This document shows positions 1 through 51,760 of a stretch of DNA of 51,760 nucleotides, in pieces (the stretch's first letter is position 1; every line of letters begins with the position of its first letter). Made by a program: the position numbers and the translations under genes. The DNA is from Thermodesulfobacteriota bacterium (GTDB lineage: Bacteria; Desulfobacterota; WTBG01; JAGOGO01), in contig DATEXU010000170.1 in NCBI GenBank assembly GCA_035256645.1, forward strand, positions 1 through 51,760. Reading direction: 5' to 3'. The notes under the pieces were generated by a model. The model made no database searches and was not told where the DNA came from. It saw nothing but the letters and a program-made list of their open reading frames with translations.

Positions 1-1
1 G

Positions 2-430
2 CGCACGGAACGTACCGAAATAATCAACGGTTTGGGTGACGCTATGAATAAAACGTCCTACGAGCGGGGAGCTGAGCGCCCGGTTAACAGAGTCGGATTC
101 GTCTGTGCCGTTATAGTTGAAGTCGGTTTCAAGGCCAAAAACAAAATTACAAACCTGGTAATTGTACCCAAGTTGGGCGCCACTCGTGAAAGCTCCGTTA
201 TTCAAGCTGCCTGAATCGGTTCGCAGTGAATTCGTCGACGCGAAAGGCGCATCGAGAAAACGACCAGAGGGGCTGAGCTTGTACTTTGAGTCGTTTATGG
301 CGCCGCCTATATTAATACCAGCGTAGAACCCGGTCCAATTATACGTGGAGCCGGCTCCATCCCCGGCATGAGCTGACCCACATATTAGCAACAAAGCCAG
401 CATGATACTTGCGAAACCTATGTTTTTCAT
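2..430 (-). CDS. outer-membrane beta-barrel protein (small OmpA/Omp25-like barrel), 3' end outside window
   Basis: Not in the ORF track because there is no stop in the window. Own translation from the ATG at 430 (complement): MKNIGFASIMLALLLICGSAHA/GDGAGSTYNWTGFYAGINIGGAINDSKYKLSPSGRFLDAPF... It has a Sec signal peptide ending AHA, then the W-x-G-F-Y-x-G-x-N-x-G first-strand motif typical of 8-stranded OM barrels. Confidence 0.6.
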   Translation of the reverse strand, partial: MKNIGFASIMLALLLICGSAHAGDGAGSTYNWTGFYAGINIGGAINDSKYKLSPSGRFLDAPFASTNSLRTDSGSLNNGAFTSGAQLGYNYQVCNFVFGLETDFNYNGTDESDSVNRALSSPLVGRFIHSVTQTVDYFGTFRA

Positions 431-587
431 TAGAACCTCCTTTTTAAATATCCTATTTTATATTCACATCAAACATGGAAGCACCTCCCCTCAGGGACTT
501 CCTTTTTTTGTACTGCACTTTTTGGGGATTGATAGTTTTTATTTTTCTACTACTAACAGGGGGAAAAGTCAAGAAAAAAGTGAATTA

Positions 588-606
588 CCCCGCCCACAGG
601 GCGGGG
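588..606 (-). terminator. GC hairpin downstream of the tnpA-like gene (terminator or IS200-type end hairpin)
   Basis: CCCCGCCC-aca-GGGCGGGG is a perfect 8-bp stem lying 5 nt past the stop at 611. On the minus strand it is followed by TAATTCACTTTTTT. Confidence 0.4.
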
Positions 607-610
607 CATC

Positions 611-1000
611 TTAAAATAGTTTTAATTGCTTAGGAGATTTCTCGTGTTCACGATGGTATTTTGTGTATTTTCTAATCACTTCTTTTGTCACCTTATCCCC
701 AACCGTTCGCACAAAATATCCATCCTCCCAAAATTCTCCTCCCCAAAGCTCTTGCTTTACTTCCGGATGCTCCTGAAATATTACACTGGCACTGATCACC
801 CCTACTACCCTGGAAATACTGTGCCTCGGTGGAAACGAAAGAAAAATATGAACGTGACCTTCTGCTACCTCCAGCGTATCTATCTCGAAATCATGATTAC
901 CGGAAATCTCCTTAAATATTTCTTTTCTTCGCCCGTTTTTGGTAATCGCTAAGACGTTAAAAGCGTTGTCCCGAACAGCGGCAATTGTCTTCTCGTCCAT
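611..1000 (-). CDS. tnpA: IS200/IS605-family Y1 (HUH) transposase TnpA-like, short and N-terminally divergent (possibly decayed)
   Basis: ...EGHVHIFLSFPPRHSISRVVG...EFWEDGYFVRTVGDKVTKEVIRKYTKYH matches the IS200 TnpA core (HUH motif, FW..GY.v.TVG, C-terminal Tyr region). It is 129 aa against the roughly 150 aa typical. The N-terminal YH.VW..KYRR block is degraded to NVLAITKNGRRK. Confidence 0.6.
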   Translation of the reverse strand: MDEKTIAAVRDNAFNVLAITKNGRRKEIFKEISGNHDFEIDTLEVAEGHVHIFLSFPPRHSISRVVGVISASVIFQEHPEVKQELWGGEFWEDGYFVRTVGDKVTKEVIRKYTKYHREHEKSPKQLKLF

Positions 1001-1152
1001 AAAATCCCGCCAGGGAAAGTGAAAAAAAATCTTATCGCCGGTATCTTTTCTTAAGGCTCGTCGTGTAAATGGTATTTATGTTCTAAAATACGCTGTGTTT
1101 TTTCTTTATCTTATAAACCGCTGTTTTTAAAATAATTTTATAGAAAAAACCA

Positions 1153-1180
1153 TTGACAAATCGGGCTGCGCGGGTATAAA
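1153..1180 (+). promoter_or_regulatory. sigma70-like promoter upstream of the GNAT gene
   Basis: TTGACA (1153-1158), 16-nt spacer, TATAAA (1175-1180), about 50 nt upstream of the start codon. Confidence 0.4.
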
Positions 1181-1230
1181 TTTATAATTTATCTTTATGA
1201 ATTATTAATAATTATCCAAAAAACAGGCAG

Positions 1231-1638
1231 GTGTTTATGATTATCTACAAAGAGTCTGCTCCCGCTGCTCAAGAGTATCATGAATTATTTGTAAGCACAG
1301 GCTGGACAAGGGTAATCCAGGTTTCAGCCGATGATCTAATGATCGCTATTAACAACAGCTGGTATTGGATTACTGCTTATGAGGATGATAAGTTAGTTGG
1401 CGTGGGGAGAGTTCTTTCTGATGGTTTGCTGTATGCTTTAATTTGCGACTTGATCGTCCTTCCCGGAAAACAAAAACATGGAGTCGGGGGCGGCATTTTA
1501 TCGAGGCTAACCAAGAAATGCAAGGAAGCAGGAATAAAGCGCGTTTGGCTGTTTGCTGCTCCGGGCACCTCTCTTTTTTGCCAAAGAAACGGTTTTATCG
1601 CCCGCCCCGCAAACGCGCCCGGAATGCAGTTGATATAG
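1231..1638 (+). CDS. GNAT family N-acetyltransferase
   Basis: 135 aa. The acetyl-CoA-binding segment LIVLPGKQKHGVGGGILSRL (Q/R-x-x-G-x-G/A type) lies in a typical GNAT layout. The GTG at 1231 or the ATG at 1237 could be the start. Confidence 0.75.
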   Translation: MFMIIYKESAPAAQEYHELFVSTGWTRVIQVSADDLMIAINNSWYWITAYEDDKLVGVGRVLSDGLLYALICDLIVLPGKQKHGVGGGILSRLTKKCKEAGIKRVWLFAAPGTSLFCQRNGFIARPANAPGMQLI

Positions 1639-2032
1639 AAGGAATTTCTTTTTTTCTTATCGCAGATTTTTCGATGCCGATCCCACGTAGGCCCGCCTTT
1701 GGTTTCCACCATTGTATTTTTTCGGGTGAAAGCCCCCGAAGGTCCAACCGCCATCATCGTGGTGCGGTTTTTGAAGAATAAACCTGGAGTTTTTTGCTGA
1801 AAAAAACCAGTCGATAAATTTATTTCAAGAATTTTCCCGCCTGTGGCTAAGGTAGCCTAAGAAAAGACTGGAAGCGGAGGATTTTTCCCCGAGCACTTTT
1901 GTAATGGGGATGGTTTTGCCATTCAAAATTTTCTGACAAAGATCTTGCCTGCTTGACAAGGAGAAGTAATCTCGATAGGCTTGGGAGAGAAACTGGACAG
2001 GTTTTTCCTAAAAACCGGAAGGGGGCTTTTGA

Positions 2033-4516
2033 GTGTTCTTGCTTCTGTTTAAAAATTTTTTATCCCCGCTTTTTACTCTTCTTTTCACTTACATGGCCGG
2101 GCTTCTACTTGGGATTTTCTGGCATCCGCGGGCAACAATTATCGTTACTATCGTTTGCTTTCTTTTAGTCCTGGGAGTCTATGCTTTATTTAAAAAGCGC
2201 CCGTGGCTGTCGAACCTTGCGCTTTTTCTCGGACTTTTTTTAGTGGGAGTGCTCTCCATTGCTCATTATCTCCGGCCAGATTTTCCTGCCCATCATGTTT
2301 ATTGCTGGGCACAAAATCGTCCCTTAGCCGTGGAAGGCTTTCTTTACCGTCCGGCAGAGTATTTACCTCAAAAAACCCGCCTTTATGTTCGGGCACAGTG
2401 GATCATAATTTCCAAGAAAAAATATCCGGTAACCGGAAACATTCTTCTCACCATAGAGGATGCCCGAGAAAGCTTTTTGGTTTATGACCGACTTATCTTC
2501 TCAACCCGCTTACGCAAACCCCGCAACTTTGGAAACCCCGGAGGATTCGATTATGTGCGGTGGCTTGCTTTCCAGGATATCTACGTAACCGGGTATGTGT
2601 CCAAGGAACAGGGCTTGATTAGACTGGGGCTGCCGCAAAGCAGGTTGTGGTTAAGAAAAATAGATGCGTTTCGAAGCACGATCCGAGAAATTATTGATTC
2701 CTCAACGTCTCCTCCGGCGAACTCCTTTCTGCGAGCCTTGCTTTTGGGTGAACAGAGCGCCTTACCCGATGAGATCAATGAAAGTTTTATCCACACCGGA
2801 ACCGCTCATGTCCTCGCTATTTCCGGACTTAATATTGGAATCGTTGCTGCTTTTTTTTATTTTCTTTTTAAGCGCATTTTGAGCTTCTCCGAGTTCCTCC
2901 TTTTGAAGGTCAATGTCCTTAAACTCGCTGCCGCTCTGTCCGTTCTCCCGGTTCTCTTTTATGCCCTGATTGCAGGGGCCGGGGTTTCGGTGCAAAGGGC
3001 TTTCATCATGACCGTTGCATATATAGCCGCCCTTCTTTTGAATAGAGAAAGGGATTTGTACCATGCCACTGCTTTGGCTGCGTTAGTGATTCTTGCCATA
3101 CAACCTCCTACTCTGTTTGGAGCCTCGTTTCAGCTCTCTTTTGTATCGGTTTTAGGGATCGTCTTCTTTGCCCCGAAAATCCTTTCTCTCCTTCCCCGGC
3201 AAGATAAGCTGCTTCAAAAATTAGATCCTCCCTGGTGGAGAAAGCTAAAGTACCAACCTCTATTTTTTTTGGTGGTCACTTTTTCGGCCATGCTTGCCAC
3301 GGCACCCCTGGTTGCTTATTACTTTAGCCTTTTTTCTCTTTCTGGACTTGTTGCAAATTTACTCATTGTCCCCCTGGCCGGATTTTTAATCGTGGTGATG
3401 GGTTTAATAGGTGTTTTATTAATTCCCTTTTCCTCGTTTGTTGCTGGGTTTGTTTTTTATCTTTCGGGCCTCTTGTCGGATATCACCATTAAGATTGCCG
3501 CCTTCTTGGCAAGCATTCCCTGGACGAGTTTTCTTGTCCCCACCCCTGCGCTCATCACGGTATTCCTTTTCTATTTTTTTATCCTCGCTCTTTTTTGCTG
3601 GAAATTTTATGGCTGGCCGAAAAAGATTATCCTTATCTCTTTGATTTTGCTGGTGGTCAACTCTTCTTATCGTCATTCCCACGTAAAACCCCCGGCACTC
3701 CTCGTTACCTTTATTGATGTAGGACAAGGAGATTCAGCCCTTATCCGCTTTCCTGAGGGCAAAACCATGCTCATTGATGGTGGGGGCTTTCCCAAGGGAG
3801 ATTTTGATACGGGTAAGAATATTGTCGCCCCCTTTCTTTTGAAGCAGGGAGTGTTGCACATTGATTATTTAGTTCTCACTCATCCCCACCCGGACCATTC
3901 CTATGGACTCCGTTATATCGCCGAAAATTTTTCGATTAGAGAATTCTGGACCAATGGAGATGCGGTGGGCGATCCCTATTTTTTGGAATTGGGAAAAACC
4001 CTGGCCAAGAGGAAGGTGGTTATCCGGAAGCTTAACAGCAGTTCCCCGCGGATGTTGATCCAAGGGGTGAGTATGGATATTCTCCATCCTCCTCCAGCTT
4101 ATTCAGGGTCTGGACAAGGTGTAGATGCTCGACTTAATAACAAGTCTTTGGTTATTAAGTTTTCCTATGGGGGTATCGGGTTTCTTTTTACCGGGGATAT
4201 TGAACTGGATGCAGAAAAAATGCTGTTATCAACCGGGGAGGATCTCTCCGCTGATGTGCTTAAGATGCCCCATCATGGAAGCGCGACCTCGAGCAGCATC
4301 CCTTTTATTAACTCGGTCGGCCCCCGGGTCGCCATCTGCTCCGTGGGCTTTCGCAATCCTTTTAACCTTCCCCATCCCGGCGTTCTCAAGCGTTTTCAAA
4401 AAAAGGGCTGTGCTGTATATCGGACTGACCTGAATGGAGCGGTGGCTATAGCTACTGAGGGCAAAGAACTGTGGGTGCAGGGCTTGCGGCAAGATCGAAA
4501 ACCAGGAGAGTTTTAA
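2033..4516 (+). CDS. comEC: DNA internalization-related competence protein ComEC/Rec2 (membrane domain plus metallo-beta-lactamase domain)
   Basis: 827 aa and polytopic. The competence-domain segment is GTAHVLAISGLNIG. The C-terminal MBL domain has VGQGDS and LTHPHPDH motifs and MPHHGS. Confidence 0.9.
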   Translation: MFLLLFKNFLSPLFTLLFTYMAGLLLGIFWHPRATIIVTIVCFLLVLGVYALFKKRPWLSNLALFLGLFLVGVLSIAHYLRPDFPAHHVYCWAQNRPLAVEGFLYRPAEYLPQKTRLYVRAQWIIISKKKYPVTGNILLTIEDARESFLVYDRLIFSTRLRKPRNFGNPGGFDYVRWLAFQDIYVTGYVSKEQGLIRLGLPQSRLWLRKIDAFRSTIREIIDSSTSPPANSFLRALLLGEQSALPDEINESFIHTGTAHVLAISGLNIGIVAAFFYFLFKRILSFSEFLLLKVNVLKLAAALSVLPVLFYALIAGAGVSVQRAFIMTVAYIAALLLNRERDLYHATALAALVILAIQPPTLFGASFQLSFVSVLGIVFFAPKILSLLPRQDKLLQKLDPPWWRKLKYQPLFFLVVTFSAMLATAPLVAYYFSLFSLSGLVANLLIVPLAGFLIVVMGLIGVLLIPFSSFVAGFVFYLSGLLSDITIKIAAFLASIPWTSFLVPTPALITVFLFYFFILALFCWKFYGWPKKIILISLILLVVNSSYRHSHVKPPALLVTFIDVGQGDSALIRFPEGKTMLIDGGGFPKGDFDTGKNIVAPFLLKQGVLHIDYLVLTHPHPDHSYGLRYIAENFSIREFWTNGDAVGDPYFLELGKTLAKRKVVIRKLNSSSPRMLIQGVSMDILHPPPAYSGSGQGVDARLNNKSLVIKFSYGGIGFLFTGDIELDAEKMLLSTGEDLSADVLKMPHHGSATSSSIPFINSVGPRVAICSVGFRNPFNLPHPGVLKRFQKKGCAVYRTDLNGAVAIATEGKELWVQGLRQDRKPGEF

Positions 4517-4523
4517 TGAATTG

Positions 4524-5084
4524 TTAGCTTATCCTTTCGATGTATTCCCCGGTCCGGGTGTCAATTTTTACCTTATCTCCTTCATTAATAAAAAGGGGGA
4601 CCTGTATTACTGCTCCGGTCTCGAGGTTTGCGGGCTTGCTTCCGCCGCTGGCCGTGTCCCCTCTGACCCCGGGGTCGGTCTTGGCCACCGTAAGCACAAC
4701 AAACATCGGCACTTCAACCCCGAGAAGCTTTCCCTGGTGAAACAGGGCGGTGATAGTGATATTTTCCTGGAGGTAGTTTTTGCTTTCCCCCAACTGATCT
4801 TCGGTTAAAAATGTTTGTTCGTACGTTTCTAACTCCATAAAATAATGCTGCTTCCCCTCTGCGTAGAGATACTGCATGGATTTTTCTTCCAAGTCTGGTT
4901 TTTCGACTTTTTCGCCCGCCCTTAGGGTCCGGTCAATAACCCTGCCGGTAGCTAAGTTTTTTAATTTCGTTCGGACAAAGGCGCCGCCTTTCCCCGGCTT
5001 TACGTGCTGGAACTCAACAATACTATAGGGTGTGCCCTCTAATTCTATTTTTAGCCCTCTCCGAAAATCACTGGTGGAATACAT
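4524..5084 (-). CDS. efp: elongation factor P
   Basis: MYSTSDFRRGLKIELEGTPYSIVEFQHVKPGKGGAFVRTKLKNL... is the canonical EF-P N-terminus with the KPGKG loop. 186 aa. Confidence 0.95.
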   Translation of the reverse strand: MYSTSDFRRGLKIELEGTPYSIVEFQHVKPGKGGAFVRTKLKNLATGRVIDRTLRAGEKVEKPDLEEKSMQYLYAEGKQHYFMELETYEQTFLTEDQLGESKNYLQENITITALFHQGKLLGVEVPMFVVLTVAKTDPGVRGDTASGGSKPANLETGAVIQVPLFINEGDKVKIDTRTGEYIERIS

Positions 5085-5095
5085 CGTTCAACCTC

Positions 5096-6190
5096 CTAAT
5101 TTAGGATCTCTAACTTTTTGGGCACACGGGTAAGCACCTCGCAGCCACCCCGGGTTACCACGATCATGTCTTCGATCCGAACCCCTCCCCAATTGGGAAG
5201 ATAAATTCCCGGCTCAATGGTAAAGACCATCCCTTCTTCCAGGATTTCTTTTTTTAACGGAGAAATGCGAGGCTCCTCGTGCAAAGAAAGCCCTACTCCA
5301 TGGCCGGTCCCGTGTCCAAAGTATTTTTCAAATCCTTTTTTTTCTATATAGCCTCGGGCTGCTTTGTCTATCTTTTGTGAAGAAACGCCCGGCTTAATTT
5401 TCTCAATCGCTCGATCATGAGCTGTTTTTACAATATTAAAAATTTCCTTTTGTTTTGGGGTGGGGGTTCCCGTCGCCATGGTGCAGGTTTCGTCACTGCA
5501 GTATCCATGGTATCGGATCCCAAAATCTATCATGATCAATTCCTGGGTTCCGATCTTTTTCTCGCTCGCAACCCCATGGGGCAACGCTGACCGCTTTCCG
5601 CTGGCAACAATAACATCAAAAGCTAACTTATCTGCTCCTGCTTCTTTTACCGCAGATTCATAGGCTGTGGCAACTTCTTTTTCTGTGACTCCGGATTTTA
5701 TTTTCTCTTTCATTTTTTGAAATCCTTGAGTGGAGATTGTTATCGCCTGGCGAATAACCTTTATCTCCTTCTTTTCTTTTTTCATCCTGAGCGTGCGCAA
5801 CCCTTCTTCTGTGGGGATGGGGGCTGTGCCCGAAAGTCCTTTCTCCAGTTGCTTGAAGTCGGCGTAAGAAATTGCCTTTGCATCAAACCCCACCCTTTTT
5901 ACCCTGAGTCGGTTTATTAATTTTATGGTGTCTTCGATCCGTTTGGAAATTTTAAGAATTTGAAAAAGCGGCGCTTCGAGCTTCGCCTGGGTAGTAAAGC
6001 GGTGATCAACGAGTAAAAAAAGAGCCTCCGGCGCTATCAGCGCAGAGGCCTCATCTCCTGTAAAGCCACTAAGGTATCGAATGTCGGTCAGGTCATTTAT
6101 TAAAAGAGCTTCAACCTTCTCCTTTTTTAAAATCTGAAGCGCCCGGTCGATCCTTTTTTTCTCATTAAGCTGTCTCTCCATTCTTCCCAC
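5096..6190 (-). CDS. M24 family Xaa-Pro aminopeptidase/dipeptidase
   Basis: 364 aa with a creatinase-like N-domain plus pita-bread fold. Motifs: DFG..YHGYCSD, HGTGHGVGL.LHE, GMVFTIEPG, GVRIED. Confidence 0.9.
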   Translation of the reverse strand: MGRMERQLNEKKRIDRALQILKKEKVEALLINDLTDIRYLSGFTGDEASALIAPEALFLLVDHRFTTQAKLEAPLFQILKISKRIEDTIKLINRLRVKRVGFDAKAISYADFKQLEKGLSGTAPIPTEEGLRTLRMKKEKKEIKVIRQAITISTQGFQKMKEKIKSGVTEKEVATAYESAVKEAGADKLAFDVIVASGKRSALPHGVASEKKIGTQELIMIDFGIRYHGYCSDETCTMATGTPTPKQKEIFNIVKTAHDRAIEKIKPGVSSQKIDKAARGYIEKKGFEKYFGHGTGHGVGLSLHEEPRISPLKKEILEEGMVFTIEPGIYLPNWGGVRIEDMIVVTRGGCEVLTRVPKKLEILN

Positions 6191-6193
6191 TAC

Positions 6194-6604
6194 TTAGGTT
6201 TTGCGGGCTGAAACTTTTATTCTATTAGTAGCTTTTTTTAAAGCTAAAACCACCTCTGAAAATTGGCTGTCGTCGGAGGACAAGCTTTTGAGTTTTTCTT
6301 CGGCTTGAATCTTGGCGGCTTCAGCTCTTTTTATGTCAATTTCCTGGGCCGGTTCAGCGGCTTCTGCCAAAATAGTTACTTTATCGTTTCCTACCTCGGC
6401 AAATCCACCACTAATAGCTAACCAATATTCCCGATTATCTTTTTTTATTGCTACTTCTCCTGTTTCCAAAGTAGTAATCAAAGCAGCGTGTCCGGGCAAA
6501 ACACCAAACTCTCCAAGACTTCCCGGCGCGGTAACCGTCTCTATCGAATCACTAAACACCACTTTTTCTGGGGTAAGAATATCTAAATGGATCGCATCTG
6601 CCAT
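6194..6604 (-). CDS. atpC: F1 ATP synthase epsilon subunit
   Basis: 136 aa, last gene of the atp operon. LDILTPEK...V.APG..GEFGVLPGHA is typical of epsilon. Confidence 0.9.
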   Translation of the reverse strand: MADAIHLDILTPEKVVFSDSIETVTAPGSLGEFGVLPGHAALITTLETGEVAIKKDNREYWLAISGGFAEVGNDKVTILAEAAEPAQEIDIKRAEAAKIQAEEKLKSLSSDDSQFSEVVLALKKATNRIKVSARKT

Positions 6605-6615
6605 GTTGGTCTCTT

Positions 6616-8043
<1,428 letters not shown>

Positions 8044-8066
8044 TTATCCTCCTTAAAGGATATGGG

Positions 8067-8939
8067 TTATTTTTTTAAAGCTTCGGCTCCACCGACGATA
8101 TCTAAAAGCTCCTTGGTTATGGCAGCTTGTCTTGCTTTATTATAAATTAAGGCTAAATCCGTAATTACCTCCCTGCAGTTATTAGAGGCTGTATCCATGG
8201 CCGTCATCCGCGCAGCGTATTCGCTGGTTTGTGATTCCAAGATGGCTTTTAATATCTGACTTTCAAGGTATTTTGGTAAGAGCTGGTCTAAAATTTCTTT
8301 TTGGCTTGGTTCAATTATATAATCTTTCGGGGCCTCGGCCTCTGTCCCAGCCGGGGTGGTGGGAATAGGCAGAATGGTTTCTCGTGTTATTTCATATCGG
8401 ACTACTGATTTAAACGCAGAGTAGTAAAGATGAACCTCGTTCCATTCGCCGGTCAAAAAATATTTTTTTGTTTCCCTGGCAATGTCTGCGGCTAATTCAT
8501 AATTAGTTCTTTCACGGTCTTCGAGGTATTTCTTTTTTATTTCAAAATGTTTTTTTGAAAAAAAATCACCTCCCTTTTTCCCCACCGTAAGGAAGGATGC
8601 TTTTCCCAGGCCTTCTCCCATTTTTTTAAGGTCTCTTTCCGCCCTAAAGATTATGTTGTTGTTAAACGACCCGCACAACCCCTTGTCGCCGGTGACCAGT
8701 ATAATTCCCAGCCTTTTCTTTTCCTCGCTGGAAACAAAGAACGGGTGGTCTTCAGGGGTCATCCCTTTGCACATCTCCAGCACTAAATGCTTTGTCGCCT
8801 CAGCGAACGGCCGGGCTTTTAAAGCTTTTTCCTGGGATTTCCGCAGTTTCGCGGCCGAGACCATTTGCATGGCCTTGGTAATGGTCTGCGTGTTTTTTAC
8901 ACTGGCGATTCTCCTTCTTATGGTTCTCAGTGTTGCCAT
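8067..8939 (-). CDS. atpG: F1 ATP synthase gamma subunit
   Basis: 290 aa. [34 protein letters not shown] and the C-terminal ITKEL.DIVGGAEAL. Confidence 0.95.
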   Translation of the reverse strand: MATLRTIRRRIASVKNTQTITKAMQMVSAAKLRKSQEKALKARPFAEATKHLVLEMCKGMTPEDHPFFVSSEEKKRLGIILVTGDKGLCGSFNNNIIFRAERDLKKMGEGLGKASFLTVGKKGGDFFSKKHFEIKKKYLEDRERTNYELAADIARETKKYFLTGEWNEVHLYYSAFKSVVRYEITRETILPIPTTPAGTEAEAPKDYIIEPSQKEILDQLLPKYLESQILKAILESQTSEYAARMTAMDTASNNCREVITDLALIYNKARQAAITKELLDIVGGAEALKK

Positions 8940-10453
8940 TATTCTTCAACAATAAATTTTTCTTTAAATTTTCCAAGCGCCTCTTTAAGCTTTTTGTCAA
9001 TATCCTCGGTCAATTCTTTCTTGGTCTTGATTTCATCCAGCAGACTTTTGTAATTATTTTCCAGAAAATCAGAAAGCTCGGCCTCAAAACGGGCCAAACA
9101 TGATTCAGGATAGGCATCCACATACCCCTGGGTGCCGGCATAGATAATAACAATTTGTCTTTCTACCGGGAGCGGGCTGTATTGTCCTTGCTTCAAGAGT
9201 TCAACCAGGCGGCTTCCGCGGGCAAGCTGGGCCTGGGTAGCTTTATCAAGCTCACTACCAAATTTCGCGAATGCTGCCAGCTCTCGATACTGCGCTAAAT
9301 CAAGCCGAAGGCTTCCGGCGATCTTTTTCATGGCCTTGTTTTGGGCGTTGCCTCCAACTCGAGAAACCGAAAGACCGACGTTAATTGCGGGCCTGATCCC
9401 GGAATAGAAAAGCTCCGGCTCCAGATAGATCTGGCCGTCGGTAATAGAAATCACGTTAGTAGGAATATAGGCGGAAACATCTCCTGCCTGGGTCTCGATG
9501 ATCGGAAGAGCGGTTAAAGAACCACCACCCAAAGCATCGTTTAGTTTTGCTGCTCGTTCCAAGAGCCGGGAGTGAAGATAAAAAATATCTCCCGGATAAG
9601 CCTCTCTTCCCGGAGGTCTTCTTAATAAGAGGGACAGCTGACGATAGGCAACCGCGTGTTTAGAAAGGTCGTCGTAAATAACCAGAGCGTGCCGTTTGGT
9701 ATCCCGGAAGTATTCTCCCATGGCGCACCCGGCAAACGGAGCGATATATTGCAGGGGAGCCGGGTCGCTGGCGGTGGCTGCCACCACGGTGGTATATTTC
9801 ATCGCCCCGTATTTTTCGAAGAGATCAACCACACGGGCAACTGAGGAGCGCTTCTGCCCGATAGCGACATAGATACAAAAAACATCAGTGTCCCGCTGGT
9901 TAATAATCGCGTCAAGAGCGATGACGCTCTTCCCAGTGCCGCGGTCTCCGATGATTAACTCCCGTTGTCCTCGGCCGATCGGAATCATAGCATCGATCGC
10001 TTTTATGCCGGTCTGGAGAGGCTCTTTCACGGGCGATCGGTATACCACCCCCGGAGCTCTCACCTCTACGTTTCGATATTCTTTAGTTTCAATTTCTCCT
10101 TTTCCGTCGATAGGCTTTCCAATGGCATCTACCACCCGGCCAATAAGCGCTTCGCCCACGGGAACCTGGGTGATCCGGTTTGTCCTTTTTACCAGATCGC
10201 CTTCTTTGATATGGACGTCTTCTCCAAGAATCGCCACCCCAACATTGTCTTCCTCCAGGTTTAGAACCATTCCTATTATTCCGTGAGGAAACTCGACAAG
10301 CTCGTTGGCCATAACATTTTGAAGGCCATAGATCCGGGCAATCCCGTCTCCTACGGAGAGCACCCTTCCGACCTCTCTAACGTCAACTTCTTTTTCATAT
10401 TTACCAATTTGCTCTTTTATTACCTGAGTTATTTCTTCTGCTTTAATCTCCAT
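8939..10453 (-). CDS. atpA: F1 ATP synthase alpha subunit
   Basis: 504 aa. P-loop GDRGTGKS and conserved alpha blocks throughout. Confidence 0.97.
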
Positions 10454-10468
10454 GATTCTTAATCCTTT

Positions 10469-11005
10469 TTAGATTAACGTTTCACCCATTCTTTGGAGTT
10501 GATTTCTTATGCTTCCATCAAAAATTTTATCCCCCACCTCAGCAATAACCCCACCAATAATTTGTGGCTCAACCACGCTGTTTAAGAGCACCTTTTTTTG
10601 GGTAATGCCTTCCAGCGACTTTTTAATGCTCTCAAAATCCCCCATGGAAAGAGGCCGCGCTGTTATTACCCGGGCCTTCACATATCCGGAAATCTGATAA
10701 GTCAAGTCTTCGTAAAGCTCTAAAATGGCGGAAAAGTACTGGATCCTTCTTTTGTCCACCAAAAGGCACAAAAAATTTTGGATAGTTTTTGAAAGGTTAA
10801 TTTTCTCAGCCACCCCCAAGATTGTTTTTTTCAGATCTTCGGCTGAATAAAGCGGGCTTAAAAGAGCGTTTTGAAACTCGGGAAATTTTTTCAGCAAATC
10901 AGAAAAATTTTTGAGTTCGGTTTTAAACTCCTCGACCCGATTATTCTCTTTCCCGATCTCGATTAATGCTTGGGCATATCTTCGGGCAATCTTTCTGTTT
11001 AACAT
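10469..11005 (-). CDS. atpH: F1 ATP synthase delta (OSCP) subunit
   Basis: 178 aa. IARRYAQAL N-terminus, position between atpF and atpA, GG.I..VGD...DGS C-terminal block. Confidence 0.9.
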   Translation of the reverse strand: MLNRKIARRYAQALIEIGKENNRVEEFKTELKNFSDLLKKFPEFQNALLSPLYSAEDLKKTILGVAEKINLSKTIQNFLCLLVDKRRIQYFSAILELYEDLTYQISGYVKARVITARPLSMGDFESIKKSLEGITQKKVLLNSVVEPQIIGGVIAEVGDKIFDGSIRNQLQRMGETLI

Positions 11006-11008
11006 ACC

Positions 11009-11575
11009 TTAGATTACCTTGGATGTTATTTGGGTAATATAGTCTTTAACCAGGCGAGCGTGGTCATCATTGTTTATCTTTTCCTTTATAATTTTTTCAG
11101 CTCTCTCCAAAGATAATGCGGCGAGTTCTTTTTTTAGCTCTGCCTTGGCTTTTTTTAGTTCTTGTTCGGCAATTATTTTTGCCTGCCATTTAATTATTTC
11201 TGCTTCTTTTTCCGCGGCCGTAATAATTCTTTCTTTTTCTGCTTCTCCTTCCTTTTCCACTGCTTTGCGAATTTCCTCTACCTCTTTTCCCAAGAGGGTT
11301 ATCTTCTTTTCGTATTCCCTTAGCCTGTTTTCCGCTAAAGTTATTGCTTCTTCTGCTTCTTTTAGCGCTTGCTGAATTTTTTCGCTCCGCTCGGAAAAAA
11401 AGCTTTTTATGCGGGGAAAGGCAAAAATATACAAAACGATGAGAAAAAGAACGAAGTTTATTACGCTAAAAATAAATGGCCAGAGCGTCGAGCCGCCATG
11501 TCCTCCTTCTTGTGAAGCGCATGCAATCCCCACAGGAGCACATAGTGTAATTATTATGAGATAAAAAACATTCAT
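11009..11575 (-). CDS. atpF: Fo ATP synthase subunit b
   Basis: 188 aa. One N-terminal TM helix followed by a long charged coiled coil. Position in the operon supports the call. Confidence 0.85.
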   Translation of the reverse strand: MNVFYLIIITLCAPVGIACASQEGGHGGSTLWPFIFSVINFVLFLIVLYIFAFPRIKSFFSERSEKIQQALKEAEEAITLAENRLREYEKKITLLGKEVEEIRKAVEKEGEAEKERIITAAEKEAEIIKWQAKIIAEQELKKAKAELKKELAALSLERAEKIIKEKINNDDHARLVKDYITQITSKVI

Positions 11576-11577
11576 TC

Positions 11578-12030
11578 CTACACGCTTCTTCCTAAGGCCT
11601 TTTGTGCCATTATCTGTCCTATGGCATCAACTTGTTGGTGAAGAGTTTTTTTGGTCTGCTCGGCTTCTTCGGCTATATTTCTCCTCATTTCTTCCAAAAA
11701 CCCTTGGGCTTCTTTTCTGGCCTTATCTATCGCGGCCTCTCTTTTTTCAGCTCCTTCTAAAATAAGTTTTCTTTTTAGTTCGAGCGCTTCTTTTCTGGCC
11801 TGGCGAAATTTTTCATTATACTGATCAAGGGTTTTTTCAGCTTTTTCCCCAACCTGGTCGGCTTGATTTAAAAATCCCTCGGTTCTTTCTTCTCGTTCCT
11901 GAAGGATTTTTAAAATAGGCTTAAAAAGAATCTTGTTAAGAAACCACAAGACCAATAGGAAGATAAGCCCTTGAATAACGAGCAAGCCCGGGACAATACC
12001 GATTCCTATAATGTTTACCGAAGAAAACAT
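11578..12030 (-). CDS. atpF2: Fo ATP synthase subunit b' (second b-type stalk subunit)
   Basis: The track ORF (11578..12153) runs through atpE. The internal ATG at 12030 (MFSSVNIIGIGIVPG...) lies directly after the atpE stop (12032-12034). That start gives one TM helix plus a coiled coil. Confidence 0.8.
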   Translation of the reverse strand: MFSSVNIIGIGIVPGLLVIQGLIFLLVLWFLNKILFKPILKILQEREERTEGFLNQADQVGEKAEKTLDQYNEKFRQARKEALELKRKLILEGAEKREAAIDKARKEAQGFLEEMRRNIAEEAEQTKKTLHQQVDAIGQIMAQKALGRSV

Positions 12031-12031
12031 A

Positions 12032-12361
12032 TTACATCTTCGTCCGGAGTAAGAACGCGATAACAAAAGCGTAAAGCACAAGGGATTCGATAAAAGCCAG
12101 CCCCAAGATATAGGGGACAAACATTTTATCAGCTGCACCAGGGTTTCGAGCAATGCCCTCTAAGGAAGAACCAGCAGCCCGGCCCTGACCAAGACCGCCG
12201 CCAAATGCCGCTAATCCAATTGCCAACCCAGCGCCAAGACCAATCAACCCCTTGGACATCGAACCATCGGCAGCACCCGCTGCTCCTTCTTCTGCAAATA
12301 CCGGTGAAGATATTAAAAGCATCAACCCTATTACCATAACCGCTGTTCTCCATTTTCTCAT
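12032..12361 (-). CDS. atpE: Fo ATP synthase subunit c with an N-terminal signal-peptide-like extension
   Basis: The C-terminal 75 aa form a canonical c hairpin (GLGAGLAIG...RNP...ion-binding Glu in AFIESL). They are preceded by MRKWRTAVMVIGLMLLISSPVFA/EEG. A strong GGAGG lies 10 nt upstream of the 12361 ATG. Confidence 0.9.
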   Translation of the reverse strand: MRKWRTAVMVIGLMLLISSPVFAEEGAAGAADGSMSKGLIGLGAGLAIGLAAFGGGLGQGRAAGSSLEGIARNPGAADKMFVPYILGLAFIESLVLYAFVIAFLLRTKM

Positions 12362-12391
12362 GACTTTCCAACCTCCTTTTTAAAAAAATTA

Positions 12392-13090
12392 TTAATGTTC
12401 ATGAGACACGGCCAACCCTATGTATACTGTTGAAAGCGTAGCAAACACAAATGCCTGAATGAGCGCTACCATTAAACCCAAAACCAAAAAAATGACCGGC
12501 ACAACCAACGGAACAAGCCCCGAAAAAATAGCCAACACCGCATGGTCGCCGGATATATTTCCATAAAGCCTAACCATAAGAGAAAACGGTCGAAAAAGAT
12601 GGCTGATAATCTCAATAACAAACATAAGCGGGGCCAGATAAATAAGCGGGCCGGCAAAATGTTTTAAATATTTTATCCCGTGTTCTTTAAACCCCTGGTA
12701 GTTATAATATAAAAAAACTATTATTGCGCATGCACCATTAGTATAAAGATTGCTGGTGGGGGGAAGAAAGCCGGGGATAAGCCCCAAGAGGTTGCAGAAA
12801 AGGATAAAAACAAACAGGCTTCCAATTAAAGGAAGATATTTTTCCGCATGGTGTCCGATAATATCCTTCATTATATTAACGGTGGCCTGGATGACTAATT
12901 CAAAGAAATTTTGGAAGGAAAGTTTTTTTGGGGGGATAAGCGGGTTGGGTGATTTTTTTATAGAATTAAAAACCTTTGCGGAGATAATAAAAAGGACGGC
13001 CGCAATAAAAATGGTAGTAAAAATAAGCTGTCTTTCTGGATCGTCGGCGATAAAGGGCAATAAAGAAAACCATGTAAAACCGTGTTCCAT
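12392..13090 (-). CDS. atpB: Fo ATP synthase subunit a
   Basis: 232 aa and polytopic, with the conserved Arg segment FSLMVRLYGNI. Confidence 0.92.
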   Translation of the reverse strand: MEHGFTWFSLLPFIADDPERQLIFTTIFIAAVLFIISAKVFNSIKKSPNPLIPPKKLSFQNFFELVIQATVNIMKDIIGHHAEKYLPLIGSLFVFILFCNLLGLIPGFLPPTSNLYTNGACAIIVFLYYNYQGFKEHGIKYLKHFAGPLIYLAPLMFVIEIISHLFRPFSLMVRLYGNISGDHAVLAIFSGLVPLVVPVIFLVLGLMVALIQAFVFATLSTVYIGLAVSHEH

Positions 13091-13187
13091 GGGGAGGTCC
13101 CGTTTATTTTAAAGTTGAATGAAAATTCATTCATTATGAAGGGGGTTGTTTATCATTATCAAAAATGGTTGTCAAGAATTTTTTGTT

Positions 13188-13355
13188 TTATTTCTCTGTG
13201 AGCGTTTTTTTATATTTCCTAACTATAAAAATTCCTGTATTTATTCCAGCAGCTATCCCTCCCACAAAAAAAATTATCGTTAGCCAAGGAAAGGTCTTAA
13301 AGTGATTATCGAGCCAATATCCAACCATAACCCCCCCCGCTAAAGCGGCGGCCAT
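13188..13355 (-). CDS. AtpZ/AtpR-like small membrane protein (ATPase_gene1 type); N-terminus uncertain
   Basis: Own translation, below the track cutoff: (KIKPQYLKQYGIFLALTFD)MAAALAGGVMVGYWLDNHFKTFPWLTIIFFVGGIAAGINTGIFIVRKYKKTLTEK. G.wLD....t.Pw.t......G is the family hallmark. The frame is open back to 13427, but the first canonical start is the ATG at 13355. Confidence 0.5.
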   Translation of the reverse strand: MAAALAGGVMVGYWLDNHFKTFPWLTIIFFVGGIAAGINTGIFIVRKYKKTLTEK

Positions 13356-13430
13356 GTCAAAGGTAAGAGCTAAAAATATCCCGTATTGTTTTAGATATTG
13401 AGGTTTGATTTTAAAAACGATAAAAAGAGA

Positions 13431-13817
13431 TTAATGATTGTTTGTTTTTTGCGAGGAAAAAATACTTTCAAAGCCAACAATTAAAAGAATTATTGAAAAA
13501 CTAACAATAAAGGCAAAAATACTTACTACTTCGTGGCTAACCAAAAAAAACAATGCTCCGAATAAAATAATTATTTTGATTATATATGTTATTACTACAG
13601 GTGTCTTGCGTGGGTTACTTTGTTGAAAAACCTTTTCTCCTATCTTGCTTAAAATAACAATATTTATCAACGAAAGCCCTCCTCCTATCAACACCCCAAA
13701 AAAAATCTTTTTTGATTCAAAAAACAAGCTTGCCGCTGCCAAAAAAAACAAAATAATCAACGCTCTTTTTTCCGATGCTATAAACTTCTTTTTGGTCGCT
13801 TCTTTTAGAGCCTCCAT
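13431..13817 (-). CDS. atpI: ATP synthase protein I (AtpI-like)
   Basis: 128 aa with four predicted TM helices (LIILFFLAAASLFF, GVLIGGGLSLINIVIL and others). It sits immediately upstream of the atp structural genes. Confidence 0.6.
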   Translation of the reverse strand: MEALKEATKKKFIASEKRALIILFFLAAASLFFESKKIFFGVLIGGGLSLINIVILSKIGEKVFQQSNPRKTPVVITYIIKIIILFGALFFLVSHEVVSIFAFIVSFSIILLIVGFESIFSSQKTNNH

Positions 13818-14966
13818 TTATTCTTTTATTTCCATCGGCATTATTACACAAGTGTATTCATCGCTATTTGGTGAGCTTATTATTACCGGACTGTCTTTGT
13901 CTTTTATTTTTATAACAACATCTTCTCCATCAATGGCGCTTATACTATCAACAAGATATCCCGCATTAAACCCAAGTTTAATATTTTCTCCATCATAAAA
14001 TATCGGGATAGTTTCTCTTCCTTCCCCAAAAATCGGGTTTTTGGTAAAAATCTCCAGTGTATCTTTGCCAAAAAACAGGTTAATTGCTTTTGATCGTTCT
14101 TCGGCAATAACGGAAATTCTTTTTAAAGAATTTAAAAAACGCAGCCTATTAATGGTGGCTTTGTTTTCTGTGGTTTCGGGTATTGCTTGTTTATAGTTTG
14201 GAAACTCTTCGTCAATAACTCTGATCGCCAACATCGTATTTTCTTTTTTAAATATACCATTATTCTGTTTTAAAAGAAAAAATAGATTTTGGGCGTCTAC
14301 ACTCTCCTCCAACATTTTTTTTAATTCCAAAAGACCTTTTTTGGGGAAAAGAACACCTTTTTCGAGCGACTCCATTGCTAAAATTTCTTGTTTATTAACT
14401 TCTTCGATTTCCCTATCAATCATTGATAGTCTGTGGCCATCGGTTGCGACCATCCTAAGCATGTCTTTTCCTGATCGGTTTGTTTTTTCAAAAAAAACCC
14501 CGTTTAGGTTGGCTCTTGTTTCGTCGTTTGAAGCGGCAAAAATCGTTTTTTCAATCATTTCTTTTATGTTTTTTTTGTTTATTTCCTGAAATTTTTCTTC
14601 CTCAAAAAAACTCATTTCGGGAAATTCCTTGGCGTCTAACCCCACAACATTAAAAAAAATATCGTCTGCGGTAATTTCTATCCAGTCATTTTCTTTTCTT
14701 TTAAAATAAATTTCTTTGTCCGGCATTTCTTTTATTATTTCAAAAGTTTTTTTGGCATCTATAACCATACTTCCTTTTTCAAAAACTTCAGCCTCTAAAA
14801 ACTCCTTTATGCTCACCTCTAAATTAGTAGCGTTTATTTCTACCCCATTTTTTTCCGCCCTTATAAGGACATTAGAAAGAATGGGTTTAATTTCTCTTCG
14901 CTCAATAATACCTTGGATTTTTTGAAGAGCCTTTAATAATTTCTTATGAGATATTTTAAATTTCAT
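13818..14966 (-). CDS. dnaN: DNA polymerase III beta sliding clamp
   Basis: 382 aa. MKFKISHKKLLKALQKIQGIIERREIKPILSNVLI...; three-domain length; C-terminal VIMPM. Confidence 0.9.
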   Translation of the reverse strand: MKFKISHKKLLKALQKIQGIIERREIKPILSNVLIRAEKNGVEINATNLEVSIKEFLEAEVFEKGSMVIDAKKTFEIIKEMPDKEIYFKRKENDWIEITADDIFFNVVGLDAKEFPEMSFFEEEKFQEINKKNIKEMIEKTIFAASNDETRANLNGVFFEKTNRSGKDMLRMVATDGHRLSMIDREIEEVNKQEILAMESLEKGVLFPKKGLLELKKMLEESVDAQNLFFLLKQNNGIFKKENTMLAIRVIDEEFPNYKQAIPETTENKATINRLRFLNSLKRISVIAEERSKAINLFFGKDTLEIFTKNPIFGEGRETIPIFYDGENIKLGFNAGYLVDSISAIDGEDVVIKIKDKDSPVIISSPNSDEYTCVIMPMEIKE

Positions 14967-15142
14967 ATTCTTTATTATTTTAAAATTATTGTTATAAAAG
15001 AGCTAAACATTTTTTAATATTAATTAAATAATAAACAAAGAGGAAGTTTTTTATTGTTGGTTTTTTGTTGAAAAAAAATTAATTAAATAACCTTATATCA
15101 CCGAAATTACTTTTTTTAAATAAATTTTATTTTCTATTAATC

Positions 15143-16258
15143 TTAAAAAATATGTTTTTGAATGTGTATATTAATCATCACCCCAACACAAAATAAAGAG
15201 ATCGAAAGCGAAGAACCACCGTAGCTAAAAAGCGGGAGTGTAATCCCGACCGTTGGCAACAAACCAAGGGTCATACCTACATTAATGATAATTTGCCAAA
15301 AAAATAAGGCAGTTATTCCACAACCAAGGAGCAACCCAAAACTATTTTTAGCAGAAGATGTGATAAATAAAAAACGAAAGAGTAAACCAATATAAAGAAA
15401 ACCCAAGACTAACGCTCCAGCAAAACCCCATTCTTCACAAAAAACCGAAAAAACAAAATCAGTATATTTTTCCGGAACAAAATCAAGCTGAGATTGTGTT
15501 CCTTTTAAATAACCTTTTCCAAAAAACTTTCCCGACCCAACCGCAATTTTGGATTGAATGACCTGATAGCCTTTTCCCAAAGGGTCTAAGGAAGGATTTA
15601 AAAAATGGACCACCCGGTCTTTTTGATAATCTTTTAATAAGTGATTCCACGAGAGGGGAAAAAAAAGAAACGCACAAAAAAACAAAATAAAGAGAGTTCG
15701 AAACCGAATTCTTACAAAAAAAACTAAAGAAAAAAAGATTAACACCAAGAGCAACGCAGACCCAAGGTCTGGCTGAAGAAAAATAAGAAAGAAAGGGATG
15801 ATCAAGAAGAAGCCGGGAATAAACAAAGAAGACAAACTAAAACCCCGTGGGTCAAACTTATTTTTAAACCACTTTGCCAAAACAATAATAAGGGAAAGCT
15901 TTATGAACTCGGACGGTTGAACATTAAAAAAACCAAGGGAAAGCCAACGCCGTGACCCAGAAATAAATTTACCCTGAAAAAGAACCAAAACAAGAAGAAA
16001 AATAATGAAAAAATAAAGGAAATAACCAAATTGCTCTAAATACGAATAGTTTAAAAAAGATCCCAAAAACAACAAAACAATCCCCAAAAAAAGCCAATAA
16101 ACCTGTTTTTTATAAACAGCCCCCACGGCGTGAACTGAAACGCTTGCGCTATAAAGATTAAAAATTCCAAAGCCCACAATCAATAGGGCAATAAAAAAAA
16201 GACTCAAATCAAAACGGGTAATCAAGCGCCGATCAAAAAGAAAAAAAGTGGAAAGCAT
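15143..16258 (-). CDS. rodA: rod shape-determining SEDS protein RodA
   Basis: 371 aa and polytopic. FQPSEF.K, DLGSALL, TDFVFSV..EE.GF and LP.TG..LPF.SYGGSS motifs. It follows mrdA. Confidence 0.9.
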   Translation of the reverse strand: MLSTFFLFDRRLITRFDLSLFFIALLIVGFGIFNLYSASVSVHAVGAVYKKQVYWLFLGIVLLFLGSFLNYSYLEQFGYFLYFFIIFLLVLVLFQGKFISGSRRWLSLGFFNVQPSEFIKLSLIIVLAKWFKNKFDPRGFSLSSLFIPGFFLIIPFFLIFLQPDLGSALLLVLIFFSLVFFVRIRFRTLFILFFCAFLFFPLSWNHLLKDYQKDRVVHFLNPSLDPLGKGYQVIQSKIAVGSGKFFGKGYLKGTQSQLDFVPEKYTDFVFSVFCEEWGFAGALVLGFLYIGLLFRFLFITSSAKNSFGLLLGCGITALFFWQIIINVGMTLGLLPTVGITLPLFSYGGSSLSISLFCVGVMINIHIQKHIF

Positions 16259-16260
16259 AT

Positions 16261-18075
16261 CTACAACCCTTTATTCTCGAGATAATATTTGATTATATCC
16301 CGGGCGATTGGAGCGGCGGCGACCGAACCAAAACCACCATGCTCAACCAGAACAACAACGGCTATTTGGGGATTGTTAAAGGGAGCAAAAGCAAAAAACC
16401 ACGCGTGGTCTTGCAAATAACTTGGCAGCTTAGAACGCACGTCTCCTGGAGGCAAGCCAACAACCTGGGCAGTCCCGGTTTTTCCCGCTATTTCTATCCC
16501 CGCCACCCGGGCAATCTTTGCGGTGCCATTTTCCCCTTGCACAACCCGCAAAAGAGATTCCCTGATAATATTAATAGACGCAAGCGAAATGGGCAGTCGA
16601 GGAACATCGTTGAACTTAAAATCTTTTAATATGGTTCCGCGTTCGTCTTCTAATTTTTTAACCAAAAAAGGAGTGTGCAACTTTCCCCCATTTGCAATGG
16701 CACTGATCAATACGAGCATTTGAAGAGGGGTGGCTACATAAAAACCCTGACCAATCGCGCAGGATAGCGTTTCCCCCTTTTGCCAGGGAATGTGGAAGGT
16801 CTTCTCTTTCCACTTGCTGGTGGGCACCAGCCCCTTTTTTTCGTTTTCTAAAATTAGGCCAGTGGGGCCCCCCAACCCAAATAATTTTGCATAATATGCC
16901 AAAGGGTCAACCCCGACCAAATGCCCAACTTGATAGAAATATACGTCACAGGATTGTTCTATGGCGTCAAAAAGATTTAAAGTTCCATGGCCGCCTTTTT
17001 TCCAACACCGATAAAGACGATTTCCGAAACTAAAAGAACCGTTGCAAAAAATCTTCGTATCTGGAGTTATTTTGCCCTCTTCCAGGCCTGCGATTGCGGT
17101 AACTATCTTAAATAAAGACCCAGGGGGATAAAGTCCCTGAATGCCCTTATTGGTAAGGGGATGAAAAGGGTTTTTTATTAACGCACCCCAGTCGCCAAAA
17201 GATATTCCCCGAGAAAAAAGGTTGGGGTCAAAAGAAGGGTGGCTTACAAAGGCCAAAATCTCGCCCGTATTTGGGTTCATGGCGATAACAGAGCCATTTT
17301 TTTCTCCTAATGCTTGATCCGCAAAACCCTGAAGGCCTAAATCAATAGTCAAAAAAAGGTCTTCCCCGGGAACAGGTTCGACTGAACCCAACATCCCCTT
17401 TTTTCTTCCCAGAGAATCGACCTCAAACTGAAGCCAACCAGGTCGCCCTTTAAGGGGATTTTCTAAAACTTTTTCTATTCCTGATTTACCTAAAAAATCA
17501 CCGGGGGTATAGCTTGAATATTCTGGCCGGGCCAGTTCAGACTCATTTATCTCACCCAAATAACCAAGGACATGGGCAAGATTTTCTTTTAAAGGGTAAT
17601 TTCGTTTTGGGAAAAACTCGACCACCACGTTGGGAAGGTCAAGTTTGTGGAATTCTATTCCGCTCAATTCTTTCCGGTTTACATCCAGCTTAATTTTTAT
17701 TGGTTTAAAACGAGGAAGATACAAAGAATTTTTTACCTTTTTTACAATCTCCTCTGGATCAAGATTTAAAATTTCACTCAGCAGGGGCAGGATCCCGTTT
17801 AGCTGCTTTATGCCCGAATACAAGAGAGAAACATCAAAAGAAGGTGTGTTGTTTGCGAGAACCCTGCCATTTCGATCATAAATTACGCCCCGAGGAGAAG
17901 GTATTTCTTGGATTTTGATCCGGTTGTTTTCAGAAAGATCAAAAAAATAATCCCCCTTTACCACCTGAAGATAAAAAAGCCGGACAAAAATTGTTAAAAA
18001 AGCCAGAAAAACAAAAAACTTTAAAAAGCCAAGCCGTCGCGAAAGGGCCTCGATTATTTCTTGATCAAAATCCAT
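16261..18075 (-). CDS. mrdA: penicillin-binding protein 2 (elongasome transpeptidase)
   Basis: 604 aa. It has a dimerisation domain plus a transpeptidase domain with the STFK-equivalent PGSLFK, and KTGTAQ. Confidence 0.92.
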   Translation of the reverse strand: MDFDQEIIEALSRRLGFLKFFVFLAFLTIFVRLFYLQVVKGDYFFDLSENNRIKIQEIPSPRGVIYDRNGRVLANNTPSFDVSLLYSGIKQLNGILPLLSEILNLDPEEIVKKVKNSLYLPRFKPIKIKLDVNRKELSGIEFHKLDLPNVVVEFFPKRNYPLKENLAHVLGYLGEINESELARPEYSSYTPGDFLGKSGIEKVLENPLKGRPGWLQFEVDSLGRKKGMLGSVEPVPGEDLFLTIDLGLQGFADQALGEKNGSVIAMNPNTGEILAFVSHPSFDPNLFSRGISFGDWGALIKNPFHPLTNKGIQGLYPPGSLFKIVTAIAGLEEGKITPDTKIFCNGSFSFGNRLYRCWKKGGHGTLNLFDAIEQSCDVYFYQVGHLVGVDPLAYYAKLFGLGGPTGLILENEKKGLVPTSKWKEKTFHIPWQKGETLSCAIGQGFYVATPLQMLVLISAIANGGKLHTPFLVKKLEDERGTILKDFKFNDVPRLPISLASINIIRESLLRVVQGENGTAKIARVAGIEIAGKTGTAQVVGLPPGDVRSKLPSYLQDHAWFFAFAPFNNPQIAVVVLVEHGGFGSVAAAPIARDIIKYYLENKGL

Positions 18076-18079
18076 AAGC

Positions 18080-18580
18080 CTACTTTGTCCGCCGTTCTTT
18101 TATAAACTTTTCAAATTTATTAACGAGAGGAAAAATCAGAAGAGATAATAAAAAAGTAAAAAAACCCTGCAACACAGAAGTCTTTAAAATGATCTCCAGG
18201 GTTCCCCAGTTTTTTTCCATCAGCCCAAACAACAGGTGAATTAAAAGAGAGTCTAATAAAAACAACAAGAGAACCACGCCCACCCAGAGGAGTTTGTTTT
18301 CTAAAAAAAACAATTTTTTGAGAATTTGAATAAAACAAAACAAAACCAACCTTAAAAACAAAAAAAGACCCACGATCCCCCCCGAAAACAAGTCCATGAG
18401 AAAACCAAGCCATATCACCAAAAAACAACCCTGAACCGGCTTTTGAAAAAGACATATATAAAGAGTGAGAGGGATGGTAAAGTCGGGCTTTATCGGGAAA
18501 AGATAGCAGTTTACTATCGGGTTCGTCTGTATAACTATACAGAAAAGTCCAAAGATGGCTAAAAAAAGAAACTCCCACAT
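18080..18580 (-). CDS. mreD: rod shape-determining protein MreD
   Basis: 166 aa hydrophobic protein between mreC and mrdA. Confidence 0.75.
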   Translation of the reverse strand: MWEFLFLAIFGLFCIVIQTNPIVNCYLFPIKPDFTIPLTLYICLFQKPVQGCFLVIWLGFLMDLFSGGIVGLFLFLRLVLFCFIQILKKLFFLENKLLWVGVVLLLFLLDSLLIHLLFGLMEKNWGTLEIILKTSVLQGFFTFLLSLLIFPLVNKFEKFIKERRTK

Positions 18581-18583
18581 AGA

Positions 18584-19405
18584 CTATGACGCCAGATCGA
18601 GGACAACAAAGACTTCTTCGGTTTTCTTAAAATTCACCATCGGCCGAATAATTACTTCTTGAAAGGCAGAAAGCTTATCCTTTTTTAGGGAGACGATTTT
18701 GCCCACAATAGTTCCTTTGGGGAAAAATCCTTCTAACCCAGAAGCTATTACCCAATCGCCCAAGCGAACATCTTCTGATCCCAGCACATATTTCATTTGG
18801 CAAAACCCTCCTCCAATGCCTTCCACCACTCCTTGAGTGCGAGTTCTTTGAATAAGAGCGTCCAAGGCAAAGCCTTGATCGATTAAAAGGAGGACCACGG
18901 AAAAAGAATCCGCCTCCCTTAAAATTCTTCCCACCGCGCCATCAGGACATAAAACCGCCATGCCCTTTTTTATCCCTTCGTTCCTCCCTTTGTTAATGGA
19001 GAAAGACTCGAAATACAACGAAGCATCAACTCCAACAACTTCAGCCACCGCCAGCTTATGGGGGTTATTTTTTTTAAACTCTAAAAGCTTCCGAAGCCTT
19101 TGATTTGCTAAGGCGGATTCCTGGAGAAGAACATTTTCTTGACGAAGCATTTTGATTTCTTGGTTTAATATTTGGTTTTTCTTTTCGGTTTCGATCAAAA
19201 AAACATACCGCTCCCAAACATGAACAGGAAAAGAAAAAACCGTGTTTATAGTTTTCTGGAAATAAGAAACCACAGAAAACGCCCCGGGTTCTATAAAGCG
19301 GAAACCCGGAGGACGCTTTAAGTTATAGAAAAAATAGAGAGAAACAGCCAATAAAACCAAGAAGACAAAAAAGGGGAAACCATACTTTCGAGAAAAAATT
19401 GACAT
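18584..19405 (-). CDS. mreC: rod shape-determining protein MreC
   Basis: 273 aa with an N-terminal TM helix, a coiled coil (LRQENVLLQE) and beta-barrel domains (G...GMAV....G.VG.I). Confidence 0.88.
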   Translation of the reverse strand: MSIFSRKYGFPFFVFLVLLAVSLYFFYNLKRPPGFRFIEPGAFSVVSYFQKTINTVFSFPVHVWERYVFLIETEKKNQILNQEIKMLRQENVLLQESALANQRLRKLLEFKKNNPHKLAVAEVVGVDASLYFESFSINKGRNEGIKKGMAVLCPDGAVGRILREADSFSVVLLLIDQGFALDALIQRTRTQGVVEGIGGGFCQMKYVLGSEDVRLGDWVIASGLEGFFPKGTIVGKIVSLKKDKLSAFQEVIIRPMVNFKKTEEVFVVLDLAS

Positions 19406-19434
19406 AACAGGAAAAACTTCCCGGGAGGTGATGT

Positions 19435-20535
<1,101 letters not shown>

Positions 20536-20664
20536 CTAATGCTTAACAGAACCCTTGATTTTTTTCAAGAAAATAATAGAGAGAATTTTTTTGTATTAAA
20601 GTAATTATAATGGTAAAAAAGAAAACGGTTGGAAAGGATTATTACCAAAGAAAGGACAAACGCG

Positions 20665-22569
20665 ATGCTCAGTGTTTTAAGAAAATATGCGAGATCAATT
20701 TTTATCTATTTTATCCCTTTTCTCATTATTAGTTTCGTGTTGTATTTTGGCTGGACCGACATCCGCGAAAGGCAAGAAAGTTGGATGGTAAAAGTGAACA
20801 AGAGCACTATTTCGGCAGCCGAATATCGGAAATATTACACGCAGCTGATAGATTACTACAAAAAGATTTATCAGGTGGACCTGACCCCGGATCTGATTGA
20901 AAAACTCGGGGTAAAACAACAAATCACTGATAACCTCATTAACGAACTTATTTTACTGGAAACTGCGGAAAAGGTCAGCCTGATGGTCCCGGAAGCTGAG
21001 CTGAAAAAAACCATTGAAGCTGTACCCGGATTTCAAAAGAACGGAAAATTTGACGACCAAACATATCAGGAGCTTTTGAGTCAGAACAAAGTCACTCCGC
21101 AAGAATTTGAAAAAGATCAGCGAAAAGGACTCATGGTTTCTCGAATAAGAGATTTGATAATCGATGGAGTGAAATATTCTGAAAAGGAACTCCAGGACAA
21201 GTTTATCTGGGAAAACGAAAAGGTTGATCTGGAATTCGCGGAGATTGACCCCGAAAATTTTTTCAATGTGGGCGAGCCCAGGGAAGAAGAAGTAAAAGCT
21301 TATTATGATAAGCATAAAGAAGAGTTCCGCGTGCCCGAAAAAATCAAAATTAGTTATCTAAAATTTTCGCCCGAAGATTTTGAAAACAAAACCTCGGTTT
21401 CTCCCGAGGAAATTGATGAGTACTATAAAAATTTTTCCGAGGAATTTTGGGAGCCCAAGAAAGTCCATGCTCGGCACATATTAATCAAAGTTAATCCAGG
21501 CTCAAAAAGCGAGGAGAAAATAGAAGCTGAAAAGAAAGCCGAGGAAATTCTTTCTCTCATTAAGGGAGGAAAGCCTTTTGAGCGCTTGGCCCTCATGTAT
21601 TCCCAAGATCAGGCCACAGCCAAAGAGGGGGGGGATTTAGGGTTTTTCCCCCCGGGCCAAATGATAAAGGAATTTGATGATGTCGCATTTGATCTTAAGC
21701 CCGGAGAGGTGAGCGGGGTGTTTGAGACTAAATTCGGATTTCATATAATTAAGGTTGAGGAAATAAAAGAAGAGAGAACAAAACCATTCGAGGAAGCCAA
21801 GGAAGAAATTCGGGAGAAGCTCATCAAGGAAAAAACCCAAGACCTCATAAAAAAGGAGGCTTATCGCGGTTACCGGACCATCCTTAAGACGAAAGACCTT
21901 AAAGGATACGCCGATCAAGGGGGACTAAAAGTAGTCGAAAGCAATTATTTTTCTCGAGAGGAAAGCTCCCCGATAGCGGGGGACTCCGGGGAGTTTGTGG
22001 AAGAAATTTTTGGATTTAACCCTGGAGAAATAGCTTCGCCCAAGGATATCAACGAAAGCTACTATATTATTCGGCTCGAGGATAAAAAGAAAAGCTACCT
22101 TCCCCCGGTGGGGGAAGCAAAAGAAAAGATAGTGGTGATTCTAAAAAGAGAAATTCAAAAAGAAGCTGCCAAAAGAAAAGGCGAGGAAGTGCTTAAAAAG
22201 CTTATCCAAGGGAGCTCTTTTCCAGAGGCAATAACAGATCAAGAAAAACCAACCATTAAAGAAACAGGCCTTTTTACTCGCACGAACACCAACATTCCCA
22301 AAATCGGGATTTCACCCGAAATGATGGTGGCCGCCTTTGGCTTGAGGCCCGAAGCGCCTTTTGCGAAAGAAGTATTTGAGGTGGGCGGAAAAATTTATCT
22401 GATAAAACTAAAAGCAAGAGAAGAAGTGCCGCCCGAAGAATTTTTAGATAAAAAAAGCAAAGCAGAAAAAAGGTATCTTTATGAGAAAACGAATGAGTAT
22501 TTGGAAGATTGGTTAAAAAATGGGCGGCTTCAAGCAAACATCGTTTTTAACCAGAGGGTTAATCCCTGA
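20665..22569 (+). CDS. ppiD: periplasmic chaperone PpiD-like (SurA N-terminal domain plus parvulin PPIase)
   Basis: The ATG at 20665 gives MLSVLRKYARSIFIYFIPFLIISF (membrane anchor). The parvulin block is HARHILIKV...GGDLGFF..GQM..EFD..AF.LKPGEVS..FET.FGFHIIKV. Confidence 0.8.
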   Translation: MLSVLRKYARSIFIYFIPFLIISFVLYFGWTDIRERQESWMVKVNKSTISAAEYRKYYTQLIDYYKKIYQVDLTPDLIEKLGVKQQITDNLINELILLETAEKVSLMVPEAELKKTIEAVPGFQKNGKFDDQTYQELLSQNKVTPQEFEKDQRKGLMVSRIRDLIIDGVKYSEKELQDKFIWENEKVDLEFAEIDPENFFNVGEPREEEVKAYYDKHKEEFRVPEKIKISYLKFSPEDFENKTSVSPEEIDEYYKNFSEEFWEPKKVHARHILIKVNPGSKSEEKIEAEKKAEEILSLIKGGKPFERLALMYSQDQATAKEGGDLGFFPPGQMIKEFDDVAFDLKPGEVSGVFETKFGFHIIKVEEIKEERTKPFEEAKEEIREKLIKEKTQDLIKKEAYRGYRTILKTKDLKGYADQGGLKVVESNYFSREESSPIAGDSGEFVEEIFGFNPGEIASPKDINESYYIIRLEDKKKSYLPPVGEAKEKIVVILKREIQKEAAKRKGEEVLKKLIQGSSFPEAITDQEKPTIKETGLFTRTNTNIPKIGISPEMMVAAFGLRPEAPFAKEVFEVGGKIYLIKLKAREEVPPEEFLDKKSKAEKRYLYEKTNEYLEDWLKNGRLQANIVFNQRVNP

Positions 22570-22608
22570 CAGCAATACAGGCAAAACGAACCGACCAGGC
22601 GACCAAGA

Positions 22609-23241
22609 ATGCACCGATTAAAAAAAGGAGTGCTGATTGTCTTCGAAGGGGTTGATGGGGCAGGAAAAAGCACGCAGGCACGATTATTATACGAGCGACT
22701 ATCCAAAGCTCAATTCGAAGCCGAGCTCTCCAAAGAGCCGACCGAAGGAACGTGGGGGAAAAAATTAAGAAAACTGATCGAGGAGGGACGGGGAGATGTG
22801 GGCCCGCAGGAAGAGCTTGAATGGTTTATAAAAGATCGCTTTCAACACGTGGAAGAAATTATTAAACCTGGACTAAAAAATAACAAAATAATTATTTTGG
22901 ATCGGTACTATTTTTCCACGATCGCCTACCAGGGAGCCCTTGGTGTTGACCCAAAGGAAATCGAGAAGAGAAACAATGAATTTGCTCCTGAGCCGAACCT
23001 GGTTTTTTTAATCGAGATACCACCGGGCGCGGGGATTAAGAGAATAAAAGAATCAAGGGGAAAAGAAACAGATTCGTTTGAGAGAGAAAGCTACCTTTTA
23101 AGGGTGGACCAAATTTTTCACAGCTTAGAAAAACCTTTTCTTTATCGGCTTTCTGGAGAGGAATCTGTTCAAAAGCTGAGCGACCAGACTTGGAAAAGAA
23201 CCACGGCCCATTTAAAAGAGCGCAACCTGATCGAAAGATAA
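22609..23241 (+). CDS. tmk: thymidylate (dTMP) kinase
   Basis: [17 protein letters not shown]-loop, DRY..ST.AYQG. 210 aa. Confidence 0.92.
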
Positions 23242-23267
23242 CGATCTTTTTTCAAGGAGGGTTTAAA

Positions 23268-24062
23268 ATGATTACCGGAAAATTAATCAGAATAGAAAGA
23301 ATCATTAACCGTAACACCAAGAAAACGGTTATTGTGCCGATGGATCACGGTGTTTCTTCCGGACCCATAAAGGGGTTGATCGACCTGGGGAAAACGGTAA
23401 ACATGATTGCCGAAGGAGGCGCGAACGCGGTGATCGGACATCTGGGCCTTCCTCTCCATGGGCATCGGGGCACCGGAAAAGACATTGGCTTAATCCTGCA
23501 CCTGTCCGCTTCAACCTCTCTGGGGCCTGACCCAAATCACAAGGTTTTGGTCAACTCAGTTCAACATGCTCTAAAAATGGGCGCCGACGGTGTATCAGTC
23601 CATATTAATATTGGCGCTGATGATGAAGCCAAAATGCTGGAAGACTTGGGCAAGGTCGCGGTTGAGTGCATGGAGTGGGGAATGCCGCTTTTAGCCATGA
23701 TGTATCCTCGCGGCGCGAAAATCAAGAGCGAAAATGACGTTGAAGTGGTAAAGCATGCGGCCCGAGTCGGGGCAGAGATGGGCGCCGACATTGTCAAGTG
23801 CCCTTATACCGGCAGCCCGGAATCATTCAGGGAAGTAGTGGCAGGTTGCCCTGTGCCGGTAGTGATCGCCGGAGGCTCAAAGCTGAGCGATGAAGAAACC
23901 TTGAAGATGATTGATGGGGCGATGAAGGCTGGAGCCGCCGGGCTTTCGATGGGGAGAAATGCTTTTCAACACGAAAACCCCGCTAAATTCGTAAAAGCGG
24001 CTTGCGCTATGGTGCATGAAGGAATTTCAGTTAAAGAAGCGCTCAAGATGATCCGGTCTTAA
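23268..24062 (+). CDS. aroA': 2-amino-3,7-dideoxy-D-threo-hept-6-ulosonate synthase (AroA', class I aldolase / DhnA family)
   Basis: The ATG at 23268 is preceded by [43 protein letters not shown]...[12 protein letters not shown]...[11 protein letters not shown]...VVIAGG...GRN.FQH is near-colinear with my recollection of M. jannaschii MJ0400. Confidence 0.8.
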
Positions 24063-24327
24063 TTATACAAGAGGAGGGTATAGCGGCAGCCGATCTCGCT
24101 TAAGACATCAAATCCGACCTCGCTATTGAAAAGAAGGCCGGGTGATTTATTTAATTTATATTTAATTAAAAGAGGATAGGGGATCAATGACTCTGCAAAA
24201 TAAAATAGGCCAGATTACCACATAAAAAGGTAGAAGGCCTTTTTGCTTTGGGGCGGAAGGAAATTTCGAGGGTGGTTTATACGGATCAATATAAAAACTG
24301 TTATATGGCTTTAAAAAGGATTGGAAA

Positions 24328-24816
24328 ATGAGTTTGAATGATTATCTGAAATGTCCGGGGCTTGATCGTGTCGCAAACGCTGTTCCGGAAATGCGCCTTT
24401 GTCATAAATGCGGAAGCGACGTTGAAATTTGGACAGATGAAAAGAAAGGAAGATGCTCAAAGCGCGGTACAATGATCAAAAACAGAAACCTTCAACCCGG
24501 TGATGAGAAAAAAAGTGAATCATGTCTTCAAAAAGCTGAACATGATCTGAATTTGAAGGAATTGGTTCGATTGGCGCGTTCATCGGGAGCAAGTGATGCC
24601 CAAATAATATTTTCAGGCGACCTTTTAGTTAAAAACGATTTGGCGGATCTTTGCAAAGAACCTCAATGCGAAAATTACGGACTGTCGCTGAGCTGTCCTC
24701 CGCATATTTCCGAACTGATGAAGGTTTGCGGTTGGCCTTTGAATATTAATGACCGTGAACCAGGATCAGGCGCTGACTCAATGTCGTGGGTTGCCGGCCT
24801 GGTCATGGTTGGTTAA
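24328..24816 (+). CDS. Zn-ribbon / DUF2284-like metal-binding protein, apparently C-terminally truncated at a repeat boundary (possible pseudogene)
   Basis: CHKCGSDVEIW...GRC is a ribbon, followed by the DUF2284 signature C-x4-C-x-NYG-x4-CPP (CKEPQCENYGLSLSCPPH). Only 36 aa follow, where I recall the family having a much longer C-terminal part. The stop codon directly abuts the 105-nt repeat. Confidence 0.5.
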   Translation: MSLNDYLKCPGLDRVANAVPEMRLCHKCGSDVEIWTDEKKGRCSKRGTMIKNRNLQPGDEKKSESCLQKAEHDLNLKELVRLARSSGASDAQIIFSGDLLVKNDLADLCKEPQCENYGLSLSCPPHISELMKVCGWPLNINDREPGSGADSMSWVAGLVMVG

Positions 24817-24920
24817 TAGCAAGGCGCCTTCATTTGTATATCTTTGTTGTCTCCTCGTCATACTCCTCGACGTCGATTCCTCGTCCCTGACTCGATCTGC
24901 TTTTGAATGCAACTTGATAT
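24816..24920 (+). repeat. 105-nt interspersed repeat with terminal inverted repeats, copy A
   Basis: atagCAAGGCGCCTTCAtttgtatatctttgttgtctcctcgtcatactcctcgacgtcgattcctcgtccctgactcgatctgcttTTGAATGCAACTTGatat. Near-identical to the copies at 47249 and 47956. Confidence 0.9.
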
Positions 24921-24941
24921 AAGAAGCTCCCTTAAAAGCAA

Positions 24942-24971
24942 AGCGATCCGGAGGAGAGTTGAAGGATCGCT
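24942..24971 (-). terminator. hairpin terminator candidate for the LTxxQ-lipoprotein / small-TM transcript
   Basis: AGCGATCC (24942-24949) pairs with GGATCGCT (24964-24971), an 8-bp stem. On the minus strand it is followed by TTGCTTTT, 23 nt after the stop at 24994. Confidence 0.4.
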
Positions 24972-24993
24972 CCTGCAACAAACGCCAATCCCA

Positions 24994-25161
24994 TTATTTT
25001 CCTCTTCCTTTGTCTTTCGATATAGTTTTGTCGGCTGATTTATCCCGACGATGAAAAGGAGATATACCATCTTCCCTTAGTGCGATTATCACTATAAGTA
25101 TACCAATGCCCAACACGACCATAATGATAACAATAAGCATTAAATTAAGCGCGGCAACCAT
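24994..25161 (-). CDS. small single-pass membrane protein (55 aa)
   Basis: Own translation, below the track cutoff: MVAALNLMLIVIIMVVLGIGILIVIIALREDGISPFHRRDKSADKTISKDKGRGK. One strong TM helix plus a basic tail. It lies 80 nt downstream of the 25242 gene on the same strand. Confidence 0.4.
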   Translation of the reverse strand: MVAALNLMLIVIIMVVLGIGILIVIIALREDGISPFHRRDKSADKTISKDKGRGK

Positions 25162-25241
25162 TTTCGCTCGTATTTAAAAGTGAATAGAAATTTCGGGTTC
25201 ATATCATATCTGGGGTAATTTTGCCTGGAGTTTTGTTTGGG

Positions 25242-25814
25242 TTACATTCCCGGTGGCATACCTCCACCTCCACCCATGCCTCCGCCTCCCCAGCCTCCCC
25301 CACCCCTACCTCCGCCCATTCCTCCCCTGCCGCCCGGCCTTTCTCCGCCCATCCCTTGTGGTCCACTTTCCGGTGATCTCGGCTGCAGCTCGTCTTGCAT
25401 CTTTTGATACTCTCTCATCTGTTTTTCTGTCAGGACTGCCGCGAGTTGTTTTTCGGTCGATTCACCAAGGCGTTGCAACTCGCACCTCAAGCAACAGTCC
25501 CCTCCACGGGGTTCTTGTCCTTTATACCTCCCAATAATGTCCTGCTGTTTCTTGCAGTATTCCTCCATTATCGGACGAATTTTTTCTTGCTGCTCATCAG
25601 TGAGGTTAAGTCGGTCTCTCATTGACGCAAGGAGTTCTTCCGGTGTATACTGTGGTAGCGTCATTCCCCCTCCAGGGGGAGCTCCCCTTCGCATCCTTGG
25701 CTGCGAACATGCAACCAGGAAGATGAGCAGGAAAAAGAGCATTATTTTTGGTAAATGTTTTAAAAAACGATGCTTACAAATATATGTGATTGACGATTTG
25801 CTTTCTCCATTCAT
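25242..25814 (-). CDS. LTxxQ-motif (Spy/CpxP/ZraP-like) periplasmic lipoprotein with Gly/Met-rich C-terminal tail
   Basis: Lipobox FLVAC after a basic n-region. LNLTDEQQEKIRPI and VLTEKQMREY are LTxxQ repeats. The tail is GMGGERPGGRGGMGGGRGGGGWGGGGMGGGGGMPPGM. Confidence 0.7.
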   Translation of the reverse strand: MNGESKSSITYICKHRFLKHLPKIMLFFLLIFLVACSQPRMRRGAPPGGGMTLPQYTPEELLASMRDRLNLTDEQQEKIRPIMEEYCKKQQDIIGRYKGQEPRGGDCCLRCELQRLGESTEKQLAAVLTEKQMREYQKMQDELQPRSPESGPQGMGGERPGGRGGMGGGRGGGGWGGGGMGGGGGMPPGM

Positions 25815-26034
25815 AACGATCTCCTTTCGTTATAACTACGTATGCCAGATGCCGAGAAGCCTCATTAATGAACATTGTCGTTTGATGTTTAAGAAAGGTT
25901 ACACAACAATAAGATTTTTTATTGCAGAGAAAATTTTCATCGCGAAGGACATCTGGGGAATTCGCAAATATTTTTAGTTAAAACAACATGTTTCGGTATA
26001 AAAAAAATCAAAAAATTCAGCACGACCTATTTTC

Positions 26035-26054
26035 TTGTAACTTTTTCGAATCAG
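26035..26054 (+). promoter_or_regulatory. shared 20-nt motif, copy 1 (candidate ECF-type promoter or operator)
   Basis: TTGTAACTTTTTCGAATCAG is 16/20 identical to the motif at 26956-26975. TGTAAC resembles -35 elements of some ECF sigma regulons. It lies about 145 nt upstream of the 26200 start. Confidence 0.3.
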
Positions 26055-26199
26055 CCCGCAACTATATAAGTGAAGAGAAAATGGGCAGACGAAAGTCAAA
26101 GAATGGTTCTATGGAGGATCCTCCTTTTGCTTCAAGCAGCATTAAAGGGTTTAAAGAGAAGGAAGATAAACAATAACTTTTATCATGAAAGGAGAACAC

Positions 26200-26892
26200 A
26201 TGAGCAAACCTAAATTAATTGGCGGCCTGCTTCTGGTATTTATTTTAGGCGCCCTGGCTGGAGGATGGGGAAATCAGTTATACTTTATGCATAGCATAAA
26301 GTATAAATTTGAGCGATTCGCAAAGGGTGGGCTGCCGCCGTGTATGCCTGGGCACAGAACGGAACGATTCGCCGAAGGTGGGCCGATGCCGTTTATGTCT
26401 GGACATAGGATGAAGGGATTTGCGGAAGGCGGGCAACCGCCATGTATGTCTGGGGCCAGAATGGAGCGATGCGGGAAAATAATTAATGAGCTCGGCCTGA
26501 CGGAAGACCAAAAGAAAAAGGTTGATGATATCTTGACCAAAAATCAAGACGAAAGAAAAAAGCTTATGGATAGCCTCAGGGAAGCGAAAAAACAGCTCAA
26601 CACAGTGGTTTCTGCCAAAGAATTTGATGAAGCTGCTTTCCGGAAAGGTTTTCAACAGGTATCATCCATTAAGGAAAACTTAGCGGTGCTCAGGGCAAAA
26701 ATGATTCCAGAGCTAAAGGCTGTACTTATTCCTGAGCAGATCGGATACCTGAAGGGGCGAATGGACGCAAGAAAAGAGTTTTGCGAGAAAAACCGCGGGT
26801 TTTCTCGGCAGGGGCATCACGGCGCCCTGGCAGAACCTGATATGCAGCACCCCCAACGCCACCAGGAACAAGGCGACCAACCGAACTCTTAA
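26200..26892 (+). CDS. membrane-anchored LTxxQ (Spy/CpxP/ZraP-like) periplasmic protein with a 3x17-aa Cys/Met/His repeat
   Basis: The ATG at 26200 is preceded by AAAGGAG, and the N-terminus MSKPKLIGGLLLVFILGALAGG parallels the paralogue at 27987. LGLTEDQKKKV and LIPEQIGYL are the LTxxQ motifs. The C-terminus is His/Gln-rich. Confidence 0.7.
   Translation: MSKPKLIGGLLLVFILGALAGGWGNQLYFMHSIKYKFERFAKGGLPPCMPGHRTERFAEGGPMPFMSGHRMKGFAEGGQPPCMSGARMERCGKIINELGLTEDQKKKVDDILTKNQDERKKLMDSLREAKKQLNTVVSAKEFDEAAFRKGFQQVSSIKENLAVLRAKMIPELKAVLIPEQIGYLKGRMDARKEFCEKNRGFSRQGHHGALAEPDMQHPQRHQEQGDQPNS
26311..26463 (+). repeat. 3 x 51-nt in-frame tandem repeat inside the CDS
   Basis: ERFAKGGLPPCMPGHRT / ERFAEGGPMPFMSGHRM / KGFAEGGQPPCMSGARM, with units at 26311, 26362 and 26413. 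Confidence 0.85.
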
Positions 26893-26955
26893 CTATAGTG
26901 AAAGGCATGTGCCGAACGGGGCAGGAAAAATATTATCTCCTGCCTCGAAACTCGG

Positions 26956-26975
26956 TTGTAAAATTTTGTAATCAG
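26956..26975 (+). promoter_or_regulatory. shared 20-nt motif, copy 2, upstream of the ECF sigma gene
   Basis: TTGTAAAATTTTGTAATCAG has the same TTGTAA-N8-AATCAG spacing as copy 1. It lies about 65-75 nt upstream of the sigma-factor start. Confidence 0.3.
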
Positions 26976-27038
26976 TTTAAAATAAGCAAAGGTGAAAAAA
27001 GCTGTTTAAAATTCAAAGCCGAGTAAACTACTGCTTTA

Positions 27039-27638
27039 TTGTTAGAGATGCCTACTCATACTACCATTGTAGAGGACTACGACATTGTTCGCCGGGTTAT
27101 TGGCGGAGACATTAACACGTTTGGATTTTTGGTGAAAAAATACCAGGGACACATTTTAAGTGTTGTGGGCAATCACATACCGTATAACCAGGCAGAGGAG
27201 GTAGCGCATGATGTTTTTGTAAAAGCGTATCAGTCTCTGCTGACTTTTAAATATAAGGGCGGCTTTAAACAGTGGCTGTCGGTAATTGCTGTAAGAACGT
27301 GTTGTGATTATTGGAGAAAAGAATACCGTTCCCGCGAAATCCCGATGAGTTCTTGCTCCGAAGAAGAGCAGAAATTCGTGGAAAGGGCGTCGGCAAAGCA
27401 ATCTATCCAAGCCACATCCCAGGAAAATTCCCAGAAGAAGGCCCGCGAATTATTGGATAGGGCTTTGGTTAAATTGTCGCCTGAGGATAAAATGGCTTTA
27501 GAGATGGTTTACCTGGAGGGCCTTTCGGCCAAAGAAGCTGCCGGCCTTCTCGGGTGGAGCGTTGCGAATGTGAAAATTCGTTTATTTCGCTCTCGAAAAA
27601 AACTTCGCAAGATCCTTACAGGATTTTTAGAAAATTAA
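27039..27638 (+). CDS. ECF-subfamily RNA polymerase sigma-70 factor
   Basis: 199 aa. Region 2 is F..LV.KYQG.I......H......AEEVAHDVFVKAY. Region 4 HTH is LSAKEAAGLLGWSVANVKIRLFRSRKKL. The start is TTG 27039 or ATG 27048. Confidence 0.88.
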   Translation: MLEMPTHTTIVEDYDIVRRVIGGDINTFGFLVKKYQGHILSVVGNHIPYNQAEEVAHDVFVKAYQSLLTFKYKGGFKQWLSVIAVRTCCDYWRKEYRSREIPMSSCSEEEQKFVERASAKQSIQATSQENSQKKARELLDRALVKLSPEDKMALEMVYLEGLSAKEAAGLLGWSVANVKIRLFRSRKKLRKILTGFLEN

Positions 27639-27973
27639 TGGAGGATGGTATGCGATTTGATAAAAAAAATTATACACAACTGGAAAGTGCGCTCATAAAA
27701 GCATATCGGGAAAAAGAAAAACCCCAGGTAAGTGAGCAATGGGAAATGAATGTCATGCAACACATCCGCAGCCTCGGGGCGCTTCCTTTTAAAACAAGCC
27801 CGTTTGAGCTTTTTGAGCAATTTGGGTGGCGTTTTGCGCCGGCTGCTTGTGTTGTGATCGCTTTGTTGACCTTTTGGATGGTCAAGCTTGACGTTACTCC
27901 TGAGGATGAAATGGCAAAATTTTCTATAGACCATCCCATTGAAGCGAGCTACATAGAAATGCCTGGGCTATAA
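27638..27973 (+). CDS. putative anti-sigma factor (single-pass membrane protein)
   Basis: Its start overlaps the sigma stop (TAATG). An alternative ATG at 27650 follows GGAGGA. There is one TM helix (FAPAACVVIALLTFWMV). The assignment is by position only. Confidence 0.4.
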   Translation: MEDGMRFDKKNYTQLESALIKAYREKEKPQVSEQWEMNVMQHIRSLGALPFKTSPFELFEQFGWRFAPAACVVIALLTFWMVKLDVTPEDEMAKFSIDHPIEASYIEMPGL

Positions 27974-27986
27974 GGAGGGAGAAGAT

Positions 27987-28742
27987 ATGAACAAACTAAA
28001 AGTAGCAATAATATTGCTTCTGGTGTTTGCTGTAGGCGCGCTGGCAGGTTCTTTAGGAAACAAGCTTTACTTTAAACATAGATTTGAGCGATTCGTTAAA
28101 GGCGGGCGACCGCCGCTCATGCATATACTGATGAGAAAAATGGTTCATGAACTCAACCTAACAGAAGCGCAAAAAGCGGACATTGAAAAAATTGTGAGTC
28201 AGGCAGAGAAACAGATAGAGGCCTTCAGACAGAAATACCGTCCGGAATTTGAAAAAATTATGGATGACACCATCGCACAGATAAAAGAAAAGCTAACCGA
28301 TGAGCAGAAAAAGAAGTTGGACAAATTACATGAAGAATTAAAAATGAGGGGACGAATGGGCCCGAGAGGCATGCCCCATCCACCCATGATGGGCGGAATG
28401 CCCGATCAATTATTTGCCACCATGAAAGAGTGCCTTAATCTAACCAAAGCGCAAGAAGAAAAAATCCGCCCGATTATAGATGCGAGCAGGGGAAAAATGC
28501 GAACCATACTTAAAAAACATGGGGAACAAGAACGAGAGAATATGCGCATATTGGAAAACGATATGCAGGCGCTTGACAAGGATATTGAAAAACAGCTTGG
28601 CTCAGTCCTGACCGAAGAACAATTAAAAGAGTATCAGAAAATTCAAGAAGAGCGATGTCGGGAAATGCGCCCGGAAACGCCTCCGGAAATGCACCACCAC
28701 GCACCCCCGGAATTCGAGCCAGGTCCTCCTCCTGTGCATTGA
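27987..28742 (+). CDS. membrane-anchored LTxxQ (Spy/CpxP/ZraP-like) periplasmic protein, Met/His/Pro-rich
   Basis: The N-terminus and the FERFVKGGRPPLM motif are paralogous to the 26200 gene. There are four LTxxQ-type motifs (LNLTEAQKADI, KLTDEQKKKL, LNLTKAQEEKI, VLTEEQLKEY). It also has MGPRGMPHPPMMGGMP and a C-terminal PPEMHHHAPPEFEPGPPPVH. Confidence 0.7.
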   Translation: MNKLKVAIILLLVFAVGALAGSLGNKLYFKHRFERFVKGGRPPLMHILMRKMVHELNLTEAQKADIEKIVSQAEKQIEAFRQKYRPEFEKIMDDTIAQIKEKLTDEQKKKLDKLHEELKMRGRMGPRGMPHPPMMGGMPDQLFATMKECLNLTKAQEEKIRPIIDASRGKMRTILKKHGEQERENMRILENDMQALDKDIEKQLGSVLTEEQLKEYQKIQEERCREMRPETPPEMHHHAPPEFEPGPPPVH

Positions 28743-28787
28743 GACAGTTCGCAATAGCCATTTGACCATCAGTGATAACAGAAAAAA

Positions 28788-28824
28788 CAGGGTGGTTAAC
28801 ATTTTAGTTAACCACCCTGTTTTA
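28788..28824. terminator. strong bidirectional Rho-independent terminator
   Basis: CAGGGTGGTTAAC-atttta-GTTAACCACCCTG is a perfect 13-bp stem. It is flanked by A6 upstream and TTTTA downstream, between the converging LTxxQ gene and the tRNA genes. Confidence 0.85.
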
Positions 28825-28829
28825 ATAAG

Positions 28830-28904
28830 CGTCCCCAACGGGATTTGAACCCGTGTTGCCGGCGTGAAAGGCCGGTGTCCTGGGCCGGGCTAGACGATGG
28901 GGAC
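28830..28904 (-). tRNA. tRNA-Glu (anticodon UUC)
   Basis: The reverse complement GTCCCCATCGTCTAGCCCGGCCCAGGACACCGGCCTTTCACGCCGGCAACACGGGTTCAAATCCCGTTGGGGACG folds by hand into a cloverleaf. Acceptor GTCCCCA/TGGGGAC, anticodon stem CCGGC/GCCGG with loop CTTTCAC, T arm ACGGG-TTCAAAT-CCCGT. Confidence 0.92.
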
Positions 28905-28911
28905 AAAAAAG

Positions 28912-28984
28912 TGAGCCGCACAGGATTCGAACCTGTGACCACCGGATTAAAAATCCGATGCTCTACCAGCTGAGCTAGCGGCTC
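28912..28984 (-). tRNA. tRNA-Lys (anticodon UUU)
   Basis: The reverse complement is GAGCCGCTAGCTCAGCTGGTAGAGCATCGGATTTTTAATCCGGTGGTCACAGGTTCGAATCCTGTGCGGCTCA. Acceptor GAGCCGC/GCGGCTC, D arm GCTC-AGCTGGTA-GAGC, anticodon stem TCGGA/TCCGG with loop TTTTTAA, T arm ACAGG-TTCGAAT-CCTGT. Confidence 0.92.
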
Positions 28985-29039
28985 ACTATTTTTATTTTAT
29001 TATAGAGAAAAATTTATCAAAAAAAAGAATTTACCTCAA

Positions 29040-30341
29040 TTACTTTTTTGAAGGAAAGGGGGGTTTTACTATGATGGTCTCCCCCCGCTCAAACCCTACG
29101 GAAATTAAGATAAACTTTCTTTCCGTCAATTTTTCAAGAAGCTTAATATATTTTCTGGCATTCCTGGGCAAGTCATTATATTTTTTTATGTCCGTTAAAT
29201 CTTCCTGCCACCCAGGCACTTCTTCGTAAACCGGCTCACAGTTTTGCAGGGCGTGAATGCCGGCCGGAAATTCAGAAACCTCTTTTCCTTCTAATTTGTA
29301 AGAGCGACATACTTTTATTTTTTCCAGTCCGGTTAAAACATCGAGCTTAGTTAAAGCCAAATAAGTAAACCCATTGATTCTGTTGGCATGCTTTAGGGCA
29401 ACGATATCAATCCACCCACAGCGCCGGGGTCTCCCGGTGGTAGCCCCGAACTCACCCCCTTTTTCTCGCAGGGTCAGCCCGATTTCATCATTTAGTTCGG
29501 TTGGGAAAGGGCCTTCTCCGACTCGGGTCGTGTAAGCCTTGACAACGCCGACCACCCCATCAATTTTTGTCGGTCCCACCCCGCTTCCGACACAAGCCGC
29601 CCCCGCAACAGTATTGGAGGAGGTTACAAAAGGATATGTTCCGTGGTCAACATCTAAAAGAGTTCCCTGGGCTCCTTCAAAAAGGATGTTCCCCTTTTTT
29701 TCCATTAATTGGTTGATGACTACGGACGTATTAACGACATTCGCCTTTAGTCTTCTCGCCAGAGCAGAATATTTTTCAAACAGCGCGCTTCCGTCAAAAC
29801 CTTCTTGATTAAGGTACTTAGTTAAATAGAAATTTTTTTCGGCCGCGTTTTTTTCCAGTTTTTCCCTAAAAACCTTCTTATCAAAAAGGTCAATAAGCCT
29901 GATTCCCGTTCTGACTATTTTATCCCCATACGCCGGCCCAATTCCCCGGCCGGTTGTGCCGATTTTATTATTTCCTGCTTTTTTCTCTTTTCCGACATCA
30001 ATCAGCCGATGGTACGGGAAAACGAGGTGCGCCTCTTCGCTGATAAGCAGCTGGGTTTCGTCTTGAAAAAAACCGTGCGATTTTAGTTCGTTAATCTCAT
30101 CCAGCAAAGTCTCTAAATCGAGGACCACCCCATTGCCGATGATACAGATCTTTTGGGGGCGGAGGATTCCGCTCGGGATCTGGTGAAGAACAATTTTTTT
30201 GTTGCCGATTACTACAGTGTGGCCCGCATTGCTCCCGCCCTGAAACCGAACGATTGCGTCAGCAAATTCGGTATAAATATCTACGATCTTGCCCTTTCCC
30301 TCATCTCCCCATTGAGCTCCAATTACGATTACATTCGTCAA
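29040..30341 (-). CDS. purA: adenylosuccinate synthetase
   Basis: MTNVIVIGAQWGDEGKGKIVD...GTTGRGIGPAY...433 aa. Confidence 0.97.
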   Translation of the reverse strand: MTNVIVIGAQWGDEGKGKIVDIYTEFADAIVRFQGGSNAGHTVVIGNKKIVLHQIPSGILRPQKICIIGNGVVLDLETLLDEINELKSHGFFQDETQLLISEEAHLVFPYHRLIDVGKEKKAGNNKIGTTGRGIGPAYGDKIVRTGIRLIDLFDKKVFREKLEKNAAEKNFYLTKYLNQEGFDGSALFEKYSALARRLKANVVNTSVVINQLMEKKGNILFEGAQGTLLDVDHGTYPFVTSSNTVAGAACVGSGVGPTKIDGVVGVVKAYTTRVGEGPFPTELNDEIGLTLREKGGEFGATTGRPRRCGWIDIVALKHANRINGFTYLALTKLDVLTGLEKIKVCRSYKLEGKEVSEFPAGIHALQNCEPVYEEVPGWQEDLTDIKKYNDLPRNARKYIKLLEKLTERKFILISVGFERGETIIVKPPFPSKK

Positions 30342-30371
30342 TTTCTTATATGCCTATGCGAGTTAGAGCGA

Positions 30372-30396
30372 TAAAAAGCCCGCGCTGGGTCGGGCT
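30372..30396 (-). terminator. Rho-independent terminator between serA and purA
   Basis: Minus strand: AGCCCG-acccagcg-CGGGCT followed by TTTTAT. Confidence 0.5.
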
Positions 30397-30434
30397 AAGT
30401 TTTCTTTAGTCAGCCTTGGCAAAAAAAACGCTCA

Positions 30435-32024
30435 TTACCCTTCTAACTGGATTTGTTTGACCGAGATAATATTTGGCAACTGGGCGAGGCCCCGATAAAC
30501 CTCCTCAGAATAGAGAGAATCAACTCCCAAGATAACCAACGCCTCACCCTCTTTCTCCCGACGGCCAAACTGCATGCGGGAGATATTAATGTGGTTCTTA
30601 GCCAATGTTGAACCAATATCGCCGATTACCCCAGGTTTATCCTGGGTGTGGAAGAGGAGCATATTGCCCTCGAGCACTGTTTCCAGCCGGAAGTCATCGA
30701 TGCGCACAATCCAGGGATCATGCTTTCCAAAAACGGTTCCGGCCAACCGGCTTTCTCCCGACGTAGTCTTGGTTTTGAGGGTAATGAGGTCAGCGAAATC
30801 AGTTGACCCCGTACTTTTCGCGCCCACAACTTTAATTCCTCTTTCATTGGCGATGTTCAACGCATTAACAAAATTTACATCTTCATCAATCTTTTTAAGG
30901 AGGCCTTGGAGCAAATAAATAGTAAGAGGGTTGAGGTCATACCCGATAAGCTTGCCGCTGTATTCAACAATAACCTCTTCAAGGGCTCCAGTGATTGTCT
31001 GCGATTGGAAACTCCCCATGCGCTCTGCAAGAGTTAGATAGGGCGACAAGGTGGCAAGCAGCTCTCCGCTGATAGAGGGGACGTTGACCGCGTTGTTGAT
31101 AGTCCCATTTACTAAAAAATCCACCATCTGTTTCGCGATATCCACGGATACATTTACCTGCGCTTCCTCCGTAGAAGCCCCTAAGTGAGGGGTGCAGATT
31201 ACTTCTTCAAGCTGGAGCAAGGGATGGTCTCCTGATGGCGGCTCTTCCACGAATACATCGAGCGCTGCGCCAGCAACCTTCCCGGATTTAATCGCGTCAT
31301 AAAGGTCGGCTTCATTAACGATTCCGCCTCGGGCGCAGTTAATAATTCTCACTCCGGTTTTCATTTTTTTGAAGGCTTCTTTATTTATCAGGTTTTCGGT
31401 GTCCTTATTTTTTGGGGTATGAACGGTGATGAAGTCAGCGCGAGCGAAAAGATCGTCAAGAGAAACTATTTCTACCCCTAATCGTTCAGCTACGGCAGGA
31501 GTCACGAAAGGATCATAAACAACAACGTTTATTTTTAAACCTCGGGCGCGCTCCGCAACCACGCTTCCGATTTTTCCCATCCCGATAACCCCCAGGGTTT
31601 TATTGTAAATTTCTGTGCCCATAAACTTCTTTTTTTCCCATTTTTTGGCACGCATGGAAGCAGTAGCCTGGGGAATGCTTCGCGCGAGAGACATAAGCAT
31701 AGCAAGAGCATGTTCGGCTGTGGTTACGGTATTGCCTCCAGGGGTATTCATAACCACGATACCCTTTTTGGTGGCAGCTTCTTTATCAATATTATCTGTG
31801 CCAGAACCCGCTCTTCCGACCACCTTCAGACGAGCAGCTGCCTCGATGATTTCTTTGGTCACCTTAGTGGCGCTTCTTACTGCCAAGCCGTCATAATTTC
31901 CGATGATTGCTTTAAGTTCATCCGGTTTTAAGCCGATTTTGACATCGACTTCAATCCCCTGGGCATTTCGAAAAACTTCTACACCTTGTTCGGAGAGATC
32001 ATCGCTCACTAAAACTTTTATCAT
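30435..32024 (-). CDS. serA: D-3-phosphoglycerate dehydrogenase (long form with ASB and ACT domains)
   Basis: 529 aa. NAD fold GVIGMGKIGS, catalytic CTPHLGAST, C-terminal ACT-like domain. Confidence 0.93.
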   Translation of the reverse strand: MIKVLVSDDLSEQGVEVFRNAQGIEVDVKIGLKPDELKAIIGNYDGLAVRSATKVTKEIIEAAARLKVVGRAGSGTDNIDKEAATKKGIVVMNTPGGNTVTTAEHALAMLMSLARSIPQATASMRAKKWEKKKFMGTEIYNKTLGVIGMGKIGSVVAERARGLKINVVVYDPFVTPAVAERLGVEIVSLDDLFARADFITVHTPKNKDTENLINKEAFKKMKTGVRIINCARGGIVNEADLYDAIKSGKVAGAALDVFVEEPPSGDHPLLQLEEVICTPHLGASTEEAQVNVSVDIAKQMVDFLVNGTINNAVNVPSISGELLATLSPYLTLAERMGSFQSQTITGALEEVIVEYSGKLIGYDLNPLTIYLLQGLLKKIDEDVNFVNALNIANERGIKVVGAKSTGSTDFADLITLKTKTTSGESRLAGTVFGKHDPWIVRIDDFRLETVLEGNMLLFHTQDKPGVIGDIGSTLAKNHINISRMQFGRREKEGEALVILGVDSLYSEEVYRGLAQLPNIISVKQIQLEG

Positions 32025-32041
32025 TTTTTTTTCCTTCTTTT

Positions 32042-33193
32042 TTACATTTCCTTCTCTAATATTTCAGCCGCAGCCTTAACGCCTTTGCCCATCTCGACGG
32101 AGACCCCAAGCTCTTTTAGGGTCATTTCCAAAGCGGAGACAACCATAATAATATCATAAGCATCCAAATATCCCATATGGGCAATCCGGAAAATTTTCCC
32201 CTTTGCTTCGCTTTGGCCCCCGGCAATGGTGATATTATGTTTATCGCGAAGAATTTTTACTATTTTTTGCCCATCTATCCCGGCTGGAGCTTTGATTGCC
32301 GTAACCGCATTGCTTGGGCTGTCCGGGGCATAAAGCTCTAAGCCTAATGCTTTAGCTGCAGCCCGGGTGGCATCAGCCAAACGAGCGTGCCGTTTAAACA
32401 CTTTTTCTAACCCATCTTCCTTAATCATGTTAAGGGCTTCCCTTAATCCCATGATTAAGGAGACTGCGGGCGTGAAATTCGTTTCGTTATCTTTTACTAA
32501 TTTTTTTAGTTCTTTTTTAAAATTAAAGTAGTATTTGGGTATATCTGATTTTTCAACAAAAGACAAGGCTTTATCGCTTAACGTAACAAATGCAAGTCCT
32601 GGAGGCAACATAAATGCCTTTTGAGACCCGGAAACCACCACATCAAGACCCCATTTGTCGACCGGAAGATCAAAAACACCAATTCCGCTGATAGCATCAA
32701 CAACCAACAGGGTATTATCATATTTTTTTACTATCTCCGCGATTTCCCGGATAGGATGCATAACCCCTGTGGATGTCTCGCTCGCCTGAATAAAGACAGC
32801 ACGAATAAAGGGATTTTTTTCCAGTTCCTGAGCAATAAGTTTTGGGTCAACCGCCTGACCCCAGGGCACATCAATACAAATTGGCTTAACCCCATAAGCC
32901 TCACAAATTTCTGCCCAGCGTTCACCGAATTTACCTGCTCGTACTACTAAGGAGGTGTCTCCTTTACAGAGCGTATTGGTTACCGCACCCTCCATGGCTC
33001 CCGTGCCGGAAGAGGCAAGGATAAGAACCTCGTTTTTTGTCTGAAAAAGAAATTTTAAGCCCCCCCGAACCTCTTCCAGAACCTTAACAAAGGCCGGCGC
33101 TCGATGGTGAATGATTGGTTCGGACATGGCCGCTAATACTTTTGGTGGCACAGGAACTGGTCCTGGCGCCAATAAATAATATTTTCTCTGCAT
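32042..33193 (-). CDS. class V aminotransferase (serine-glyoxylate / phosphoserine aminotransferase type)
   Basis: 383 aa. LL.PGPV.VP...L.A, and SGSQKA contains the PLP lysine. Adjacency to serA suggests a phosphoserine aminotransferase role, which is inference. Confidence 0.8.
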   Translation of the reverse strand: MQRKYYLLAPGPVPVPPKVLAAMSEPIIHHRAPAFVKVLEEVRGGLKFLFQTKNEVLILASSGTGAMEGAVTNTLCKGDTSLVVRAGKFGERWAEICEAYGVKPICIDVPWGQAVDPKLIAQELEKNPFIRAVFIQASETSTGVMHPIREIAEIVKKYDNTLLVVDAISGIGVFDLPVDKWGLDVVVSGSQKAFMLPPGLAFVTLSDKALSFVEKSDIPKYYFNFKKELKKLVKDNETNFTPAVSLIMGLREALNMIKEDGLEKVFKRHARLADATRAAAKALGLELYAPDSPSNAVTAIKAPAGIDGQKIVKILRDKHNITIAGGQSEAKGKIFRIAHMGYLDAYDIIMVVSALEMTLKELGVSVEMGKGVKAAAEILEKEM

Positions 33194-33418
33194 TTATAAA
33201 ACCCCCTTTGCCTTGGTTTTTATTTAAGTTTCCATTTTTAACAGGGAGAGGAATTTATCAGAATAACCATAATTGTCAAGAAAAATTTATAAGATTATGT
33301 TGAAATGAAAGCAATTTCTCTTTAAATTAAAGGGAAAAGGTGTTTTTTTGGATTTCCACTTTTTTCACAAACAACCTGAAAGAACGTAAATTTTGTAAAA
33401 AATTAAGAAAGCAGGGAA

Positions 33419-33616
33419 GTGGCTGATAAAATTGAAGCTATAGAAAAAGAAATTAAAAAAATTGAAGATCGCTTGGGCAATCTTAATAAAAATAAAGCTG
33501 AGTCTGAATTAGATAAAAACATTCAGAAGGCAACGGCTTCTCTTTTAAAGAATGTAATAAAAGACCTTAGACAGCAACAGCAAAAATTAATCAAACTAAA
33601 AGATCAAAAGCAATAG
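33419..33616 (+). CDS. small coiled-coil protein, unknown function (GTG start)
   Basis: 65 aa. The sequence ADKIEAIEKEIKKIEDRLGNLNKNK... has a heptad-like pattern. No recognisable family. Confidence 0.3.
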   Translation: MADKIEAIEKEIKKIEDRLGNLNKNKAESELDKNIQKATASLLKNVIKDLRQQQQKLIKLKDQKQ

Positions 33617-33640
33617 GGAACCTCTAATAATTGCCGATTT

Positions 33641-33985
33641 GTCATTTCCGCTTCGTATTCAGAAAGTATCACACGTCGTTTTTGTGTCATTTCGAAGCGA
33701 AGCGAGAAATCTTTTTTTAATATATTCAATGCAGTAAGATTCCTCACGGAGCCTGTCCTGAGCCAGATTCTTCAGTCGCTACGCTTCTTCAGAATGACAG
33801 AGCGAAGGGTTCGGAATGACATTTTTTTATTGTGACACCGTCCAATTGCATTGGAAAAATGACATTTTTAGAGGAACCCAATAATATTGACGGATTCGTA
33901 AAAAGTCCTGTTTGTCACCCTGAACTCGTTTCAGGGTCTCATAAGTCCTTGATTTTACGAGATGCTGAAACAAGTTCAGCATGAC
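33641..33985. repeat. cluster of short hairpin-forming interspersed repeats (GTCA...TGAC type)
   Basis: Units include gtcatttcgaagcgaagcgagaaatc and cttcagaatgacagagcgaagggttcggaatgac. A 72-nt double hairpin at 33914-33985 recurs inverted at 41825-41896. Confidence 0.8.
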
Positions 33986-34060
33986 ATTTTCTATGGGTTT
34001 CAACTTGTTACGAGAGCGTCAAGAGTAATAATCTTCTAAGAAAATATTGTTGGGGGCGCT

Positions 34061-34711
34061 TTGGCCTTAAGGGTTAACGAGATCTTTTTTAGTATCCAGG
34101 GAGAGTCTTCGTACGCTGGCTGGCCCTGTGTTTTTATTAGGCTTACGGGTTGCAACTTACGATGCTCGTACTGTGATACGGTGTATGCATACGAGGAAGG
34201 CAAAGAGAAGACCATTACAGAAATCCTGGAAGAAATCAAAAAATTTCCTTGTATGCTGATCGAAATTACAGGTGGAGAGCCGCTTCTGCAAAGCGATACC
34301 CCCATGCTCATTGAAACCCTTCTTGAAAAAAATTACCGGGTTCTTTTGGAAACGAATGGGAGTCTTGATATTAACAGGGTGAGCAATCAGTGCGTGAAAA
34401 TAGTAGATTTTAAATGTCCCAGCAGTGGAATGTGCCAGTTCAATAATTTAAATAATATAAACTATCTTACCGACCAAGATGAAATAAAATTTATTATCGG
34501 AAACCGGGAAGATTTTGACTATGCCAAGGGAATAATAACTCTTTTAAAGGAAAGGCCTTTTTTAAAAAGGAGGCCCATTCATTTTGCGCCGGTTTTTGGA
34601 AAAATAAAACCCGGAGAGCTTGCCAGGTGGATACTAACGGAACAGGTGCCCGTTCACCTTCAGCTCCAGATTCAGAAAATAATTTGGCCGAAAAAAAAGA
34701 GGGGTGTCTGA
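34061..34711 (+). CDS. queE: 7-carboxy-7-deazaguanine synthase (radical SAM)
   Basis: [34 protein letters not shown]. 216 aa, TTG start. Confidence 0.9.
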
Positions 34712-34712
34712 A

Positions 34713-35411
34713 ATGGGAAAAAAAGCGGTGGTCCTTTTGAGCGGAGGGATGGATTCTACCACAACCTTGGCGATAGCTAAAAAGGAAGGGTTTGAAATCT
34801 ATGCCTTAAGCTTTGACTATGGTCAGCGAAACTCTTTAGAAATTAAAAAGGCTGAAAAGATTGCCGGGTTTTTCGAAGTAAGGGATTATCTGGTTATCCC
34901 TGTGCATCTGAAAAAGATAGGGGGCTCGTCTCTTACTTCTGAGGGGATATCTTTACCGAGAGGAAGAGACTTCGGAGAAATTGGGAAAGAAATTCCTTCG
35001 ACGTATGTCCCGGCCAGAAATACCATATTTCTTTCATACGCGCTTGCCTGGGCCGAAGTTCTGGGAGCTGGGGACATATTTATTGGGGTTAATGCGATTG
35101 ACTGCAGCGGATACCCGGATACAAGGCCGGAATATATCCATGCTTTTGAGCACATGGCCAACCTGGCCACGAAAGCCGGGGCAGAGGGAAAATTAAAGTT
35201 TAAAATTCGTATCCCGCTTATAAACCTGAGCAAGGCAGAAATTATCAAAAAAGGGATGGCGCTTGGAGTTGATTATTCGCTCACCCATAGCTGCTACGAC
35301 CCCTTTCCCAATGGCATGGCGTGCGGTGAGTGTGATAGTTGCAGACTTCGCCTAAAAGGGTTTGAAGAAGCTGGGTTCAAAGATCCGATTTCCTATAAGG
35401 AGATTCGTTAA
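34713..35411 (+). CDS. queC: 7-cyano-7-deazaguanine synthase
   Basis: [16 protein letters not shown]-loop, and a C-terminal Zn cluster C..C..C.LR ([10 protein letters not shown]). Confidence 0.93.
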
Positions 35412-35441
35412 CATAAAATTTTTTCATTAAGGAGGTGTGTC

Positions 35442-35786
35442 GTGCCCGTTATTACGTGTGGAAATTTAAAAGTTCAGGTGGATGATGAAGGTTATCTGGT
35501 AAACTTTGAGGACTGGAATGAAGATATTGCCTGTGTTCTCGCAGAAAGGGAAGGGATTAGTCAAGAATGTCCCCTTACTGAAGAGAAGATGGATATTTTA
35601 AGGTTTATGAGAGAGTATTACAAAAAGCATAATTCCTTTCCCCTCCTTAAGGCGGTCTGTAAAAATATCCATCAACCGAAAAATTGCACCTACGAGCAGT
35701 TTCCTGACCCGATTAAGGCATGGAAGATTGCCGGACTGCCAAAACCTACTACCGAGGTTTTTGCTTACATTAGACACACCCCTTGA
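35442..35786 (+). CDS. TusE/DsrC/DsvC-family protein lacking the C-terminal Cys arm
   Basis: The GTG start follows AAGGAGG. V..EGYL..FEDWNEDIA..LAEREGI..., HW..I.F.R.YY and KIAGLPKP are family blocks. It ends ...AGLPKPTTEVFAYIRHTP instead of the usual ...PKPTGCV. Confidence 0.75.
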   Translation: MPVITCGNLKVQVDDEGYLVNFEDWNEDIACVLAEREGISQECPLTEEKMDILRFMREYYKKHNSFPLLKAVCKNIHQPKNCTYEQFPDPIKAWKIAGLPKPTTEVFAYIRHTP

Positions 35787-35947
35787 TGCCAAGTCGCCTT
35801 CATTTGCATATCTTTGTTGTCTCCTCGTCAGTTTTCGTAAATCGTAAAAAGTTAAACGTAAGGTGTTAAAACACTTCACGCTTCACGTCTCACTTTTCAC
35901 GTTTTGATCGTCGTCGCCTCGATCTGCTTTTGAATGCAACTCGGTAT
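35786..35947 (+). repeat. interspersed TIR repeat, copy B (variant with a replaced or expanded core, 162 nt)
   Basis: Both ends match the 105-nt family (atgCCAAGTCGCCTTCAtttgcatatctttgttgtctcctcgtca ... tcgatctgcttTTGAATGCAACTCGGtat). The central 31 nt is replaced by 88 nt rich in CACG/TTCACG motifs. Confidence 0.85.
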
Positions 35948-36015
35948 GATCTAAGTTTCTGTCTATAAGACGTGGAATAGCAAATAAAACCTTTCAGTGA
36001 GTCTCAACAGGAAGA

Positions 36016-36405
36016 TTAAAAGGTAGAACAAGCATCACTGAGGATTGCGTGGGAAAGAATTTGAATTTCAGGGATACTGAAAGGGTTTTTTAGACAGGCC
36101 AAAGCTCCGCTTTCTAAAAATTCATCACTAAGCCCCTCGGTTGCAAACGCAAGAATAGGAAGAGAAGGATCAATTTTATTTATCCTTCGGGTAAGCTCAA
36201 GACCATTAATTTTTGGGACCGTATAATTCGTGATGATTAAATCGTAGTTTTTCGATTCTATCTTTTGAAGGGCTACCTCGCCATTTTCAGCAGCATCTAT
36301 TTCATAACCAAACGGCCGTAGTGTTTCAGAGATTATAAATCGTATAGTTTCCGCTTCATCCACGATCAAGACCAATTTTTTTCTTGCCCGGATATCACTT
36401 CCCAT
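36016..36405 (-). CDS. single-domain response-regulator receiver protein with Asn in place of the phospho-acceptor Asp
   Basis: LVLIVDEAE..., YDLIITNYTVPKINGLEL (CheY D57 position is N), ILAFAT (T87 equivalent) and CLKNPF (K109 equivalent). Confidence 0.8.
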   Translation of the reverse strand: MGSDIRARKKLVLIVDEAETIRFIISETLRPFGYEIDAAENGEVALQKIESKNYDLIITNYTVPKINGLELTRRINKIDPSLPILAFATEGLSDEFLESGALACLKNPFSIPEIQILSHAILSDACSTF

Positions 36406-36550
36406 TTTAGGAAATTCACCTCCCCCGGAGGGTAAAGAACCCTTTTTCTCTTGAAAGCAGTTAAGAACATACCTTCAAGGAATTTTGGGCCCCTAAATTT
36501 GTTTAAGGGCCCTCATCCTTGGCGTTTAATCAAAGACGCACAAAAAATGG

Positions 36551-36733
36551 TTATTTCTTTTTGGCCTTCTTTTTGGCCGGGGCTTTTTTTGCTGGTTTTG
36601 CGCATTTTGCTTTTTTCATTTCATCCTCCAATTTCTTTACTTTGTTTTTGTACATGCCAACTTTTTTAGTTAGACTGTTGATAGATGTTTTGGCGTACTT
36701 AATCCTGAGCTCTAGTTGCTTTGGCGTAGCCAT
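36551..36733 (-). CDS. small lysine/alanine-rich basic protein (histone H1/Hc1-like tail)
   Basis: MATPKQLELRIKYAKTSINSLTKKVGMYKNKVKKLEDEMKKAKCAKPAKKAPAKKKAKKK. AAGGAGG lies 8 nt upstream of the ATG. Confidence 0.6.
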   Translation of the reverse strand: MATPKQLELRIKYAKTSINSLTKKVGMYKNKVKKLEDEMKKAKCAKPAKKAPAKKKAKKK

Positions 36734-36972
36734 ATCTTTTCCTCCTTTCTAGGAAAAAAGATACAATATATTGTAAGCTAAAAATTTAACTACCACAACA
36801 TATAGGACGATGTCAACAAAAAAATGCATTAATTTGTTTTTTTTCTGCTTATCCAACATGTTACCGCATGACAGGGATTTTTTATCGCCAAAACCACAAA
36901 AACCGTATAGAAACGAAAAAAGCAAAATTTCTTTTTTATTAAATAATTTTAAATGGTTTTAATTAATTTTAC

Positions 36973-37002
36973 TTGACCAGCCGGCGATTTTTTCAGTATA
37001 CT
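36973..37002 (+). promoter_or_regulatory. sigma70-like promoter
   Basis: TTGACC (36973-36978), 18-nt spacer, TATACT (36997-37002), 47 nt upstream of the 37049 start. Confidence 0.4.
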
Positions 37003-37048
37003 AATAAATAGAGAAGAATATTCATTGGATAAAAAGACAGGGGGCATC

Positions 37049-37720
37049 ATGAAAATAAAAAAATCTCGTCCAATTCAACAGATAATCGAAGACCAGGTGA
37101 ATAATTGGAAATCTGCCCTTCCGCACAAGGAAGAAAAGAAAATAACGGTAGTTACTATTTCAAGGCAGGCCGGGAGCGGAGGCCATATTTTAGCTCAACG
37201 GGTTGCTCAGAAATTGAGTTTCGATTTCTTTGACCAGGAGATAACCCAAGCAGTGGCTGAAAACGCCCACATGAGAACCTTAGTGGTGGAATCATTGGAC
37301 GAAAAGGGGATTTCTGCGATAGATGACATAATTTCAGCGGTGGTGGAAAAACATCATCTCTGGGGGTACGAATATATGCAGCATCTTTTGAGGGTGATTG
37401 CTACCATAGGAAAACATGGCAACGCAGTGATATTGGGCAGGGGAGCGAATTTTATTCTTCCCCGAGAAGAAATTTTACGGGTAAGGGCGATAGCCCCACT
37501 GGCAGTTCGGGTTAAAAATATTGCCGAGCGGCTTAAGCTTTCTTCTGAACAAGCTAAAGAATACATCCAAAAAATTGAAGTGGAGCGGAAAGATTTTATT
37601 AAGAAATATTTTAAAGCTGACATTGATGATCCAGAAAATAATGATCTGGTGATCAATTTGGAAAAGCTGAGCATAGAGACTGCGATCGAAACAGTAAACG
37701 CCGCCCTGAAATCCTCATAA
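37049..37720 (+). CDS. cytidylate kinase-like family P-loop protein
   Basis: ITVVTISRQAGSGGHILAQRVAQKLSFDFFDQEI is typical of the Cytidylate_kin2 family. The ATG at 37049 follows AGGGGG. Confidence 0.7.
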   Translation: MKIKKSRPIQQIIEDQVNNWKSALPHKEEKKITVVTISRQAGSGGHILAQRVAQKLSFDFFDQEITQAVAENAHMRTLVVESLDEKGISAIDDIISAVVEKHHLWGYEYMQHLLRVIATIGKHGNAVILGRGANFILPREEILRVRAIAPLAVRVKNIAERLKLSSEQAKEYIQKIEVERKDFIKKYFKADIDDPENNDLVINLEKLSIETAIETVNAALKSS

Positions 37721-37934
37721 GCCAGGGAACAACAGCGCTTGCGAAAAAAACAGGGGGGAATTTCCCTGGGGACCCTTTTCTGGCCCCAAAAACTTTTCAT
37801 TGGCCCTCTTTTTCGCCTTCGATTTTTTTTGAGAGATTTTTATTTATTGTTCACAGGACCAGGCATATAAAAAATATTTTATTCGATAAGATATTTGTTA
37901 AGCGTGGAGTATCTTCGCCAAAACCGCAGCCACT

Positions 37935-38828
37935 ATGAGTTCTTATCCAACTAAAATCGCAGTGCTCACCCATGTTAATGATAACTTCGTTTCAGGGCAT
38001 TATTTATTGAGGTTTTTGGTTGAAGCCTGGAAAAATGATGGGGTTGGCATCCGGATTTTGCGCGGCATAGAGCATTTTGAACCAGCGGATGGGTTAATCT
38101 TGCACCCTGATTTGACCATTGTACCCGATGACTATCTTGCCTTTTGCAGGCGCTATCCTCTTGTCATCAATGGGGGTGCGCGGGATATCTCCAAGCGAAA
38201 GATCAGCTCCAGTCTTGTTAACCAAAAAGATTCATATTGTGGGCCGGTGATCGTTAAGAGCAATTTTAACCATGGCGGCAAATCAGAACGAAAAAAAATG
38301 TCTCGGTGGGGACCTTTATATTGGGCGTTAAGCAGCTCGACAAAATGGCTGCCCTGGAGCTGGACTGGACGTTTGCGCCCTCATAACTACCCGATTTTCA
38401 ACTCCTCCCGGGATGTTCCCCGCGCCGCATGGCGTAATCCCCACCTGGTGGTTGAGAAGTTTCTTCCTGAGCGGGAAGGCGCTTATTATTGTTTGAGGCA
38501 GTGGATATTTTTTGGAGACCATGAGATAAATCACCGTATTTTTTCTAAAAGTCCGATTGTCAAAGCAAGCAATACCATAGATCACGAAGATGTGCTACCT
38601 GTTCCCGAGGCACTGCGAGCCTTACGAACAAAACTCCAGTTCGACTACGGTAAATTCGATTACGTCAGTTTTAACGGCGAGGCTATACTTTTGGATGCCA
38701 ACCGTACCCCCACGGTTGCGTGGACTACTCCTACCACACGGCAGGCTTCAATAGTTAACGAACTCGCCCAAGGATTGTTCTCTTTTTTTGCTAAAAAGGC
38801 GGGAGAGCAAGAGGTGGCGGCGCCGTGA
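37935..38828 (+). CDS. hypothetical protein, ATP-grasp-like by motif pattern
   Basis: 297 aa. PVIVKSNFNHGG, HLVVEKFLPE and GKFDYVSFNGEAILLDANRTP fit the ATP-grasp pattern (K-loop, hinge, and an acidic/Asn Mg site). This is weak and assigned by eye only. Confidence 0.35.
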   Translation: MSSYPTKIAVLTHVNDNFVSGHYLLRFLVEAWKNDGVGIRILRGIEHFEPADGLILHPDLTIVPDDYLAFCRRYPLVINGGARDISKRKISSSLVNQKDSYCGPVIVKSNFNHGGKSERKKMSRWGPLYWALSSSTKWLPWSWTGRLRPHNYPIFNSSRDVPRAAWRNPHLVVEKFLPEREGAYYCLRQWIFFGDHEINHRIFSKSPIVKASNTIDHEDVLPVPEALRALRTKLQFDYGKFDYVSFNGEAILLDANRTPTVAWTTPTTRQASIVNELAQGLFSFFAKKAGEQEVAAP

Positions 38829-38920
38829 TGGTATCACGAAATTTCACGGGAGCTCGGTGGCGTCTTACCAATAGAGATGTAAAGCATGCGCCAGAGTCAT
38901 CATGATACCAGGGGTCATGT

Positions 38921-40111
38921 GTGAGCGCTTGGTTGAAACCTATCCAAAGCCTGAGTCAGATATATGGCTCTGATGTGATTTATTCACCACGGGCCTCACC
39001 CAACGCGTGCACCTGGTTGCCCCATGATGAGTTTATCTTGGATAGCATGACCGGCGGACAGATTCCGGTTGCGGGCGATATGTCAATTCTCTGTGCGGCG
39101 AGCGTTTCAACTCCGGAGGGGCTGCAGCTTTTGCGCGACGCGGGATTTAATATTCCGCGGGTGGTGTTCCGTTACTCCGCTGCCGTTGATTATCTGCACA
39201 AACTCAAAAGCCTGTACAAGGAGAGAAAAAAAATAGCCCTCCTCCATGTACATCCAGCTTCTGAACTTCCACCGGAAGCCTGTTGGGTTAAGCCGGAAAC
39301 GTTGTCTTTTCTAAACAACAAGGCGAATCTTGCCACACTGGTTAACCCACGCCATGTGCCTACGCGTCGGACGTTGATGCCCAGTCGCCTTTTTATTGAG
39401 ATCTCGTCTCATCGTTTTCCGCTGGTGGTGAAGGCCGCGACCGACGAATCAAGCGGGGGAGGCGTTGATGTGGTGATCTGCCGGACATCTCGGGGACTGA
39501 AACGGGCTGCAGCCTTGTTTCAGTCTTGTACGCGCGTAGTGATTGAGGAATTCCTTCCGATTAAGAGAAATTTGTGTCTTAACTATGCCGCGACAGCTGA
39601 AGGTGCAATTAATTATTTAGGTTGCGCGGAGCAGGTTAGTGGTGTCCAGGGTAAATACCAGGGGAATTGGATCGACCCTACGACCATGGCTCCCCCTTTG
39701 GCAATAGAGATTGGCGCCAGGGTGGTGGCTGCTGGATTTGCGTTAGGATATTATGGTTGTGTGGGTATTGACATGGCAGTGCTGGAAGATGATCGGATTG
39801 TAGTATTTGACCTGAATTTCCGCGTTAATGGGTCTACCGCCGCGTTGTTGCTTGCCGAGAGCGTGCAGCGCACCTCGGGCCGAACGGTGTTGCGGTTTCG
39901 AGCTTTGCGGGGAAGCGGGACCTATCGTGATCTCTTAAATAGCGCTTATGCCGCCATACACAAGGGTGTCTTTTTGCCCCTTTCCAGTTACGATCCTGAA
40001 GCAGGCGGATATCCAAGAACGCGCCCCCGAATGACTGGCCTGATCCTCGGAAAAACCCGCGAAGAAGCGGAAGAACACGAACGTGAGCTTTCCGCAATGG
40101 GCCTATCATAA
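38921..40111 (+). CDS. ATP-grasp domain protein
   Basis: 396 aa, GTG start. FPLVVKAATDESSGGGVDVV, RVVIEEFLP and GCVGIDMAVLEDDRIVVFDLNFRVNGST. The segment is markedly GC-rich. Confidence 0.6.
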   Translation: MSAWLKPIQSLSQIYGSDVIYSPRASPNACTWLPHDEFILDSMTGGQIPVAGDMSILCAASVSTPEGLQLLRDAGFNIPRVVFRYSAAVDYLHKLKSLYKERKKIALLHVHPASELPPEACWVKPETLSFLNNKANLATLVNPRHVPTRRTLMPSRLFIEISSHRFPLVVKAATDESSGGGVDVVICRTSRGLKRAAALFQSCTRVVIEEFLPIKRNLCLNYAATAEGAINYLGCAEQVSGVQGKYQGNWIDPTTMAPPLAIEIGARVVAAGFALGYYGCVGIDMAVLEDDRIVVFDLNFRVNGSTAALLLAESVQRTSGRTVLRFRALRGSGTYRDLLNSAYAAIHKGVFLPLSSYDPEAGGYPRTRPRMTGLILGKTREEAEEHERELSAMGLS

Positions 40112-40223
40112 GGCAAGAAGTTTGAAGCGAGAGGCAATGACAGAAAGCAGTTTTTTATCCGGTCCTATTCTTTTTTAGATTTGCATGGTATCTTGCGGAA
40201 TGAATATTTTTTGAGGAACCATT

Positions 40224-41714
40224 ATGAAGATTTGTCTCATTGATGCTGCGGCAGCGAACGCAAAAAGGTTTTTGCCCCACTGGACCCCCCTGGGACTGGC
40301 CTATATCGCGGCCACGCTTGAACAAGGGGGTCACGAAGTTTTAATCATAGAGCGGGATGTTCTCTTTAGAAAAAATCGGCTGAGTATCGACAAGGTTGAC
40401 CACATAATGGAGGAAAGGCTCAGGTTTTTCGGCCCCGATTTAATCGGGCTGAGCTCGGCCTCAGAGTTGTTTCCGGATGTAGTGAAATCAGCCCGCATTG
40501 CCAAGACACTTTTTCCTGGTATTCCGGTGGTGTATGGGGGGCACCATGCAAGCGCTGTGTTCACCGAGGCGCTCGAGACATGTAGTGATATTGACATTGT
40601 TGCCGCAGGCGAAGGAGAGGCAACCATGCTTGAATTAGCTAATGGCGCGCGTTATGAGGAGGTTAAGGGTATTTGCTTTAGAAGCGGCGAATCATTAGCC
40701 AAAAATTCTCCGAGGCCGGCCATAGAAGCATTAGATACTTTGCCTATGCCCGCGCGTCATCTTTTAGATATGGATTTTTACACCAAACCATCTCCAAGCT
40801 TGATCAGAAGCGTAACGCTTAAAGCAACAACAATGCTCACTTCCAGAGGATGTCCGTTTAGTTGTAAGTTTTGCGTTGAGTCTCTTCCGGTTGGCAAGAA
40901 ACACCGGGCGCATTCGCCAGCCCGCGTTATTGCTGAGCTTGATCATATCTTAAGGAACTATGATGTTGAGGCGATTTATTTTTTGGACGAAGGATTTTTA
41001 ACCAATGAGCCGAGGGTGAGAGGGTTTTGTGAGATAATGATCAGAGATGGCTACAATCAGAAGGTGAAATGGGCCGCCCAGGTAAGGGTTGATGTTTTGG
41101 ACCCGGATTTGTTGAAGCTGATGAAAGAAGCCGGTTGTATTCAGCTGGAATGTGGCTTTGAAACCGCCTCGGATCGTTTATTGAAAAACGTTAACAAAAA
41201 AACCTCTCAGCAGAAAAACCGAGAGATTGTAGCCTTGATTAAAGCAAACGGTATTCGATGTCTCGCCTATATCATTGCGGGCTTGCCGGGAGAAACCGAG
41301 GAAGAATTCCAGGCTTCGATTGAATTTATCAAGACTTCAGGGGTAGATGCAGTGTCTTTTTCGCAGTTTGTTCCCCACCCCGGATCTGTTTTCTATAATG
41401 AATTGACCCAAAGGGGGGTGCTTCAAAAAGGATTTTGGGAACAGGGTTGGGAAGGTTATAACAACATGAATTTTTCGGCAATGCCCGATGAGCGAGCCAA
41501 GGCACTATATGATCAAGCTCTGAAAAAAGTAATTAAACCTATCAATACAAAAGATCGGATGATGCATATTTCTCTGGGGCAGATGATAAAGAATACCTCC
41601 TTTCGCGAATTGGTCTCGAGAGTTTTTAATGCCCCGCTTTCGTTACCAAGATTTCTTTTTAATTGGATCAAAACAAGGCTTTTGAAAACCGTCCAACCCA
41701 GATCGCGCAGATAA
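40224..41714 (+). CDS. B12-binding-domain radical SAM protein
   Basis: It has an N-terminal Rossmann-like cobalamin-binding domain (KICLID...PLGLAYIAATLEQGGHEV). The CxxxCxxC cluster is TSRGCPFSCKFCVE. 496 aa. Confidence 0.85.
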   Translation: MKICLIDAAAANAKRFLPHWTPLGLAYIAATLEQGGHEVLIIERDVLFRKNRLSIDKVDHIMEERLRFFGPDLIGLSSASELFPDVVKSARIAKTLFPGIPVVYGGHHASAVFTEALETCSDIDIVAAGEGEATMLELANGARYEEVKGICFRSGESLAKNSPRPAIEALDTLPMPARHLLDMDFYTKPSPSLIRSVTLKATTMLTSRGCPFSCKFCVESLPVGKKHRAHSPARVIAELDHILRNYDVEAIYFLDEGFLTNEPRVRGFCEIMIRDGYNQKVKWAAQVRVDVLDPDLLKLMKEAGCIQLECGFETASDRLLKNVNKKTSQQKNREIVALIKANGIRCLAYIIAGLPGETEEEFQASIEFIKTSGVDAVSFSQFVPHPGSVFYNELTQRGVLQKGFWEQGWEGYNNMNFSAMPDERAKALYDQALKKVIKPINTKDRMMHISLGQMIKNTSFRELVSRVFNAPLSLPRFLFNWIKTRLLKTVQPRSRR

Positions 41715-41824
41715 GTCTTTCGCAAACGTCCGAAAAAACCTCTTGCTTTTCTTAAGAGAAGCCCTTCCAATCGCAGTGCTTCTCATAACGAGACTTTTGC
41801 AAAAGTCATGAAATAGCCCGTCAT

Positions 41825-41896
41825 GTCATGCTGAACTTGTTTCAGCATCTAATAAAACCAACGTGTTCTGAGACCCTGAAACGAGTTCAGGGTGAC
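41825..41896. repeat. 72-nt double-hairpin repeat (inverted copy of 33914-33985)
   Basis: gtcATGCTGAActtgtTTCAGCATct...gagACCCTGAAacgagTTCAGGGTgac. Both 8-bp hairpins are identical to the copy at 33.9 kb, while the central linker has diverged. It sits between two converging operons. Confidence 0.85.
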
Positions 41897-41950
41897 AGAA
41901 ACATATTTTGCAGGTATCAAAACCGGAAAAGCCCTGGCATCAACCACTGG

Positions 41951-43054
41951 CTAAGAAAACGAGACACCGGTCTTTTTTTTAATAAGATGTTCAAAATAAC
42001 TGCGGCGTAAAAATATACCCACGCTTTTGTAGAAAAGGAAAGGGTTATCTAACAAGAAAACATGCATATACTTTTTCAAGCTCTTGGGTTGCAATCCGTC
42101 TCTTACCAAGAGAAGCCTGGTGGGCAAAAGTAAGGTCGAGAAAAAACCAGGATTTAATTTTTTCAAAAAAGAATCAGAAATTGGTGTTCTTAGGAGCTGC
42201 CGGCAATAGGCGAGGCAGTAGTAGAGCGCTTTGCGGCAATGATTTTCGCGGGCATACATTGCAATATGCTCCCAATCAATAACAGCCTCATATTTTCTTA
42301 TGAGGAGGTCTATATCGCAAAACATCATCAACCGGTCAAAGTTATGGTTGGCAGCGCAATGGAGAATGAGAAAAAACAGATTAGCCTCCACCGGGAGGCA
42401 GGGAATAGAGAAGTCGTTATAGTGTACCCATAAGAGGTTATCCCAAAAGCCCTTAAAATCAAAACCGGAAACCTTGGCCCACGGGTTGGCATTAAACTCG
42501 ACATGAAGCTCAACGATCAGTTTTTTCCCTTCATTCGGTTTAACAAATTTGACTTCTCCGATGTAGGTCATCTCGTATTGTTCATAAACAGGGTGGAGCA
42601 GGCAGTACCCGATCTCTTCCAGCAGGGATTTTGCCCGGGTATAGTCTTCCTTTTTTATGAGAAGGTCAAAATCTCCGCCACAGGGCCTGAGCTCTGGTTT
42701 AGGGTATACCAGAGCAGAGAGCCCCAACCCTTTATGAACTGCAAAGGATAGCTCGTTCTGCCCGAGATGAGCCACAATCTCTTTTAAGGCTTTTTCAAAC
42801 AAAAGACCGAGAGCGGAATTGCCAATATATTCTCGGGCAAGACATTTTGTTACCTTTTGGGGAAAGACGATTTGCTTGTTTTGTTGGAGGGCATTATAGA
42901 GGAGGGGGGCTATTCCATGGTAGCTCATCATGGCAGCAACCTTCTCCCAGTCGAGGTTCTGGGATAAGGAGCTGGTGACACCTTCCCAGGACTCGTATCC
43001 AAGGGAAGCCCTCAAAAAGGAAAGAATAAACTGCTGTTCTTTGGTTAGCCACAT
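41951..43054 (-). CDS. NTP_transf_5-type nucleotidyltransferase family protein
   Basis: The ATG at 43054 (MWLTKEQQFILSFL...) overlaps the upstream stop as TAATG. GGDFDLLIKKEDYTRAKSLLEEIGY is the family's catalytic-Asp block. The track ORF extends to 43120. Confidence 0.7.
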   Translation of the reverse strand: MWLTKEQQFILSFLRASLGYESWEGVTSSLSQNLDWEKVAAMMSYHGIAPLLYNALQQNKQIVFPQKVTKCLAREYIGNSALGLLFEKALKEIVAHLGQNELSFAVHKGLGLSALVYPKPELRPCGGDFDLLIKKEDYTRAKSLLEEIGYCLLHPVYEQYEMTYIGEVKFVKPNEGKKLIVELHVEFNANPWAKVSGFDFKGFWDNLLWVHYNDFSIPCLPVEANLFFLILHCAANHNFDRLMMFCDIDLLIRKYEAVIDWEHIAMYARENHCRKALYYCLAYCRQLLRTPISDSFLKKLNPGFFSTLLLPTRLLLVRDGLQPKSLKKYMHVFLLDNPFLFYKSVGIFLRRSYFEHLIKKKTGVSFS

Positions 43055-44088
43055 TAGAAAATTGATTCCACAAGCACGGGGAGACTTTGGATATCGGCGC
43101 CCAGTTTTACTTTGTAACAATCGGTGGATTTTATTAAGTCAAAGATAATGTCAAAGTGCTGTCTGGCGATCTCTTTATCAAAGGCAAGAAGACTGTGGGG
43201 GAGAAAAGTTTTTAGCGCTTCGCTCTTTGGAAAAACTTCTAAGGAACTTTTTTTGACCGCAGAAATCTCCGGGAAGAGAATTAACTTCGGCACACAGGAG
43301 TCCCTCGTGGAGCCGGGATAAAGTTCTTCAGCATTAAAGCTCTGCTTTCTGAGGTTTCGGTTGTCTAAGAAAAGACGATAGCTCCTTAATTCAGGGAAAA
43401 GCTGAATAGTATAATCAGTGACGTCAATTGGCTCGGGAAAAGAAAGAAGCTCCAACCCACCACTTTTATTATACCGCAGCATAGGTCTATCGTCTCCGAG
43501 AAATCCAAACCCCTGCCTTATAAGGGCAACACAGGACGTAGTTTTTCCTGCTCCGGAAAACCCCGGAAATATTATCCCCTGCCCATTTTTTTCTACCCCA
43601 GAACAGTGGGCGAGAAAGTACCCCTTCCCTTTTAATAATTCGGCTAATAAAAAAATAAAAACAAAGCTGGAAATAAGGTTGGGATTAATCGCCTCCGGTT
43701 CTTTTAAATAACCCTCCGCCACACCTTTTTTCATGCTGTAAGAAAAAAGCCCGGTAGTTCCAAAGCCTGCATAATACGTAAAATCATCTTCATTTACATA
43801 GAGGCTCATCTTATCAATTCCAAATTCTTTTATATCGAACAAGTCTTCTTCAGAAGAAGAATACAATAGTTTTAAACCGGAAGGAATTATTCCCTGATGA
43901 GCAATATCATCGGGTTTATCGAAAAAAGTGATAGTTAAACCTTCTGGGGGTGTACTGAGTGTTTTTTCACAAAGAAAATATTCGAGGAGTTTGTTGATAG
44001 CAGAAAAAACATGTAAGTTATTTGAGATAAACTTGAGGGGGATGCCATGAATAAGGTAATGTGCGGTTAAGTGGTTCTTTTTTGTCAA
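43054..44088 (-). CDS. HPr kinase C-terminal-domain-like (HprK-related) P-loop kinase
   Basis: LAHCSGVEKNGQGIIFPGFSGAGKTTSCVALIRQGFGFLGDD matches the HprK pattern H....v...g.GvLi.G.SG.GKS..al.Li.rG..lv.DD. It has a TTG start and no obvious SD. Confidence 0.75.
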   Translation of the reverse strand: MTKKNHLTAHYLIHGIPLKFISNNLHVFSAINKLLEYFLCEKTLSTPPEGLTITFFDKPDDIAHQGIIPSGLKLLYSSSEEDLFDIKEFGIDKMSLYVNEDDFTYYAGFGTTGLFSYSMKKGVAEGYLKEPEAINPNLISSFVFIFLLAELLKGKGYFLAHCSGVEKNGQGIIFPGFSGAGKTTSCVALIRQGFGFLGDDRPMLRYNKSGGLELLSFPEPIDVTDYTIQLFPELRSYRLFLDNRNLRKQSFNAEELYPGSTRDSCVPKLILFPEISAVKKSSLEVFPKSEALKTFLPHSLLAFDKEIARQHFDIIFDLIKSTDCYKVKLGADIQSLPVLVESIF

Positions 44089-44100
44089 TGGTGTGCCTAT

Positions 44101-44129
44101 AAAAAAAGACCCGATTTCTTACGTGGGTC
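44101..44129 (-). terminator. weak hairpin plus U7 tract between the precursor array and the kinase gene (possible attenuator)
   Basis: Minus strand: GACCC-acguaagaaauc-GGGUC followed by UUUUUUU. The stem is only 5 bp. It ends 12 nt before the kinase TTG start. Confidence 0.3.
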
Positions 44130-44280
44130 CTTAAAAATTAAAATTTATTAGACCTGGTCAGGTTCTCGTTCTTGGAAGGTTAGAAAAAACAAGCCTCTTT
44201 TTCTTTCCTCAAGTTTCTTTTATTAGGAAAATCTCGGCTTAAGTACCGTTTGCGCAACTGCCCTAAGACAACCTTGATTA

Positions 44281-44382
44281 CTATCTGGTTGCTACTAATG
44301 CGGTGATGTCCTTGAGATGACCTTCTTTAGCAAGCTCAGGTTTTTCGTAGGGTTCTTTTATTTGAGTTTTGATTTTGTTCAT
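44281..44382 (-). CDS. RiPP precursor-like peptide P1 (33 aa)
   Basis: Own translation: MNKIKTQIKEPYEKPELAKEGHLKDITA/LVATR. An AGGAG RBS is present. Contains the YxxPxLx3Gx5Tx signature. Confidence 0.7.
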   Translation of the reverse strand: MNKIKTQIKEPYEKPELAKEGHLKDITALVATR

Positions 44383-44403
44383 TTTTGCTCCTGCCTTTCG
44401 CCC

Positions 44404-44502
44404 TTAACTTTTTGTCATGCTTTGGGTAACATCTTTGAGGGCCCCTTCTTTGACAAGCGCCGGTTTTTCGTAGGGTTTGACCTCAGGCTTTGTCTTTTCC
44501 AT
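44404..44502 (-). CDS. RiPP precursor-like peptide P2 (32 aa)
   Basis: MEKTKPEVKPYEKPALVKEGALKDVTQ/SMTKS. The RBS is AAGGAGG. Confidence 0.7.
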   Translation of the reverse strand: MEKTKPEVKPYEKPALVKEGALKDVTQSMTKS

Positions 44503-44569
44503 ATTATTACCTCCTTTAATAGCCAAAAATATTATACGCTCCGCTGGGTATTTTGACCTTTGATCCACT

Positions 44570-44680
44570 CTATTTAAAAGTTCCCGGTGCTCCAGCGGTA
44601 ATGTCTTTGAGCTGACCTTCTTTAGTAAGCACAGGTTTCTCGTAAGCTTCCTTTTTCACTTCTAATCTCATTTCCTTCAT
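44570..44680 (-). CDS. RiPP precursor-like peptide P3 (36 aa)
   Basis: MKEMRLEVKKEAYEKPVLTKEGQLKDITA/GAPGTFK. The RBS is GGAGGAGG. Confidence 0.7.
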   Translation of the reverse strand: MKEMRLEVKKEAYEKPVLTKEGQLKDITAGAPGTFK

Positions 44681-44714
44681 TTTAACCTCCTCCTTTAATG
44701 CAAACCAACTAATT

Positions 44715-44825
44715 TTATTTATCAACTAGCGTTGCTTGTCCTGTGATGTCCTTGAGCTGGCCTTCTTTGGTAAGCTCAGGTTTTTCGTAAGCCTCTTTTT
44801 TTACTTCTGGTTTGGCATCCTTCAT
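44715..44825 (-). CDS. RiPP precursor-like peptide P4 (36 aa)
   Basis: MKDAKPEVKKEAYEKPELTKEGQLKDITG/QATLVDK. The RBS is AAGGAGGG. Confidence 0.7.
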   Translation of the reverse strand: MKDAKPEVKKEAYEKPELTKEGQLKDITGQATLVDK

Positions 44826-44938
44826 CTAGATCCCTCCTTTTAATTTTAACAATAAATCCTTTAAGCTCACCGTAACAAGAAATAGACATTATGCAGAAGC
44901 CTTGCCTTGGGAAAACAGTACGATAATAATCCTCTGTC

Positions 44939-45052
44939 TTAATCATTCGGCTTTACTGTTCCCCCCGCAGTAATATCCCTTAGGGTGCCCTCTTTAAAGA
45001 TTTCAGGTTTTTCGTAGGCTTCTTTTTTGACATCTGGTTTAGCATCTCTCAT
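44939..45052 (-). CDS. RiPP precursor-like peptide P5 (37 aa)
   Basis: MRDAKPDVKKEAYEKPEIFKEGTLRDITA/GGTVKPND. The RBS is AAGGAGGG. Confidence 0.7.
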   Translation of the reverse strand: MRDAKPDVKKEAYEKPEIFKEGTLRDITAGGTVKPND

Positions 45053-45165
45053 CTAAATCCCTCCTTTTAATTTTAACAACAAATCCTTTAAGCTCACCTT
45101 AACAAAAAATAGATATTATACAGAAGCCTTGCCTTGGGAAAACAGTACGATAATAATCCTCTGTT

Positions 45166-45276
45166 TTAATCAGACGCAGTTATGTCTCCCGCAGTAATAT
45201 CCCTTAGGTTGCCCTCTTTAAAGATTTCTGGTTTTTCGTAAGTTTCCTTTTTCACTTCTGGTTTAGTTTCTTTCAT
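45166..45276 (-). CDS. RiPP precursor-like peptide P6 (36 aa)
   Basis: MKETKPEVKKETYEKPEIFKEGNLRDITA/GDITASD. The RBS is AAGGAGG. Confidence 0.7.
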   Translation of the reverse strand: MKETKPEVKKETYEKPEIFKEGNLRDITAGDITASD

Positions 45277-45332
45277 CCTAAAACCTCCTTTTAAAAAACC
45301 GGGTTCCCCTTTATTATCAAGGTCCTAAAAAA

Positions 45333-45361
45333 TTTATAAAAGAATATCTTGCTTCTTGTAA
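45333..45361 (-). promoter_or_regulatory. candidate internal sigma70-like promoter upstream of P6
   Basis: Minus strand: TTACAA (45361-45356), 17-nt spacer, TATAAA (45338-45333). Confidence 0.3.
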
Positions 45362-45448
45362 GGTTCAGGGCGAAGATAAATCTACTCCTTCCCCTTTTCA
45401 ACCCTCTGTTTTCGGTAAGATTTAGACTTACACAAGCACCCTAAAGTG

Positions 45449-45556
45449 TCAAACATCTGCTTTGGTTGTAAATGCTGTGATGTCTTTGAGAAGGCCTTCT
45501 TTGGTAAGTATAGGTTTTTCGTAAGACTCTTTGACCTCTGGTTTTGCTTCTTTCAT
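45449..45556 (-). CDS. RiPP precursor-like peptide P7 (35 aa)
   Basis: MKEAKPEVKESYEKPILTKEGLLKDITA/FTTKADV. The RBS is AAGGAGGA. Confidence 0.7.
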   Translation of the reverse strand: MKEAKPEVKESYEKPILTKEGLLKDITAFTTKADV

Positions 45557-45630
45557 CTCGTGAGTTCCTCCTTTTTAATTTGGCTCTCCTTTTTTACCAA
45601 TTTTTTAGAAAATGTCAAGCAATTTTAAGA

Positions 45631-46053
45631 TCACGGATAGACAAAAGTAATTTGATATTCGCCAGAAGGATCGTTTTGTTCAGGAAAATGCCTCCCTTCA
45701 ACAATAAGCCAGGCATGTCCTTTGAGCTTCTCCTCTTCGTTTTTGACCCCAAAAACAAGCTTGACTTTCCTGCCCATTATCCGTAAGTGCCTAAAAAGTA
45801 AAATTGATCTCAGCAAACAGGGATTTGAGCTTCTGAATAAACGAAAAAGGATAAAATTGGTAAATTTTAATATGTATTCAATTTTTGAGTCGTCAGGGGG
45901 TACCTTTTTTTCAGGGTCGAGGAGCTTTAAAAGTTTAGGAAGCTTGATTAGATAAAGAAGAACCTTTATGGCAATCAGGGAAAAGAAAGTCTTAATAAAA
46001 AGAATGATGTCCTTTGGTCTTTTGAAATACTTAATATTATTCAGATTTATCAT
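45631..46053 (-). CDS. transglutaminase-like cysteine peptidase of the lasso-peptide B2 type (Transglut_core3)
   Basis: NPCLLRSILLFRHLRIMGRKVKLVFGVKNEEEKLKGHAWLIVEGRHF matches the family pattern C.{2}RS..l...Lr..G.......GV......HAW.e..G (Cys and His of the catalytic triad). The ATG at 46053 overlaps the PqqD gene by 17 nt. The track start at 46089 is also possible. Confidence 0.75.
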   Translation of the reverse strand: MINLNNIKYFKRPKDIILFIKTFFSLIAIKVLLYLIKLPKLLKLLDPEKKVPPDDSKIEYILKFTNFILFRLFRSSNPCLLRSILLFRHLRIMGRKVKLVFGVKNEEEKLKGHAWLIVEGRHFPEQNDPSGEYQITFVYP

Positions 46054-46333
46054 TGAGTTCGACGAGCCCCTCCTTTTTAAAATTAGCAATCAAGGCAAAA
46101 ACATCTTTTGATGCCTCATCTTTGGTGACATCAAAGCTCTCGGTGAGCAATTCAACAAGCTGGTTAACAGCGATTTTTCCATCCAACAAAGACCAAATAA
46201 ATGTGCCGGTTTTATTGAGGGTATAATAGCTTCCATTTTCAAGGTTTAACAGCACGCTTTTTGATTCAATTTCCTTATGGACTACCTCTTTGCCTTTAGC
46301 GGGGTACTTTTCCGAAAGGTCTTTAGTGTTCAT
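46037..46333 (-). CDS. PqqD-family RiPP recognition element protein (lasso B1-like)
   Basis: 98 aa. VLLNLENGSYYTLNKTGTFIWSLLDGKIAVNQLVELLTESFDV..DEASKDVFALIANFKKEGLV is the PqqD wing-helix pattern. The RBS is AAGGAGG. Confidence 0.8.
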   Translation of the reverse strand: MNTKDLSEKYPAKGKEVVHKEIESKSVLLNLENGSYYTLNKTGTFIWSLLDGKIAVNQLVELLTESFDVTKDEASKDVFALIANFKKEGLVELNDKSE

Positions 46334-46386
46334 TGAGAGCCTCCTTGAAAAAAATCACAATATAAAAAGCTTATAATAGTATTGTT

Positions 46387-47235
46387 TCACCCGGTTACCA
46401 CGACATAATCTTCTTCGCTCTGCGCGCCAAGCCCCAGTTTTTTTGCGAAGGCGATCTGGGGAAGTTCCCAGATGGGCATATCGAGCCGGTTCTTTGCTTT
46501 GAACGACATGAGTATTTTAAGGGCCTCAACGTCCAGGGCAACGAGGTCGGAGGAGGCAAAAATAAGATGTGCTTTTTTTCTCCTTCCTCTTGCCGGCCCG
46601 CCCGTCACCAGACATTTTCTTGCGTCAAGGATAATAAGATCGGGTTTGATGGCGAGATTTATCTCTACCACTTTTTCTTCAAGGCGTTCATCGTGGAGCA
46701 TTCTTCTTGAAAAAGGCTCGGTAAGGCCTACAGCAAACTTAAGGCCCATGCTAAAGCGGGCAAAAGCGTGCGTCTTTAGATTAGAAAGATAAATGATTTT
46801 GTCTGAATCTAAGGCAGCCTTGGCAAGCAAGACAGCCTTAAGGTGGACACCATTGATGGGAACACTTACCCATTCCCCCTCATCAAAGTTGATGAGCTTG
46901 ATCGCAAGTTCTTCTGCCAGCTTAAACACTTTCTTTTTTTTTAATACTTTTTCGGTAGGTTGCCAGGCTAATCCACTGCTTGCTCCGAGAGCGATCTCCG
47001 TGACGCCGGACTCCTGAAGGAGGGTTACTACAGCCCTAATAAATTCAGGATCAGAGGAAGCGGGGTACCGGTCAGGGCTGTTGAAGTTTGCTTTTATGAG
47101 TACTTTATCGTCAGGGGAAACGAACTTGGGAAAACCCCCTATCAATGCTACAGCCTTGTCTACTGCGGCTTTAAGGTCTCCTTTTGCGGCAACCTTGCTT
47201 ACCAGTATTTTTGATTTATTGTTATTAGAAAGCAT
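46387..47235 (-). CDS. DUF362 domain-containing protein
   Basis: 282 aa. DKVLIKANFNSP, SNLKTHAFARFSMGLK, IILDARKCLVTGGP..G and ASSDLVALDVEA follow the DUF362 pattern. Confidence 0.7.
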   Translation of the reverse strand: MLSNNNKSKILVSKVAAKGDLKAAVDKAVALIGGFPKFVSPDDKVLIKANFNSPDRYPASSDPEFIRAVVTLLQESGVTEIALGASSGLAWQPTEKVLKKKKVFKLAEELAIKLINFDEGEWVSVPINGVHLKAVLLAKAALDSDKIIYLSNLKTHAFARFSMGLKFAVGLTEPFSRRMLHDERLEEKVVEINLAIKPDLIILDARKCLVTGGPARGRRKKAHLIFASSDLVALDVEALKILMSFKAKNRLDMPIWELPQIAFAKKLGLGAQSEEDYVVVTG

Positions 47236-47248
47236 GCAGCCATTTTTT

Positions 47249-47353
47249 ATACCAAGTCGCCTTCATGTGCATATCTTTGTTGTCTCCTCGTCATACTCCT
47301 CGACGTCGATTCCTCGTCCCTGACTCGATCTGCTTTTGAATGCAACCTGGTAT
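47249..47353 (+). repeat. 105-nt interspersed TIR repeat, copy C
   Basis: ATACCAAGTCGCCTTCAtgtgcatatctttgttgtctcctcgtcatactcctcgacgtcgattcctcgtccctgactcgatctgcttTTGAATGCAACCTGGTAT. It begins 14 nt upstream of the DUF362 start codon. Confidence 0.9.
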
Positions 47354-47475
47354 TAGAAGTGACATTATAATAAAAACACCTTATCAAAGTTCAAAAAATT
47401 TTTAAAAGGAATTTATAGTGAACGACATAAATAAAAAAGCATCCTTTTTGCCATGCCGTGATCCCCGCCATTGTC

Positions 47476-47570
47476 ATTCCGTGCTTGACACGGAATCTAT
47501 GGGCAGGCAAGATGCAACTCAGTTTCATCACTTCATGGCCACCCTTCTGGATTCCGGCTTTCGCCGGAAT
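47476..47570. repeat. hairpin repeats of the GTCATTCC...GGAATGAC type
   Basis: gtcATTCCGTGcttgaCACGGAATc (47473-47497) and ggATTCCGGCtttcGCCGGAATgac (47549-47573). Confidence 0.75.
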
Positions 47571-47634
47571 GACGTCGGAGAACCGGGGTGGAATGAGAGC
47601 AGTATCTTCTTTGTCAACTTATTTATGTCGTTCA

Positions 47635-47979
47635 CTATAGTTGTCGTTCAATATTTTTAATAAAGGATTTCATTTCGTTCATGCTGATGCCCTTGCAAAG
47701 AATGAGCTTACGGCGAGAGGTTTTCATCTTCAGGATTTCAATGTTGGATTTTCTTATCCGGAGAGCTTGAGATAAAAGCTCGATCAAGGCCTCGTTAGCC
47801 GCACCTTCTACAGGCGGTGCAGTTACTTTAACCTTGAGAGCTCCTTCGCTAAACCCGACAACCTCGTTTTTTTTAGACCTTGGCCGGACAATTACCGGAA
47901 AGGTGACGCCGCTCTCATGGGCTCGGATTTTGAGGGAGATGGTTTTTGGAGCTTCACACCAAGTCGCCTTCATGTGCAT
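47635..47979 (-). CDS. yggU: DUF167 (YggU) family protein; start codon lies inside a repeat element
   Basis: ISLKIRA....FPVIVRPRSKKNEVVGFSEGALKVKVTAPPVEGAANEALIELLSQAL matches the YggU pattern (...v.V.P.a.k..i.g.....lkv.v.apP.dG.AN..l...L...). The only in-frame ATGs (47979, 47973) fall within repeat copy D. Confidence 0.75.
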   Translation of the reverse strand: MHMKATWCEAPKTISLKIRAHESGVTFPVIVRPRSKKNEVVGFSEGALKVKVTAPPVEGAANEALIELLSQALRIRKSNIEILKMKTSRRKLILCKGISMNEMKSFIKNIERQL

Positions 47980-48060
47980 ATCTTTGTTGTCTCCTCGTCA
48001 TACTCCTCGACGTCGATTCCTCGTCCCTGACTCGATCTGCTTTTGAATGCAACGTGGTAT
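47956..48060 (+). repeat. 105-nt interspersed TIR repeat, copy D
   Basis: ACACCAAGTCGCCTTCA...TTGAATGCAACGTGGTAT has an interior identical to copy C. It fills the entire divIVA-yggU gap. Confidence 0.9.
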
Positions 48061-48581
48061 CAGGATTCGCTCGGAGGTTTTTCTTCTGGTTCACGGACTT
48101 CTTTTTCGGAAGGTGATTCGAGGAGTCTTAAGTGGGTTTCTAAGAGAAATCGTAGTTCCTGCTTTAATATTATTTTTTTTCTTTTTAATTCATTGACTTC
48201 TTCCTGGATTTTGACTAACCGGCTGTTGGTTCCCGCGATCATTTTTTCTGCTTGTTCTCGGGCATGGGCAAGAATAAAGGTTGCTTCTTTCTCGGTATTT
48301 GTTTTTAATTCTTCGATAGCTTTTTGAGCATTTTTTTTCATTTCCTCGGACGTAGCCTGAGCCATAAGCAAGGTCTCTTTCAGGGTCTTTTCCATGTTGT
48401 GGTATTCCCCGATGCGCGCTTCTTTTCTTTCCAGCTCTTCTCTCAGTTCCTTGTTTATTTTTACCAGGTCTTCCAGTTCACTGGCTACGGTTTCTAAAAA
48501 AGAGTCAACCTCATTGGTGTCGAACCCTCGGAACCGAACGGAGAACTGTTGTTGTTGAATATCAAGAGGTGTTAGTTTCAT
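48060..48581 (-). CDS. divIVA: DivIVA domain-containing protein
   Basis: MKLTPLDIQQQQFSVRFRGFDTNEVDSFLETVASELEDL followed by a coiled coil. Confidence 0.9.
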   Translation of the reverse strand: MKLTPLDIQQQQFSVRFRGFDTNEVDSFLETVASELEDLVKINKELREELERKEARIGEYHNMEKTLKETLLMAQATSEEMKKNAQKAIEELKTNTEKEATFILAHAREQAEKMIAGTNSRLVKIQEEVNELKRKKIILKQELRFLLETHLRLLESPSEKEVREPEEKPPSES

Positions 48582-48606
48582 CGTGCGTTACTCCCTTACT
48601 GACGGG

Positions 48607-48912
48607 TTAATGGAGTCTATGGGCTAATTCAAAAAGGCTTTTCACTAAAAACTTTTGTAAAAAGATAATCCCCAGGAGAAGAATGAGCGGAGAAAAGTCT
48701 ATCCCGGTTCGACTAAGCGCAAAGGGGAGTCTTCTTCGGATGGGATTTAAAACCGGATCGGTTGAGCGCCGGAGAAAAACCACGATCGGATTGTAAGGGT
48801 CGGGGTTTACCCAGGAAATAATGGCTCGGGCAACCACTATCCACATATAGATGGTTAATCCGATATCAACCACATTGGCTAATGCTTCAAAAAAGTAAGC
48901 AAGGAAGACCAT
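48607..48912 (-). CDS. yggT: YggT family membrane protein
   Basis: 101 aa. Y.W.V.ARAI.SWV.PD..NP......T.P.L.P.RR..P...GIDFSP. Confidence 0.85.
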   Translation of the reverse strand: MVFLAYFFEALANVVDIGLTIYMWIVVARAIISWVNPDPYNPIVVFLRRSTDPVLNPIRRRLPFALSRTGIDFSPLILLLGIIFLQKFLVKSLFELAHRLH

Positions 48913-48914
48913 GG

Positions 48915-49700
48915 TTAATCAGCTTCTCCTTTTTCTCCTAAATTTTTCTCGTAAATCAACCGAAGGCCCGTAAGAGTAAGGAGAGGGTCAACCTCCTCAA
49001 TGGTTTTGGATCCTTCAGCAATTAAAGGAGCTAATCCACCGGTAGCAATGACGCGGGGATCGGTTTTTACTTCTTGTTTTATTTTTTCTACGATGCCATC
49101 AACCATGGCGATATAACCGAACACAATTCCAGACTGGAGGCTGGCAATAGTGTTTTTGCCGATCACGGATTCCGGCCTTATCAGCTCAATGCGAGGAAGT
49201 TTTGATGCCCTCATAAAAAGAGCTTCGCTCGAAATGACGATTCCCGGCGCAATCGCGCCCCCCATATACTCCCCCCGGGGAGACACATAGTCAAAGGTGG
49301 TCGCGGTTCCAAAATCAACGACGACCAGACTATGTTTATATTTATCATAAGCCGCGATAGCATTAACAATCCGATCAGCTCCGACTTCATGAGGGTTGTC
49401 ATACCGAATGGGCATTCCCGTTTTTACCCCGGGACCAACAAAAAAAGGGGTAATATGAAAGTACTTTTGGCAAAGGCCCTCGATCGTGCTCACCATCGGG
49501 GGGACAACACTGGAGACAATCACCCCTTTGGTTTTAGCCATATCGATCTTGGCGGCTCGGTATAAATTTTCGATCAGGATTCCATACTCATCTTCGGTCT
49601 TGTCTTTGTGGGTTACGATCCGCCAGTGATTGACCAGCTTTTTATCTTCGAAAACCCCGAAGACGATGTTGGTATTACCAATGTCAATGGTAAGGAGCAT
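48915..49700 (-). CDS. coaX: type III pantothenate kinase
   Basis: [17 protein letters not shown]..., [13 protein letters not shown]......L...T..LP. Confidence 0.93.
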
Positions 49701-50539
49701 TATTTCTTTTTTCCCTCCAGTTCCATACTGATATCTACTGCCCGGAAAGCGCTGGTTAAGGCCCCGACGGAAATAACGTCAATCCCGGTTTTTGCCACGG
49801 ATGCGACGTTTGCCAAGGTTATGCCTCCGGAAGCTTCCACGAGGGCACGGCCTTTGATTTTTTTGACCGCGCGCTTCACAGCTTCTAAAGACATATTGTC
49901 CAGCATAATAATATCCGCTTTTGCCTTAAGGGCTTCGTCAACTTGTTCGAGGGTATTGACTTCCACTTCAATTTTAAGCGTCACCGGGGCTTTGGAGCGG
50001 GCAAGCGCTATGGCCCGGGTAATGTTTCCCACCGCTTGAATATGGTTATCTTTTATGAGCACCCCATCAAAAAGTCCAAACCGGTGGTTAAAGCCACCAC
50101 CAACTCGCACTGCTTCTTTCTCGAGCACGCGCCACCCGGGCGTGGTTTTTCGGGTATCTAAGATTTTTATCGGATACCCTTTTACTTTTTTTACCACCAT
50201 GCGCGTAAACGTGGCAATACCCGAAAGCCGCTGAAGAAAATTTAAGGCGGTCCTTTCCCCGCTGAGCAAAACCCAAAGAGGACCTTCAACCTCAGCAATG
50301 ATATTCCCGGTTTTTACTTCTTCTCCATCTTTAAAAAAAGACGTTACGCTGATTTCTTCATCTAAACGAAAAAAAACCCGGGAAAAGACACTCAATCCTG
50401 CCAGCAGAAAATCTTCTTTGGCCAATATTGTGGCAGACCCACGGTCTTTTTCCTTGATCAAACTTTTGGTGGTTATATCGTGCGGACCAATATCTTCTCT
50501 TAAGGCCAAATCAATGAGGGCTTCAACTGCTTCGATCAT
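49700..50539 (-). CDS. nadC: nicotinate-nucleotide pyrophosphorylase (carboxylating)
   Basis: 279 aa. [53 protein letters not shown]. Confidence 0.93.
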
Positions 50540-51760
50540 TGCCCGGCACTCCTCATTTTTTGGAGACGCGCGATGCTTTCATCCAATTTTTTCTTTTTTC
50601 CCAATAAGACCTGATGCGTTTCTTTCTCCTTCTCCACTACTTCCCTGGGGGCTTTGCTGAGGAAATCTTCATTGGTCAACTTTTTCTGGACAAAAGCCAA
50701 TTCCTTCTCTACTTTGAAAATTTCTTTTTTAAGTCTTTTTTCCTCTTCGCCAAAATCAATCAGCCCCTCTAAAGGAATAAAAATTTCTACGCCCTTAACG
50801 ATCGCAACGGCAGCAGCATGAGGCTTTTTCCTCGAGGTTGAGAATGTCAGGTTCTTTAAAAGCGCTAAGGATATTAAATAATTCTGATAATTTTCTAAAA
50901 GCCGTGTAGTTTTATCATCTTCGCAAAAAAGGACAGCTTCAATTTTTTGTGATGGAGGAATATGCATTTCTCCCCGGATATTACGGATATGATACACTAC
51001 CTCTTTAATAATTTCCAGCTCTTCTTCTGCCGGGAGGTTAATCAGCGAATCATTCTTCGTGGGAAGGGGAGAAATCATGATACTTCCTTTATTCCCCGGA
51101 AGTTTCTGCCAGATTTCCTCAGTGATGAAAGGCATAAAGGGATGAAGAAGTTTTAATATAATATTAAGAACTTCCAAAATGACTTTTTGACTGGTTTTAC
51201 GCGAAAAGCTTTCGTCGTTGTTTTTTGACAGCTCCTGTTTGCTGAATTCTACATACCAATCACAGAACTCGTGCCAAATAAATTGGTAAAGGGAACTGGC
51301 TGCTTCATTAAATTTATACTCGCCAAGGGCATCCCTTACATTTTGAATCAGCTGGTTTGCGCGGCTTAAAATCCACTTATCCGCTAAGGAATAATAAGAA
51401 TCAAAATTTTCATCGGGAGAATAATCTTTAAGGTTTAAAAGCACAAACCGGGCAACGTTCCAGATCTTATTGGCAAAGTGCCGGTATCCTTCAATGGTAT
51501 CCTCAGCCAGCCGGATGTCTCTTCCTTGGGAGGCCAAGGCAGCTAAAGTAAACCGGAAGGCATCGGTCCCGTATTTTTCAATCATCACCAAGGGATCAAT
51601 GACATTCCCAAGGGATTTACTCATTTTCTGACCTTTTGCATCCCTCACCAAGGCATGGATATACACGTCCCGGAAAGGAACCTCGCCCATAAACTTTATT
51701 CCCATCATCATCATTCTGGCGACCCAGAAAAAGAGGATATCAAATCCGGTGACCAGGGCT
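50536..51760 (-). CDS. valS: valyl-tRNA synthetase, C-terminal part (5' end outside window)
   Basis: The frame is open to the window edge. KMSKSLGNVIDP motif, an anticodon-binding domain and a C-terminal coiled coil (EKELAFVQKKLTNEDFLSKAP). Confidence 0.93.
   Translation of the reverse strand, partial: ALVTGFDILFFWVARMMMMGIKFMGEVPFRDVYIHALVRDAKGQKMSKSLGNVIDPLVMIEKYGTDAFRFTLAALASQGRDIRLAEDTIEGYRHFANKIWNVARFVLLNLKDYSPDENFDSYYSLADKWILSRANQLIQNVRDALGEYKFNEAASSLYQFIWHEFCDWYVEFSKQELSKNNDESFSRKTSQKVILEVLNIILKLLHPFMPFITEEIWQKLPGNKGSIMISPLPTKNDSLINLPAEEELEIIKEVVYHIRNIRGEMHIPPSQKIEAVLFCEDDKTTRLLENYQNYLISLALLKNLTFSTSRKKPHAAAVAIVKGVEIFIPLEGLIDFGEEEKRLKKEIFKVEKELAFVQKKLTNEDFLSKAPREVVEKEKETHQVLLGKKKKLDESIARLQKMRSAGQ

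Follow-up and report, generated by a model that had tools for sequence, protein, structure and literature searches.

The minus strand of a 51.76-kb contig from the MAG of a sulfate-reducer-type bacterium (Thermodesulfobacteriota), the whole of which is referred to here as the window, carries a locus that we read, with a probability of about 60%, as a biosynthetic cluster whose products are ribosomal peptides, very short, linear and modified, and which is built from the half of the lasso pathway that handles the leader. Its gene set comprises a DUF362 protein, a PqqD-type RRE (B1), a lasso B2 peptidase, seven small open reading frames (ORFs), a kinase and an NTP_transf_5 enzyme. The evidence supports the operation of the B1/B2 half, together with a lasso-type kinase and NTP_transf_5, without a cyclase and on precursors too short for a lasso; this arrangement is conserved and selected across several phyla.

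Gene content and precursor array

The locus and its neighbourhood contain the following features (related loci bear L numbers).

46387..47235 (−): DUF362 protein, first gene of the operon (PF04015, E 1e-42)
46037..46333 (−): PqqD-type RRE, lasso B1-like (PF05402, E 1e-19)
45631..46053 (−): B2 transglutaminase-fold cysteine peptidase (NF033537 lasso_biosyn_B2, 50.5 bits, above the cut-off of 33)
45449..45556 (−): precursor 1, leader ...YEKPILTKEGLLKDITA, core FTTKADV
45166..45276 (−): precursor 2, core GDITASD (identical in L098, GEITASD in L093)
44939..45052 (−): precursor 3, core GGTVKPND (identical in L010, L092 and L098, with different leader N-termini)
44715..44825 (−): precursor 4, core QATLVDK (LSTLVDK in L098)
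44570..44680 (−): precursor 5, ATG 44680, core GAPGTFK (GVPGTFK in L098)
44404..44502 (−): precursor 6, ATG 44502, core SMTKS (SMTKS in L093, SMTTS in L091)
44281..44382 (−): precursor 7, core LVATR (LVATR also in L098)
44776..45294 (no strand): 227-bp tandem repeat, 2.3 copies with 87% matches; duplicated precursor cassettes
43054..44088 (−): HprK/PEPCK-fold P-loop kinase (TIGR04352, E 2e-16, 59.8 bits, under the cut-off of 200)
41951..43054 (−): NTP_transf_5 nucleotidyltransferase-fold enzyme, PsmN/LppN-like (PF14907, E 5e-46)
40224..41714 (+): B12-binding radical SAM enzyme, convergent with the operon (PF02310 and PF04055)
38921..40111 (+): LdmS-like ATP-grasp ligase (NF047900, 224.8 bits, under the cut-off of 475)

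The positions of all six large genes agree with those of a first-pass annotation of this DNA, and the matches to PF05402, NF033537 and PF14907 bear out its assignments, including those of the 46037 and 45631 products as PqqD and B2 homologues; overlooked in it were two probable cluster members of this clade, the convergent B12-binding radical SAM gene and, by its functional linkage, DUF362. The PqqD protein finds its top NCBIfam match in lasso_PqqD_Bac (63 bits, under the cut-off of 80). B2 starts at ATG 46053, the longest ORF beginning at TTG 46089, and both its Shine-Dalgarno sequence and its overlap with the end and stop of the PqqD gene are read directly in the sequence; its Cys79 and His113 are invariant in 107/107 family members.

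The HprK-like identity of the kinase is recovered by TIGR04352 but not by Pfam Hpr_kinase_C, which scores only 20 bits, under its gathering score; precomputed annotation places the protein in the Pfam ScmC family PF27840. Its AlphaFold model (pLDDT 88.6) matches the folds of PEPCK (E 4e-9) and HprK/P (E 2e-6), and the His, Lys, Asp and Asp that are essential in lasso-tailoring kinases (PMC9266682) are invariant in 145/145 members. Direct reading confirms the proposed TAATG overlap, which couples the kinase gene translationally to that of NTP_transf_5; in the latter enzyme, the GGDFD motif retains its Asp148 in 109/114 members.

Each of the seven small ORFs (45556 to 44281) is preceded by an AGGAGG-type Shine-Dalgarno sequence and encodes 32–37 residues that include, in agreement with the first reading, an exact lasso leader YxxPxLx3Gx5Tx (7/7, with Thr at −2) and only 5–8 residues after T-x; the same motif, sought in the remaining ORFs of the window, gave no further match. 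Comparison of precursors from related genomes shows cores that are kept and leader N-termini that drift, with substitutions enriched at third codon positions (93, versus 45 at first and 55 at second positions), both of which speak for the small ORFs being genuine genes.

Conservation of the cassette among relatives

The same cassette is present in about 150 loci of nitrifiers, methane oxidisers and soil bacteria belonging to Thermodesulfobacteriota, Nitrospirota, Methylomirabilota and Acidobacteriota, and thus seems to be a widespread, uncharacterised route to very short modified linear peptides. Its parts are inherited together: among 66 related loci flanked on both sides by 3 kb or more of sequence (well-flanked loci), PqqD, B2 and NTP_transf_5 surround the kinase in 62, motif-bearing precursors lie beside the same enzymes in 59, and a cyclase is found in none. 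The expectation that the small ORFs would be conserved in relatives, within B1/B2/kinase loci lacking a cyclase, is borne out by these counts.

Of the 185 distinct precursors of the family, all but one retain Thr-2 (184) and 182 have a hydroxyl residue at core positions 2–5; their core lengths range from 3 (FSF, Acidobacteriota) to about 40 in Nitrospira (mostly 9–29). Loci of the window's clade contain 2–7 precursors each; in the Acidobacteriota branch, the core is the tripeptide FSF or FTF in 13/13 distinct precursors; and the L010 cores REQ and GVRELK have no hydroxyl residue whatever. L001 carries the locus at the same position among housekeeping genes, with a kinase only 61% identical to that of the window. 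Some relatives have frameshifted NTP_transf_5 or ATP-grasp genes (L010, L008).

Such frameshifts and a few degenerate-looking cores (REQ in L010) would suit a decaying lasso-cluster remnant, in which the cyclase has been lost and the small ORFs are functionless truncated relics. This reading is already disfavoured, and scarcely credible, in view of catalytic residues that are invariant over 107–145 homologues from several phyla, the conservation of cassette and leader motif in 58/66 well-flanked loci, and precursors that are tandemly duplicated, have strong Shine-Dalgarno sequences and share cores across genomes. As the leader is far more conserved across phyla than the tail, it could instead be the functional product or a regulator, controlled by a variable tail acting as a removable or phosphorylatable tag; this is very unlikely, since recognition by the RRE and B2 (YxxP, Thr-2) fully accounts for leader conservation, as in lasso peptides and LPPs (see below), orthologous tails are conserved among related genomes, and Acidobacteriota keep the FSF tail unchanged.

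Cyclase, exporter and neighbouring genes

A Pfam/ORF survey of the 51.76-kb window detects no Asn-synthetase-type cyclase, as first claimed: the sole PF00733 signal comes from QueC (Asn_synthase model 23 bits, QueC model 249 bits), and all ORFs of at least 430 aa, like nearly all others, are housekeeping. Among relatives, 166 records (1.82 Mb) yielded no cyclase in any of three tests, in which they were searched by phmmer with AsnB, by phmmer with a genuine lasso cyclase and for the PP-loop signature SGGxDS; as a control, the B. thuringiensis lasso cyclase, which carries SGGLDS, was picked up at E 6e-13. QueC is also the only Asn_synthase match in the Pfam tables of five loci, and none of the ~150 family loci has a cyclase within 8–10 kb. 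The original picture of lasso leader and protease machinery lacking a cyclase thus stands in its gene set, its motif and the window-wide absence of the enzyme.

Clusters of the paeninodin and pseudomycoidin type have precisely B1, B2, kinase and NTP_transf_5 as their accessory set, and the cyclase search in the MAG covers this contig, so that a canonical paeninodin-type phosphorylated lasso pathway, whose cyclase, possibly along with precursors of normal length, would lie at another genomic site, deserves consideration. It is extremely unlikely: cores of 5–8 residues cannot give a 7–9-membered ring plus a threaded tail, just 2/7 have an Asp at positions 7–9, the leader on the seven local precursors is the cognate one, and the family-wide negative was obtained with a control that was detected. 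Moreover, paeninodin-type kinases modify a conserved C-terminal Ser (PMC9266682), whereas only 1/7 window cores has a Ser at its end.

The ORFs of the window include no exporter, ABC or otherwise, this negative for the MAG likewise covering the 51.76-kb contig. The earlier statement to this effect holds for the window's clade but not for the family, since an ABC exporter lies no more than 7 kb from the kinase in 42 of ~80 loci fetched from genome assemblies, mostly Nitrospira; in the two loci inspected, this exporter is directly beside B2. The absence of an exporter from the window's clade, which leaves the products no evident destination, weighs against the peptide reading.

The AlphaFold model of DUF362 (pLDDT 92.7) has nickel-pincer LarA/malate racemases as its best PDB folds (E 3e-7, TMq 0.55), and the protein accompanies the cassette in the window, L001, L009, L010, L093, L095, L105 and L173. 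Orthologues of the B12-binding radical SAM enzyme (own HMM, E <1e-180) occupy the same position in L001, L010, L088, L093, L095, L099, L105 and L173; in L009, the orthologue lies directly upstream of the precursors and forms one operon with them and DUF362, and in L105 and L173 both genes again accompany the cassette, there in other genomic surroundings. The enzyme is probably a cluster member in the window's clade. Against membership, its gene is read from the other strand and might be part of an adjoining cytidylate-kinase-like operon. The LdmS-like ligase, found only in relatives with a kinase at least 87% identical (L010, L088, L093, L095, L099) and absent from L001, L105 and L173, is a possible lineage-specific accessory.

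These neighbours bear on whether the locus encodes a peptide-derived small-molecule or cofactor pathway, in which the tail would be a scaffold rebuilt by the B12-binding radical SAM enzyme, DUF362, kinase and NTP-transferase and released by B2; following the logic of PQQ, mycofactocin or pearlins, the end product would be a small molecule that is no longer a peptide or has been extensively rearranged. The small-molecule racemase fold of DUF362, the missing exporter in the window's clade, stable vertical inheritance among housekeeping genes (same position in L001) and the strict FSF/FTF core of Acidobacteriota, typical of one defined product rather than a library, are consistent with it. We consider it unlikely nonetheless, because cores in the window's clade and Nitrospira are hypervariable and multicopy (seven differing ones in the window), which argues for a peptide family, and the studied kinase and NTP_transf_5 homologues merely decorate a Ser side chain.

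Proposed pathway and comparison with known systems

For short peptides made by the cyclase-free machinery, characterised homologues suggest the following pathway. The seven translated precursors would be bound by B1 through their YEKPxL motif, and the kinase may then phosphorylate the leader-bearing precursor, perhaps repeatedly, on a Thr or Ser 3–5 residues past the cleavage site. NTP_transf_5 may decorate that phosphate with a hexose, as in the pseudomycoidin homologue, or possibly with a nucleotidyl group, and in the window's clade the B12-binding radical SAM enzyme and LarA-fold DUF362 might add further modifications of unspecified kind; their roles, like the biological function of the products, are conjectural. 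The B1/B2 cysteine peptidase would finally cut past Thr-x to give a 5–8-residue product, with no macrolactam or lasso expected because the cyclase is missing and the cores are too short. Phosphorylation or nucleotidylylation is proposed by homology, and the locus is best read as making a short, linear and probably phosphorylated product.

Among published systems, the nearest is that of the linear polyphosphorylated peptides (LPPs; Popov et al., Nat Commun 2026, PMC13381572), a cyclase-free family with RRE, HprK-like kinase and NTP-transferase reported only from Bacillota, in which LppK polyphosphorylates Ser3 ahead of cleavage (PMC13381572). The hydroxyl at core positions 2–5 parallels this Ser3 and is thus the likely acceptor position. 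Weighing against phosphorylation of Thr, which most window cores offer, LppK rejected substrates with Ser3 changed to Thr or Tyr (PMC13381572), and the few clade cores without a hydroxyl (REQ, GVRELK in L010) weigh against a kinase acceptor there. The decoration step must be set against the inactivity of LppN in a heterologous host (PMC13381572) and the putative nature of the PsmN reaction, by which a hexose follows the phosphate added by PsmK in pseudomycoidin (PMC6993621).

The suggestion that the small ORFs are the substrate class of the HPr-rel-A system (TIGR04352 kinase plus PqqD-family partner) does not hold: the kinases are distantly related, and a Vibrio example has its kinase beside a nucleotidyltransferase-family gene, but the window's kinase falls far below the TIGR04352 cut-off (59.8 versus 200 bits), its PqqD protein has no match to the HPr-rel-A PqqD model, and that single, incompletely annotated Vibrio example lists no B2 peptidase or precursor array, pointing to a different family. 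SynChlorMet (ScmC/ScmD with radical SAM/SPASM enzymes) shares the PF27840 kinase assignment, a PqqD-type partner and, in some branches of the window's family (L005, L009), a radical SAM enzyme; unlike it, the window has no SPASM enzymes, and its proteins score only 19.5 bits against ScmC (cut-off 125) and 45 bits against ScmD (cut-off 100). To our knowledge, B2 and NTP_transf_5 are not recognised as Scm components.

Paeninodin and pseudomycoidin clusters have the same split B1/B2, PsmN-like NTP_transf_5, lasso leader with Thr-2 and HprK-like His-Lys-Asp-Asp kinase acting on the leader-bearing precursor, but also the Asn-synthetase-type cyclase and ABC exporter that the window lacks; the window's cores are too short for a lasso, and their acceptor cannot be a conserved C-terminal Ser.

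LPPs, likewise cyclase-free kin of phosphorylated lasso clusters with a linear product, combine a discrete RRE for a YxxP leader with an HprK-like kinase and an NTP_transf-type enzyme, and place Ser3 just past the cleavage site, where the window's family keeps its hydroxyl; in the FSF branch, Thr and Ser stand exactly as far apart (T-x-x-S) as they do in LPPs. They differ in using a signal peptidase I of the SipW-like type, with its cut immediately behind Thr, instead of B2 with a cut expected after Thr-x, in having an MsbA-like exporter, in the 35–200-aa length of their precursors (characterised core 45 aa) against window cores of 5–8 aa, in a kinase that rejected Thr and in being reported only from Bacillota rather than the four phyla found here, whereas the window's clade adds the B12-binding radical SAM enzyme and DUF362. 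With LPPs already published, the system is not wholly undescribed, as the first-pass annotation had it, but it differs from them in peptidase, core length and taxa. The locus is probably a cyclase-free, lasso-derived and, by homology, phosphorylated RiPP cluster, new in its dependence on B2 and its ultrashort cores.

Genes of the cluster and searches for a cyclase and an exporter

The first-pass annotation had described the minus strand between 47235 and 41951 as the leader-recognition and proteolysis half of a lasso peptide pathway that lacks its cyclase. That observation is borne out by the domain scores of the individual proteins, by the leader motif of all seven small ORFs and by the recurrence of the gene set in related loci. 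The gene order is DUF362, PqqD-type RRE, B2 peptidase, seven small ORFs, kinase and NTP_transf_5; as read from the sequence, B2 begins before PqqD has ended, and TAATG holds both the stop codon of the kinase and the start codon of NTP_transf_5.

Genes of the cluster and two neighbours on the opposite strand
46387-47235, minus strand: DUF362 protein (PF04015, E 1e-42)
46037-46333, minus strand: PqqD-type RRE, or B1 (PF05402, E 1e-19)
45631-46053, minus strand: lasso B2 peptidase, a transglutaminase-fold Cys peptidase (NF033537, 50.5 bits against a cut-off of 33)
43054-44088, minus strand: HprK-related kinase (TIGR04352, E 2e-16, far under the trusted cut-off)
41951-43054, minus strand: NTP_transf_5 protein, or NTP5 (PF14907, E 5e-46)
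40224-41714, plus strand: B12-binding radical SAM gene, convergent with the operon
38921-40111, plus strand: LdmS-like ATP-grasp gene, found in close relatives only

Because a PDB sequence search with the DUF362, NTP5 and kinase proteins gave no significant match, fold searches took its place. The best folds for the AlphaFold model of the kinase (pLDDT 88.6) are PEP carboxykinases (E 4e-9) and HprK/P (E 2e-6), and the model confirms a PEPCK/HprK fold. Its His161, Lys182, Asp199 and Asp200 are invariant in 145/145 members, and the corresponding His-Lys-Asp-Asp residues are essential in lasso-tailoring kinases (PMC9266682); Cys79 and His113 of B2 are likewise invariant in all 107 sequences compared.

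Each of the seven small ORFs is preceded by an AGGAGG-type ribosome-binding site and carries the exact lasso leader signature Y-x-x-P-x-L-x3-G-x5-T-x. The NCBIfam lasso-leader models match them weakly and under cut-off (NF033521, 12.6-17.1 bits vs 19). The residues following T-x form cores of 5-8 residues, namely FTTKADV, GDITASD, GGTVKPND, QATLVDK, GAPGTFK, SMTKS and LVATR. Three of the ORFs lie within a 227-bp tandem repeat, and the array therefore grew by duplication.

The window is a complete contig (51.76 kb) of a Thermodesulfobacteriota MAG. No PF00733-type lasso cyclase is encoded on this contig, whose only Asn_synthase signal belongs to QueC, as does the one in the related locus L002. 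Pfam scans of the window took in all ORFs of 200 aa or more, apart from 11578-12153 in the ATP-synthase operon, as well as several shorter ones. Besides two ORFs with no Pfam match (37935-38828 and 25242-25814), they found ordinary chromosomal genes outside the cluster, including ComEC, ATP synthase, PBP2/RodA/MreBC, DnaN, PpiD, PurA, SerA, QueCE, DsrC, DivIVA, CoaX, NadC and ValS. The cyclase search was extended to 166 related records (1.82 Mb) by phmmer with E. coli AsnB, phmmer with a genuine lasso cyclase and a scan for the PP-loop (SGGxDS), and none of the three detected a lasso cyclase there. The positive control, the SGGLDS-bearing cyclase of a lasso cluster on the B. thuringiensis plasmid pBT62A, was detected by AsnB at E 6e-13. 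In that control record (L169) a weak match to the kinase HMM (3910-4866, E 4e-6) lies upstream of the exporter, B1, B2 and cyclase, and the cluster is therefore probably of the paeninodin type.

No exporter was found on the contig. In 42 of about 80 loci fetched from genome assemblies, mostly from Nitrospira, the kinase has an ABC exporter no more than 7 kb away. This exporter directly adjoins B2 in the Nitrospira loci L013 and L076, where the large ORFs beside B2 had been suspected of being hidden cyclases until Pfam identified them as ABC exporters.

An anti-phage defence role was rejected, as no core protein has a PADLOC match. The region has no Rfam match to a structured RNA, and a scan for promoters and terminators gave a result not above shuffled expectation.

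Spread of the cassette and its precursor cores

The cassette is not a one-off and is far more widespread than the window suggests. Close relatives of the kinase occur in freshwater and sediment metagenomes, and relatives at 35-38% identity in Nitrospira (including Ca. N. defluvii), Methylomirabilis and others. The Pfam-annotated neighbourhoods of five diverse homologues all lack a lasso cyclase and contain PqqD, Transglut_core3, small unannotated ORFs, a ScmC-family kinase and NTP_transf_5. Searches with our own HMMs placed the kinase in 150 loci. Of these, 66 have 3 kb or more of flanking sequence on each side; PqqD, B2 and NTP5 are all present in 62 of the 66, and one or more motif-bearing precursors in 59. 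A tblastn search of plasmids with the window B2 gave no match.

Core length differs between branches. In the clade of the window 52/54 cores have 3-8 residues (median 7), and Methylomirabilis cores have 5-10; those of Nitrospira mostly span 9-29 residues and begin with xxSG, IQLSRV or QKYREK. Soil contigs of Thermoanaerobaculia (Acidobacteriota) carry a compact operon of precursor, PqqD, B2, kinase and NTP5 genes, in which an invariant tripeptide closes the precursor (M.KKAYRKPSLRRLGLLRQVTR followed by FSF, or FTF). On these figures, very short cores are genuine and conserved, and do not stem from truncation. The soil-metagenome loci L117-L159 (for example L138, 6792-9705) have a precursor of about 24 aa in which LGLLRQVTR, ending in the Thr-x, is followed by FSF or FTF; kinases of this Thermoanaerobaculia/Acidobacteriota type form 572 clusters at E<=1e-20.

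Among 185 distinct family precursors, 184 have the leader Thr at position -2 and 182 have Ser, Thr or Tyr at core positions 2-5, the hydroxyl residue in the window's clade being mostly Thr. Orthologous cores, among them GGTVKPND, GDITASD and LVATR, are shared by genomes with different leaders, and substitutions are most frequent at the third codon position (93, vs 45 at the first and 55 at the second). This bias, the precursor conservation and the invariance of the catalytic residues read, at the level of sequence comparison, as signs of selection.

Several loci show further arrangements. In Nitrospira, the cassette is present in enrichment-cultured or complete-genome nitrifiers, such as Ca. 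Nitrospira defluvii (L021; FP929003.1, 1330402-1351373) and Nitrospira sp. NFB02 (L076; AP038806.1), and in many other Nitrospira loci, at times in two tandem copies; a GMC oxidoreductase, a RimK-like ATP-grasp enzyme or a fatty-acid hydroxylase are further neighbours. In locus L003, a second, divergent set adjoins the main cassette (12144-16530), consisting of PqqD (148 aa), a ScmC-like kinase and NTP_transf_5. Three family-2 glycosyltransferase genes on the other strand are interspersed among them, a hint of glycosylated variants. Methylomirabilis and some further branches encode, between B2 and the precursors, a radical SAM enzyme of about 366 aa that is not of the B12 type (L005, 6480-7580; L023, 856-1998; L009, 8995-9997, this last copy apparently split by a frameshift).

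Neighbouring genes and a proposed route to short linear peptides

DUF362 and the B12-radical-SAM gene are probable additional members of the cluster in this clade. In L001 (kinase 61% identical, same chromosomal position) the cassette comes with DUF362 and with an orthologue of the B12-radical-SAM gene, as it does in L105 and L173, which have different chromosomal contexts; in the more distant L009 (36% identity) these two genes and the precursors make up a single operon. More distant DUF362 homologues occur in archaea in unrelated contexts. The DUF362 model (pLDDT 92.7) resembles the nickel-pincer-cofactor racemases LarA/Mar, including malate racemase (Foldseek E 3e-7, TMq 0.55). The protein has only 282 aa, with Lys154-Thr-His156 and His181 invariant among 40 homologues, and we treat the predicted likeness to LarA as a lead, not as a functional assignment.

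On the plus strand of the window, genes for a cytidylate-kinase-like protein, a 297-aa protein with no family match, the LdmS-like ATP-grasp ligase and the B12-radical-SAM enzyme form an apparent operon (37025-41714), of which the L001 counterpart has only the kinase-like and radical-SAM genes. The B12-radical-SAM enzyme matches the PADLOC candidate model PDC-M51A (E 7e-26), probably through generic radical-SAM similarity. At the 5' border of the cluster, a 111-nt direct repeat (96% identical) occurs immediately 5' of the DUF362 start (47246-47356) and at the DivIVA stop/DUF167 start (47953-48063), and a 40-nt inverted repeat pair (47395-47434 / 47619-47658) lies in the interval from DUF167 to DUF362, which is only 32 nt in L001; these repeats look like a local duplication or a MITE-like insertion.

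The lasso-tailoring kinases PadeK, ThcoK and PsmK act on a Ser while the leader is still attached to the precursor, and often phosphorylate it more than once; PsmN then adds a hexose to the phosphate (PMC9266682, PMC6993621). In the linear polyphosphorylated peptide (LPP) systems of Bacillota, the kinase polyphosphorylates core Ser3 before an RRE-assisted peptidase removes the leader (PMC13381572). Because these characterised homologues act in this way, we propose a similar scheme here, in which the RRE would bind YEKPxL, Thr or Ser at core positions 3-5 would be phosphorylated, and the NTP_transf_5 protein would decorate the phosphate. The B12-radical-SAM enzyme and DUF362 might modify the peptide further in a clade-specific manner, and B2 would cut after Thr-x to release a product of 5-8 residues. 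By this route we infer a linear, probably phosphorylated product, with the caveats that the LPP kinase LppK rejects Thr and Tyr at the acceptor position (PMC13381572) and Thr is what is mostly offered here, that two cores of the close relative L010 contain no hydroxyl residue, and that the window has no exporter.

Taken across the family, the PqqD-B2-kinase-NTP5 cassette may define a phylum-spanning, unrecognised RiPP class, a reading to which we give slightly less than even odds (about 0.45). Its members would be ultrashort (3-8 residues) phospho-peptides, possibly glyco- or nucleotidyl-phospho-peptides, cut by B2 from lasso-type leaders; one version would be a strictly conserved Phe-Ser-Phe tripeptide in soil Acidobacteriota, and others hypervariable and multi-copy in sulfate-reducer-type bacteria and nitrifiers. 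If this is true, the products would be among the smallest RiPPs, could serve as signals, cofactor-like molecules or cell-envelope decorations, and would belong to environmentally dominant, hard-to-culture bacteria, while the LarA-fold DUF362 protein and the B12-radical-SAM enzyme would contribute reactions so far without precedent on lasso-type leaders. Nitrospira (with Ca. N. defluvii, a nitrifier in enrichment culture), Methylomirabilis and soil Acidobacteriota of high abundance all carry the cassette, so the products could bear on nitrifier and soil-community biology and are experimentally reachable. For enzymology, new handles would be an HprK-like peptide kinase putatively acting on Thr, a PsmN-like enzyme whose substrate is minimal and the occurrence of a LarA-fold protein in a RiPP setting.

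Relation to known systems

The interpretation first placed on the cluster, a candidate undescribed RiPP system whose small ORFs might be the missing substrate class of the HPr-rel-A system, was largely right; what fails is the tie to HPr-rel-A and the claim that the system is wholly new. The kinase scores 59.8 bits against the TIGR04352 cut-off of 200, the PqqD protein has no match to that system's model at E<=0.01, members from Acidobacteriota and Nitrospira also miss the HPr-rel-A cut-offs, and a true HPr-rel-A locus, carried by a Vibrio plasmid, does not look like this cluster. Membership of SynChlorMet was likewise rejected (ScmC, 19.5 vs 125 bits; ScmD, 45.1 vs 100), and the window encodes no SPASM enzyme; ScmE/F of that cassette are radical SAM/SPASM enzymes.

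With lasso clusters the window shares the leader with Thr at -2, in all seven ORFs, and the PqqD-type RRE and B2, but two defining features are missing, the PF00733 cyclase and the core length. Whereas a lasso ring of 7-9 residues closes on Asp or Glu and is followed by a threaded tail, the window cores have 5-8 residues in all, and the two of seven with Asp at core positions 7-9 have no tail beyond it. The HprK-like kinase with His-Lys-Asp-Asp is also a feature of paeninodin-type clusters; the conserved C-terminal Ser acceptor of those clusters, however, is absent from the window cores as a set, with Ser terminating SMTKS alone and V, D, D, K, K and R the other six. In this family the lasso B1/B2 module appears as a portable unit of leader recognition and removal, used without ring formation. 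RRE-Finder reported about half of some 8,000 lasso-type discrete RREs as lacking a peptidase and cyclase partner, treating them as possible false positives without resolving them (PMC7470986), and the present family accounts for part of this "dark matter".

The closest precedent is LPP, described in 2026; our literature search found only that paper and lasso reviews, and no description of a B2-dependent short-core cassette. The discrete RRE, HprK-like kinase and NTP-transferase without a cyclase that define LPP (PMC13381572) are all present in the window. [quoted passage not shown] The LPP core cluster further includes an MsbA-like exporter, unlike the window contig. In LPP a Ser near the core start is (poly)phosphorylated before leader removal; in the window's clade the hydroxyl residue near the core start is mostly Thr. 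The family carries the LPP concept outside Bacillota, adds a second type of peptidase and brings the core down to as few as three residues. In summary, the cluster belongs with the lasso-derived systems for linear (phospho)peptides that dispense with a cyclase and were recognised only recently; among them its B2-dependent, short-core form is new.

Follow-up and report, generated by a model that had tools for sequence, protein, structure and literature searches.

The window, the whole 51,760-nucleotide stretch of DNA analyzed here, is contig C170 of a metagenome-assembled genome (MAG) designated G000 (2.38 Mb, 288 contigs, 91% complete), which we compared with the genome of the benzene fermenter ORM2a (G001) and with the congeners G002 and G003. 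It contains four copies of a short repeat, all in plus orientation, at positions 24816-24920 (copy A), 35786-35947 (copy B), 47249-47353 (copy C), and 47956-48060 (copy D), exactly where the initial annotation had placed them. Cores of 33 and 23 nt each matched four times in the window, compared with no matches expected from shuffled sequences. Copies C and D, whose interiors had been described as identical, are 99% identical, and copy A is 94-95% identical to both. Copy B is indeed a variant; it measures 162 nt and has the first 45 and last 40 nt in common with the other copies, with a longer and different interior. The motifs reported for the interior were recovered as well, namely the palindrome TCGACGTCGA and two TCCTCGTC repeats (equivalent to GACGAGGA), and the minus strand carries GAGGAG-N11-ATG as reported.

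Each of the four copies has its own triplet repeated on both sides. Copy A, of the 105-nt class, extends over 24814-24922 on the plus strand with its TAA/TAA duplication; ORF 24328-24816, which weakly matches DUF2284, terminates in the left TAA (24814-24816). Copy B, of the 162-nt class, extends over 35784-35949 (plus strand) with a TGA/TGA duplication, and a DsrC-like ORF (35442-35786) uses the left TGA (35784-35786) as its stop codon. Both copies, as counted initially, begin on the final base of these stop codons. Copy C (105-nt class; 47247-47355, plus strand; TTA/TTA) lies upstream of a DUF362 gene that starts at 47235 on the minus strand, at a distance of 13 nt. Copy D (105-nt class; 47954-48062, plus strand; TCA/TCA) covers both the divIVA stop and the yggU start, as had been noticed, and its right TCA (48060-48062), read on the opposite strand, is the TGA with which divIVA ends. 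The yggU (DUF167) ORF occupies 47635-47979 on the minus strand, with the Pfam DUF167 domain from residue 24. The extent of 105 nt first assigned to the element needs a small correction; the element itself stands, but its outermost A and T are part of a target-site duplication, the 3-bp TNA. Without them, the element runs TACC...GGTA and measures 103 nt within the "105" class.

Copies range from 68 to 169 nt, none has a transposase-sized ORF, and the element has no coding capacity. Its terminal inverted repeats are 17 nt long and imperfect, TACCAAGTCGCCTTCA[T] and TACCAAGTTGCATTCA[A], with 15 of 17 positions matching and more than 95% conservation among 210 distinct copies. Every length class consists of a common 45-nt left arm and 40-nt right arm around a variable central hairpin module, and the markers that define arm subfamilies are present across all three length classes. 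The 125 form is the 105 form with a 20-nt hairpin added in the middle of TCGACG^TCGA, and the shorter forms make up a nested deletion series, 125 > 105 > 91 > 79 > 68, whose borders are short CGT/GTCG/CCTCG repeats. The interior of the 162 form is an 83-nt hairpin of heptad repeats unrelated to the 105/125 interior, and an extra form of 153-155 nt with a GC-rich palindrome occurs in ORM2a. The heptad hairpin (CGTAAAN/NTTCACG; window 35830-35915, G000 C224:2833-2899) pairs perfectly, with G-U pairs included, solely on the minus strand (-25.6 versus -16.5 kcal/mol). The similar hairpin at C224 lies outside any copy of the element, and in ORM2a such hairpins are found near copies, not within them.

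To characterize the insertion target, the flanks of the 69 complete G000 copies were aligned. Of these, 65 have T at position -2 and 67 have A at position +2, while the middle base matches on both sides in 61 copies compared with 18 expected. Flanking triplets are identical for 55 of the 69 copies in G000 and for 41 of 42 in the sister species G003. The pooled set of 220 distinct insertions comes from G000, two congeners, and 80 metagenome loci; identical triplets flank 182 of them (83%), and 196 have TNA on both sides. The target is accordingly 5'-TNA-3', which is duplicated upon insertion and sits in a loose, weakly palindromic Y|TNA|R context.

The element is not confined to the four sites in the window. 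A BLAST search with its ends located approximately 77 left and 73 right ends in G000, where the 105-nt class is represented by 28 copies and the 125-nt and 162-nt classes by 16 each, alongside rarer forms of 68, 76, 79, 91, 155, and 169 nt. Copy numbers per genome are about 77 in G000, 48 in G001, and 62 in G003. Comparison of orthologous loci disclosed empty sites with exactly one triplet: site B is empty, with a single TGA, in G001, G002, and G003; site C is empty, with a single TTA, in G002; and at site D the single TCA of an empty site is seen in G002 and G003, the site being unoccupied with a diverged junction in G001. At site C, G003 contains a 126-nt variant in the same orientation and G001 a partial copy. 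For copy A, no empty site could be demonstrated among the congeners, in which about 1.1 kb around the copy has no counterpart. By parsimony, copies B and D inserted in the G000 lineage. On a larger scale, 21 G003 copies could be placed in G000, with 13 sites occupied and 8 empty.

The host range is narrow. The element is present in all four genomes of one genus and absent from all 37 other relatives searched. A 20-mer scan of one genome per species, covering 185,579 species, retrieved only ORM2a (CP113000) and MFD00709.bin.2.91, besides three single hits, which is about the number expected by chance (estimate ~1). At least 120 metagenome contigs carry the element. The host genus comprises uncultured sulfate-reducer-like bacteria and includes the relatives of ORM2a, whose genome is closed and which has been placed in GTDB Desulfobacterota, BSN033, UBA8473 (PMC10190668). 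The ORM2 literature that we searched does not mention the element.

High copy number, target-site duplications, empty sites in relatives, and narrow host range all uphold the MITE-like character proposed at the outset. We conclude that the 105-base repeat is, with high probability, a non-autonomous DNA transposon, that is, a prokaryotic MITE. The family is so far undescribed; the kind of element is itself well known.

The position of the copies relative to genes is not random. In G000, 18 of 69 copies (26%) have a duplicated triplet that serves as the stop codon of an ORF of 70 aa or more, whereas such stops account for 2.7-4.9% of the permissible TNA or YTNAR sites (p < 1e-8), both figures being based on crude ORF-based gene calls. 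The pattern recurs in G003 (13 of 42) and in G001 (5 of 13), and in the window it applies to copies A, B, and D. Since TAA and TGA are themselves TNA triplets and the duplication restores the stop, insertion on a stop codon leaves the upstream gene intact. The excess may reflect either target choice or purifying selection. An orientation bias at stop codons was also considered and discarded, the ratio being 14:4 in G000 but 6:7 in G003.

Copy D illustrates what an insertion can do to a gene start. The yggU ATG (47977-47979, minus strand) lies in the left end of the copy, which supplies a GAGGAG Shine-Dalgarno sequence and the first eight yggU codons (MHMKATWC), giving the predicted N-terminal peptide MHMKATWCEAPK. 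In genomes with an empty site, the sole canonical yggU start is a GTG overlapping the 3' end of divIVA. In G000, the 106-nt insertion frameshifts this old GTG frame into a stop, and the remainder of yggU, which has no other canonical start, shares its frame with the ATG of the element, which GAGGAG precedes by 11 nt. Judged from the reading frames, copy D appears to have severed yggU from its old start, for which the Shine-Dalgarno sequence and ATG of the element would substitute. A metagenome contig (L164) with a 125-nt variant at site D has the same private ACACC end and the same solution for yggU. More generally, the minus strand of the element ends in GAGGAG-N11-ATG-CAN-ATG-AAG-GCG-ACT-TGG-TA, so that a copy landing in phase could replace a lost start codon. 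The suggestion that the element delivers a ribosome-binding site and start codon to downstream genes is therefore borne out in one clear case, yggU, but not as a general function; genome-wide, about one-third of the potential start fusions are in frame, which is the chance rate and indicates tolerance. Copies located inside genes and in frame are few (1-3 of 69). One of them, a 125-nt copy at G000 C80:8183-8307, extends a radical-SAM activase-like gene within its 3' part by 126 nt, equal to 42 stop-free codons in frame, and the VLQQF motif resumes directly after it.

Comparison of orthologous copies revealed an unusually labile centre. Among the sites shared with G003 or ORM2a, orientation is the same in 18 of 18, but only 4 of the 18 agree in length class. 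The 13 G003-G000 pairs are made up of three of the same class, five that differ by nested deletions or insertions, and five in which a 162-type interior is set against a 105/125-type interior. Even within G000, one site is represented by both a 105-nt and a 169-nt form, on two overlapping contig ends that are 97-98% identical. Some orthologous copies nonetheless have private end mutations in common, such as ACACC at site D (G000 and L164) and CGCTTT (C265 and G001 L089).

One way to account for the differing modules would be repeated independent insertion of subfamily members into hot-spot TNA sites after excision. Such a scenario is consistent with the non-random choice of targets, evident in the 5- to 9-fold excess on stop codons, and with the presence, in another lineage, of a second, unrelated MITE within ~10 nt of an orthologous site (G003 L046 versus G000 C248). 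It does not, however, readily explain why orientation is constant at all 18 shared sites, nor why half of the differences fall into the nested deletion series 125 > 105 > 91 > 79. Together with the constant orientation, the shared private end mutations favor exchange between copies in place over re-insertion, which we consider unlikely. Exchange in place would explain how orthologous copies keep their site, orientation, and end mutations while differing in their modules. As a matter of speculation, breakage might be triggered by the central hairpin and repaired from other copies through the 45-nt and 40-nt arms. A wider proposal, in which the element is more than a passive MITE and acts as a recurrent remodeller of gene ends, with its centre exchanged in place among ~70 copies, active targeting of stop codons, and an outward-facing Shine-Dalgarno sequence and ATG, can be put forward only tentatively and is more probably wrong than right. 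The narrower description, a TNA-duplicating orphan MITE with a real stop-codon preference, one clear start donation, and an unusually labile centre, is well supported.

The initial annotation had left room for a structured RNA, and we therefore weighed the possibility that the repeat is primarily a non-coding RNA gene or cis-regulatory RNA read from the minus strand, with dispersal secondary. For the 105 class, both strands form a long hairpin and fold far better than shuffled sequences (z = -5.9 for plus and -6.7 for minus), but any element that has terminal inverted repeats will necessarily form a hairpin. As had been pointed out, the minus strand gains G-U pairing in the terminal stem; the gain falls where the plus strand has A-C mismatches, and it holds especially for the heptad hairpin of the 162 class. 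Compensatory double changes were found at position 22 (C-G to T-A, 17 copies) and position 7 (A-T to C-G, 6 copies); both mark subfamilies, however, and each may represent a single event. One-sided changes that break pairs are commoner among the 210 distinct copies, with 32 A-G changes at position 7 and 14 T-C changes at position 9. Rfam gave nothing at E <= 1 over copies C and D, and in copy B it gave no more than miRNA-hairpin noise below threshold; the only window matches at the gathering score were two tRNAs. Scans for promoter-like or terminator-like sites within the element were negative. With respect to the flanking genes, copies point either way (13 versus 9 in tandem arrangements, with convergent gaps the commonest), and the duplications and empty sites testify to mobility at the DNA level. 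Considering this evidence, an RNA as the primary identity of the repeat is very improbable. Weaker again is the case for a REP/BIME- or REPIN-type palindrome spread by a RAYT (IS200-like) transposase or by local spacer duplication, which would fit a palindromic, intergenic, abundant unit of ~100-160 nt whose partner DDE transposase is absent, but which is hardly credible given that REPINs and IS200/IS605-type mobilization leave no target-site duplication, that an identical TNA triplet lies on both sides in 83% of 220 copies with exactly one triplet at empty sites, and that ~220 distinct insertion sites across several genomes and metagenomes exclude local duplication.

Orphan MITEs are common, and the lack of a cognate insertion sequence is thus compatible with membership in this class. 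The initial annotation had called for a search for a partner transposase with matching ends, and none was found in the four genomes of the genus. Searches of G000-G003 with Pfam and NCBIfam transposase profiles (PF01609, PF13586, PF13359, PF13340, and NF033580) detected only insertion sequences with unrelated ends, and no intact gene of the IS1031/IS427 type is present in these genomes. The only match to NF033580 or DUF4096 near the cut-off (106-109 versus 110 bits) came from a decayed IS5-type relic of ORM2a, which was rejected as a partner because its inverted repeat, ATTTAAAAATTATCCGTAAATAA, is unlike the MITE ends. This IS5-family element (L077 1415-2135) lies ~55 nt from a 124-nt copy of the MITE; it retains an orfA with DUF4096 (108.5 bits against NF033580) but has lost its DDE part to a deletion, and the 23-nt inverted repeats bear no relation to the MITE ends.

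Lone MITE ends in G001, G003, and the 80 metagenome loci all proved to be degenerate copies or chance matches, the metagenome scan for a partner returned MITE copies only, and the search of viral contigs and plasmids was negative. A 1,489-nt unit of ORM2a between MITE ends was also examined as a candidate autonomous partner and set aside, as it encodes a 190-aa lipoprotein-like gene and no transposase. The unit (L066 2001-3489; G001:C1:2029155-2030643) has a left and a right MITE end with TCA/GCA flanks, and may be either a passenger-carrying derivative or two solo ends. With ORM2a closed and G003 in only 60 contigs, loss of the partner in assembly is no easy excuse. As the almost perfect duplications in G003 imply that the element was active recently, the absence of an enzyme leaves this account with a genuine gap.

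The duplication nevertheless gives an indication of the enzyme. The IS1031 subgroup of the IS5 family has a preference for TNA, generates an exclusive 3-bp repeat, and has terminal repeats of ~17 bp (PMC12016507), and its eukaryotic relatives, the PIF/Harbinger superfamily, include groups that duplicate TNA (PMC4482050). The TNA duplication thus points to an IS5-family enzyme of the IS1031 type acting in trans. A DDE transposase of this type, or of the PIF/Harbinger-type relatives, would mobilize the MITE by making staggered cuts 3 bp apart at the target. Mobilization in trans by an IS1031/PIF-type DDE transposase is the best-supported mechanism, by analogy with these systems.

Copies B and C had also been seen as brackets of the accessory region at 36-47 kb. 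This arrangement is a coincidence, as G003 has a collinear version of the region together with an empty site B. A composite transposon formed by B and C was rejected on the same grounds, and also because the segment missing in G002 (~40.5-46.7 kb) is not bounded by copies. The RiPP-type cluster of this region (window ~40500-46700) is present and collinear in G003, whereas G002 lacks it and ORM2a lacks nearly all of it; this patchy presence makes it accessory within the genus, with the MITE copies not forming its borders.

Other repeats were observed nearby. Between copies C and D (window 47414-47639) there is a second MITE, unrelated to the first and ~226 nt long, with terminal repeats TATAGTGAACGACATAAATAA and TA at each junction. 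ORM2a has multiple copies of it; it is absent at the window site in G003 and G002, and it is also nested in a 162-class copy at G000 C157:6247-6652. A third interspersed repeat of ~80-130 nt occurs at window positions 41810-41900 and 33913-33987 and contains the hairpins ATGCTGAA-CTTG-TTTCAGCAT and ACCCTGAA-ACGAG-TTCAGGGT; about 20 further copies are located on other G000 contigs, and it is also found in ORM2a and G003.

To our knowledge, ORM2/UBA8473-type bacteria include the only known methanogenic benzene fermenters. In these bacteria, the MITE family is a major cause of assembly breaks, several G000 contigs terminating within copies, and of strain-level variation, and its insertion polymorphisms are usable as strain markers. 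Annotation of genomes in this genus should expect starts and stops rewritten by the MITE, as exemplified by the yggU start, the stops of roughly a quarter of the flanked genes, and the 42-codon insertion. With this family, a bacterial MITE that duplicates TNA and lacks a resident transposase is well documented, and both the excess on stop codons and the differing modules of orthologous copies provide quantitative observations open to follow-up.

Several known systems resemble the element in part. Rickettsia palindromic elements (RPEs) sit in frame inside Rickettsia genes, a likeness to the 125-nt copy at C80, although in-frame genic insertion is the exception for the present MITE. We know of no report of TNA duplications for RPEs. 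Correia elements duplicate TA, in contrast to TNA here. The Correia/NEMIS elements of Neisseria share with the present MITE a length of ~100-155 bp, terminal inverted repeats that form a long hairpin, dozens to hundreds of copies, length classes defined by an internal segment, a gene-proximal location, and a genome without a cognate transposase (PMC10969869). Unlike the present MITE, in which no promoter-like site was found, Correia elements have sigma-70 promoters together with an IHF site and sites for RNase III (PMC10969869). The two show no sequence similarity and belong to different phyla.

Geobacter belongs to the same broad deltaproteobacterial grouping as the host genus. Chunjie, a MITE found in Geobacter uraniireducens and compared here by its description in a review, is likewise recently active, has size variants of 178-235 bp with conserved inverted and direct repeats, and is mostly intergenic and sometimes inside an operon; it differs in sequence and size (PMC10969869). 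Elements of the IS1031 subgroup are autonomous, with orfA/orfB and a programmed frameshift, whereas the present MITE is without a transposase. The MITE ends, TACCAAGT..., are unlike the ISLrh ends, GAACCTGT..., and the TACC... termini are unlike the GAG/GAA ends reported for IS1031-group elements. The likeness to this subgroup, represented by ISLrh (857 bp, 17-bp inverted repeats), lies in the TNA target, the exclusive 3-bp repeat, and the length of the terminal inverted repeats, ~17 bp (PMC12016507).
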